Shown here in pieces: positions 1 to 64,000 of a stretch of 64,000 nt of DNA. The first letter of the stretch is position 1. Each line of letters starts with the position of its first letter. Both the position numbers and the translations under genes were made by a program. The notes below the pieces were generated by a model. It saw only the letters and a program-made list of their open reading frames with translations. It did no database searches and had not been told where the DNA came from. Source of the DNA: Azolla caroliniana. Lineage: Eukaryota; Plantae; Polypodiophyta. The stretch lies in the NCBI GenBank assembly GCA_043228905.1, contig JBHGNT010000014.1, positions 6,510,001-6,574,000 of the forward strand, written 5' to 3'.

Positions 1-54
1 TCCTCGCCCTTGCATGATGGCTTTATTTATTTTTTCTTTTTTTGATGACACGTA

Positions 55-3000
55 TTATTCCTTTTCTATCATATCTGGTAACACCGGATTTGTGGTAGGT
101 TCCTCTTGGGTGCCGGGTATCCGAATACCGCTTCTGGTTCCTGCTCCGTCCTCTGGTTGTTTGAACGGTTTCCACAGCCTTGGTCTATAATACGGTTTCA
201 GTTGGAAACCGTTTACCCACTTCTCCAAAATTTTGCTGGCCAACGTTCCTAGTTGATACTACCCTTTGAACTCACGCGTTATCCAGTACGGTTTGGTCCA
301 GTGGAACCGTAACTTTCCCGACATCTTGCCCATCTGGGTCTAAAATACCAGAACCGGCTTGCCGATTCTGAACATTTTCTTATTTCCCTTCCGGTGCCGG
401 TCGACGAACACTTTCCATCGTCGTTGCTCGAGCTCTAACTATAGCACACTAGCTATCCGGTGCTCCTCTAGTTCACACAATGTCGCTAGCCGGATTTTTT
501 CGGATTCCTTCTCACTTAACCTTTCCCTGACTTGAATTCGCGAACTTGGAATTTGAAACTCCATCGGCATTACCGCTTCCAATCTGAAAGCCAACAAGAA
601 CGGTGTTGTCCGGATACTCATCTTGTAAGCAGTTCGGTAGGCCCATAGTGCATTGTGCAGCTTCGTGTCCCAGTCGGTCCGGTTTTCATTGACTATTTTT
701 CGGAGAATGTTCTGCAAGGACTTGTTGGTGGATTTGGCCAATCTGTTGGCCTGCATATAATATGGTGTACTCTGTTTGTGCATCATCACATAAAATGATG
801 TTAAGGTCTCCACCACTTGGCCGAGGAAGTGCCCACCTTGATCACTGATTAGTTCGATTGGACATCCGTATCGGCACCAGATGTACTCGTATAGGAACTT
901 GGCCATTGAGGCGGCAGTGTTGTCCCGGAGTGCCTTTGCTTCAACCCACTTTGTGCAGTAGGTTGCCACAATAATGTACCGGTTTCCGGTTCTCATTGCC
1001 AAAGGCTTGAAGGGTCCGACGAAGTCCAATTCCCATTTTTGAAACTAACACCGGCATCCTCGCTTGCTTTGTCAGTTGGCCCATTCGTTGACATAAGTCA
1101 CATTCCTTTGCATATCGCATTGAGTCCATCAGTGTTGTAGGCCACCATAATCCGCTTTGCCATATCTTTCTTGTTGTTGCGTCTCCAGCATAGTGTCCTC
1201 CGGCAACTCCACAGTGAGCTTCTCGTAATATTGTGTCCTTTTCGTCACTCTGGACCGCTCTTCACCATATACCATCCGCTACCATGTGGTACAACGTATC
1301 CCGCAATAAACAAAAGTGTTAGCTTTGTACCGCCAACCGTTTCCGCTCGTCTCGGTTTAACTCTTCCGAAGGCAGTCCAGTGCTGAGGAAGTGATGCATG
1401 TTCGTCAACCATTTGTCCTCTTCGGTGATCGTCCCGTCCACCGCGTTTTCCGCTATCACTCTAAACTGTTGCGCATCTGGTAGTTCGTCGCGGACTCCGT
1501 CGCCTGCCTCTCCGGATTCTAACCGGCTCAAGTAATACGCTACTGCATGTTGTACTCCCAATCTGTGGTAGATTTCAAATTCGAACTCCTGTAGAAGCAG
1601 CGTCCATCGTGCTAGTTTGCCAGTTAATGATGATTTAGAGACCAAGTAAAACAATGCCAAATGATCCACATGGAATGAGAATTTCCGTCCCAACAAGTAA
1701 TGATGGTACTTCGTTACACTTTATACCATTCCCAAGGCTTCCCTTTCTGTTGTCGAGTAATTCCGTTCCGCCTGGGAGAGCTTCCGACTGGCGTAGTAAA
1801 CTGGTACCACTTCGGTTCGGTGAGCTGCATAAGAACATTGCCAATCGCAATATCAGATGCGTCCACAAACACATGAAATTCCTTCGACCAATTTGGGGGT
1901 TGTACCAGTGGTGCCTACGACAACATTACTTTGAGCACATGGTATGCCTTATCCTCCAGTTCCGTCCTTTCGAAGGGTGTCCGGTGTACGACTACATGTA
2001 GTGGTGTCGCAATGTCGGCCAAGTATCGGAGCATACGGCTATGCCACCGGATCTATCCTAAAAACCGACTTAAAGCTTTGGCGGTTGTCGGTGCAGGTGC
2101 TTCCAAAATGGCTTTAACTTTATCTGGGTCCACCGCAATCCCATCCTTACTAACGATATGACCTAGTAGTGTGTCGTTGGTTACCCCAAATATGCATTTC
2201 GCCGGATTCAGACTTAGTGGGTAACCTCTGCATCTTTCCAGGCATAACCAAAGATGATCAAGATGTTCTCCTTTCTTGTTATACACCACAAAGTCATCTA
2301 AGAACACCTGCATAAATGTTGGGATAAACTCCCCGAAAATTTCTAGGATGATTTGCTGGAACGTCATCAGGACTACTACAAAGACTCCCCATTCGGTTAC
2401 GAACGCTATTTTCTCCTGGTCATCCAGCTGCATCCTGATTTGGTTATACCCGCTGAATCTGTCAGGGAAACTATACACCTCGTGACTTGCCACCGTATCC
2501 AAGACTCCATCCATGAATGGAAGTGGAAATCCATCGGTGACAGTGGATGCGTTTAATTCCCGGTAATCTACACGGACCCAGATCTTTCCATTTTTCTTGG
2601 GTACTACCATAATCAGGCTTAACTAGGTGGCCTTCTTCACCGGCCGGATGAAACCGACCCGCAACAACTTATCTATCTCCTCCTTCACTTTAGCCACATA
2701 ATTCGGATTCATCCGGTAACGTCTCTGTGCTACCGGTTTAGTATCCTTGCTCAAATGTATTTGGTGCTGATATAATTGTGGGTCTAGTTCCCGCATGTCC
2801 TCATATGACCATGCAAATACATCCTGGAATTCTTTCAATAATGTTACCATTGCCAATTTCTCCTCTGGTGGTATTTCTTTGGCCACCTGTACCGGTCTTG
2901 TTTCTTCCCTAGTTCCTAAATTCACTTCTTCCAACTGTGATGCTTTCATCGGTTGTGATACCACCATCTCCCGATGTAGGGCTTCTTGTGCTTGGTGCAG

Positions 3001-3714
3001 TTCCCAAATTGCGTCCTGATCCGGGTTCTCACCGGCATCATCCGGGTGCACAATATATGGGGAGATTGCTTCAGTAAAGTCCACTTCAAACAGAGCGACT
3101 ATCTTTGGGTTCTCCTCGAGGTATTGATCTACTTCTTCGTTGGCAAGCCCTTCCAGCATAACATGTTCACGCTTTCTGCATACAACGGTGTTACTTCCTT
3201 GCTTGGGCCTATGCGGGGTTGTGTTGGTACTCTCACCTTAGTTTTCCCTCTTCGGAACGTAATATTGTTCTTCTGCCAGTTTTGTTTAATATGAGCAATC
3301 CGTAACCATGGCCGTCCCAGCAACAACGGATATGCTCCTTGTGCATTCAACTCGAGGACCACCGCGGAAATCTGGAATGGATGGCCTCCGATTGTCACTT
3401 CCAAGTCCCGGATCAATCCGGCCGATCATACGGATCCAGAACGAGCATGGTTCCCATTCCTGGATCCCTAAAGTGTTGCACATTCGTCAGCTTATTACAT
3501 TTACTCCCGATCCACCATCGACAATTGTCCCCAATATTTCTCGTCCTTTGATGATGGCACTGATTGTTGGACTGCTCGTGTCGACCATTGCCGATCCCTC
3601 TTCCGAATTTGAGAAGAACATCGGAGTCGGTGCGGGGCTTGGTGGGGCCAATGCCGATTTTAGCCCGTCGGTGAATCGGGGCAGTAATTGCAGCAATCGA
3701 CCTGGTGGTAGCAT
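55..3714 (-). pseudogene. Element A pol (PR-RT-RH-INT), disrupted
   Basis: ORF fragments 3487-3714, 3129-3416, 2623-3159, 2053-2610, 1319-1696, 439-1029 and 55-243 in gypsy domain order. Confidence 0.92.
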
Positions 3715-4707
3715 GATCTGGCATTCCCGTAGTGCCTACCACGTGGGGTTCTCCTGCTGCATTGTCTTTGTGGGTTCCTCTGATGTTTCCCTTTGCTCTT
3801 CTAGTTTGGTGACATTCCGTTCATTCACTTTTTTGATCCATTCTGTGGCTTGTTTTCAAATTGCTTCCTGAGCCTCCCATTCGGTCGTCGTTCCTTTCGA
3901 CCTGGTAGTGACTTGCTGGATATCGGCCAGCTCTGCGACCACCATGTTGATTGCCGACCATTTTTCGTTAGTCTTCATTGGACACTGATTGTTGTAGTGC
4001 TCGTCCTACCGACAATAGTAGCAATACACCTTCCGTGCATTGCTAGACACTGCTTTTGGCGCGTTACCCGACTGAAAACCGGATACTTCCTGGTTGGGCT
4101 CCTCTATCCTTCTTGCTCCGATTGAGCGCTAGTTAGGCTTCTATCCAGCTCCCGTTGGTAATCCTTCGTCGATTCCCAATGCTCCTCTTTTTGAGCATTC
4201 CGTTTTTTATTATAGCGTCAATTGTTCTGATACCCTTACCGGTGCCCATCATCATCGTCTCCCTGTTGATCCTCTTTCCTCCTGTTGTAGCCAGGGGAGT
4301 AATCTCAATCATAACGATCCTCGTTATAGTCCCAGCTTCGATCATTCTGGTTTCGGTCATAATCGCCCTGTCTATCATTGTATAAGACGTCTTGTATTGG
4401 TTTGTAGCGATAGTCTCACCAAAATCGTTCTTCTTCATCCTCTCGGTTGTTCCGGGTTTTGATGTGCTGGACCAGTGCAGCTTGTCGATTTAGCAGGTTG
4501 TATTCATAGCGGTCCATTGTGTGTGACCGGGAATGGCATAGCATGCACTGCGATCTCATCGTGCACTCTATTGTTGAGTGCCCGGGATTAAGGCACGTCG
4601 TGCATTGGACCGCCTGGCGAAAGCGTAGGTCCTCCTTGATAAGGAGTGTTCTCTGGAGTGCTCCCATTGTCAACCACACACTATTTTTGTCCATCTCCAT
4701 GACCCGG

Positions 4708-5340
4708 TGTCGTGAAGATTTCCGGTTATAGTGTGAAACCGGGGTGGACTAGGCCAAGTCGGTGGTGTGCAACGTGTGCACATGTATAGTAGGAAATGAC
4801 ATATAGAATAAAGGGGAGTATTTGTCCCACATTGTAACGCCCTCCCCTCCTTGGTCTGTAAAAGGAGGGAGAGGTCCCTTGTTAAGGGGTTGCCCATTTT
4901 GAGTCGTAGGGGTATACCATTTTTGTCGAGGGTCTTTTTGTTAAGAGTTTTCTAGGGTTAGTAACTTCCTGTTCTTCTTCTTCTCCTCCTTCTTGAGAAG
5001 TTGAGCGCTGCAACCATGGCAGCAAAGCCGTTAGGGCTAACTTCTTTTCTTCTGAGCGTACCCGGCTCGAAGCCGGGGTTGTATCTTTCCCCTTTGTAAT
5101 ATATACACTTATATCTGTTTGTGCATATTGGTGTTTCTGGTGGTGTCAGGAGCATAGCCCCTTTTGTTTCCTGTGCATAAGAGTTGGCGTCGCGCGCATG
5201 CCCTTTCTCTCTCTCTCTCTCTCGTGTTCGGTTGCCTCCGGGTCGTGTCCGGAGTCGGTTTTCTTGGCATCCCTTTTCTCCCTCGTCCGAGACCCTCATG
5301 GTTCCGCCCCTTCTACACGGACACGCGTAATAACGCGACA
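4708..5340. mobile_element. Solo LTR (633 bp) inserted in element A gag
   Basis: Termini TGTCG...CGACA; flanks CCGG/TCGG (4-bp TSD, 1 transition). Removing it restores gag ...IDQVID-RVMEMDK. Confidence 0.8.
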
Positions 5341-5764
5341 TCGGTCAATGACCTGGTCTATTGTGCTAGCCGAAAATCTATGACCACACACACGGTTCGG
5401 AGGGGTTCCCGGAGCACTGCCAAAAATACCGCTTTCGCTTCTTCTTTTGGTGGTGCTCTGGTGAGTTCACTATGCATGGTCTGGAACCGAAGAACGAACT
5501 GTTGAATGGTTTCTAATGGGTTCTGTCGTTTCGTATAGAATTGCCCTACAATTTCTCTTTGATCCATCCATTTGTGGAAAAATTGTAGAAATCTTGTTTT
5601 TAACTCGTCAAACGTGGCGATGCTGCCAGGTAGGTGCTTAGAGTGCCATCGTGCTATTGGTCCCTCCAAATTCATGCCGAATTCTGGAAATTTTTATCGT
5701 TCGGCCTCTACTTCGGTTAGTTGTTAGGAGACATGGTTCACCTCCCATGTTTGGAGAAACATGT

Positions 5765-6836
5765 TCTCGTGAAGATTTTCGGCAACGGTGTGAAAATTGC
5801 GAGGAACATATAAAATTGAGTGTGGTTCTTCACACACGATATGAAACATAATAGTAAAGATACTATTTTATATTAGTTTAATATTTTGGTACAAAAATAT
5901 GGAGGTCTTCAAGAGCTTTCGAATACACTTTACCACATAAGAAACGAACAACTAAGTGGCAAGTTATGTGGGTATAAAGTTTGCGAAGAAGAAGAGAAAA
6001 AACAAAACTACGAGATATCCCACATAGACAGGACAAATAAGGATCCAAGAGTAAAGAAGGAGGGCCAAAATCTATTACATTGTGTCTATGTGTGGATCAT
6101 AGAATGTTCAAGGTGACTTGAGCAAAACTAATCGGATGAGTGGGTGTGGCCTAATTACTTGTAAAGGTTTTGGATCTGGCGAGACGGCAACTAGCGACCG
6201 AGATTGGGACTGGATGGCGACAGACCGGATCGGATCAGGATTGGATTGAACCGGTCGGGACAGACGGATCGGTCGGTTGATCGCGGTGCATGGTGTTTTG
6301 AAGATTTTCGGTGTAAATACAAGAACAAAAGCCTAGTAGTATTTTGTGTTTTAAAAGGGATGTGAGCAAGGCTTGAACCTTGCACCTCCACGTTGAAAGT
6401 CAATTAGCTTACCACTGAGCCAAGTCATTTCCTTAAAATTATATTTTTATCATTATATTTTTACATGTAAATTCTCATACATGAGAGATTAGATGATGAC
6501 ATGGCAAGCATGCATTACATGCATGTCTTGCACCCTCACATGCACCATATGCAAAGGGGCATCTATAAAAGAGTGGAGGAATCAAGCAAATGAAACTAAT
6601 GAAAAATTTGGGAAAAATAAGAAACTTGTAATCCTATTGGTGATGTATCTTCTCTCTTAAATCTAAAAGTTAAAAGTTCAATCTTTATCTCAATATCTCT
6701 CTTTCATCATATCAATCACTCTCAATCTATCTTAAATACTTTCTCGCTAAAGTTAGTGCAAACTTCGAATCCTTCCAGTCCCGGACCCCGGTGGTTCCAC
6801 CTCACGATCCGCACATAGTGACGAATCTCCACGACA
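5765..6836 (+). mobile_element. Solo LTR (1072 bp) inserted in element A gag
   Basis: Starts T(C)TCGTGAAGATTTTCGG (similar to the 4708 LTR start) and ends CCACGACA. TATA-like CTATAAAAG ~6563. Removing it restores gag ...EAHLYA-FLQTWEVNHVS. Flanks ATGT/GCAT fit a CpG-decayed 4-bp GCGT TSD. Confidence 0.72.
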
Positions 6837-7463
6837 GCATATAGGTGGGCTTCCACGTTTGGGTCATCCCGATACTTCGGATATTGGTACGACATTGTGT
6901 CATCTTCTTCTTGTGTTGTCGGGGTCGGTGTCAGAACTTGCTCCTCCTGTTCCATTGGTAACTCCGGTTTTGGTGTCGGAACTCGCTCCTCCTCTTGGTG
7001 GTTTGTGCCATTCATTTGCTCCAGAGCTTCCGATTTTGTTATTTCTGGCTCCGGTGTTGGTATGTGGTCCAACTCGTCGTCTTCTGGGTCGTTTGGGGCA
7101 TTGTGGCTACTACGATAATTCGATTGGACGTTGTGTTTGCCGTCCAAATCTGATTCGATGGCGGAGAATGCTTCCGAACCGCTATCTCTTGCGACAAGTG
7201 TCTGTAGAATGGACTCCGCTTCCTGCAGACTGCTCAGACTACTTCATTCGTCCGGGTGGTGGTTCTGTTGCAATCAGAGTGACTCCTCTGCGACTCGCCG
7301 AATCATTCTGGAAAAAGACCGATCCGACCAAATCTCCTCCGCCGCCTATTGGTAAGCCTCCCGCTTCCGCAATGTCTCGGCCAGTCTTTTTGCTCGTTCG
7401 GCGACTGGGTCGTTTGTTGGCCTAGTCATCCATTCCCCCGATGTTCACTACTTTCTCTAGGAA

Positions 7464-7475
7464 TCCTGGTCGCCA
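7464..7475 (-). promoter_or_regulatory. Element A primer-binding site (TGGCGACCAGGA), tRNA-Arg-like
   Basis: TGG-starting motif 4-6 nt inside the LTR. The first 9 nt match my recollection of the plant tRNA-Arg(UCG) 3' end. Confidence 0.6.
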
Positions 7476-7479
7476 AAAC

Positions 7480-7872
7480 TGTGTTAATCCTGGGTTGGAC
7501 AAGCCACTAACATAGGATGTCATTCCGGAACACTTCACCAAAGGGGTGGTATGGTAAGGGATGGAAGGACCATAATGCAAAGTCGTCCCTCTTCCGATTG
7601 TTATCCGGATCGATTAGTTACGTGTGTAGAATAAACATTATTAAGCACAGAACGGAAATAACATGGTAGACAATATATGAAAATAACATCACTCCTCTAT
7701 TCATTATCCGTCTCTGATTACATCATATCCGGATCCTTTTATAGGTATCGGGCTGTGTTACAAACCGGTCTGGATCCGGATCGGCAAACCGATTCTGGGT
7801 CCATCCGTTCGATCTAATAATTATAATAATTAATTATTATTACAACTCCCGTTATCCCAAAACCGGCCAACA
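7480..7872 (-). repeat. Element A 5' LTR (~390 bp)
   Basis: TG...CA termini adjacent to the PBS; minus-strand TATAAAAAG ~7735-7743; copia gag sequence begins immediately at 7873. Confidence 0.7.
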
Positions 7873-8204
7873 TGAGCATCTATTTTGTCTGGTCTTGCAT
7901 CTCCGAACTGTATTGGCAGTCAGAGAATTTTGACCACCAACATGTCCCTCATCTTCGACTTCCATACTGGGTAGTTGGAGCCGGTGAGCTTGAACATGTT
8001 GTTGAATGGATCTTCCATGCTCTAATACCAGATTGATAGGAATAGTGCTCGGCCTCAACCAAGTCTCAAACACTCAATGGAAAGATCAAACAAAACAAGT
8101 AGATAGATACACACTTGCACACGATATAAGACTACACAAAGGATTAACGTGGAAACCCCTAATAAGGAAAAACCATGGGAGCCAATAGAATCCAAACAAT
8201 TCTA
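7873..8204 (-). mobile_element. Element C: Ty1/copia 5' remnant (gag start, PBS-Met, inner part of 5' LTR 8034-8204)
   Basis: Minus strand MEDPFNNMFKLTGSNYPVWKSKMRDML (copia gag N-terminus) from 8018. PBS TGGTATTAGAGC at 8019-8030. LTR edge at 8034. Interrupted by element A (left) and the TIR element (right). Confidence 0.8.
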
Positions 8205-8494
8205 GGGTGAAACCATCCGAGTGGAAACAATTAGCTATGTGATAGCTATGCAAAAAGCTACCATTGATAAATAGTCATTTTTGCAAAAAGCTACCGTTGA
8301 TAAATTAGCTATGCAAAAAGCTACCATTGAAAATAGTAGAGAGTTTTAATTATATAAATGAGCACCATAAATGTGCACCATAAATTATATACCGAATTCC
8401 TAGGTTCATTATGCATGATCCTTTGCCACATCACGTGGGCCATCTCTAGTTGAGTATTCTCGCTTAGATTACTACCACTGTCGCTAAACCCTAT

Positions 8495-9283
8495 TGAGTC
8501 CACTCCTCCATTGCCGCCATTCTACACTCAGTTACCGGCACTGTGTGGTCCAACTATCATCTGCCACTGTTCGATTCGACACAGTTCACTCCTCCATTGC
8601 CGCCATTCTACACTCAGTTGTCGCCATTGTTCAGTCCAAGCATCAGTTGCCAAGTTCACTCCTCCATTGCCGCCACTCTACACTCAGTTGCCACTACTGT
8701 GAAGGTCGTATATTGCTGCCACTTTTCGATTCGACGGAGTTAACTCCTTCTCCACTGCCGCCATTCTACTCTCAGTTGTCATCATTGTGCGTTCCAAGCA
8801 TCATCTGCCACTGTTCGATCTGACCAGAGTTCACTCCTCCATTGCCATCATTCTACACTGAGTTGCCGCTACTATTCGGTCCTGGATTGCTGCCACTTTT
8901 CGATTTGACATAGTTCACTCATCCATTGCCATCATTCTACACTTAGTTGCCGCTACTATTCAGTCGTGTATTGCTGCCACTTTTCGATCCGAGGGAGTTC
9001 ACTCCTCCACTACCACCATTGTACTCTTAGTTGCCATCACTGTGCGTTCCAAGCATCATCTGCCATTGTTCGATCTGACGGAGTTCACTCCTCCATTGCC
9101 ATCATTCTACACTCAGTTTCCGCTACTGTTCGGTCCTGGATTGCTGCCACTTTTCGATTTGATGGAGTTCCCTTATCCATTGCCATCATTCTACACTCAA
9201 TTGCCGGTATTGTTCGGTCTTGTATTGCTGCCACTTTTCGATTCGAAGGAGTTCACTCCTTCTCCACTGCTACCATTCTACCA
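8495..9283. repeat. Minisatellite, ~84-86-bp unit, ~9.5 copies
   Basis: Core CACTCCTCCATTGCC(G/A)(C/T)CATTCTACACTCAGTT recurs at ~8501, 8587, 8657, 8742, 8832, 8916, 9000, 9086, 9170 and 9254. Confidence 0.9.
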
Positions 9284-9630
9284 TTTAGCTAATTAGCTAT
9301 TGTATTAAACTATGGTAGTAGCTTAGCTAATTAGCTACTCAACTAAACTATGGTAGTAACTAATTGGCTACCACTTAGCTAATTAGCTACTGTACTAAAC
9401 TATGGTAGTAGCTAATTAGCAACCACTCAGCCAATTAGCTACTAAGCTAAAGTATGGTAGTAGCTAATTAGCTAAGTGGTATCTAATTAGTTATTGTACT
9501 ACTATGGTAGTAGCTAATTAGCTACTGTACTAAACTATGGTAGTAGCTAATTAGCTACCACTTAGCTATTAGCTATTGTACTAAACTATGGTAGTAGCTA
9601 ATTAGCTACCACTTAGCTATAGAGCTAATC
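9284..9630. repeat. Palindromic satellite array 1 (TAGCTAATTAGCTA-based, ~52-bp higher-order unit)
   Basis: Repeated TAGCTAATTAGCTA separated by CCACT or CTGTACTAAACTATGGTAG. Confidence 0.92.
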
Positions 9631-9671
9631 AATATGTCTATTTTATTACACAGGTCGATTTATTTATTAGG

Positions 9672-10646
9672 TTCAGGCGAATGCATCCAAATATCAAAGT
9701 TCAACTACGAACATTCGAGTCTCTTAAGCCGCACTTTGAGAGACGCTTGAAGGATCGATGCACATGTTGTTACATTTATCATGTACAAATGGGTTTTGTC
9801 AAGGACTCTGTTAATCTACTATGTCACCATAGTGCCTCTCTAACTAACGGAGTTTGCACTTGTGTGTGCCCAATTTGTCGATCGAGCCTGCATGAGCATT
9901 GTAAATCATCTGAGCATGTTATCTCTTCCATGAGTTGTCTTTTAGATTCAATATTGTGTCTGAGAGAAACTGAGGCCATCTTCCACAGTCATAAATGTGT
10001 CATGGGTTTATGTCAAGATTGTGGCCCTAGTAGATTTAGGTGGTGTCCAAATAAATTGAGTAGTGAAATATTAATCTCTGACAAGTTATTTGAGTCAATT
10101 GACACCAATTTCGAAGGAAAGGTGTGTAAAAGAAAGGATCTAGTTAGGAAGTCGCTTAAACTAAGGGATTTGGCATCCCTATTTGTAGTATCTCTAGCAA
10201 AGTTCATTAAACACAACTTCATTTATTCATGGCAAGCCCATCAATTTAAGACTTGCATATCTGATTTTCCAAATGATGTAGTAGTCTCAATAGTAGATTT
10301 CGCAGAGAATTATACTTTCAAGCAACAGAATGAAATTCAATCTATGCATTGTTGGTGTTCAGCGCAAGTAACCATTTTTGTGCACATAACGTATTTTCGA
10401 GTTTCAAGTGATGTTGAAAAAGTAATTCATTTTTTTATTTCTGATGATAAGAAGCATGATACCTTGTTTATTAGCTAAAAGTTTGGAGCTTACTCAACAT
10501 TGGGTCTGCTCTGATGGAGCTGCGTCACAATTCAAGGCTAGACGTCCATTTTATTTTATGGGGAGATATCCTGCTATAACAAGTTTGGAGATGAGATTGA
10601 ATTTTTTTGGGTCTGGCCATGGTAAAGGTGAACGTGATGGTGCAGG
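9672..10646 (+). pseudogene. Sola2-like transposase, N-terminal Cys-rich and catalytic part
   Basis: ORF 9681-10478 (CTCC, CVCPIC, CQDCG, VDFAENY...EIQSMH...ISDDKKHD) and 10444-10646 (WVCSDGAASQFK...NFFGSGHGKGERDGAG), cut by element B. Confidence 0.85.
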
Positions 10647-11061
10647 TGTTACCGATTAGGAACATTGTCTACTCTCAGTCCTTCGAGGTAGACTTCAAGG
10701 TGATTGTGGTGCAAGGAATAGATGCGTAGGTGCGCGAAGCGTAACAGGCTTACAACCAAATCTCACCAGTGTGTGATCTCATATACACATTTATCCTATG
10801 CTTACTAGCCCACAATTACCAACAAAGTACTACACTGAATCAGAAGACGACTTACAAAGACACGAGAATCAGAGAAGATAGTATTGTATTACAAAAGGTA
10901 GCTCCCTCAAATACACGCTAGTTCTTTACAAAGTATTTCTGCCCTTTATATACACAGGGCTTTTAGTTCGTTACACTCCTAGCGTGAATGGTTACATGTG
11001 TTTCTTTAACGCTTCTAATAATATATTCTACTCGTCTAAGCGTTAGGTACGACGGACAACA
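10647..11061 (-). repeat. Element B 3' LTR (415 bp)
   Basis: TGTTACCGATTAGG...GGACAACA matches the split copy at 17806/23531; TATATAAAG lies on the minus strand. Confidence 0.92.
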
Positions 11062-11063
11062 CT

Positions 11064-11080
11064 TGGCATGCCTGTGGGAC
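11064..11080 (+). promoter_or_regulatory. tRNA-Arg-like PBS motif occupying the PPT position of element B
   Basis: TGGCATGCCTGTGGGAC 2 nt inside the 3' LTR; no purine tract on the element's sense strand here. Confidence 0.7.
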
Positions 11081-11081
11081 A

Positions 11082-13944
11082 GTGCCATGGCACGTCAGAC
11101 CCGTCCCTCTACTCATCGTTCAAAATGTCCAAGATGTTCGGCTCCGTCCGTACAGCCTGGTCCGGAAGCGGCCTGACGTTCATAGGTGCTTCATTGTTTT
11201 GCTCGACCGGCTCCTCCAATTGCATGTCGTCCACTTCACCACGTTCAGCCGGTGTGTGAGTTCCCATGTTGTCATCTGTACTCTGTGTGATCAGGTTCGG
11301 CTTAGTTGGTTTGATGTCTGGATCATTCCTTCGAGGTTCTGGCGTGGGCTCTTCAGTCTGTGGGCAAGTGGTCGGAGGGGTTCTTCCCTGTTTGTTTCTT
11401 CCGTAGTGTTGACAAGCGTAGTGGTCACATCCGGTGGGTTGTTCGAATTGGGCTGAGGTTCATCTTGTTCAGCGGAATCACTATCTGGTAACGTAATCGT
11501 CTCCGTCCTTTGTTGTTCATTGCCGATCTCCATTTGCCGGCAGAAAATATCTTCCTGATTTTCCCCAAAATCTTCCAATCACTTGTTGAGTTCTTCGAAG
11601 TGTTGGTCCGCTAGCGTGCGATAGTCCTGCGTGACGTCTTCGCGTACTGCTGCAATGCTTTCCTCATTGATCTTGTAGATTCCTTTGCCTTTTTTTTGTC
11701 GGTTCTCCCAATCCGCCCGGTAGGTGTGCAATTCTACTGCTTACGTTGCCCACGCCGTCCATCCTTTGTCCAATGCCGCTTTCAACTGTGCCATAAACCG
11801 CTTGCGATTTGTTTGAAGACTTGGACGCGTACATTGTTTGTTATTGATTGGGAGCGGGTTTGCGCTTCGTCTAGGGCTTTCTTGAGGTTTTTGATTTTAT
11901 GCTTATTGGTCATAGCCGTCTCCTCATAGAGCCTCTTCATCTTCGTCCATAATTGGGATTCTTTCAAGTGTAGTTCCTTGAGCCGGCCCATTTCATTGTT
12001 CAGGCAGACTTCTACCTGATGCTTCAGTTCCCATTCCCGCACAAAGTGCTCGTCCTACCATGCTTTCTTCCTTTCCAATAACTCTCAGAGTCCCGTGATA
12101 ACGGCTTTGTCTTTTGGGCTTCCTCATGCAGCTTCCTGTTTTCTTTTTTTGTGCGGGTATGCGCTGCTGTCTTAGCCTTGAGCTTATCGTCCAGTGCTTT
12201 CACCGCCCTTTGTCCTTTTGCCTGGACATCCTTTTCTCTGTCTGATGATTGGCGCAGTTCCGCGCAGAGGCGGTCAATCTCGGACTCGGCTAACTGCATA
12301 GCTCTTTTTGCTTTTGTGGTGATGGCGGTTTGTGCTTCGACCTCCTCCCGCAAAGTCGTCATTGTGTCATCGTTAAATGCCAATCCGGGGTTTTGCTGCG
12401 TTCTAATTTCGCAATGCGCTCTTGGGCCTTCTGTAGTTGGGTTTGAGTCAGCTTGACTGTTTTCAAGACATTCTTATTTTTGATAGCCATATCTTTCGCT
12501 CCCATACTGACTGTGGCCAACTCCCTATGTACTTCGTCGAGGGCCGTATTCAATGGGGGTAATTCAATGCCCATGCGGCGAATCCCTACGGTCCGTTGTC
12601 TGCCTATCTTGGTGAGGAGTCCCTCATCGTCGCTTTCCGCCGTTCTCGTCAGTGCACACTCAATCATTTGTTGTTCTGTGTGCTCCTCGGCCATTCTCTG
12701 GGACACCTTGATCTGTTTTATCGCCAAAAATTCCATGAGTTCGTAAGTCGTCCCAAACTGTAACAGTGGGCCGAACTCATGGACCGTATCCGGGATGTCT
12801 CGATACTTGAGGACTTCGCTTGCTGCTGTGAGCACTCCTTTGCCACGTTGTGACTGAGCCGTAATGATCGGTTGTGGTTCCCGGATTATCTCCAATGAAG
12901 TTATGTGCTCCATAGGGGCGGAAGTGTCGACTGGTGTGACTGTGTCTTTGACCAGTCCGCGGCCATCCTTCCGATCTAATCTTCGTCGTTTTGGCCCGGG
13001 GCTTTCATGGTTTTGTTCCGTTTCTTGCGTAGTCGTTGTTGTTGGTGCTTCGACCGGCCTTGCTGGTTTTTCCAACTGCAATGATTGCGCTACAGAGTAG
13101 GAAGGTTGTGGTCCTCTTCCCATTCCGTGGTTGCCAATTCCGATAACTATCGTTTCGTGGATCGTGGCGGAGGCGTAGGTTTACTAGGCGGTGGGGCGGG
13201 CAGACTGCGAGGCGGAAATAGTATTGTAAGGTACTAATGTATAATCGACCTTAGCCTTTTGCCAGCCTGGTATGCGTGCAGGCCCAGTCTTAGTGTTGGT
13301 CCCGTAATCACTCCCCAATCTACTGTGCGCCCTTCAAATGTATCAATGATAATGCCTGCCTTTTGTTTTGGCATCCCGTACGCGTTGACGTGCACGCAAC
13401 CGACCTTAAGTAGGAACTTGGCTATCTCCCGAAAGAATGGGTTCGGGATGTGTTTCCTTCTGTATGCCTTGGCTGATACAGAGTATTCCCCAAAATATTC
13501 TTCTAGAGTTTCTATAGGGGGGTTGTCGAAGTGTTTCTCCCCAATCGCAAATAGGTCCAATTTTTTCCGAATGGTGGTGTTTGTCATAGTGTCCATGTTG
13601 AGCTTCTTGGCAATGTTGAGAGCATCAGGGTGTGATGGTGCCTCTACGACCCTGATGTACCCCTCAAAACCGTTTTCCAGGAGCCATCTGTGTAAAGTTG
13701 CAGAGATGGGGACCGGCATCGTGGGTGGAAGAAGCTCATGTAGAATAGGTGAAGCTCTGAAACTACGGTGATCGTGGACTCTATGGTATGGTGGGGAGCG
13801 CGGAGGGCAAGCAGAGTTAGTCTGTTTTCTATAGTGTGCAAAAAACCTTCGTTTTCCCTCTTTTTGTGCTCTAGGGTTCATTGGCTTGTGTGACATCGTG
13901 GTGCTGCGTGTGCCTGATCTTGAAGTTTGTGCATGCATAAACAC
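11082..13944 (-). pseudogene. Element B extra ORF downstream of integrase (globular N-domain, Pro-rich linker, long coiled coil), frameshifted
   Basis: Consecutive minus-strand ORFs 13234-13944, 12359-13123, 12024-12383, 11782-12042 and 11291-11578; heptad-rich E/K/Q/L segments. Confidence 0.7.
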
Positions 13945-14036
13945 CTTTTAATAGTCTTGACTATCTTCTCTTTTTCTTTTTTCTTTTTCAACGGTATTAC
14001 TATTACATTTTATTACACGTGGGTTCTAGCTACTTA

Positions 14037-17000
14037 TTAGTGCAGGGACCTCTCTGTTGTGTTAGTTACGGCGTGAAACGGGTTCGGGGGCGTAGGTCCC
14101 AGATAAGGTTTTAATCGGAACCCATTCACTTTTTGCCGAAGTATAACTCCAACGAGGCTACCCAATTGGAAGGTGCCATTTTCCGCTCCAACTATGCAAT
14201 ACAACCCTGTCCAGCGGAACCGTAACTTATCTGGCATTTGACCCATGCGTGTTTGAAAGACCAATACGGCCTTCCCAACTGCAAATCATTTCTCCCGTAT
14301 GCCCCGATGTCGATCCACGAACACTTTACGCCGTCGCTACTCTTGCTCGAGTATGGCCATACTATGGACCCGAGCCTCGCCTAATTCGAGAAGTTGTTGT
14401 TGCCGTATTTGCTACGACTTGCCTTCTGACAATCGGTCTCGTACTTGAATTCTCAAACTGGGCATTACGGCTTCTAGCCCAATAGCTAGCTGGAAAGGTG
14501 TGGACTATATGCTAGTTTTGTAACTGGTCCGATATGCCCACAAGGCGCTGTGCAACTTGGTATCCCAGTCTATTCTATTCTCATTCACGATCTTTTCCAT
14601 TATGGTCTATAAGGTCTTGTTCGTGGACTCTGCTAACCCATTCGCCTGTGGCTACGAGAATGTATTTATTGCCGGTCCGCGACGTTGCCGGCATAAAGGT
14701 ACCGACAAAATCCACACCCCATTTATGGAATGGATCCAGCAGAAGAACCGGTTGGTGCAGCATCCGTGCAAGCTCCGGTTGCCCCAACCGTTGACATAGA
14801 TCACACTGCCTACATTATTGATACGCGTCGTTCTGCATGGTTGGCCACCGTAGACCTGCTTACCATATTTTTTGTGTCATAACAACGCCCGTGTAATGGC
14901 CCCCGGCCGTACCGCACTGAGCTTCGCGCAGAACGACTTCCTTTTCATCCTGGCATATCCTGTGTCGCCAAATCCCATCGTTGCCCTTGTGGTAAAGTAC
15001 TCCTTCGACCAGGATAAAGTTTAGACTATGGACAACCATGCGTTTCTTGGCAGTCCCATGGTTAGAAAGTACGTCATTTCCACCAGCCAACGATCCGGAA
15101 AATTCGTTTCTGCTTGTGATGCCATAGTCGCGGTCCTTAGAATGTCAGCGTCAGGAAAGTCATCATCGTCCCTCACCGCATTATAGCCATTATCCACTCT
15201 GCTTAAGAAATAAACTACGACATGCTTCGTGCCCGACCGATGATGAATTGTGAAATTGAAATCCTAGAGCAGCAACATCCATCTGGCCAGCTTCCCTGTT
15301 AGTGCTTGTTTCTCAACTAGATATAGTAACGCCGCGTGATCTACGTGAAACGTAAATCTACACCCTAGCAGATAATGCCGGAATTTGTTGATGCAATATA
15401 TCATCCCCAAGACTTCACACTTGGTCATGGAGTAGTTCCTCTCGGTAGTTGATAGTTTATGATTGGCGTAATAAACCGGTCTGTACCAACTCGGCTCTGT
15501 GAGTTGCATTAATGCGTTGCCTATTGCTATATCTGAGGCATCCACAAAGACATGAAAAGATTGAGTCCAATCTGGTGGTTGTACGACCGATGCTTGGGTT
15601 AACATTATCTTGAGTGCGTCGTAAACTTTCTCTTCTATTGTCGTCCACTTGAAGGGCGTTCGATGTACCACGATGTGTAATGGGATCGCAAACTCCGCCA
15701 AGTACCGTAACATGTGGCTATGCCATCGTATTTGACCCAGGATGCGGCTGAGGGCTTGGGCATTAGTCAGAGTCTTTGCTTCAATGATCGTCGTGATTTT
15801 GTTCGGATTCACCGTCCTTGCTTACGATGTGTCTAAGAAGTGCCCCACTAGTGACGCCAAATGCACATTTGGCCGGATTAAGGCAGAGGCGTGACGTACG
15901 ACAACGCTCCAAACAAACTCGGAGATGGCCCAAATGTTCGCCTTGAGTTCCATATACCGTGAAATTGTCGAGAAAGACTTGCATAAAGGCGGGTATGTTC
16001 TCCCCGAAAATCTCCGTAATAGTTCGCTGGAACGTGGCAAGCGCCGTCTTTAGCCCAAACATCATGACCACGGCGATGAAAACACCCCACTCCGTGACGA
16101 ACGCAGTCTTCTCCTGGTCGTTAGGGTGCATGCATACCTAATTGTATCCACTAAAACCATCTAGAAAACTATACATGTCATGGCCCGCGACCACGTCTAG
16201 TACGCTATCGGTGAAGGGTAAGGGGAACACATCCGTTATCATTACGGCGTTAAGCTTACGATAATCCACGCAAACGCGGATTTTACCATTTTTCTTTGGT
16301 ACCACAACTATCGAGCTTAGCCATGTGGCCTGCTTCACCGGCCGGATAAACCCTGCTTTTAGAAGTTTGTCAATCTCTTCTTTTACATGAACCGCATAAT
16401 TCAAGTTCATCCGATAGCGACGTTGTTGCATTGGCGGTGCCCCTTATGTGATTCTCCACGACCTGCCGGAATCGTGGCACTAGTCGGAGAAGCTTTTCCA
16501 TGGTCATTGTTATCTCACAGTCTGCCAATGCTTGCCATATGGGATCTAGTGAGGATGTATTTTCTTTCATTGGCAAACTGTCGTTTACGAACTCGTGCTT
16601 CATACGCTCCGCATTTACCACATTTGCTTTTTATATCCAGGCCTAGGCTGCCTTGCGTATCTCATCTCATTCTGCCCAGTCTGCATTTTTCGCTTGTTGT
16701 CGTGGTGTGACTTGTTGGACTTCTGTCGTGATGGTATTCACGGTTGCCTCCTTTCCTTTTCGATGTGGGCACTACATCGTGTAATGACCGGGTTGTTAAC
16801 ACACGAAACAGAGTGCGCTGGACTCACCTCTTTCCATTTTTGGAGGTGTATTAGTTTCCATCGGTACTGCTTGTTCATCCCGGTTATGCTGGAGTCGCTT
16901 GTTATTCCGGGGTTGTTGAGTCACCTGTTATTTCGGGGTTGTTGACGGTATTCTTCTCATGGCTCTTGAACGGTCGTCATCTAAACTTTCGTCATAACAA

Positions 17001-17503
17001 CGTTGGTCCTTATGTTGTCAATTGTGTCTGTTTCGACGGCCCCTGTTGAATCCTCGGCGAAATCGATGTTCCTCGTCCTGAGGCAACGCCTGCCGTAGCG
17101 ATGCCATGGACAGGCCCTCATCTTCTTCCCCTAATTCGAGCTGTAATGCTCGCTCGATGACCATGTCAGTTGTCTCCCCTTTCACACTGTGCATGTTCAG
17201 CGTCGTCCGGAGAGGCCATCTAAGAGCTGCCAAGAACGTTTCCTTCACCTCTTCGTCTGTTGGGGCCCATGTAAGGTTCCGTCGTAGGCTCTAGAAATGT
17301 AGACTGAAATCCGCTATGGATTCTGTGGGAAGTTGCTTGATGGTATAGAACTGCCCAATTATTTCACGTTGTGGCATCCTCCAATGAAAAAAACGCAATT
17401 GTGGCACCCTCCGTTTAAACAAAGCATCTATTTCTCCGTTGAAGTGGGGGTATAAGAAAGCCATTCTGGATGTTGTGGTGACAATCGGTAGGGGAACGAA
17501 CAC
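14037..17503 (-). pseudogene. Element B gag-pol remnant
   Basis: RT (FLDGFSGYN, 15781-16431), RNase H (VDASD, 15264-15812) and integrase (14037-15090). Gag end joins the pre-RT region directly at ~16440, lacking the protease seen in element A. Confidence 0.9.
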
Positions 17504-17786
17504 TCCTGTTTTCTCGATGTGGACTATTGTGGCGTTTAATCACACTACCTTGGTCGTGTGGCGACAGGGTTTCGTGGTCGACGTCATGCTATTCTGTGAG
17601 CATGGAGTCTACTGTGTACTCCTGAAAGGAGTAGTCGTGGTCGCTAAGGCGAGGTTTTCGCTTCGCGCGCTCTTCTATCTAGCAAGTGATAAACCTTGTC
17701 AGTGGTCGATCTTGTCGGGTCAGTTCTCTAACCCGTCTACGGCTAGTCATCCATACCTTGCTGCTCGTCTGTGTTGAACCACAAAT

Positions 17787-17801
17787 CCACCAAGCGTGCC
17801 A
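17787..17801 (-). promoter_or_regulatory. Element B canonical PBS TGGCACGCTTGGTGG (tRNA-Arg-like)
   Basis: 4 nt inside the 5' LTR, upstream of gag. Confidence 0.75.
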
Positions 17802-18179
17802 AAAGTGTTACCGATTAGGAACACTGTCTACTCTCAGTCCTTCGAGGTAGACTTCAAGGTGATTGTGGTGCAAGAAATAGATTCGTAGGTGTTATGATAT
17901 GGCAAGACTCGACCCCATGACCTTATACTACATGGGTCGAGCTCTTACCATTAGACTATGTATTGTAATACAAAAAATATTATTTTCATTTAAGTTTTAT
18001 TATAGGAAATTGATGTATATTCTCGAGTTCTTTGGAACATTCTAGAAACTTCAGGAGTACTGCTGACAACACTATAAAAAGAGGCACAAGGCATTATTTT
18101 GAACCAAATCGGTTCAACGTCAGTCTTTAGCCTCATAGCCCTTTGTACTTACTTTTCCTATAATATATAATTTGTTATC

Positions 18180-18183
<4 letters not shown>

Positions 18184-18264
<81 letters not shown>
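18184..18264. repeat. (CT)n microsatellite in element D 5' LTR
   Basis: ~40 CT units; much shorter and interrupted in the 3' LTR. Confidence 0.95.
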
Positions 18265-18270
<6 letters not shown>

Positions 18271-18419
18271 CTCTCTTCCTCTCTCGGGAGTCTTACGCAG
18301 TCCCGTCCTCTTAGTACTAATTCTCTCTCTGTTTTAGTACTATTCCTGACAATTTGAACTGACTTTTTCTTCTGTCTCCCTCCCTTCATACTAACCTCTT
18401 ATACCTCTTTTCTTTCATC

Positions 18420-21400
18420 AACAATTTTGAAGAGTTTATAGGTGAGTTCAAGGCATGTTTTGGAGATACTGACAGTAGAAGGACCGCAATCAACAAAATC
18501 TGGCGATTACGACAAGGTGACTGTCTAGCCTCCGCATACGCTGCAAATTTCCGCCTAGTTGTCGCCGATATCCCTTGGGATGATCAAGCGTTGATGGAGC
18601 AATTTCGTTATGGTTTACGCAACGATGTCAAGGATTTACTCGTGACCTTCCCCAAAGAGCCAAAGTCCTTAATAGAAGCAATCAGTCGCACGGTGAGATG
18701 TGACAACTGGCTCTTTGAGCGACGTTCGGAACGACAACTACAGATGCCGAGGGCAAGATCAGAGCCCACCTACGCCTCAGTGGTAGCAAAACCTTTTCTG
18801 AGGGAGTCATATAATGCGCCTCCAGTGAATACTCCGACTCCGATGGAGATTGACACTACATGTCATCGAGGGCCATTATCCGAAGAAGAAAAGCAGCGAC
18901 ATTGAGCAAATCGACTATGTCTTTATTGCGGTGGACCAGGGCATATTGCAATAAATTGTCCCCATAGGCCAAGGAGACAGGTAAACCAAATAGTTGCTAG
19001 TACTAATTGTACTAAACTCGAGTCTGTTTCAGTAGGGATATCTGATAGTCCTCATAGTCCTAATAGTACCAATAGCCCAAATCTAGCAAACAAATTTGAT
19101 GTCCTTAGTCAATTAGAAGAAGAGTTAAACGACTAAGTCCAGCCAAAATAGGAGCCGTTTGGTTGGACAGCCCTAGATCTGTGCAGCCCATTAGTGGTTC
19201 TATTCCCTCTAAGCAAGTTAGCAATGTGTTCATAGCCCAAGTAGCAGTTAGTACTAAAAGTACCCCTCCAGTACATGTCCTAGCACTTCTAGATTCCGGA
19301 GCTAATTCTTGCTTCATGGATAGGAAATTTGCCCAAGCTCATCAAATATCTCTCAGAAAACTCCCGTGTCCTACCTCTGTAGTAGTCATTGATGGTCGTC
19401 CCATTGCTTCTGGAAATATCATAGAAGAGTCAGAGCCCATTAATATTGTCCTAGATAATCTAGCATGTGACGTATCATTTAATATAATTAGCATCCCAGA
19501 ACACCCCATTGTCTTAGGATTACCATGGTTCGAATTACATAACCCAGACATAGATTGGCGGACAAGAGAAATCCAACATCGAAAAGCCCGAGGGTCTACT
19601 CATGAGATTGCAACGATTTCACTACATCAGTTGCGTGAGGAAGGATGCAAGGAAGAAATGTTCCTCTTCGCAATATCAGTAAAACCCTCCAACACCACTA
19701 AAGAGGAATCCACCATTCAACTTCCAGAGAAGTATGATCATTATGCCGATGTGTTTGATAAAGTACAAGCCAATACGCTTCCTCACCATCGACCATATGA
19801 TTGCCCCATCGATTTACAACCTGGGAAAGAGCCACCATGGGGACTAATCTACAATCTGTTACCAACCGAACTGGAAGTCCTTCGAGCCTATATAGAGGAG
19901 AATTTGGAGAATGGTTTCATACGACATTCGAAATCTCCAGCCGGCGCACCCATTTTCTTCGTCAAGAAAAAGGATGGCTCACTTCATCTCGTTGTAGATT
20001 ATCGTGGCTTGAATAAGGTTACAATCCGAAATAGGTATGCACTTCCCCTTTTCTCAAGACTTTTAGAACGGATCAATGGTGCCAGGTTCTTCACGAATAT
20101 CGACTTACGGGGAAGCCTATAACCTCGTACGGATCCGACCAGGAGATGAATGGAAGACCGCGTTCCGCACCAGATATGGGCACTTCAAGTATACGATCAT
20201 TCCGTTCGGCCTCACTAATGCGCCAACAGTCTTCCAGCACATGGCAAATGATATTTTCCGAGATCTCTTGGATGTGTGTCTAATCATCTATTTGGATGAT
20301 CTACTGGTTTACTCAAAGACCCAAGAAGAGCATGATTCTCATGTACTATTAGTACTAAAACGACTTCGAGAACATGGTCTTTATGCGAAGCTGGAAAAAT
20401 GTAGTTTCGGCTGCAACCAAGTGGAATTTCTCGGCTATGTGATTTCCTCAGATGGCATCTCCATGGACCCAGCTAAGGTCAAAACGGTGGTAGAATGGCA
20501 GACTCTGCATTCGGTGCGGGATGTGCAATGCTTTCTAGGCTTTGCCAATTTTTACCGGAAGTTTATAAAGGATTACTCAAAGCTCGGTTTGCCTCTTACA
20601 CAACTTACTAGGAAGGGACAATCGTTCGTTTAGTCTGAAGAAGCGGACATGGCTTTTGAGAATCTTAAAAAGGCATTTACATCGGCTCCGATTCTAGCTC
20701 ACATTGATCCAGAAAAACCATTCATCATCGAAGCGGACGCATCGGATTTTGCATTGGGGAACATTCTATCACAACGAGGTAATGATGAAAAGCTACATCC
20801 TGTGGCTTTTCACTCACACAAGTTTGACGCCGCCGAAATCAACTACGAAATTCATGATAAAGAGCTATTGGCTATAGTGGACTCTTTTATGCAATGGAGG
20901 CATTTTCTAGAGGGATCTTCTCATCAAGTCACTGTATTCAATGACCACAAAAACCTCGCCTATTTTCAAGACGCTCGTGTGTTAAATCGACGTCAAGCTC
21001 GGTGGGCCCATTTTCTCACGCATTTCGACTTCAAGATTACATATCGACCTAGGAAGCACCAAGGGAAAGTAGATGCATTATCACAGCGTTCGTACCTAGC
21101 ATCGCGTCCCGGCGAGCCAGCTTTCGACAACCAAAAGCAAGTAATCTTGGGACCGGCAGGCACGATTGCAAGCAACACAGGTCTTTGGCATGCCCATGGA
21201 TTCCCACGTTATCAATATCATACATGCAAACCTGAAGACAGATGCTTTCGCCCAAGCTATACTAGCACAAATTGATCCCTCTCGAGCGTCGTGTTCACAG
21301 TATCAACCACCAGGTATGGACTATCGGCAATTCAAATACCATGATGGATTACTCTTCTTTAAAGAATTTTTGTGTGTTCCTAATGGTTCTTGCCGCCTTC

Positions 21401-22716
21401 GAGTAGTACAAAATTGTCATGACACATATACAGTTGGGCATTTTGGTAGTACTAAAACATTAGATTTAGTACAAAGATCATTCTGGTGGCCCCATATGCA
21501 ACAATTTGTCGAAGATTTTGTTCGGACTTGTGATACATGCTACAGAGCGAAAATGCAAAGGCATCATCCATATGGTTTATTAGAACCATTACCAATTCCA
21601 AGCAAGTCGTGGCAATCCATTGCTCTAGACTTCATCACAGATCTTCCAATCTCTAAGGGGTTCAATGCGATTCTAACAATGGTAGATCGATATACGAAGA
21701 TGGCTCATTTCTTTCCATGTACTAAGGAAATCTCCAATGAAGACACCGCTGAAATTGTCATGCGTGAAGTATGTCGGCATCATGGACTTCCCGATAGTAT
21801 CATCAGTGATCATGAACCCCAATTCGTGTCAAAATTCTGGAAGCACGTTTTTAAAATGCTCAAGGTCACTTGTAACCTCTTCTCCGACTACCACCCACAA
21901 ACCGACGGCCAAGCCAAACGAACAAATCAAACGCTGGAGGAGTATCTGTGGTGCTTTCTCAGCTATCATCAGGATGACTGGGCAAATATCCTCCACTTCG
22001 CCGAATTTGCCTATAATAACTCTATGCATGCATCGACTAAAGTTATGCCATTTTATGCTTATACGGGATGTCACCCCCGGTGGTGTGTACTTGAAACCCC
22101 AGAGGTGTCCACAAATCCTTGCACGGAGGATCGATTGGAGCAGTTATGCAAGATACAAGCGGATTTATCTACTCATCTCCAGCAAGCTCAACAAACGCAC
22201 AAGGTCTACGCGGATCGTCATCGACTTCCATCTAGTTTTAACATTGGAGATCGGGTGTGGCTGCTACGACGACACATCAAGACTACTCGCCCATGTGAGA
22301 AGTTGGATTATCGGCGATTAGGTCCTTTCTGTATTATCAAAAAGATTAATGATGTCGCTTTTCGTCTTGATCTACCTCCGCAACTTCGGATGCATTCGGT
22401 GTTTCATAGTTCTCTCCTCGAACCCTATCACGAGAGCACCATCTCAGGACGTATTATACACCCTCCACTCCCGATCAAGCTTGAAGATGGACCGGAGTAC
22501 GAGGTTGCCGCCATCCTTGATTCCAAGATTGTTCGCAACAAGCTCTACTATCTAGTCGATTGGCTAGGATATAGTCCTAGCGAACGTACTTGAGAACCGA
22601 TCGAGAATTTGACCAATACTCGTGCTCTTCTTGAATATTTCCATTGTCAATATCCACACAAAGCAGGTCCTCAATCCAAAATGACTCGTGACACTCGTCG
22701 TTTTAAAAGGAGTATA
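18420..22716 (+). pseudogene. Element D gag-pol with chromodomain, disrupted
   Basis: ORFs 18591-18905, 19163-20122, 20076-20633, 20649-21275 and 21166-22593. Confidence 0.93.
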
Positions 22717-23549
22717 GTTTCATGATGTGGCAAGACTTGAACCCATGACCTTACGCTACATGGGTCGAGCTCTTACTATTAGACTATGTATTGTAATACA
22801 AAAGATATTATTTTCATTTAAGTTTTATTATAGGAAATTGATGTATATTCTAGAGTTCTTTGGAACATTCTAGAAACTTAAGGAGTACTACTGACAACAC
22901 TATAAAAGGAGGCACAAGGCATTATTTCAAACCAAATCGGTTCAACGCCAGTCTTTAGCCTCATAGCCCTTTGTACTTACTTTTCCTATAATATATAATC
23001 TGTTATCATTATCTCTCTCTCTCTCTCGTCCTCGCTATCTCTCTCTCTCTCCTCTTCTTTCTCGAGAGCCTTACGCAGTCCCGTCCTCTTAGTACTAATA
23101 GTACTACCCTTCTCTAGTACTAATTCTCTCTCTGTTTTAGTACTATTCCTGACAATAGGTGCGCGAAGCGTAACAGTCTTACAAAGCAAAGTGTATCGTC
23201 TGGATGTGAAGGGAGATGGCTACAACCGAATCTCACCAGTGCATGATCTTATATACACACTTAACCTACGGTTACTAGCCCACAGTTACCAACAAAGTAC
23301 TACACCGAATCAGAAGACGACTTACAAAGACACGGGAATCAGAGAAGATAGTATTGTATTACAAAATGTAGCTCCCTCAAATACATGCTAGCTCTTTATA
23401 GAGGATTTCCGCCCTTTATATACACATGGCTTTTAGTCCGTTACACTCCTAGTGTGAACCGTTACATGCGTTTCTTTAACGCGTCTAATAATATATTCTA
23501 CTCGTCTAAGCGTTAGGTCCAGTGGACAACACCAACAGACAACACCAAG

Positions 23550-24198
23550 TTCTGTTATAAAGCGGGCACTTACCCATGAACAACTAAATGCAGATGGTGT
23601 GCAGATGAATTGTGCAGCACATGTAGTTCAATTTTTAAGAGCTAATATGTCAACGAGTGCAATTGGTGTTTATTCCTCGCAGGTCCAAGATATCAAACGT
23701 GAATTTTGGGAAGTGAAGATAGATTATGTAAATAGGGAGAAGACTTGGGAGTGCCAAGGAATTTCCGAATTGCGATCTCTCCATGTTCTTCGCAATTATT
23801 CTAGGTTGGATGGTCATTGTATTGCGGTCAAAGAATTAACTTGTCTTTGCTTCCATTGTGTGCAGGGAAATTGGAGGTATTGTTTAAACAAAGCATATAT
23901 TCCAAATTGGGAGTATCATACATTGAACGATAAGGAAGCAGTTGATTGAGAAACAAAAAAGAAAGTTGACTTCACATATCAAGGACGTAAAGATACTCTA
24001 AGTGATGTCTTAAATGTTGGGGATAATTTCACTGTAAATGCAGAAAAAGGCGATTTAGAGGGTGCTAATTTCTATATATTGAAGTGCATGGTTAGTAAAC
24101 AGTGTGCAACGCAGAATATATTAGATGCTTGGGGAAATGTTGTATCTACTGGGACATTCTACATCGAAGGTAAATTTTATGCAAGACTAAATGATTAT
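23550..24198 (+). pseudogene. Sola2-like transposase, continuation after element B
   Basis: Rejoins in frame as ...GHGKGERDGAG-SVIKRALTHEQL...; includes ORF 23599-23949 (LTCLCFHCVQGNWRYC); cut by element G. Confidence 0.82.
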
Positions 24199-27100
24199 TG
24201 TTGAGAGACAAGCTCAACATCGGCCGGATCGGCTGAAGAAGCCGAGGACCGGATCAGTTGGGATCGATCAGTTAGGACGAATGCGTAAACCGGTACGCAG
24301 ACCGATGCGTAGGTAGGGCCGGATCGGTGCATAAACCGGGAGGCCGTTAGGAAAGATATTCCGTGAGGAATATATTTGGGAGTTAGTGTAGAAGCTCTTA
24401 ATGAGCATTGAAGTACTGTCAGTACTTCTGTCAGTCCTTCTAGGACTTGTATAAAAGTGTTCATTGAACACACATATGTATAGAGTGGTGAATAGAGATT
24501 GAGTATTTTTTGTTGAATATAGTTCTTGTGTTTTCTCTCTCTCACTCTCTCAGTCTCTCCCGCGTACACCGTGTAAGCTCAAGCTCTCCATTAAACCTGA
24601 GTTTTCTTCCTTCTGTTCGGTCTTCATACTTGCTTCCGCACGCTACTCTTTACATGGTATCGGAGCGCGAGGGTTGAGAACCTCTCTGTAGCCGATACAG
24701 CTTGATGAAGAAGAACAAGAAGAACGATGGATAGAGGCATGGCGAGCTCGCTTCCAACAGAGAAGCTCGGCAGAACCAACTATGCGTCTTGGTCCTACAA
24801 GGTGCACCAGTACCTACTCGGGCACGGCTACTGGAGTTATGTCGAAGGAGCTAATGATGCGGCACCCGAATCGACACACACAAACTTCCCGTCGTGGGAC
24901 CAATCGGCGAACAGGGTATTATACTGCTTCGCGTCGTGTGTGGGTGAACAGCTACTGAGCTTTGTTCGGGATGCAAAGACGCTGAAGGGTGCGTGGGAAA
25001 ATCTGAAGAAGATTTTCGCCGCGAGCACCACAGCCAGGAAGCTTCAGCTCCAACAGGAGTTGCGCAACCTACGACAACGTGACTTGTCGGTGGCGAACTA
25101 TACCTACCTCGAAGATCAAGGATATCTACGACTCCCTCACCTCCATAGAGGTGAACATCGAGGAGAGCGAGATGGTCCAGATCTGTCTCGGAGGTTTGGC
25201 GTCGAAGTTCGGAGTGTTCCAAACGGCTGTGTGTACCCGGGAGAATACGCCGTCCTTTTTCGACTTACAGTCGATGCTCCTGGTAGAGGAGAACCACGCC
25301 GGTGCGTCGACGAGCACGCACACCGACAGCAAGATGTTGTACACGGAGGGAGAAAGGCCCCATGGTCGTGGCGGACGAGGCGAGTTGGTACGCAATGGAA
25401 GCGGCCGACGAGATCAAGGAAGAAGGCACCGAAGTGATGCCGACAGCAACTCCGGACCCTCCGGAAACAAGGGGAGTCGAAGCGATGAGAACCGGCAAGG
25501 GAAGGCCATCGCGGAGTGTTGGTACTGTGGCAAGAAAGGCCACAGGGAAAGTGAGTGTTGGAAGAAGTGCGCCGATTCGGAGAGAACCGGTTCCGTAAAC
25601 GGCTCCGGACATACCAACAAGGGAAATCGGCAGCGATCGCACTACGCCGAAGACTCTGGGAGACCCGGAGAGGGGTCTGTCTTCGTGACGAGACACGAAG
25701 CAAACTCAATGAAACTGACCACCCCGAGATCGGACGAGGAGTGGTACGTAGACTCCGGCGTGTCAAACCACATGACGAGCCATAAGGAGTGGTTCTCGTA
25801 CCTCGAAAAACCGATACAACCTGGAGTAGTCGCAACTGGAGACGACACTCCGCATTCGATCGCGAATGTCGGAGAAATTCCCCTTAGCCATGTCGGGCAG
25901 AAAGGGAAACTCATGAACGTGTTGCACGTTCTGACAATCACGAAGAACTTGGTCTCGGTCAGACAGATCGTCGACCAAGGGATGGAGGTTTGGTTTACAC
26001 ACCTCGGGTGCTTCATTGAGGAAGAAGGCCGTGTGATTGCGCAAGGGCACAGAGACGGGAGGATGTTCATCCTCGACTCCATTGACAGCGGCACCGCAAT
26101 GTTCGCGAAGGGACAAAAATCCGAGTCGGACATCGACTTGTGGCACAAGCAGATAGGCCACGTCAACTACCAGCGGCTTCAAGATCTGCAATCGAAACAG
26201 GTAGTGTTCGGATTGCCCAAATTTAGTGGTCGAAAGGCACAAATTTGTGAAGCCTGCCAGCTCGGGAAGCAACACCGACTTCCTTTCCCAAACGTGCGAA
26301 ACCGGAGCCGGAACAAGCTCGACCTTATACACTCCGATGTATGGGGGCCAGCACAAAACGTTAGTCTTGGCAGGAGCCGATATTTCGTCTCCTTCATCGA
26401 CGACCACACGCGGCACACGTGGATCTACCTCATTGAGAGGAAGAGCGAAGTCTTCGACTGTTTTCGGGACCTCAAAGGGTTCGTGGAAACGGAAACGGGA
26501 TGAAAGATCAAGTGCCTGCGGTCGGATGGCGGGAAAGAGTACTTTTCTGGTCAATTCAACGGTTATCTAGAACAAATGGGAATTCGGTACGAATTCAGTT
26601 GTAGATACCCGCCGGAGCAGAACGGCGTGGCCGAGAGGAAGAATCGGTCAGTTGTGGAAGCAGCACGGGCAATGCTGGAGGAGAAGAGCTTGCCCAAGTT
26701 CTACTGGGCCAAGGCGGTAAGGACCGCGGTATACATCCAGAACCGGATCGGAGACAAAGTGTCGGCGCACGAGCTATATTTCGGAACGAAGCCGAACTTG
26801 CGACACTTGAGGGTGTTCGGTAGTATTGCGTATGTGCATGTACCGAAGGAGAAAAGGAGGAAGCTGGACACAAAAGCCGAGAAATGCATCTTGGTCGGTT
26901 ACTCGGACGAGCAGAAGGGTTATAGGTGCTATAACCCTCGCAACAAACAAGCGCGTGTTAGCCGTGACATTGTGTTTGACGAGTCCGCGTCCTGGTACCA
27001 GCCCCCGACTCCGCACCCCGACTCCAATCCTAGCTCTGACGATGAGGTCAGCGAGGCCGAGATGCCTCCGGATGAGCCCGAAATCGAGACCCGCGAAGAG

Positions 27101-30012
27101 AGTCCGATTTCACTCCGTTTAAGTGGACCGATTGGACGACTGAGTCGGTACGACCAGTCCGATGAAGAGCCGGCGAGTAGTGGAGACTCGGTCGTGCACT
27201 CCCCGCGTAGGAAGCTGAAGAGACGACTTATGCGCAAAGAGAAAGGGAAGAAGAAGGTGTCGGATTCCGGCACGGATAGGAACGAGTCAGACCGACGCGA
27301 GTCCGACTCCGAGGGAACCGGTGACGGGACTTTAAAGGTGAAGTCTGCATTGACCGAGAAGGCCTCGACATCGGGTAATGTGAGATTACGCCGATCTACC
27401 CGCCAGAAGAATCTTGTTTTGCGGTTCGGATACAACGAGTACATGGCGCATCATTATGCGTACATGACCTGTGTAGCGGAAGTGCGTGAGCCGGGGAGCT
27501 ACGCAGAAGCGGCTAAAGACGCAAATTGGCGTGCCGCGATGGAGGAAGAGATGCACGCATTGGCGGAGAACGAGACCTAGGACCTGGTTGACGCCCCAAG
27601 AGGGGTAAAACCGATCGGGTGTAGGTGGGTGTACAAGGTCAAGTACAACACCGATGGCTCGGTCAACCAATACAAGGCTCAGTTAGTGGCAAAAGGCTAC
27701 GCACAGAAACACGGCATCGACTACGACGAGACGTTTGCGCCGGTCGCGAAAATGACGATCGTTCGTGTTTTGCTCGCAGTACTGCGGTGAAGGGGTGACA
27801 CCTACATCAAATGGATGTAAAGAATGCGTTCCTGCAAGGTGACCTTGAGGAACAGGTGTACATGGTACAGCCCCCCGGATTTCACTTTGGAACGAACTCC
27901 TCGGTAGTATGTCGACTGAAGAAGTCCCTTTACGGACTGAAGCAAGCCCCGCGTGCTTGGAACGCGAAGATCACGCAACAACTTCGTCGGATGGGCTTCG
28001 TCACGTCAAAATCGGACTCTTCCCTGTTCATCCGGAAAAGTCGACCCGGACCAGTTAGTATTTTACTATATGTTGATGACTTGGTCATCACCGGCGCCGA
28101 CATAGGTGAAATCGACCGCGTGAAGCTCCAGCTTGCGGCATTGTTCGACATGAAGGATCTGGGGGACCTTCATTACTTTCTCGAGATCGAAGTGATCCGC
28201 ACCCCCGAATGCATACTAATCAGCCAACGTCATTACGCGCTGAATATGCTCTTCAAATTCGGGATGGCCGACTGTAAGTCCGTCTCGACTCCCCTAGACA
28301 GAACCGTCAAGCTTCGTCCCGATACGGGAAAGGTATGCGACCCGACGAGGTTCCGACAAATTGTCGGAAGCCTCATATACTTGACCATCACCCGACCCGA
28401 CCTCAGTTATCCGGTCGGAGTGATCAGTCAGTTCATGGCACAACCTACCGAGGAGCACCTCCAGTGTGCGCAACGCATACTTCGGTATGTCAACGGCACT
28501 AAGGACCGGGGACTGCTATATCGGACCGGTGTAGCCGCGCAGTTAGTTGGCTACACTGATGCTGATTGGGCTGGCAATGCCGCCGATCGCCGATCCACGT
28601 CCGGATACACGTTCTCCCTCGGGAGTGCTGCGATCGCGTGGACCAGTAAGAAGCAGCCGACAGTTGCACTGTCGAGCACCGAAGCTGAGTACCGAGGAGC
28701 GGCCGTCGCGACATGCGAAGCCATATGGTTGAAGCGGCTACTTAAGGATCTGCAGGTGGAGGTGTCTGATCCAACGACGATCTACTGCGACAACCTCAGC
28801 AGCATCCAACTCGCAAAGAACCCCGTATTCCACGCACGGACCAAGCACATAGGGGTGCACTACCATTTCGTCCGTGAGCATGTCCTTTCCGGTGAAGTCG
28901 AACTTTAGTACGTTCCAATGGATCGGCAGACTGCCGACGTCTTCACCAACCCTCTTGGTCTGGACAAGTTGCGGCAATTCTCGGGTGCGCTCGGATTGCG
29001 TCACCTCGACGTGCCAAACTTGAGGGGGAGAACAGTCCCGAACAACCAAGAAAGGCAGCAGGAAAGGAGTGGAGACCGCAACACCGAGTCGGTTGACTCG
29101 GTTGTCGAGTTCGACTTCGGATCGGCTGAATAAGCCGAGGGCGGACCCGCAGAAAAGTCCGGAAGCGGACAGAAGGGGAGCAGCCGAAGGAGAGAGCCGA
29201 AGCCAACCACGCATGGGGAAGATGACGTCATCGAGCAAAAGACCGGAGACGAGTTGGAGACAGCCAACTCGGACGAGAGCGAAAACCGATCGGAGGTAGC
29301 CGAGTCGGTTCGGATGTTTGATTCAGATACGCTGAATCAACTGAGGCCCAAGCGGAAGAAAAGGAAGCAGGAGAAGCGTCAACACCCCAACAGCAAAAGA
29401 GCTGATAAGGGCCACATGAACAGACAAGCCGGCCAGAAGGGTCGAAGCGCGCGGAGTCGAACAGGTCGAGGAGCGCGAGCGAGGCGTGGAGCTAGGAGAA
29501 GACAGAGCATAGGTTCGGCAGAACAGGCGGAACCTCAAGTTGAGCTTGAGGGGGAGTGTTGAGAGACAAGCTCAACATCGGCCGAATCGGCTGAAGAAGC
29601 CGAGGACCGGATCGGTTGGGACCGATCGGTTAGGACAAATGCGTAAACCGGTATGCAGACCGGTGCGTAGGTAGGGTCGGATCGGTGCGTAAACCGGGAG
29701 GCCGTTAGGAAAGATATTCCATGAGGAATATATTTGGGAGTTAGTGTAGAAGCTCTTAATGAGCATTGAAGTACTGTCAGTACTTCTGTCAGTCCTTCTA
29801 GGACTTGTATAAAAGTGTTCATTGAACACACATATGTATAGAGTGGTGAATAGAGATTGAGTATTTTTTGTTGAATATAGTTCTTGTGTTTTCTCTCTCT
29901 CTCACTCTCTGTCTCTCCCGCGTACACCGTGTAAGCTCAAGCTCTCCATTAAACCTGAGTTTTCTTCCTTCTGTTCGGTCTTCATACTTGCTTCCGCACG
30001 CTACTCTTTACA
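24199..30012 (+). mobile_element. Element G: Ty1/copia LTR retrotransposon, near full length
   Basis: 456-bp LTRs 24199-24654 and 29557-30012 (~11 differences by eye); PBS TGGTATCGGAGC 24655-24666; PPT GAGGGGGAG before 29557. No matching TSD (ATTAT/ATCTC). Confidence 0.95.
24727..29562 (+). pseudogene. Element G gag-PR-INT-RT-RH polyprotein with C-terminal extension; frameshifts and several stops
   Basis: CWYCGKKGHRESEC, WYVDSG, HSDVWGP, YVDDL, YTDADWAG; stops at 26501, 27578, 28906 and 29131. Confidence 0.93.
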
Positions 30013-30862
30013 ATCTCAATAAAATCGTGTGTCTTTTTTATATACAATCTTCTTTCTGATATACAGTTTAATAATATCGTTTAGGGTTCTTCTTTCTAAG
30101 ATACATATTTACTCAAGTGAAGCATGTACAAGTTAAAATAGTTTGCATAATTTTAAGAAAAAGCACTATCATGAAATCAGCAATCATGAACATACTCTTA
30201 AAATTACACAATAGATAAGTTACTCAAAACAAGCAATTTAATTCTTCATTGATTAATCTGTCATCAAATTACATATTTATAACATCCCATTTGCAATGTC
30301 TTCAAATCGCCTATAAACAGCTAAGCTTTTGCTGGTCAGTGGAACTTCTCTACATATATGATCTGCATACCGAGCTCGGTATGAAGTCCACAACCATGTA
30401 GCTAGTTGGCAGCTCAATGTTTTCACCAAGTAGTGTTCAAGCATTTCATCGGGTAGAATGAGACAACATCTACGAATGTTGAAGTAATGCCGAAAATGTT
30501 CTATATCCAGAATCAACGTATTGTCGACATTATAATCTGGCCAAGTGGCCCAAAAATCAGAAAGTCTTTTGAATCTTGCAACATCCTTCTGCTCATAATT
30601 CTCTCTTACTTTGATTTGTTTATTTGGAGTGAAAAACCACGTACAGATGTTTATTTGGAGTGAACCCTAAACACCAACATATTCACACTCACAAAGTAAC
30701 TAATAGTCTCACAAAACAACATAATGAACATGAAATATTTTCCATCATAGAACAACATGAACATAATTATCTTGGAGAAACATCATAGAGTTCCATTACA
30801 TAATGTGGATCAAGCAACAACTAATCTGAGGTTTTACTTGTCCAAGTAGATCATAGTAAAAC

Positions 30863-31980
30863 CAAGGTTGTTAGGTATGTTAGATACGGATACCATACGT
30901 ATATAACATATTAATACTTGTATAGTACCTCCCAATTTAAAAATACGTTAAATACGTTTTTTAATATGTTAAATACTTATAAAATACGTACTATACATAA
31001 AATACCTATTTTACGTATAGTACGTTAAATACTTCTAGAATTTGAAAATTATTTACCTTTTTATAAAATATCTATAATATTATAAAAAACATCTATGTTT
31101 ACACAATTTTGTGATGCACAATATAGTTCTACATCCTAAAATGCATATAAGACATTCAAACATTTCACATCCGAAAATACTTGTAATCATAGTATGAACC
31201 ATACATACCATACGTGCATTCGCATTTGGGAATGTTTCAATCATTTGAGTATGGTAAACACCCTCAAAGAATGATAAATACCATACTTTTGGATTTACTA
31301 TTTATTATGTGGTTAATAAACCTAAAAAAAAACGAAGAAAAACTAAAAAAATATTTAAAAAATGGGAAAAAAACAAAAAAAAACACAAGAATGTTTGAAT
31401 AACATTTGCATTCGTTTTCCAACGTAGGAAAACGAATGGTATGCTAGAAGAACACAAAATTTACGTACTATGCTTGTAATAATATGGATGTTGACATTTA
31501 CTTATTCTATAAATTAGTGTAAGTGTGTATCATGATGTTTTACTTCAAATTGTAATTATGTACGATTATGCCTTCATAGATTGTGGAATCATCTACAATT
31601 ATCCCATTCAAGATAGGTTTCTCTCTTCTTCTTCTTCTTCTTCTATCTTCTCCGATTATCACACTCAAAGTCAGGATAGGTTTCTCTCTTCTTTTCTCTC
31701 TTCTTCTTCTTTGTTGTCGTCTCATATGTTCTTCTTTCTTCCTTCTTTTGGCTTCTTTTTCACTAAAATAAAAAATTTTCTTTTGCTTTTTGTTGGGGTT
31801 TTACTTACATTTTTTTTATAAATACGTATTATACCTATTTTTTCAAATATATGTTAAATACCATATTGGACAAATGTACATGATATTTGATTGAACAACA
31901 TTGAGGTATAGCACGTACTATACAAATCATGAGGTACTATATGTATTTAAACATTAAATATGGGTACGTAAACAACCATG
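30863..31980. mobile_element. Non-autonomous hAT-type element (1118 bp including a nested MITE)
   Basis: Perfect 8-bp TSD AGTAAAAC (30855-30862, 31981-31988); TIR CA(A/T)GGTTGTT. Confidence 0.88.
31188..31472. mobile_element. hAT-type MITE (285 bp) nested in the preceding element
   Basis: Perfect 8-bp TSD CTTGTAAT; TIR CATAGTA(T/C)G; same family as 56794-57018. Confidence 0.88.
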
Positions 31981-32577
31981 AGTAAAACTTCATAAAACCC
32001 TAGGAAAATTGCTAACAATCATATCCCACTAATAAGTACTCTCTGCAATTCAAGAGCCCCTTGACCAAGTAACTGGTCTTGTCCCCGATCGTGGTCCCTT
32101 CTTCAGCCTTTTTCTAGTCGATTGCCCATTTAGTCTTGCTTCTTTGACCCATTGCGCAAGTGTGTCCTACTTTGACAACCTTTCTATCACCTCAGCAGCA
32201 GCTTGCACGTCAGCCGCATCTTGCGCTAGCTTTTCCAGAACAATGGGATCTGTTTGGACATTATCAGTAGTTGGGCTCAGTGGGGTGGAATCAAGGTTTT
32301 GGGATTCGAAGAAATGTTGCATCGACTGTTCAAAAACACTATTGTTGTGAACCTCAGATTTACATGTTAATTTCCAATATCTCATGGCTTTTCACATCGT
32401 TGCCTAATTCAGTACCATCTTCCAAAAGAATAGGGTGGAGCTGATCTGAAAGAGATGTGATAGCAGGACTCTTACTTTCAGCCATGTTGGCAACTATATC
32501 CTCATCGGGTGCAGCGTCATCGGCACCAGAAACCTCATGCACTCTCCTTAATCCACAAGATTCTACAACAACATGAT

Positions 32578-33830
32578 CGCTAATTAGCTACATCTTAGCT
32601 AACTGGCTATTCTTCTAGACTATGACAGTGGTTAATTAGCTACCACCGAGCTAATTAGCTACTTCACTTACGTATGGTACTAGCCAATTAGCTACCACTT
32701 AGCTAATTAACTACTCTTTGTCAATATGGTAGTAACTAATTAGCTACTCTACTAAAGTATGGTAGTAGCTAATTAGCTACCAGTTAGTTAATTAGCTACT
32801 TAACTAAAGTATGGTACTAGCTAATTAGCCACTATAAGTAACGTATGGTAGTAGTTAATTAGCTACCACTTAGCTAATTAGCACCTCAGCTAAAGTTTGG
32901 TAGTAGCTAATTAGCTACCATTTAGCTAATTAGCTACTATAATAAAGTATGGTACTAGCTAATTAGCCACTATAACTAAAGTATGGTAGTAGTTAATTAG
33001 CTTCCACTTAGCTAATTAGCTACTATACTAAACTATGGTAGTAGCTAATTAGCTACCACTTAGTTAATTAGCTACTATACTAAACTATGGTAGTAGCTAA
33101 TTAGCTACCACTTAGCTAATTAGCTACTCAGCTAACGTATGGTAGTAGCTAATTAGCTACCACTTAGCTAATTAGCTAGTGTACTAAACTATAGTAGTAG
33201 CTAATTAGCTACTCAGCTGAAGTATGGTAGTAGCTAGTTAGCTACTACTTAGCTAATTAGCTAGTGTACTAAACTATGGTAGTAGTAAATTAGCTACCAC
33301 TTAGCTAAAGTATGGTAGTAGCTAATTAGCTACCACTAAGCTAATTAGCACTGAGCTAAACTATGGTAGTAGCTAATTAGTTACTCAACTAAACTGTGGT
33401 AGTAGATAATTAGCTAATGTATTCAACTATGGTAGTAGCTAATTAGCTACCACTTAGTTACTCAACTAAACTATGGTAGTTGCTAATTAGCTACCACTTA
33501 GCTAATTAGCTACTGTACTAAACTATGGTAGTAGCTAATTGGCTACCACTTAGCTAATTAGCTACTGTACTAAACTATGGTAGTAGCTAATTGGCTACCA
33601 CTTAGCTAATTAGCTACTGTACTAAACTATGGTAGTAGCTAATTGGCTACCACTTAGCTAATTAGCTACTCAGCTAAAGTATGGTAGTAGCTAATTAGCT
33701 ACCACTTAGCTAATTAACTACATGCTAGCTAATTAGCTACTACACTACAACCATACAGCTAAATAGTTTCTACACTTTATACCACTTCCTAATTAGCAAT
33801 GATGGAACTAATTAGCTACACTATGATCAC
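32578..33830. repeat. Palindromic satellite array 2 (52-bp unit, two TAGCTAATTAGCTA palindromes per unit)
   Basis: Unit TAGTAGCTAATT(A/G)GCTACCACTTAGCTAATTAGCTACTGTACTAAACTATGG repeats at 33529, 33581 and 33633. Confidence 0.95.
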
Positions 33831-34648
33831 AAGCAACAATTTTACCTGTTAGTTATAATTAACTAATTAAATGTGAGTAAGCAATTACTTAGTTAATTAC
33901 TAAATATAACCCAACACCCCAAGTTATTATTAGTAAAAGGAAATAGTTTCACATTAGTTGTATTTTACTTTTCTTATTAGGTTTATTTCGGTTTTTGTAT
34001 TTCAAAAGCTTACCTCATTTTTTTCCTTCCACTTCCTCTGCTATATAAAGAGGAAGCTAGGGAACCTGTTTGGTGTGCTCTGCATCCTTGCATCCTTTAG
34101 CCATCTCTCTCAGTTGTATTACCAGCTTGTTTTTCGTTAATTGAATTTCTGATTTGCATTCCAAGTTGTTCCATCTGTCATGAACACATGACCATTATGG
34201 CGTCACCCGGACTTGAACCTCGAACCTTGTAATTCATACTTGAAAACCTCAACCATTAAGATAGCTTATTGTTATATGAAATAATAAAAGCTACTTCTTG
34301 TATTACATTGATTATTGTAAAAACTCTAGATTATTCTAGAATGTTCTAGAATGTCCTAGAGCATTCTAGGTCTAGAACATTCTAGAACATTCTAGAAATC
34401 TCTAAGCTATTCTATAGGAACCTATAAATAAGCGCATACATGTATTCTCAAATCAATTCGAATCAACACTAGTCTTTAGCTCTCATTACATATCTTGTAT
34501 CCATTCTCTTTCTTTCTCTATCTTATACATCCATTCTTCTCTATCCTTCTTCCATCACTCTATCTTTTATCCTTGGTTCTGACAGTTTGATTCGAATTCT
34601 CTCTCTCTCTCTCTCTCTCTTATCCTCCTTTGTAACCATCCTAAAACC

Positions 34649-35812
34649 ATGGCTGCCATTAACTCAGAAGAATATCTCACCCTTGTTGCAGAAATGGAGA
34701 ACCTTAAATCCAAGTTCGCATCTCTTGAAGTAGAGAATCAACGTCTACTTGGGGATCTACAAAAGGTTACTATAGAGAAGCAAAAACAACAAGAGGAGTT
34801 CACGCGACGAGTGCAACAGTTAGAGTCGACAATCCTCGTGTTACAACAACAAAGGGTTGAAGGTCAGGGACTTATCAAGGAGCCCAAAATTAGCCTCCCA
34901 GCTAAATTTGATGGGTCGAGGGCGCATTTCTGAGGTTTTTTGAATCAAGTACGGTTGGTGATTCAAATGCATCCCGCACGTTATCCAACAGATGCATCAC
35001 GAGTCGGGCTAGTGGGCACTTTATTGATTGGCATAGCGTTGTCGTGGTTTGCTCCATTGCTAGAGACCAATTCTCCTCTATTGAATAATTTCGAGGAATT
35101 TATCAAGGAATTTAAGGCTTGTTTCGGAGATACTGATGGGGCGAGAACAGCTATCAACAAGATTCGTACACTTCGTCAAGGTGATCAACCAGCTTCAACA
35201 TATGCTGCCAATTTCCGTCTCATCGCAAGCGATATTCCTTGGGATGAACAAGCCCTAATGGAGCAATTCCGTTCAGGCCTTCGTAGTGATGTCAAAGACT
35301 TACTTCTTACCTTCCCCGAGGATCCAAGGTCACTTACAGAAGCTATTAGTCGAGCAATACGGTGTGATAATCGCCTCTTTGAGCGTCGATGTGAGCGACA
35401 ACAACAAATAACAAGATCTAGATTCACACCAACTTATGCATCAGTAACAGCGCAATCATCCCCAAGGCAAATGTATAGCCATGCTCCAACTCCAAGGCAA
35501 ACACGTAGTCCAGTCCCAATGGATAGTCTTACACCCATGGAGATCGATATGACTCAAAGACGAGGACCGTTGTCAGACGAAGAGAAGCAACGTCGTCGAG
35601 CAAACCATCTGTGCTTATATTGTGGAGGTCTAGGACATATAGCCATTCATTGCTCCCGTAGGCCGAGACGTCAGGTAAATCAAATTCACTATGACAATAA
35701 AAATGAGTCCAACATTTTAGAAGTAGTTAGTGAATCTAATATTATGAATAATCCACCCTTGTCCAATAAATTTGAAGTCCTAAGCCAATTAGAAGAGGAG
35801 TCAAACGAATAA
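34649..35812 (+). pseudogene. Element F gag (coiled coil, EPKISLPAKFDG, CLYCGGLGHIAIHC); one premature stop
   Basis: ORFs 34649-34933 and 34940-35812 are in the same frame, separated by one TGA. Confidence 0.92.
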
Positions 35813-38800
35813 GTCCGGCCAAAATAGGAGCCATTTGGTTGGACAACCCTAGATATGTACAACCTAGTGTGGGTTCCATTTCTTCCAAGCATGTTAGTAG
35901 AGTTTTCTCAGAGTCAACTTCAAGTCCAAGCCCTCTTAGATACTGGAGCCAATTCTTGTTTCATGGATAGAGATTTTGCCCAAAAACACCAAATATCCTT
36001 GCATACACTTCCTTGTCCAGTTTCCGTGGTAGTGATTGATGGACGCCCCATAGCTTCCGGGAAGATATTTGAAGAGTCTAAGCCAATACACATACTCTTG
36101 GGTGATTTAGGATGTGTAGTTTCCTTTAACATAATCCGTAGTCCTGAGCATCCAATTGTCCTCGGTTTGCCATGGTTCGAGCTACATAACCCTAGAATCG
36201 ATTAGAGGGAGCGAGAAATTAGGTGCCCTTTAGCAAAAAATATCATTGTCAAGGATCGAACTCGGGATTATCCTCCCAAAGTATATAGTTCTACCGATGC
36301 ACCATATCCTTCTCATCAAATTTCAGCCATCACATTGCAACAATTGCACCAAGTGGGAGGCAAGGAGGACCTTTTCTTATTTGCAGTATCAGTGACACCT
36401 TCTAGTGTCACTCAAGGGAATTCAGACATCCAAATTCCCAAAAAATATCAAGACTATGCTGATGTTTTCGACAAAGTCAAAGCTAGTGTTCTTCCAAAGC
36501 ATCGGTCGTACGACTGTCCTATTGATCTCCAACCAGGAAAAGAGCCTCCGTGGGGTCCGATTTACAATTTATTACCCACTGAGCTTGAGGTTCTTCGAGA
36601 ATACATCGAGGAAAATCTTGCACATGGGTTTATTCGACATTCAAAGTCTCCAGCTGGTGCTCCTATCTTTTTTGTGAAGAAAAAGGACGGCTCCCTTCGT
36701 TTGGTCGTGGACTATCGAGGCTTAAATAAAGTCACCATAAGGAATAGGTATGCTTTACCTTTAATCTCCAATCTCTTAGAACGCATTGGTGGGGCAAAGC
36801 ATTTTACCAAAATTGATCTAAGGGGTGCATATAATCTTGTTCGAATTCGGCCGGGAGATGAGTGGAAAACAGCATTTCGTACTCGGTATGGTCATTTCGA
36901 GTATACAGTCATGCCTTTCGGGCTCACAAATGCACCTGATGTATTCCAACATATGGCAAATGACATCTTACGGGATTTCTTGGATATTTTTCTAATCATC
37001 TACCTAGATGATCTATTGATTTACTCTAAAACACAGGGGGAGCATGATATACATGTGCGGCAAGTACTTGAACGCCTAAGTATGGTCTTTACGCCAAACT
37101 TGAGAAATGCAGTTTTGATTGCAAACAAGTCGAATTTTTGGGATACACTATTTCATCCCAGGGTGTTTTCATGGACCCGGCAAAAGTCCAAACAATATTG
37201 GAATGGAAACCCCCATGCTCAGTTCGGGATGTCCAGTGTTTCCTCAGATTTGCGAACTTCTATCGCAAATTCATACATAATTATTCAAGCATTGTGTTGC
37301 CCCTTACTCAACTCACCAAGAAAAATCAAGCATTTTTTTGGAGTATCGAAGCGGACAAGGCTTTTACGCAGCTGAAAGAGGCATTCACATCAGCACCCAT
37401 CCTAGCACATATTGATCCTAAAAAGCCATTTACTATTGAGGCGGATGCATCAGACTTTGCATTGGGAGTATCCTATCGCAACCAGGCGAGGACAGGCAGA
37501 TACATCCAGTTGCGTTTCACTCGAGAAAGTTTACTGTTTCGGAGATAAACTATGAGGTGCATGACAAGGAGTTACTAGCTGTGGTCGACTCATTCGAGCA
37601 ATGGCGTCATTTTCTAGAAGGATCACCTCATCAGATTATCATTTATAGTGATCACAAAAATCTCACATATTTTCAAACAGCTCGAGTATTAAATAGACGA
37701 CAAGCTCGATGGGCCCAATTTCTAACGCGTTTCGATTTCAAGATCATTTTTCGCCCCGGAAAACAACAAGGGAAAGCAGATGCTCTGTCTCGGCGTTCGT
37801 ATCTAGCACTTCGACCTGGAGATCTGGCCTTTGACAATCAAAAGCAAACTCTCCTCGGGCCATCAAAGCTACAGGTAACAACAATTTATGCCACACCACT
37901 TGATTCTACCCTTCTTGACAGTATTCGGCAACAACTTCATTCGGATGATTTTGCTAAGGATGTCTTAGCCCACTGTGGTTCAAGTCGTCCATCTTGCTCC
38001 ACATTGCCAGGGTCATCTCAACATTATCAAGACTTCAAGTGGCAAGATGGTTTACTCTTCTACAAGAATCTCCTTTACGTCCCCGACGGATCACCCCGAC
38101 TTCAAGTGTTGGAACATTGTCATGACGCCCCCATGGCTGGACATTTTGGTATTTCCAAGACCATTGAGCTGGTGAAACGTTCATTTTGGTGGCCTCACTT
38201 GCAAAAATTTGTCGAAGATTATGTTCGCACTTGTGACACCTGCTGTCGCGCCAAAATACCTCGGCATCACCCTTATGGCTTACTACAACCATTACCCCCT
38301 CCCAACAAGCCATGGCAGTCTATTTCTATGGATTTCATTACGGATCTGCCACCTTCCAAAGGCTTTGATACTATTTTAACAGTAGTGGATCGGTTCACCA
38401 AGATGGCACATTTTGTCCCATGTGTAAAGACCATCAATAGTGAAGAAACTGCAGATCTCATTATGCGTGAAGTGTTTCGCCATCATGGTCTCCCTAATGA
38501 TATTATTAGCGATCGAGGTCCTCAATTTATCTCACACTTTTGGAAGCACCTATGGGCAGGCCTCAAAATCTCTTGCAAACTCTCTTCGGCTTATCATCCA
38601 CAAACTAACGGACAAACAGAACGCACAAATCAAACGCTCGAGCAATATCTTCGATGTTTCATTAGTTATCAACAAGATGATTGGAGTAAAATTTTACATC
38701 TTGCCGAGTTTGCATACAACAACACGGTCCACTCTTCTACCAAAGTTACACCTTTCTTTGCCTACATCGGCAACCACCCTCGATGGTGTATACTGGATCT

Positions 38801-39437
38801 TCCTGAGGTGTCACGAAACCCTAGTGCGGCGCATCACCTCCACCGACTACAACAAATCCAGTTCGAGTTATCGTCACATCTTCAGAAAGCGCAAGCACAC
38901 CATAAGACCAATGCCGATCGAAATCGTCTTAAGTCTCCGTTTAAGGTTGGTGACCGTGTATGGTTGCTTTGTCGTCACATCAAGACTACCGGACCGTGTG
39001 CTAAGCTTGACTATCAACGCTTAGGTCCTTTTGTCATCACGGCGCAAATTAATGATGCAACATTTCGTCTTAACCTTCCTGCACATATGCGGCTTCACCC
39101 TGTCTTTCATAGCTCTCTTTTGGAACCTTGCCACACCTCTTTAATTCCTGATCGTGTCGTGCCACCACCGCCTTCTGTACAACTTGTGGACGGCCCCGAA
39201 TACGAGGTAGCTGTTATTCTCGATTCTAAGATTGTGCGCAATAAGCTTTATTATCTAGTTGATTGGCTTGGTTATCCTCCGAGTGATCGCACTTGGGAAC
39301 CCATCGATAACGTTTGTAATGCTGAAGCTCTGGTCAACGACTTCCATCGTCACTATCCAAACAAGCCCGGCCCAACAATGTTAACGCCGACTTCCACTCG
39401 GCGTTCTCGAAGGAGGGATAGTGTCATGAACACATGA
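35800..39437 (+). pseudogene. Element F pol (PR-RT-RH-INT-chromodomain), a few stops and frameshifts
   Basis: LLDTGA, YLDD, EADASD, SMDFITDLP and chromodomain EYEVAVILDSK...TWEP. Confidence 0.94.
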
Positions 39438-39915
39438 CCATTATGGCGTCACCCGGACTTGAACCTCGAACCTTGTAATTCATACTTGAAAACCTCAACC
39501 ATTAAGATAGCTTATTGTTATATGAAATAATAAAAGCTACTTCTTGTATTACATTGATTATTGTAAAAACTCTTGATTATTCTAGAATGTTCTAGAATGT
39601 CCTAGAGCATTCTAGGTCTAGAACATTCTAGAACATTCTAGAAATCTCTAAGCTATTCTATAGGAACCTATAAATAAGTGCATACATGTATTCTCGAATC
39701 AATTCGAATCAACACCAGTCTTTAGCTCTCATTACATATCTTGTATCCATTCTCTTTCTTTCTCTATCTTATACATCCATTCTTCTCTATCCTTCTTCCA
39801 TCACTCTATCTTTTATCCTTGGTTCTGACACCATCATTCCTATTTGCCATAATCTTGTACCTCGTGTCAAAATCGTAACATGGTATTAGAGCGTCAGTAG
39901 TACGATACCTAGAAA

Positions 39916-40779
39916 CATAGATTGACATATTCGCATTCGTGGGGCCTGCCCCACGAATTCATACGAATAGGAATACGAATGCATGTAAAATGTATTCATT
40001 TTCTTTTCTTTTTTTAAATTTATAAAAAATAAAAAATAAAAAATAAAAAACTATTTTTTCTTGTGAGCGAGTGAACGAACAGTGAGCAGCGAGCGAGGAA
40101 GCCTCACCCTACTCCCTCTACCTGTTGTACTCGCTTCCCTCTGCATCTTGTTCTCGGCCAAAAAATTAGGGTTTCGGCTGAAAACCCTAATTTCTATCAT
40201 AATCCTAGTTTCAATAGTTTTCTTTCTTTTCAGCCCGTGTCCTTAAACTCCCTCTCATGCTCTACTCTAATCCTACATCTTGTTCTCTGCTGCAAACTCA
40301 TACTTTCATTGAAACCCTAAGTTTAGCTAAGTTTAGGAGAAACCCTAATTAATTAATTAATTAATAATTAATTAACTAATACTTTTCAATGAATTAAGAT
40401 ATGTATTAGTAAATTAATTAATGTATAGTGAATCAATTAAATTTTAAGTGAATTAATTAATTATTATATTAGTGAGTTAATTAATTACTGATGTATGTGT
40501 GTATATACATATATGAGTGATAATGTGTGTGTATACGCATATATGTATGTGTGTATATGTATATGTATATATCATATATGTATGTGTGTATATTTATATG
40601 TATATATCATATATGTATGTATGTATGTATGTATATGTATATATATCATATATTTATGTGTGTACATGTATATGTAAACGAATGGTTTTATAATATTCTT
40701 GGGGCCGATTTATATTCTCAAATATCGCGAATATTGCGGATGTCGAATACCACGTATATTACGCATGGGTCAATCTATG
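39916..40779. mobile_element. Non-autonomous hAT-type element (864 bp) in the element E leader, with an internal TA/TG microsatellite (40493-40676)
   Basis: Perfect 8-bp TSD CCTAGAAA (39908-39915, 40780-40787); 11-bp TIR CATAGATTGAC. Confidence 0.9.
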
Positions 40780-40876
40780 CCTAGAAATATATCACTTGCT
40801 CCATACTCTATTTTTGTTGTTCAAATATATATATAAATATATATATACATAGCAAAAGACAACCACATCAGCATTA

Positions 40877-43800
40877 TGGCAAGCTCCACTCAAACAAGGA
40901 AATAATCGGTAGATAAACTTACCACAAAGAACTACAGAATTTGGAAACCAAGGATGGAGCTACTACTTGATCTAGAGGAGCTACTTGAAGTCGCTACCGG
41001 AACCTGTCAAGCACCGAAAAATACACAATCAGAAGCATGGAAAGATTGGAAAAACAAAGACAAAAGGGCAAAGCTCGAAATACTGCTACATGTAGAAGAC
41101 AAGCAAGTTGATGCCATTCAAAAACTCACAACTGCAGCAGAAATGTGGTCCAAACTAAAGCAAATGTTTGAACCACAAGATGGTAGTACTAGAATCCATA
41201 CTCTTGCTACCCTGTTTCACATGTGTGTTTTGCAGGAAGAAGAAGATGTTCTTACCTTCTTGGATACTTGGGAGACATATCTCGAAGAAGCCACCACTGC
41301 GGGAAATGAAATCTCAGAAGAAATGAAGATTGGGCTGTTATTGAGTAAATTTCCAAAATCCTAGAGTATGTTTGTCACCATGAATAGCCAAGGTAATTCT
41401 TTGTCTGATTTGATTACCAAGATCCGCCATGAAAAACTTCGGGGGCAATTAAAAGAATCCACTCTGTCTCTGGCAATGACTGCATCATTTAGCAAAACAC
41501 AAAAATCACCTTATAATAATAGATATAGAGCTAAATCAGATGCTTATAGAAGTGCAGAAATAACGAGTACCAGCAAGGTAAATGATGCTTGGAAAGCTTC
41601 AACAAAACAGTCTAATGGTGGTTTCAAATTTATTTGCAGATATTGTAAGAAAGAAGGGCATACAAAAAAGGTGTGTCGATTAAAGCAAGTTGTGGAAAAC
41701 AAAAGACAATCACAAGCAAATAATGCAACATTAGAAGAAAAATCAAACTCGAAGTCAGAAGAATACATAGAATTTGGGGGAGATTCGGATGAAATACCAG
41801 AAGATGACAATATTTTGCAAGCATATCATGTCACTGTAGAAGAGACAAAAACCTAACATGATACATGGTACCTAGACACTAGAGCTACACATCACCTCAC
41901 ATATCAGAAGGACTGGTTAAATTTCTATCAGGTTCTATCCAATCCACTATCAGTTACTTTTGGAGACAACGGATGGAAAACAACAATCGGCAAAGGAAGC
42001 ATTCAACTCAGATTGTCAGATAATCACGAGATTACAGTCCCAAATGTCTATTATGTACCAGGACTAGCTAAGCACCTGTTATCAGTTGGACAAGCAACTG
42101 TAGACGGACTAATAATACAATTCTATAAAGAGAAAGCAATTCTATTTTTCAAAAATGGAAACACAAGTACACAGTTGGTGTGTCCCAAGGAGAAGCACTT
42201 ATATCCAATATAGAGTCATCCTCCAAATGCATTCTCAGTAGTTCTGCAAAATCACAAGAAAAGATCTTCACTAACTCAATTATGGCATTGCTGGCTTGGG
42301 CATGTACACTATCAAGCACTACAACAATGTCAACAACAAAAAAGAGTTCAAGGGTTGCCATCCAAAATCTTCAATTCAGATTTCATGTGTGAAAGCTGTC
42401 TATTTGGAAAAATGACACACCAACCATTTACAGACAGTTGTACAACGACAGAGCGTCTACTTCAACTCGTCCATACAGATCTGTGTGGACCATTCCCGAT
42501 ACCATCCTTATCAGGTGCAAGGTATTTCATTTCGTTCATAGATCATACTACCAAATTCACAGTTGTAAGCTTTATTAAGAAAAAAAATCAAGCATTTGCA
42601 GCATTCTGCAAGTATAAAAAATATGTAGAAAAACAAACATCAAGATACTTCGCAGCGACAATGGAGGGGAATATATCTCTCATGAATGGGAAAAGTTTTG
42701 TCAAGAAAATGGTATACTTCACCAGAAAATGGTCCCGTACACACCACAAGAAAATGGTGTGGCAGAAAGGAAAAATAGAACCTTGCTTAATGTTGCCCGC
42801 TGCATGCTGAAAACTGGCCACATGGAGCAACATTTTTGGGAGGAGGCAATCTCCACTGCTTGCTACCTGCAAAACAACAATCCCTTTTACATTATGGTAT
42901 GGCTATCCACCTAATGTTTCTCATCTTAAAGTATTTGGTGCAATTGCCTATGTGTATGTCCATGAGCACCACAGATCCAAACTAGATGATCGGTGTTTCA
43001 AAGGAAGATTGATTGGATATGGTGACTCCAATGGCATGAAAGCATACAAAATCTACAACTCACAGACTGGTAAGGTGGTATATAGTAGATCTGTTAAATT
43101 TGATGAAAACTGGTTATTTGATGAAGGTAAATCATCATCCGGAACCTTACATATGGATGGTGGAGCATCTATACAAGAATTACAACTTAATGTTGTTGAA
43201 GGAGATACAACAATTAAGGATGCTCAAAGAATCAAAACGAGTACAAGACCATATGGGAAGGGATTCATACTTGGGAAGCAAGCAGCACATGTTCGAGCAA
43301 ACTCACCACCTTGCTCACGATCGATATCTACTACAACAGAAACATCAACACAAGATCGGACAAAGAAAGGGAAAAGTCGGTCTCTACACGAAATCTATGA
43401 TGCTACAAATATGATTGAGAACTGCTTCGTATCTATTGTAGATTCAGATGTTTCTGCATTACATTCATATGTTGCAGATGATACGGTTGCATTTGTTCCT
43501 ATACTTACATTGAGACATGTTCTACAAAGACCAAACAAAGACAAATGGTTGGAGGCAGTACAAGTTGAGGCTGATGCACTATACAAGAATCACACATGGA
43601 CAGTTGTCCAAAAGCCACCTAACTCAAATGTGGTAAGTTGTAAGTGGTTGTTTACAAAGAAATATGATGCCCATGGGAATATTCGCTTTAAGGCATGACT
43701 TGTTGCAAGGGGTTTCACTCAAATTCCCGGTGTGGATTATCATGAGACTTTTTCTCCTACACTCAAACTCACCTCTCTCCGTCTTATTTTCACAATCAAT

Positions 43801-45096
43801 GCCTACTTAAATTTAGAATTGCATCATGTTGATATTGAGACAACTTTCTTACATGGAGATTTGAAGGAAGAAATGCACATGGAGCAACCACAACTCTTGA
43901 AGGATGAATCAAATCCCAACTATGTCTGCAAATTACATAAACCATTATATGGTTTAAAGTAGTCTCCCAGGCAATGGTATGCAAAACTTCATAGATTTCT
44001 TCTCACAAATAGTTTTGTTCAATTACAGTCCGAGCCAACTTTGTATGTTCGAAAGAAAGATCGCAATTTTCTTCTTTTGGGTGTCTATGTGGATGACCTT
44101 CCTATTGTTGGCACCTCTAAGGCCGACATTCTTCAATTTTTCAACAACTTACAACAAACTTTTCCCACCAAACATCTTGGTGAGCTAGAATATTTCCTTG
44201 GACTGGAGGTCAACCGGAATTGAAGTCTTGGCACTCTATCAGTATCTCAATGCAAACTAGTTGACAACATCTTGCATAAATATGATATGATGACTTGTTC
44301 TCCAGTTGTCACTCCTCTCACAGTCCCCTGTCATCTCTCCACCTCTGACTCTCCCTCTACAAATGAAGAAGAATCCTTCATGCAAAGTATACCCTACCAC
44401 CATATTCTAGGAAATTTAAGATACTTGGTGAGCTGCACTCGGCCAGACCTATCCTATTCTATGGGATTCTTATCTAGGTTTATGGAGAACCCTGGCCTTC
44501 GTCATTGGGAAGCTTTGAAACGTGTCCTCCGCTACTTGAAATATTCAAGAGATATGACACTAACCTATAAAGCCTTATCTCCCTCCTCTAAACGAGACAT
44601 GGTGTTCCTTCAAGGTTGGACAGATGCGGATTGGGGAGGTGACAGGGACACATCTCGGTCTACATCTGGTGTTGTTTTCACTTTTGCTGGTGGTGCCATT
44701 ACATGGAGGACCAACAAACAAGCTACCGTGGCACTATCCTCCACCTGAGCAGAATATATTGCAGCTACTTTGGTGGCTAAGGAGGGACTTTGGCTACAGT
44801 AAATTTTTTTGGAACTCGACATCAATCACATAACCGAATTTCGACTTTGGTGTGATAACCAATCATGCATCAAGATTTCACGGAATCCTAAAATCACTGA
44901 TCAAAATAACCATATTCGGGCTCGATATCATTTCTTATGTGAATTATTTGAAGATGGCGTCTTGCAGATTGGTTATACTCCCACTTTTACCATGTGGGCT
45001 GATTTTTTGACAAAACCAGTCCCTTCTCTCAAACACTGGTCATGTTGTCAAAACATTGGCCTCAAGTGTGGTGTCGGTGTTAAGGGGGAGTGTTAG
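40877..45096 (+). pseudogene. Element E copia polyprotein, heavily disrupted
   Basis: CRYCKKEGHTKKVC, WYLDT, HTDLCGP, YVDDL, WTDADWGG; numerous stops. Confidence 0.92.
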
Positions 45097-45489
45097 AAGT
45101 TATAATTAACTAATTAGATGTCAGTAGGCAACTACTTAGTTAATTACTAAATATAACCCCACACCCCAAGTTATTATTAGTAAAAGGAAACAATTTCACA
45201 TTAGTTGTATTTCAGTTTTCTTATTAGGTTTATTTCGGTTTTTGTATTTCAAAAGCTTACCTTTTTTTTCCCTCCACTTCCTCTGCTATATAAAGAGGAA
45301 GTTGGGGAACCTGTTTGGTGTGCTCTGCATCCTTGCATCCTTTAGCCATCTCTCTCAGTTGTATTACCAGCTTGTTTTTTGTTAATCGAATTTCTGATTT
45401 GCATTCCAAGTTGTTCCATCATTCCTGTTTGCCATAATCTTGTGCCCCGTGTCAAAATCCTAACACTTGTAGCTTGTCTAAATTGTAAA

Positions 45490-46930
45490 TATGCGACAGT
45501 ATTTACACCTAGAAGGTCCAGGTTCATGGGAAGAACTTAGATCTCTGTCTGCAGTTGAATTTTCCGCTAGGGATCCATCGACCCCTCAATTTGAAGCTCA
45601 TGTTGAGCAACCTGTTCCAGATAATGGCTCAGTAGCACATTTTCATGTACAAGTTATTTATAACATATTACATACTAGCAAAACAATAAGTACCTAAATC
45701 TTATTTCTGATTGTTGTAACTGCCAAAGTGACTTTACTCTCCATCGCAGCAGCCAATGTTGCTTTCTCTAAATCAGGCTTAAAAAACTCCAATGTCTCAC
45801 AGGCTTCATGGACATTTTTTAGCATATAGCTAATCAATGTCTCATTTGTATCATTGACATTGGCTTTCATTGTGTGTCGGTGTGGCGTATACTTGTGGGT
45901 TTGTTGGGAGTCGGCAGTTGCATCATCAACTGCCATGCTCCAAAATCTTGCCATTTTTTGTTGCAAGCTCCCATCTTCCGACATCTTTCTACCGATGCCT
46001 CACCATAAATTGCCCAAGCTACCTTGTACATTTCAGGGTCACAAGATTCCTTCGTTGTTTTGCAATACTCGTATGCAAAAGCTCTGGCAAATGAAACGGA
46101 CAACTCATTGTTGACCAGGATCTCTTGATGTACTTTTTGGTGCAGTCTCATGCAGTCGTCGTACAGGTCCAGTCGTACATGCTTGAGCTTGACCTTGCCT
46201 TTCACTCTATGCACTTAATATACTAACATCCAATCTACATCACTAATCAATACCCTCTAGCGACAGACCATATATGTTGTGAAAGTCCTCCTTTGTCTCG
46301 CAAAATTTTGCGAAGTTTAGCACTCTAGGATAGGGAGGAACGAGCCACCTGAAATAGAATATCAGTAATCAGAACTGGTGCAAAAACAGAATTTTTAATG
46401 TGAATTTGGTGCAAATTTACAACACTTTGAGACAGTAATCTGAAATTTGTAATCTGTCCTTTTCAACATGTATCAGAAATCAACCACTTAAAAAATCAGA
46501 AACCCTAATCAGAATTTGTCATGAAAATCAAAAATTTGTAATTAGAAATTTGTAACCATAAACTTGTAATCTGAAATTTGTAATCAGAAACCCTAAACAA
46601 CTTAAGGGAAACACAAACCCTAATCATCACTAAAGGCAGAAATAAACCGTACTACAAAATTCTGTCAATCAGAAACACACCTGCTGCTACACCCCGATCT
46701 TCGAGACATCCTTGTTTGGAACTCCAACGACTTCACCCTATGCGATTTTTGGGAAAGATGAACATGCACCAAAGTTACAGACAGTTATCAGAAAGGGAAA
46801 AAAATATAATTTAATATGTAACTGATACATACCTGGACGAGGATCGACTTGTCATGTGTTGTAGCTTTGAAGGTGCAATGTCGATTTCAGAGTTTTTGTG
46901 TTGTTGTGGGAGCTTCATCTGCGTTCATGC
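45490..46930 (-). pseudogene. 5' exon remnants of the second (convergent) gene of the Sola2-like element; product unknown
   Basis: ORFs 45867-46214 and 45694-45984; minus-strand donors CAG|GTATGT (~46833) and CAG|GTGTGT (~46681); acceptor TTTCAG (~46349). Confidence 0.45.
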
Positions 46931-47234
46931 TCAAAGTACTCCATCTGTTTGGAGTTCGAACTCGAACTCAGGATTATCAGGAATTTGATGACATTTAAGT
47001 CAACCTTAGATGATGGCACTATTCCCCATGTTCCACTACGTCAAAAACCAAAGTCCAAATATTTGAGTATTCTCATAAATTAAATGACATGTATTTAACT
47101 AATAAAACATAAAATTTCGTAAACCATCCTTATGATTTTCCCACAAAAAACTAGCTAAACAAATAGCTAATTAGTTGTGGCCATTCTAGTAGCTAATTAG
47201 CTATAATAGTGTTTCCACTCGCATGCTTTTACCC

Positions 47235-47596
47235 ACTACTAGAGAGGAAAGGTACAAGGGGTGATTCAGAGGCAACGACCTCTTGCATTGACTTTGTCAA
47301 CCGGAGGTTACAACAAAAAAGCTTTCTATTATTCTCTCTCTCTTTGTATACAACAATAACAACAACTCACTCTAACACACACTTGTGATCATTTGCCTTA
47401 GTTATATTTATACTCATATAACTTACGGGCTATTTACAAATGTAGCCTCAATGGCCCATATGAAACATATTTACATATCTATCTCTCTTCTGATTCCATC
47501 CGGTCCGCCTTCCGGATCCATCTGATATTGCTTCCTCCTCCGGATCCTCCCATCTGCCTCTACTGGTCCCCATCCGGAGGGACTGATACCTCAACA
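47235..47596 (-). repeat. Outer part of the element C (copia) 5' LTR
   Basis: Continues the LTR broken at 8204; minus-strand TATAAATA ~47405-47412; ends ...CCTCAACA (TGTTGAGG on minus). Confidence 0.65.
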
Positions 47597-48364
47597 GGTA
47601 AAGCCAAGGAAGTTAAGAAGACCAAGACACGGACGTGGTCCGATGTTGTGAAGGGTTTGAAGATCGAAGACAAGTTGGACACAACCATCTTGGATAAAGA
47701 AGAGAACGAATCATAGACAGTCGATTCAGTCGGGCGTCGAAGTGAATCGGAAACACCTGATTCAATCAAAATGTTCAATTCGGAGAAACCAAATCGATTG
47801 GCCAAGCGAGTAGGGAAGCATCAGAATCGCAATAGCGACGAAATTGACTTGGGCCAAAGGAGCAGACAAACTGACCGAGAAGGTCGAGGTGCGCAGAATC
47901 GGACTGGCCGTGGGAAGAGGAACCGGACCGGACGAGGAGCACGAGCCAGGTAGAAAGACACTAGAAGGAGCCGAAGAAGAGGACCAACGGACACAGACAC
48001 AATGATCCGACCTCAAGTTGAGCTTGAGGGGGAGTGTTGAGCGGACAAGCTTAACCAAATCCGGATCGGCTGAATAAGCCAGAGCCGGATCGATGTCCGG
48101 ATCGTATCCAGATCAAGGAGCCAGATCGGTATCCAGAAACCAGAGAACCGGATCATACTCTAGAATAGTGTGAACCGGTAGGCTGTTAGAGGCCTACGGT
48201 CTAAGCCTAGTACATAGGCATATTCCTTGGAGTTAGTGTAGAGGCTCATTTATGAGCATCCAAGTACTTATGGTACTTGTGTCAATCCGTGTAAGGACTT
48301 GCACAAAAGTGCTCTCTGAGCACATTCTATGTACATAGGGTATTATTTTGAAATTAAGTTTCGG

Positions 48365-48433
<69 letters not shown>

Positions 48434-48546
48434 CGCATATGTAGATTAAGGTTTCCATTAAACCTTCATCTCCGCTTTTTGTTGTTCTTTTGTTATACGG
48501 CTAAGCCGGCTTGGCTTGTCTACAGTTCCACACGCTATCATTTTCA
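47597..48546 (+). mobile_element. Element J: 3' end of a copia related to element G (tail ORF, PPT, 3' LTR 48035-48546)
   Basis: CCTCAAGTTGAGCTTGAGGGGGAG-TGTTGAG is shared with element G; LTR is similar in layout and contains (CT)n 48370-48431. Confidence 0.85.
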
Positions 48547-51500
48547 TGTAACATACACAAGATAGCTCGAAATATCATCCCTTGATCATTACTTGGTTTC
48601 TATTTATAATAGTTGTTACAAACTTTATGGTCTTGTTGCTTCTCCTAACTAACTAACTAACTATTCCTATTCTTCCTATTGTTGGATTGCACATCACAAT
48701 AGTGGTTGATTCGTCTAGAAGTGCAATCACCATTCGGTTGCATCCGTGCAGGGAGGTTGGGCTTTTATGGAATGCATGTATGGCGGCAACCTTGGATCAT
48801 GACCATACAATACCCGAAAAGGTCTGATGCAAGTAGATTCTTGTACTAAGGTATTGTATGCATGAACCACAAAGGGTAGAACTTGATCCCATGATTGGTG
48901 TAATGGGTCCACATATGCTGAGATTACTTGTTTAGGGTTTAGGGGTTTAGGGGTTTAGGGTTTAGGGTTTAGGGTTGTGTGATGCCCAAACTGTGGTTAA
49001 GTATGCGAATAACCTTGCTGCGTAATTGTGATCCTTGGTCCGACAAAAGTTTGCGTGGGCAATCATGGGGAAAAATAATTCGTTGAAGTAGTGCATGGTC
49101 GACCAAGTTAGTTGTGGCATCGGATAGGGAAATCACCTCACACCAACGGGTTAGGTATTCAATGATCACCAAAATGTACTTATTGTCATGAATCGATGTA
49201 GGGAAAGGGCCCATGGGGTCCCATCCCACCAACTCGAAGGGCTCTGTGACTTCTATGGGGTGTAATGTCCCGTACGATTGTTGTGGAGCCTTCATTGACT
49301 AACATGTTGGACATGCTTTCAGGAATTGGGAGATGGATTGACAAAGCTTGGGCCAATAGTAGAGGGACCGCATGCTATGTAACAACTTATGGAATCCGAA
49401 GTAGCTGAAGAGTTGACTGTTGTGGTAGAACTCTAGATAGCTTGGATGAAGAGCCTCTGGTACGTAGACTCGTGGTGTTTGAACTTGACTTACAAAATGT
49501 AAAATGTTATTAATAATTATAAAGTTACGATGGATGTGATTTTTCCTACCTCCTTGGATTTGTAGGGTTCTCTCTTTAATAGTAGGGTCTTGTTGTTGTA
49601 TCTCCACGATTTGATGAGGGTGAATAGGGGGCTCATCCTTTTGTATGCTGAGTTGGGAGGCTTGATGCTCAATTCGGGATAAGGAATCCGCAACTATATT
49701 TGCAATGCCTCTGCTCTACGTTAGGGTAAATTTGTATTCTTGTAGTGCCAATGCCCACCTAAGTAGTCGTTCGGGTGGATGACTTTTGTTGATCAAGGAG
49801 AGGAGTGGTTGATGATCTCTCTCGACTTGGATTGTGGTACCATGCAACTAAGGGTGGAATTTCTAGAAGGCTCAAACCACTACCAAGAATTCCTTCTCTG
49901 TTGTTGAGTAATTTTGTTCTGCTTTTGTTAGTGCTCAGCTTATGTAAGCAATAGGCCGCCATTCATCTATGTGGTCTTGTTGTAACAATATTGCACCTAT
50001 TCCTACATTAGACACATCTATTTGCACATGGAATGTCCGACTAAAATCCGGAAAAACTAATGTGGCTGAATCTTTGATGAGTTTTCTTATCTCATTAAAA
50101 TTGTTTATGCAGGCGGTGGACCATGTACATTGGATTCCCTTAGACTTCAAAAGCATTCGAAGAGGTTGTGTGACTGTGGCCAACTGTGGTACAAACTGTA
50201 ATGAAAAATTCACTAGGCCTAGGAAACTTTGTAGTGTTTTGATGTTAGCCGGTATTGGATAATCTGTTATGGCTTTGCATTTTGCAGGATCCATGCTAAT
50301 GCTAGTGGCTGAAATGATAAATCCCAAGAACTTTAATGACGTCGCACCCCACTGACATTTTTTCAGTGTGGTTGCAGATTATATTTCTGGATACGTTGGA
50401 GCACCTCTCCCAAGACTACGGTGTGCCACTGCCAATCAGAAGTATGGATCAGGATATCATCGAGATACATCAGTACCCCGCCTTCATTGATGAGGTCTTG
50501 AAAAATTGTATTTGCCATTCTTTGGAATGTGCTTCCAGCATTGGATAGACCGAATGGCATTCTTTTAAATTGGAATAAACCATGTTGTGTGCAAAAAGTT
50601 GTTTTATGTTTGTCGGCAAGGTCTAATGGAATCTGCTAGTACCCTGATGCAAGATCCAATGATGTGAAGTATCATGACTTCCCGACCTAATCCAACAAGT
50701 CGTCAATGTGTGGCAATGAATCAAGATCATGCTTTGTGATCTTGTTCAAAGGTCTGAAATTGATGCAAAAACGGAACATACCATCATCCTTACGGACAAG
50801 ATGTGGCTCCAAAATCCAATCGCTACTTGAATGATTCGATGATTATCTAACGGTGATCGTCGTCAGGGTGTTGTTCGAACTGGTGTTGAATCGACTGTGG
50901 GAATAGAATGTTGCACCAGAAGATTGATCTTGGATGTCTTTGTAGGCTTGTGAAATAGGTCGGGGAATTGTCAGAGGATACTACGTATTGCAACTAGCCG
51001 TACTTGTGGTGGTTCTAGGTGAATTTGTGTGTGCTCAATTGTGGAGTGTTAAGTAGTGGAATCGTGGTTAATGGTTTTGTATTAGGTAAAACTAATGTTT
51101 GTGTATCAAAGTGCAGTTGTGCATTGTTCTTTATAAACCAATCACAACTTAACGTAATTGGAAATAGTTGGTGCGGTAAGACGTAAAAGGAATGAAGAAA
51201 GGTGTGTTGGGCAAGAGTGAATGTACAATGTGTGTTTCTAGCGGATTGGTATATTTTAAGTTTATCGCCAAAGATGACCTGGATCGGTGTTGCGGGTGAA
51301 GTGGGTAAATTTAGTGACTTAACTAAATCTACACTAATTGAAGATATGGTGCTTCTTGAATCTAAAAGGGCTTCATGTGATGTGTGATTTATTTGTGCTA
51401 TTGTGGAACATAACCATGCGTCCGGAAGAGGTTGCGGCTTGAATGTGCAGGAGCTGCTCTTCTGTCAACGTCCTGCTTGGCTATTTCCATGTACCATGGC

Positions 51501-52748
51501 GAGTGTTGCAGCATCAGCCAATTGGGTTTGTGCATTTTGATGATGTCTAGAGGTTGCCAACTTCCTGCAATATTTTTTAACATGGTCGTACCCATTACAA
51601 TAGAAACAACGGGGCATACCATGAAGGTCTCAATCTGGTAAACTTTTTTTAGTGCTAAATTGTGCATTTTGGATGTCTATATCCATTGGGCCAGCGGTCG
51701 ACTCAATTGTTGTTTTTTTAATACAGGTGGTGTCGGTTGTGATAAGTCGATGTAATCCGATGCCTCAATTCCTTGTACGATTTGTACAACTATCTAGAAT
51801 GTAGTTGGGCCTTGGTCTTTGACACGACGATATATGTCATGGTGTAATCGTGGAAGCAGAAAATAGAGCTTCATGGTCTCCTTCATATTGGGGTCAGCAC
51901 GCTATAACAACTGCTTCATTTTGACGGCGAATTGTGCCACTGGTTCATGTGCCTGTTGACGTAGGTTGTTTAATTGTTGGAGGGTTTTTTGTGTGATATC
52001 ATTGTTTGCGAAGTGTTGTATGAGTTTATCACATATGTAGGTCCAATTCTATTTGATTTTTTCGGGTTGTTGAATGAACCATGTGGCGGCAACATGCTTT
52101 AGCACCGTTCGCAATTCTAATGCCTTTCTTTCATCGTGCCATTCATGGTAACTCGCCACGTTGTCGAAATGATCTAACCAGGCTAGGACATCTTCTATAG
52201 GAAGGCTTGAGAAGGATCTTTGGCGGATTCTTGAATCTTTCTATTTGTTGGTCGTTGCGCCTACATACTGATTTGTAAGCCATGTCATAAGTGTTTGGTT
52301 CGTATGATTTACTTGCATCATCATTGTCGACGTCGCTTGAAACATCTACTCCATGGCAAGGTTAATCTATGTGTGTTCTATGAATTCATGTTGCATGCTG
52401 ACAGTGTTGTACCCCTCCGGTTGTTGCATGGTGTATGAGATCTTTGTGCTATGGATGGTAACCCGGCGGTGATTATTGACTGGTAGGGGTGATTATTGCC
52501 TACTGATGAGGAGGGTCGGCTCGGTGTGCTCTGTCAAGAAGTTGGCTAGAGTACTGTGCACCCTCCTTAGTCGGCATGGCGAGAGCCTGTCATCTCCACC
52601 AATGTAACATACACAATTTAGCTCGAAATATGACCCCTTGGTCATTTACTTGGTTTCTATTTATAATAGTTTTATTTACAAACTTTATGCTCTTGTTGCT
52701 TCTCCTAACTAACTAACTATTCCTATGAACTTTCTCCACTACATAACA
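48547..52748 (-). mobile_element. Element H: old, short-LTR Ty3/gypsy element
   Basis: ~150-bp related LTRs 48547-48698 and 52603-52748; PBS TGGTGGAGATG (52591-52601, tRNA-Ala-like). Gag ~51750-52300, RT YLDD 50363-50560, RH 49935-50327, INT 48727-49607. Confidence 0.85.
48930..48975 (+). repeat. Interstitial plant telomere repeat (TTTAGGG)x6, two copies with an extra G
   Basis: Direct sequence; lies inside the element H integrase. Confidence 0.93.
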
Positions 52749-53409
52749 ATACGTTGGTGCAAAGCCAACAAAATCGAAACGATATCTCCCAATTTTGGAG
52801 TTTGCTTATAACAGCTCCAAACATACATCGACGAGATATAGTCCTTTTATGTTTATGTATGGTTTTCAACCACGGGCACCAATTGATGTTGATATACATC
52901 ATGATGAGTTGTAAAGTACGTAAAACTTTCTTTGAGATATGCAAGATGTGTTGCATATTGCACCAGATAATATAAAAATTGCTCAAGATAGAGCATGTTT
53001 TTATGCCGATCATAATAGGCAACCTCGAGTATTCAACCCTGGACAAAAGGTATTTTTACGTGTATCTCACAATTCTAAGACATTGTCTACGGGTAAGTGT
53101 GCTAAGTTAGCCCCATGGTTTTGTGAACCTTTTATAGCCCTCAAACGCATTGGTTCATCAGCCTATCGTCTTGCTCTTCCTGATGGCATTGAAATCCATC
53201 CAGTTTTTCATGTAAGTCGTCTAAAAGAACTTCTTGGTTTTGGCGACAATACAATTACAACTGAAACTCTGGTTACTTCTGAAGAATCATCTTCTAAACC
53301 ACATGTACCAGAGAGAATTCTCGATGTTAAAACGAAACATTTGCGTTCTGAAATAATCCAAGAATTTAAAATTAAATGGATGGATAAGTCTATAAGAGAT
53401 GCCACTTGA
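52749..53409 (+). pseudogene. Element K: chromovirus integrase C-terminus plus chromodomain remnant
   Basis: LPILEFAYNSSKHTST from ~52790; ORF 52939-53409 (GKCAKLAP, AYRLALP, HPVFHVSRLK, PERILD...IKW). Confidence 0.85.
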
Positions 53410-56400
53410 CCATATAATATCCCGTAACAATCATCATAACTAGATTTGGAAGTTTTTAATGGCGATAATATGATCAAACCCTTGCGACAAACAAGCTACA
53501 TTGTAACCCTAATAGAAAACATTGTATTAACATAGGTTCCTAGTTCATGATTTATAATTGAAATTATGAAGTCTTTATAAATTATGGCCTTTTGTATATC
53601 TTCGTGGTTTTTTTAAAAAGAATGAACATTTGTTTAGCTAGTTGAGATTTGAAATAAAATAGATTAGGCCAACTAAAGAACCGAACATGGTTTATATTGC
53701 AAGGTTACTCAAGTTTTACTTTGGAGTCTAGACAATAGTTTTAGTAGAGACATAGAGCATAGTGGCTAGTTTTTTCTATATCCCCCAACAAATCAAATTT
53801 TATTTATTTCATTTGCATGCATTTGAAGGTGTACATTTTCTTCACATACACTCACTTTTGAACATGCCAAGGGTTGTTTAGGTTTAAACTATCACTTTTG
53901 TTCAACCTTTTCTCATTTAATTGTTACTAAATATTTATTTTGATGCATCTTAACTCGCATTCTTATGGAAATAGCATTTGTATAGCATACATAAAAGATA
54001 TTTTGAAATATTTATGCCAACAAAAGGTCGTGATGCGGCATGTAATATATTGCATTGTTAAATAATCCTCTATACAAGTTTTCATTTCCTTGAATATATA
54101 AACATGAGCGTCTATGCAATTTTGAAACTCGCCCATGCACAATGAACTATATAAAACAACACTCTATCTCCAAACAATTGCTTGCTAGTATTAACATCAA
54201 TATATTAGAAGTTAGTGGTAGATCGATGACGAAGCTTTGTCATTGTTGATATAAAGGATATATGAAATTGGTGCTATACACATGCCACAGGACAATGGAC
54301 TACTTTACAAATATCTTAGTTAAGGGATAAGATTTTAGAATCCCTCATATCGATTGTACCATTCTTTTATTATAACAAATGTTAGAATATCCTTATGTTG
54401 AGCTCAAATGATATGTAAAGTGAAACCCTACATATCCAAATCAATGTAAACACAACATCACAAATTTCGATTTCAAAAGTTCAATAGATATTTATTTTCA
54501 AAATATGCAAACATGTTCGACAATGTTAAAGAGCAAAAGAACTTGCTAGCAATAGTCCGTGGCCAGTATGATAATTTGCAAGGTTCCCCAGATATTGTGA
54601 ACAAGAAAAAGAAAAAGCTTCTTCACTTATGGAAAAAGGTGCCCCTGTTTACAATGTCAACTCAAGAGCCTCAATGGCAATATCGACTTCCATGGACTCT
54701 TTCTTGAATATCAACAAATGTAAACATCTTCTACAAAGTTCGATATTTGGTACTAGGAGTATTTTACATCATTGTATAAGAAAAGTTGTAACCTCCTTGG
54801 TAGCTAGGTTCAAGTTGTAGCCTTTGGGCATTTTCTCTTAATACTATTGAAGAAAATCCATTAAAAAAAAACTTCACATTGCTTGTCATAAGGGAGGAGA
54901 AACTAGTAGATGACATCAATGAGGGAAAAGCAGACAACTATGTTTCGGTTGTTTCACCATTATGAAATTAATAATTCTTCTTTTTTTTAAATCATGAGAA
55001 AGATCAAGACTACGTATTTTATGTGCAGCCGGAAACCTATTTCCACTCTCTCTCATTCTCTAGAAAACGCATGAAGAGAGTGCGAGGAAAAAACCATCAT
55101 AGGGAAAGAATAAGCAACATTAAGATAGAGGAGTCATTAACAAGTTAAAAACCATTTGATTAAACGAACAAATCGGCAAGAGTCAAGAAACGAGTCCATT
55201 GACAATAGAAATTATCACCAAGCACAAAAAGAAGACTTACAAACTCTTGTTTTCACCAAGGAGAATAGTTACATGGTTTCATGGCACTGCCCTCAAAAAC
55301 CCTTATAAAAATCTACTTTACTTGGAGTTAAAAGAAGAAAAACTATTCTTGATAGTTTCACAAATGTCAACTACGAACATAAAATAGGCTAGCATATATT
55401 TTCGTTGAATTGTTGCTCTAGAAAATGGGGAATAAAAGAAATGGCAATTTTAATTCTAATAGAATACGTTGTACCTCTCAAGAACATATGGATTGGGCAT
55501 CACTCTTTAAAAAATAAATCTTAGGTCCAAAAAGAGGATATAAAAATGGTGGGATCAATTGCGATGCTTCAACGTTTCGTGGATTTCAATAGGTAAAGTT
55601 AACCCTAATGGATCATGTTTTCTTTACGTCTAATATGGATGCTTGAGTCAAAGCCAAAATCATGTTTTCTCCATTCATTAAACCCTAAGCCTATGACAAA
55701 CTTATATTCTCTTGGGTTTTCTTCGCAAAGGTAATTGTCCCCATCAAGAAATGCTTGCGTCCATAACTTTTGACATGTTTTCATTGCTTAGTGCTTGTAG
55801 TTAGAGGTTATATTAAATTGGCATTATTTTCAAAAGACAGAAGGGAGGTTGAAAACAGATACAATATTATTTCAAGAAACCTGCATGACATGATATTTTG
55901 ATTTTTTATGTTGAACAATAATCCAATGCCAAAACAAAAAGAATGTGTGTGTTTTATTATGCCCACAATCGTGTACAATGTATGTTTATCGACACACACA
56001 CACACACAGACACACACACAATGTACATGAGCCTACACCATATAAACTTTAACTTTGTATATATGCGCATAATATGGCCATTGATAAATAATTTAGTATA
56101 TGTATCGAGTTCTTAACATATATGTAGTTTTTCAACAATGCATAATATAGTAATTGTAATAACATATCTCCATACGCCAATGTCTAACCAAGAATCGAAA
56201 TGAACAATAGCTTAAACAAAAGAGAAAAGGCAAGATTTATTACATTGACATACTTTAAAACTAGACAACTCAACATGATTATAAAAATTTGCATCTCCTT
56301 AATGATTGTTATTAGTTTGGGGCAAGGGTCTCATCTTCTTCTCTCAAGGGATCTTAGGCATTTCCTATGACTAATTTCTTCAACTTCTTCAAAAGTGATA

Positions 56401-56793
56401 TGACCTCTAGATGACCTCTTTTGCATTTGATGTACTCAAATTGAGTTTGAGTTTGTGGAACATTATGGTAAGTTGATGGTTTGGCTATGTTCTAATGAGT
56501 ATGGGGTTGTCTTATCCTTCAAGTTAGTCAATTTGTGATTATAATAGTTTGATGGAGAATCCCAATTTACTTTGGGTCCTTGAATTTCACAACATGGTGC
56601 GATGCCTTGAAACAAACATTGGTATATGCCTGAGATATGATAGTAAACAATTCATCTACATATATGTTGTCTCTTTAGCTCTATTTTTATCCCATATGAT
56701 TGGAATAGCCTAGTTTCAACTACTACTTTCTCTTATTGATCAATCTCTAAATTTGAGTTGATGTGAAGATGTGTATCGGTTAATGGTTGCATG

Positions 56794-57018
56794 CATAGTA
56801 TGAACCATACGTGCATTCACATTAGAGAATGTTTCAATCATTCGAGTATGGTAAACACCCATTTGAAGTATGGTAAATACCATACTTTTGTATGCATTAT
56901 TTATTATAAGGTAAAAAGTGTAAAAAAAACATAAGAATGTTTTCATAACATACACACTCATTTGCGTTCGTATGAAAAAGAATGTTTGCCGATGCATTCG
57001 AGTATATTACATACTATG
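56794..57018. mobile_element. hAT-type MITE (225 bp), ~1.3 kb upstream of the PGI start codon
   Basis: Perfect 8-bp TSD GTTGCATG; TIR CATAGTATG; homologous to 31188-31472. Confidence 0.88.
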
Positions 57019-58341
57019 GTTGCATGTAGTCCTTGCATAAGATGTGTATCCGTGCATGTTGATGTAGTATGACAAAGCCGTCATGGGAGAGTTGGATAAA
57101 GTGGGCTTGATAATGAGTCATTCTTGTGCTTCATGTCCTCTCAGTGTTGAACCTTAATGTGCAATTTTTAATCACTTGATTCACTTTTGATGGGTGAAGC
57201 CTCAAAGTGGAGCAATTTAAGTTGTAATAAAAGGAGGTTAGTTTGTCCATATGCATATATCCTGCAAGCAAATTTGTTCATGCCTAGCTACTAGACATTA
57301 TTTTATTTTACAATTGCTCTTGTTATAGATCCATTTCCCCAATTTTGTGCAGAAAATGATGACTTAAGATGTTCACCATGCACCCAAATATGTGGATCTA
57401 GCAAGATGTGTGCTTTCGTGTGCACACTTTATCCATGGCGAATGCATGTGCTTATCTGTCACTAATATGGCCACATCTACTCTCTATACAGAAGAAAATG
57501 CCACAAACATGTGAAAACCTCCCAACGGTGCTAACCATACGACAAGTGGCTATTGATAACACAAAGAGGTCTAAAGTCCAATATGCAAGTTAGGGCTTTC
57601 CAAAAAACTACATGTGACATGCATTGTTGCACTAGCAATTGGTAGACGCATAATGATGTGTGTGGGCATATGAAGATATGATGAGGAAGCTATCTATTCA
57701 TAGGTTGCATGCAAAGAAAACCCTAAGTCTAATAAGTTGTACAAGGTAGGTAGGTAGCTGGGTAGGCGTGGGAGTCAAACAGAGTGTGTGAGCGCCCATG
57801 ACATGTAGTGGGTGGGACGATCATGCGTTCACAAACAATGCTAGCCGCCCGAATAGACTCTTGCTTGGTGTGTAGTAATGTGCATGGTGCACCGTGCAAT
57901 GGCGACACATACACAAGACATAGACAGAAACACATACACACACACACACACACAAAGATGAAGATATACATACATATATGTATGATGGATGAGGAAGGAA
58001 GGAGGTAGCTAAAGTGGGGAGGAGGCGTTAATTTTGGGTGTCTCTCTCTCTCTCTCTCTCTCTCTCCTTCTTCTCTTTTCTTATGTATGTATGTACTTTG
58101 GAGGTGTGAGAAATTTGTGAGTGAATGAATGAATTAAAACAAAAGAAAGAGAGCCAGGAAAAGCCCTATTTTGGAGGAGGAGAAGAGAAGAAGAGAGAAG
58201 AGAAGGCCCTCCCTCCCTCCTTCCATCCCAATCAATCAATCAAAAAAGCAGAGACAGACAGGTCCATCCATCCATCTCCTCCCCCCCCCCCCCAAATGGT
58301 CTCTCCTTGATACTCTCTCTCTCTCTGACTGACTTTCACCC

Positions 58342-61300
58342 ATGGCTATGGCTAGCTTTGCATCACCTTCCTCTTCCTCTTCTTCTTCTTCTGCTTCATC
58401 ATCATCAGCTTCTCTCCCTCGCTTCCATCTCCTTCCCCCGTCTCAATTCTCCTCCATCTCACGCCTCTCATGCCCTCCTCTGCTCCGCCGCCATCTCCTC
58501 TCTAACCCCAACCCTAACCCTAACCCTAGCCCTTGCCCTAACCCTAATTCGCACGCTAACCCGAACCCTGCATTCTTTCTCACTTCTCGTACCCGAGCAA
58601 CTGTGCGTCCCGATTATCTCGTGGATGTGCCCTCCCTCAAGTGTAAAACTGAGCTCGAGGCTGACCCAATCCGCTTGTGGGATCGCTACTTGAAATGGCT
58701 TTACCAGCACAAGGATTTAGGCCTCTACCTAGACGTGAGCAGAATTGGGTTCACTGATGAATTTGTCGCCATCATGGATCCGGAATTTGAGAAGGCGTTC
58801 AAAGCTATGGCCGACCTCGAGAATGGAGCAATATCGAATCCCGATGAGAAGAGAATGGTGGGTCACTATTGGCTTCGGAAACCTGAACTTGCACCCAATG
58901 GTTTCCTTAAGAAGCAAATCGAAGACACTGTGGATCGGCTTGGTAAATTCGCCGATGATGTCGTTAATGGCAAAGTAAGTTCTCCTCTCTTTCTCTCTGT
59001 ATGTCTCTTTTTGGGAATATGCTATAGTATGCATTTTCATTGGGATATAACATGAGGGAAAGTGGATTCTTTTGGACTCATGGGAAAAATGTACCAAACT
59101 TCTTCTTGCAAGATATTGCCCTGTAACATGGGCACTGTTTCCCCTTTGATGATGGTGTCAGATTAAGCCACCACCATGTCCGGTAGGACGGTTCACGCAA
59201 GTTTTGTCTGTCGGCATTGGGGGATCAGCTTTAGGTCCACAATTTGTTGCTGAGGCATTAGCTCCCGACAATCCACCTCTCAAGGTTTGGATTTTCTTTG
59301 TTTGTAAGAAGACAATCTATACAAAAAATTTACACACACACATATATGCTTTTTTTATTGTAATATTTATTGAGAAACAGGATATAGGGTTAGATCCCAT
59401 ATCCATCTCTTTGTCGTTCTATATTTAGCCATGCCCACTGTGTGTGCGTGTTGCAGATAAGATTTATAGACAATACTGATCCAGCTGGGATTGACCATCA
59501 AATTGCTCAACTTGGCCCAGAACTATCTTCTACCTTAGTTGTAGTTGTCTCAAAGGTTTGTGTTTTGTTTGATCGTTGCCAGGACTTTTTCAAGCACCAA
59601 CGAATGGAAACATAGATTAAAATTCCCTTCATGTTTCGCAGAGTGGGGGCACTCCGGAGACACGAAATGGGTTGTTGGAGGTGCAAAAAGCATTCCGAGA
59701 AAAAGGACTCGATTTTTCAAAGCAGGTCATATTATTTGTGTTTATTTATTTGGCGAAACTGTGTGACATTTGGGTCTTTTCACACTTATTTTTTCCCTCT
59801 TTTTGCTGATATATGTGTGGTTTGATACTCATATGGGAAGAGGTTTGATTGGCTTATCTGGCAGGGTGTGGCCATCACTCAAGAAAACTCATTACTGGAC
59901 AATACAGCAAAAATTGAAGGCTGGTTGGCTAGGTTTCCTATGTTTGATTGGGTAGGGGGCCGGACATCTGAGATGTCCGCCGTAGGTTTACTCGCTGCTG
60001 CTCTTCAGGTATTTTTTTATTTAACATTATTAGCATTACATTATCCTTTGTTTCGATCACATCACATGATCAATGAAAAATAGCATTACATTTAGATCAA
60101 AATGTTACATTATCCTTTGGATTATGAAATTGTCATTTCTAGGGAATTAACATCAAAGAAATGCTTGCTGGTGCCGCTATTATGGATGAAGCAACGAGAA
60201 TTCCTTCGGTTTGTATAGTCTAGATCATTCTTCTTTCATACATTTACTAATTTACTTCTCTGTTTCTGTCGCTTATTGTGATTACGTATAACTGACTGTG
60301 CAGATAAAAGAAAATCCTGCGGCACTGTTGGCTCTATCCTGGTACTGGGCATCTGATGGGGTTGGTTCTAAGGTATTGATTAATGACCCATATAATTGAC
60401 GTAAATTTAAGAATGATATAACTTTGTACCTGATGTGTAGAATGTGGCGTAAATTCTATGAGAGATTCAGCTTTCTTTCAACCACATGTTTGAGGATATG
60501 GTGTATCGAGTGTGACTTAGCAGTTTAACATTTTTTGTTGATCAGGATATGGTTGTGTTGCCATACAAAGATAGCTTGCTTCTTTTTAGTCGATATCTGC
60601 AACAACTAGTCATGGAATCATTGGGGAAAGAATATGATCTGGATGGGAGATTGGTAAATACTCAAAACATTTCTTGCTAGTGTGGATTCACGCTCTTCAA
60701 TACGACATTTCTATATGTTTTGTGATTGATGACCAATCTTGTTTCTTGCAGGTGAACCAGGGTCTTGCTGTGTATGGAAATAAGGGCAGCACCGATCAAC
60801 ATGCGTGAGTATCAAAAATGTTGCTAGCTTTTTGATGTTCACTTTGTTCTGTCCTATTTTGAAGCGAAACAAACTATTGATAAATATGGGACAATTTCAC
60901 GTGCAGATACATCCAGCAATTGAGAGAGGGTGTGCCCAACTTCTTTGCAACCTTCATTGAGGTGCTTCGAGACCGACCCCCTGGTCATGACTGGGAGCTA
61001 GAACCAGGCGTGACATGTGGAGACTACCTCTTTGGGATGCTCCAGGTGTGATGATAACATCGAGGATATGATCAAATGCTATCGTTTACAACCCTTGGGT
61101 TGTGGAAAGTGAATTCATAACCCCATTATTTTAGTAAAGAGAAGTAGTGTCAGTTAACTCTTTAGTGTGATGACCTCAAAAAGTCGAAATATGAGTGCTT
61201 TAAAAAAAAATCATAGTAACATTCAACCTAGCATTTGTTGGAGAAAAGTGTCAAGTTAAGTGTCGGTGGAATGGTGTCAAAGTAAAATAATATGAATGCT

Positions 61301-62674
61301 TTTATGATCAACTTAACATTCAACCTCAGTGTTTTAGACTCGAACCCAGGACCACAAGGTTATTAAGCATAAGCATTACCACTATATATTTTAGTTTCTA
61401 TTTATAATTTTTACTGGGCATAAAGGAGGCAATTAATGATTTCAGGTTGTGCATTACCATGTAATATTGTCTTGTTCTATTTCTTATTACTACTGTGATT
61501 GAAATTTTACAGGGAACAAGATCTGCCCTTTATGCCAACAAACGGGAATCCATAACATTAACAATAGAGGAGGTAACACCAAGATCCGTAGGAGCCATGA
61601 TCGCGCTCTATGAGAGAGCTGTTGGTCTCTATGCAAGTCTCGTAAACATCAATGCATATCATCAACCTGGTCAGTTTTCTCCATTTGAATGTCACAAATT
61701 TCTCAAATTTTCTTTTTGCTGTTTTTTTGTATAGAAATCATGCCCAATCTCGACCAGGAGTTTCACTTTTGTTGTTTCAGGATACAAATAGAAGTGAAAA
61801 TTTGACCTAAATTTGCATATTTTGTTTTTTCGTTGTTGTTTCTGTATATTGAGCTATATTCAAAATTTTGACCTGAAAATTGCACTTCTTTTGCAGTTCA
61901 TGTAAATAGAAATTGTGGCAAAATGTGATATGTTGAATTTGGCAGCTTTTTGTGTTTGGTAAAATTTAATGAGATATTTTTCTTCCCAAAGTTGGACCAG
62001 AAAAATTGCAATTCTTATGTGTTTGTCATACCAATATTACCAAGATTTGGTTTGACATTGGGGGTGACACTTTGATAGGAGTTGAGGCTGGTAAGAAAGC
62101 TGCAGCCGAAGTGTTGGCACTACAGAAGAGGGTCCTTTCAGTTCTTAACAGTGCCAGGTAAAGGAAATTGATGTGGCCATTAGCTCATCATGGAAGCCAT
62201 TTAGAAAGGGGATAGCAACCTTCATATGATGTGTGTATTTTGTGTGAAGATAAATATGCATGTACATATATGTAAGTGTGTGCGTGTGTACACACACACA
62301 CACACATGCATCCATCCATCCATGCATATATATGGTTTGATTCCAACTTGATTATATATATTTTAATTCAGCTGTAAGGATCCCATCGAGCCTTTAACTG
62401 TCGAACAAATTGCAGAGCGATGCCATGCTAGTGACCAGGTTTTAGCAGTTGTCAATGCACAAAGTCTTTTGTTTCTGCTAGGAATTTTAAAATACAGAAT
62501 TTTTTACCTTTCTTGGTTTTCTGGTATTCTTTCTTTCAGATAGAGATGGTTTATAAGATAGTTGCACACATGGCGTCCAATGATAGGCTCGTGATTGCCG
62601 AGGGACAATGCGGGTCCCCACGAAGCATTAAGGTTTACACAGGAGAGTGCAGTGTTGAAGAGCTATATGTGTAG
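58342..62674 (+). CDS. PGI1: Plastid-type glucose-6-phosphate isomerase, 14 exons, 651 aa. Exons: 58342-58974, 59162-59284, 59457-59555, 59642-59725, 59865-60008, 60143-60208, 60304-60372, 60546-60653, 60752-60804, 60907-61045, 61513-61669, 62079-62157, 62372-62438, 62540-62674
   Basis: All introns are GT-AG and phases add to an open 1956-nt frame. Motifs [67 protein letters not shown]. Ser-rich transit peptide. Confidence 0.96.
61330..61391 (-). other. tRNA-derived (SINE-like) remnant in PGI intron 10
   Basis: Minus strand ATATATAGTGG, 32 nt, then GGTTCGAGTC: A-box/B-box at tRNA spacing; no intact cloverleaf. Confidence 0.45.
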
Positions 62675-63657
62675 AAGGGATGTGTCGATTCGGCTACTAC
62701 CTTAACACCACTCTACCTTGAAGTTGAGATGGAATGGTCTGAGAGCCTGTGTAAAATAAAAATTTGAACTCCCAATTGGATCAAGATCAATCTTTTTGGT
62801 TATAACACCCAAGTGGAATTTTGTCATTGTCTAGTTTAGTTACATGCCTTACCACTTGTAATAAGAAGAGTGATATATTCGCATGTATATCAGTCATCAA
62901 AATGCCTTCAATGGAGATACGATACACATCAATCACATAATCTGTTTCATTGCTTTGACTTTTAAAGTTCTCCAATACAATGAGAGCCTTTTTTTTTCGC
63001 TTGCTATGAATTGTGCAATCATTAACTTAGATGGATATCAACGCAATCAACCGTTGTGTATCTTACCTTTGCTTTCAAGCTTCATCAATGCAATGTAGAA
63101 GTAATATTGCATAGCTATGTGTGGAGCATGGTATTGGTATGGATGATATGTCATGAAAAGAGGGGTATGTTTTGGACATTTAATGTTATAGACCAATTAC
63201 AAGTAACCATAAATGTGATGCTTGAGAGGAAGAAAAATGTTTTTGTGAAGATATCATTGGGATGAACAAGTGCCAACTCATGTCTTATGTGGCCAATGAA
63301 AAGAGTTGTACATTGAATATGGTAGATGGGTTAGTTGTTAACGCTATAATATATCATATAGATAAGAATGTTAAGAGTGTAATCCTGGGTTAGATCGTAT
63401 TTCTCTCACTGACTTGATTCCATATTTGCTCATTTTAGAGCACATGAGCTAGAGCTCTTCTTGTTATCAAACCCTCTTTTGCAATTGTGTTTCAACACTC
63501 TACTAATGATAGTATAATTGTTTGTTAAATATCTATGGATGCATCTGAATTGTTTTTTGTGAAGTATTTAACATGGGTACATCTATGGTCACAATGTTTT
63601 GCACTTGGTTTTGGATTACTTTGAGCTCATGGACACTGTGCTCGAATAGATGTTGAG

Positions 63658-63770
63658 CCTACAGGAGGAATCAATCCAAAGAACTTGACAGCGACATCCT
63701 ACAGGAGGAATCAATCCAAAGAACTTGAAGGTGACATCCTCCGGGAGGAATCAATCCAAAGATCTTGACA
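63658..63770. repeat. 40-bp tandem repeat, ~2.8 copies
   Basis: CCTACAGGAGGAATCAATCCAAAGAACTTGACAGCGACAT at 63658, 63698 and 63738. Confidence 0.9.
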
Positions 63771-64000
63771 TCCATGAATCGCTCCACCAACTGTTATAGA
63801 ATTGCTCATGTGAGAAACAACATATAATGCGGATGCTCTTCATGCTGTTTGTTGTGGGGACAAGTCATTCACTAGGTGGTGTTGTCCCTAATTCAAAAAC
63901 CCAACTTCTGTTTGCAAATTCCTTGAGAATTCTACCGGATCAATATGAAGAGATAGTGAAAAACTGATCCTAATCCAAAGCTTGAAGAGTCAGTTGGACT

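Follow-up and report, generated by a model that had tools for sequence, protein, structure and literature searches.

A conserved two-part putative tRNA-binding site probably replaces the polypurine tract in a plant non-chromovirus Ty3/gypsy family

The window, i.e. the whole stretch of 64,000 nucleotides from Azolla caroliniana that was analysed, contains an LTR retrotransposon (element B) with the following features:

10647-23531, minus strand: element B, its 5' LTR split by a nested element
10647..11061, minus strand: 3' LTR of 415 nt, reading TGTTGTCC...GGTAACA on the minus strand
near 10942-10955, minus strand: TATA-like box, about 106 nt inside the U3 end of the 3' LTR
11062..11063, minus strand: 2-nt spacer separating the tRNA-like site from U3, AG here and GG in many relatives, spaced as for a polypurine tract (PPT)
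11064..11080, minus strand: 17-nt copy of a tRNA 3' end, ending in CCA, at the position of the PPT
11081..11094, minus strand: 14-nt insert with a short inverted repeat, splitting the tRNA copy
11095..11104, minus strand: copy of the T-arm 5' strand and T loop (tRNA positions about 49-58)
11109..13719, minus strand, as pol: long extra ORF downstream of the integrase, broken in element B
14067..16440, minus strand: pol with RT, RNase H and integrase, containing stops and frameshifts
16445..17398, minus strand: remnants of gag and zinc knuckle (tblastn with P0171)
17787..17801, minus strand (17801-17787): canonical primer-binding site (PBS) TGGCACGCTTGGTGG, 4 nt inside the 5' LTR (LTR end 17806)
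17806..17889, minus strand: U5 part of the 5' LTR
17890..23154, plus strand: nested chromodomain-bearing Ty3/gypsy element (chromovirus) in the 5' LTR
23160..23531, minus strand: U3/R part of the 5' LTR

The LTRs of element B are direct repeats with TG...CA ends, and 382 of 415 aligned letters (92%) are identical. An earlier note on this DNA had given 11062..17805 as the extent of the element; this has to be corrected to 23531, because the nested chromovirus (17890-23154) interrupts the 5' LTR. The chromovirus is flanked by a 5-nt duplication (GTAGG/ATAGG) and lies outside the family of element B. The target-site flanks of element B itself are GCAGG on the left and, on the right, a 13-nt tandem duplication followed by CCAAG (3/5 match). 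The minus orientation proposed earlier is borne out by the gag-pol ORFs and the TATA-like box, and a wrong orientation was rejected since every ORF and the TATA lie on this strand. A chimera of two elements was rejected, too, as the LTRs match and the 5' and 3' sites occur together on the single contigs L004, L005, L008, L012 and L015.

The minus strand encodes gag, RT, RNase H, integrase and the long extra ORF, with the domain order RT-RNase H-integrase known from Ty3/gypsy (Metaviridae). Between gag and RT about 300 codons are absent, including the protease. The extra ORF, which comprises about 816 aa in relatives, ends with a stop codon at 11111-11109, 4 nt ahead of the T-arm block. A Pfam search gave no family for it; Atlas matches of 0.79-0.84 (PMD, DUF1985) serve as leads only. 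We found no chromodomain in the pol of element B, and no Pfam family of the additional archaeal-type RNase H (aRH) in the pol of L009 or in P0171. From the end of RNase H to the integrase zinc finger there are about 107 aa, as in P0182, which leaves no room for an aRH. RNase H keeps the usual D-E-D-D residues without any specialisation visible by eye, so that the lineage-specific change the earlier note proposed to look for was not seen.

The PBS lies 4 nt inside the 5' LTR, as described before; the related element A has a different one. The arrangement LTR-CGTT-PBS was seen in five relative loci that also carry the 3' site, thus both sites coexist in these families. The 5' junction (LTR-PBS) is furthermore present, in diverged copies, in public runs of three organisms.

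Instead of a PPT, the tRNA 3'-end copy precedes the 3' LTR. The plus strand at 11064-11080 reads TGGCATGCCTGTGGGAC and the sense strand GTCCCACAGGCATGCCA, confirming in position and sequence the earlier observation of a CCA-ending tRNA-like motif 2 nt from the 3' LTR with no purine run. The 17 nt cover tRNA positions of about 59-76, one C of 65/66 being absent, and the tRNA likeness reaches upstream to 11104, beyond the stretch recognised earlier. The longest purine run in the 30 nt ahead of the 3' LTR is 3; three further LTR elements in the window have runs of 9, 10 and 9, and the nested element one of 8 (by eye). On minus-strand cDNA the site reads as a primer-binding site. Among 6733 plus-strand positions within element B, only the start of the site has TGG together with at least 9 of the first 11 PBS letters.

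We collected 24 related metagenome loci, 16 of which end before the 3' LTR. All eight that reach it carry the same site 2 nt from U3, with a longest purine run of 3-4; these loci are kin from one series of assemblies and do not represent eight independent events. A PPT before the 3' LTR, a feature of Ty3/gypsy (Metaviridae), is thus absent from element B as well as from 8/8 loci, and no readable relative has the normal PPT that the earlier note had named as a refuting observation. The LTRs of the relatives are 55-57% identical to those of element B and 69-89% among seven of the loci. The site is conserved far above the adjoining LTR: 14 of its 17 positions are invariant over the eight loci and element B. 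The 3' junction is also present in public runs of three organisms, where the site in diverged copies continues into the same 3' internal sequence. For these runs, 40 of the 163 rows of variants and 32 of the 2420 pieces were listed, so that host copies bearing a PPT may exist. The reservation of the earlier note that the feature rests on one degenerate copy no longer applies, as diverged copies in the public runs and the eight metagenome loci carry the site; for the same reason a one-off rearrangement was rejected. No relative turned up in scans of viral contigs that used RNase H, pol and two junction patterns. A scan of prokaryote genomes with the junction pattern gave two matches in bacterial contigs, in which no tRNA was called and which we took as chance.

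The match to the tRNA has a second part. From the site alone a T-arm block can be predicted (the reverse complement of CCCAC plus TTCGA), and this block was found with 9/10 matching letters at a fixed distance of 13 nt in 8/8 loci, versus 0/508 control windows. In the decayed element B 6/10 letters match. The position corresponding to tRNA T55 varies, being A in seven loci and G in one. The insert between both parts comprises 13 nt of the type GCGC-NNN-GCGC in relatives. Variants at 11097 and 11103, within the T-arm block, are among the 40 of 163 rows listed from the public runs.

Such a split copy resembles the capture of tRNA positions 49-76. It might be the relic of an old copying accident: RT would have continued into the primer tRNA, and the resulting copy, once fixed at the 3' end, would today be retained for recognition by integrase or as a small-RNA decoy. 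The plus strand would then start from an unrecognised upstream purine run or from random RNase H fragments. Purine runs of 9-18 nt do occur 108-398 nt upstream in all nine copies, but they fall inside the extra ORF and at differing places in each copy. Moreover, the U3 end (TGTTGTCC, 2 nt from CCA) is exact in 9/9 copies and so calls for a primer that ends precisely at this point, and the strong conservation of the site relative to the LTR is at odds with a relic. We regard this explanation as improbable.

The earlier note compared both motifs to tRNA-Arg(UCU). An Arg type is likely, with TCT and CCT both candidate anticodons. The site varies at one CpG and, within the acceptor stem, at positions 67/68. 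Its GAG form pairs 7/7 with the 5' strand of Arabidopsis Arg-TCT and the AGG form 7/7 with that of Arg-CCT, or with Gly-TCC when two G-U pairs are allowed; this comparison covers the acceptor 5' strands of Arabidopsis rather than those of the host (PMC5389709 Tables S2/S3). ARAGORN called no tRNA in the window or in four loci, and a scan of viral contigs for the tRNA-end pattern yielded five matches, one of them a called tRNA (Ser), none usable as host tRNA. In the literature searched, the letters of the motif were found only in unrelated primers and in iPBS primer 2237, whose match is limited to the last 9 letters.

Instead of a tRNA, the element's own PBS could be the partner of the site. 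The RNA ends might circularise in this way (for packaging or the first jump), or the 3' end of the minus-strand DNA, a copy of the PBS, might fold back and self-prime the plus strand. A PBS-site duplex of about -20 kcal/mol is possible in element B and four loci, and in Ty3 and Drosophila gypsy the primer tRNA connects the two RNA ends according to the cited passages (PMC5371799; PMC1635307). However, the PBS departs from the tRNA sequence after 14-15 nt, leaving the conserved GGGAC and the T-arm block without a partner. In L004, L005, L012 and L015 the site has GAG yet the PBS stays CCTG, i.e. there is no compensation. Self-priming of DNA would presumably also yield a covalent hairpin needing an unknown nick. 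Pairing with the PBS is thus hardly to be expected.

We consider it likely that this plant non-chromovirus Ty3/gypsy family has replaced its PPT by a conserved two-part putative tRNA-binding site, and it seems rather probable that plus-strand synthesis is primed by a host tRNA-Arg annealed there to the minus-strand DNA. The data consist entirely of DNA contigs, from the sequence of which we infer priming. As the sense RNA has the sequence of the tRNA, the tRNA can pair only with minus-strand DNA, its 3' end pointing toward U3. A first tRNA would start the minus strand in the usual way, at the 5' PBS. Following the first jump, RNase H would clear the genomic RNA off the site, and a second tRNA would pair with the exposed minus-strand DNA via its last 18 nt (one C bulged) as well as via its T-arm 5' strand and loop, whereby a 13-14 nt DNA hairpin would loop out in between. 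RT would extend the CCA end across the 2-nt spacer and the LTR up to the PBS, RNase H would remove the second tRNA, and the second jump would complete the DNA. The two extra letters at U3 would be trimmed by integrase, as after a PPT. The site is one C short of the standard tRNA end and varies at the position of T55, and RNase H shows no visible specialisation; these points count against tRNA priming. Furthermore, a tRNA on DNA might be a substrate of RNase H and be cut before priming, and a GC-rich fragment of genomic RNA would presumably have to be removed before the second tRNA pairs.

Two options had been offered in the earlier note, a second tRNA on minus-strand DNA and a tRNA-mimic fragment of the genomic RNA; the split T-arm and acceptor-strand matches favour the former over the latter. 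With a genomic RNA primer, RNase H would cut the tRNA-like stretch behind its CCA, using the specificity by which it also takes off the primer tRNA, and the piece left over, perhaps folded to mimic a T-arm (GUGGG paired with CCCAC, enclosing the inner hairpin), would prime the plus strand like a PPT. Although the position and the 2-nt spacing equal those of a PPT, the junction RNA folds no better than shuffles (z -0.35 to 0.21) and the T stem is absent from the predicted folds of relatives. Neither a second tRNA nor displacement of RNA would be necessary and the missing C would be tolerated, but variation tracking two tRNA-Arg acceptor stems is unexpected for a private primer. PPT sequences differ among elements and co-evolve with RT in the cited passages (PMC3185511), yet pyrimidines make up 50% of the stretch, in which it differs from RNase H-resistant tracts. 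At 11103 the variant seen most often in organisms A and B, among the rows listed, would break a T-stem pair in cis but merely turn the pairing with a tRNA into G-T; this argument is weak, C>T being the commonest change in these copies. Altogether a genomic RNA primer appears unlikely.

Returning to priming by a second tRNA, the chances seem about even that a widespread retrotransposon lineage of non-seed plants has dropped the PPT and uses host tRNAs as primers for both strands. For the second strand, the tRNA would bind a bipartite site of the minus-strand DNA that derives from the captured T-arm and acceptor strand of a tRNA, and in some families the two strands would rely on different tRNA-Arg species. 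The cited passages take plus-strand priming from a PPT to be general among retroviruses and LTR retrotransposons (PMC12789967, PMC5371799). If true, this would be an unusual way of copying an LTR element, and a successful multi-species lineage lacking the PPT would show that tRNA priming on DNA can take the place of this step. Both strands would be tied to the host tRNA supply and to tRNA-fragment defences, and the family would offer a natural system for asking what a plus-strand primer must be. Annotation tools that require a PPT, or orient elements by the PBS, will miss or flip such elements.

In a quick RT-RH tree, built without lineage-labelled references, element B joins sequences of liverworts and ferns and stays outside the angiosperm set; its neighbours with a name are Riccia, Marchantia and Adiantum. 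As far as described in the cited passages, Athila and the 'zero-structure' Tat Z1/Z2 share with the family of element B the order gag-PR-RT-RH-INT, an extra ORF after the integrase, the lack of chromodomain and aRH, and a spacer of several nt before the PBS (PMC6317226; PMC13468544; 10.64898/2026.03.20.713144). Athila has a tRNA-Asp/Asn PBS and a conserved PPT junction (97% in Brassicaceae), neither of which is found in element B, whereas the family of element B has an Arg-type PBS and no PPT (same sources). The aRH of Tat (TatI-III, Ogre, Retand) is absent from this family. Tat Z1/Z2, compared here by description only, likewise lacks an aRH, has an RT basal to Tat and occurs in non-seed plants (PMC6317226). 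Phygy, a non-chromovirus clade of Physcomitrella, resembles element B in its non-seed-plant host, the lack of aRH and a similar size class, but is described with a tRNA-Trp PBS in 81%, a 4-nt NCGN target duplication and no extra ORF (PMC6317226). Element B differs in its Arg-type PBS and its long extra ORF. The chromodomain, self-priming and Tcn1 clade RT of chromoviruses (Tcn1) were not found in element B.

That a tRNA binds in two parts across a loop is known from Ty1 (PMC5371799). According to the cited passages, Ty1, Ty3 and Drosophila gypsy carry a segment complementary to the tRNA on the genomic RNA, which aids minus-strand priming, and keep the PPT (PMC5371799; PMC1635307). In the family of element B, in contrast, the sense RNA has the same letters as the tRNA end, CCA included, so that a tRNA can pair with no strand but the minus-strand DNA, and no PPT is left. 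For Belpaoviridae a normal PPT is listed (ICTV Belpaoviridae profile).

A tRNA-type site replacing the PPT as in this family was not found in the literature searched, a reported precedent in Tas aside. A Tas variant of Ascaris lumbricoides, reportedly described by Aeby et al. in 1986, is said to carry an inverted copy of a tRNA-Arg primer site in place of the oligopurine tract. Tas is reportedly a Bel/Pao element of this nematode, the copy stemming from duplication of a 5' segment in one variant. Compared with such a duplication in a single variant, the site in the family of element B is lineage-wide, split and separately evolving.

The window is repeat-rich plant DNA with nested LTR elements, and the Ty3/gypsy retrotransposon studied here, element B, comprises the following features:

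10647-11061, minus strand: 3' LTR
11109-13719, minus strand: extra ORF after the integrase, decayed in B
17801-17787, minus strand: tRNA primer site (PBS), 4 nt from the 5' LTR
17806-17889 and 23160-23531, minus strand: 5' LTR, in two pieces
17890-23154: chromodomain-bearing element splitting the 5' LTR

Gag remnants, RT, RNase H and integrase lie on the minus strand of B, as does a long extra ORF, in agreement with the orientation and the PBS position (4 nt inside the 5' LTR) proposed in an earlier note. The coding region is decayed by stops, frameshifts and a deletion taking out the protease; the LTRs are identical at 382 of 415 aligned letters. B was inserted into a decayed reading frame (9606-10646 and 23545-24190) carrying a GHGKGExDGAG motif, which we take to be transposase-like; Pfam gave no match for its part 9606-10478. 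The target-site duplication is blurred by a 13-nt tandem duplication (23524-23549), which covers it together with the outer LTR end. Further repeats are two Tcn1-like chromoviruses (17890-23154, LTRs about 85-94% alike; 34176-39830, 99%), an LTR pair hosting the younger of them (33851-45420), a copia element (24199-30012, LTRs 97% alike) and tandem arrays at 8497-9609 and 32509-33806 with units of 84-87 nt and 52 nt. The 52-nt unit, partly palindromic, is found in both arrays.

Two nucleotides before the 3' LTR, at the PPT position, the sense strand of B reads GTCCCACAGGCATGCCA (11064-11080), a 17-nt copy of a tRNA 3' end. The tRNA-like CCA end lies where the earlier note had placed it, and a purine tract is indeed missing: purine runs within the 30 nt preceding U3 reach no more than 3, compared to 9, 10 and 9 in three other elements of the window subjected to the same test. 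An opposite-strand PBS match of this quality occurs at 1 of 6733 positions inside B, namely at the site alone.

The observation no longer rests on one degenerate copy. A motif-independent alignment search of metagenome contigs with the extra ORF as query yielded 24 loci, 16 of which stop before the 3' end of the extra ORF or of the element. The eight reaching the 3' LTR, which are kin from one assembly series, all carry CTGTCCCAC(AGG or GAG)C(G/A)TGCCA, 2 nt and TGTTGTCC. A normal PPT, which the earlier note proposed to look for in other copies, is absent from all eight (purine runs of at most 4). Five of them run on through the LTR to CGTT and the PBS TGGCACGCC (CCTGGTG legible in four), indicating that these families have the two sites together. 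Across B and the eight loci 14 of the 17 site positions are invariant. The LTRs of these loci show 55-57% identity to B and 69-89% among themselves (seven compared); over the 20 nt leading up to U3 and the 10 letters that open the LTR, the match to B is 85-90%.

In public sequencing runs, 814, 848 and 706 contigs matched 10880-11300 at 80% likeness in three runs (organisms A, B and A, respectively); a run of organism C gave 40. What follows draws on the entries listed for the 3' junction, namely 40 variant rows out of 163 and 32 pieces out of 2420, one run (X1) possibly being the source sample; depth was never taken as copy number. At position 11069, 82-96% of summed depth among these rows has C in place of the T of B, which restores the PBS-like TGGCACGCC. 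The site is joined to the same 3' internal sequence in pieces with 31-42 differences from B (X1 record 3; X4 records 26 and 27), and one piece (X3 record 18) spans LTR, site and interior. Listed pieces of organism C cover only the LTR tip and the site (11051-11090), with other LTRs attached. For the 5' junction (17690-17889; 659, 813, 549 and 128 contigs in organisms A, B, A and D), several diverged pieces connect interior, PBS and LTR; PBS position 17793 varied in 14-28% of depth. The tRNA site at the PPT position is real and open to mechanistic tests, and its conservation extends over families and several organisms.

According to PMC5389709 (Tables S2/S3), the Arabidopsis tRNA 5' ends GCGCTCG and GCGCCTG belong to Arg-TCT and Arg-CCT. 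Among 14 Arabidopsis 5' strands from this source, Arg-TCT pairs best with the GAG form of the site, and Arg-CCT with the AGG form and the relatives' PBS (each 7/7, 6 Watson-Crick). Gly-TCC also pairs 7/7 with the AGG form, two G-U pairs included. Judged from these pairings the matching tRNA is likely a tRNA-Arg, which may have either anticodon; of the tRNA-Arg(UCU) suggested earlier the arginine part is thus likely, and the anticodon would fit the GAG form. At four loci the best Arabidopsis acceptor match of the PBS differs from that of the 3' site.

The tRNA match of the 5' PBS extends over just 14-15 nt. Next to it, in B (17765-17786) as in relatives L004, L005, L012 and L015, comes a small hairpin of the TGTG-N6-CACA type. 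The commonest PBS form differs from host to host (CTTG vs CCTG). The related element A (1-7990, minus strand; 3' end outside the window, LTR-like insert at about 4700-5300) has a PBS unlike that of B, TGGCGACCAGG, 4 nt after the 5' LTR, by eye an Arg-TCG-type acceptor end.

Since the sense RNA itself equals a tRNA end, a tRNA would be unable to bind it, but could bind the minus-strand DNA copy. There its CCA 3' end would be aimed at U3, 2 letters off, which is the geometry of a PPT and favours tRNA priming. A test independent of any tRNA sequence concerned the T arm: the 3' strand CCCAC demands a 5' strand GTGGG, followed by the T loop TTCGA. This 10-mer was found at 9/10 in all eight loci, with a constant distance of 13 nt between it and the site downstream. 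Of 508 control windows, each 40 nt long, none scored 9 or higher and three scored 8. Mismatches fall mostly at the T55 position, and a short inverted repeat forms the insert between block and site. In B, 6 of the 10 block letters match and the insert is 14 nt long; its match would rise to 8 with the variants that prevail at 11097 and 11103 (85-91% of depth in the rows listed). A loose-end line of organism C shows 9/10 by eye (agreement 0.67). Thus tRNA positions 49-58 and, after a hairpin, 59-76 minus one C fill the stretch from the extra-ORF stop to U3, together with a 2-nt spacer.

The plus strand is therefore probably primed in these families by a host tRNA-Arg, which would pair with minus-strand DNA by two segments, the DNA hairpin being looped out between them; we infer priming, primer removal and trimming alike. 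Of the two primers considered in the earlier note, a second tRNA is thus the favoured candidate. The main rival, a tRNA mimic within the genomic RNA cut at CCA by RNase H, would account for the missing C of the site; it is unlikely, as it gives no reason why the site tracks tRNA acceptor variants, and RNA folding of the junction showed no fold above chance. Lineage-specific RNase H changes, also raised earlier, are not seen by eye in locus L009, whose enzyme keeps D-E-D-D and resembles that of other gypsy elements. Pairing of the site with the element's own PBS is conceivable in principle (about -20 kcal/mol). It does not explain the GGGAC and T-arm blocks, however, and shows no compensatory changes, making it improbable. 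Equally doubtful is a relic site with plus-strand synthesis begun from a hidden upstream primer, which fits the exact U3 end poorly.

The extra ORF is intact in relatives (about 816 aa) and shares the EPxILDILxxE end with B. In the relatives (P0003, L004-L015) a conserved 215-aa N-terminal domain and a basic KKRR motif are found, with a long coiled-coil-like part and an acidic tail to EPGILDILxSE. It has 494 matches among 50% representatives and no Pfam family; weak Atlas leads point to the plant mobile domain.

The named pol neighbours of B are proteins of Riccia, Marchantia and Adiantum (47-55% identity; angiosperms 35-44%). In a quick RT-RH tree of 46 rows, built without lineage-labelled references, B pairs with L009, which also carries an intact Tcn1-like pol (7738-11391), and falls with element A into a 6-row group (SH-aLRT 100) amid liverwort, fern and other sequences, separate from the angiosperm set and from Tcn1-like elements. 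The B family has neither aRH nor chromodomain. Among the papers listed by full-text search, which covered few subscription journals, no account of a tRNA site in the place of a PPT was seen. An Ascaris Tas variant reportedly carries an inverted tRNA-Arg site where its purine tract would be, so the idea may already have a printed precedent.

In make-up B resembles the aRH-less Tat Z groups. It differs from Athila in PBS and PPT, and from Phygy in PBS and extra ORF, as these groups are described in PMC6317226. The second tRNA sites of Ty3 and gypsy differ from the B site in their opposite polarity and the additional presence of a PPT (PMC5371799; PMC1635307). The putative two-segment holding of the tRNA in the B family can be compared with Ty1, whose PBS is likewise in two parts (PMC5371799).
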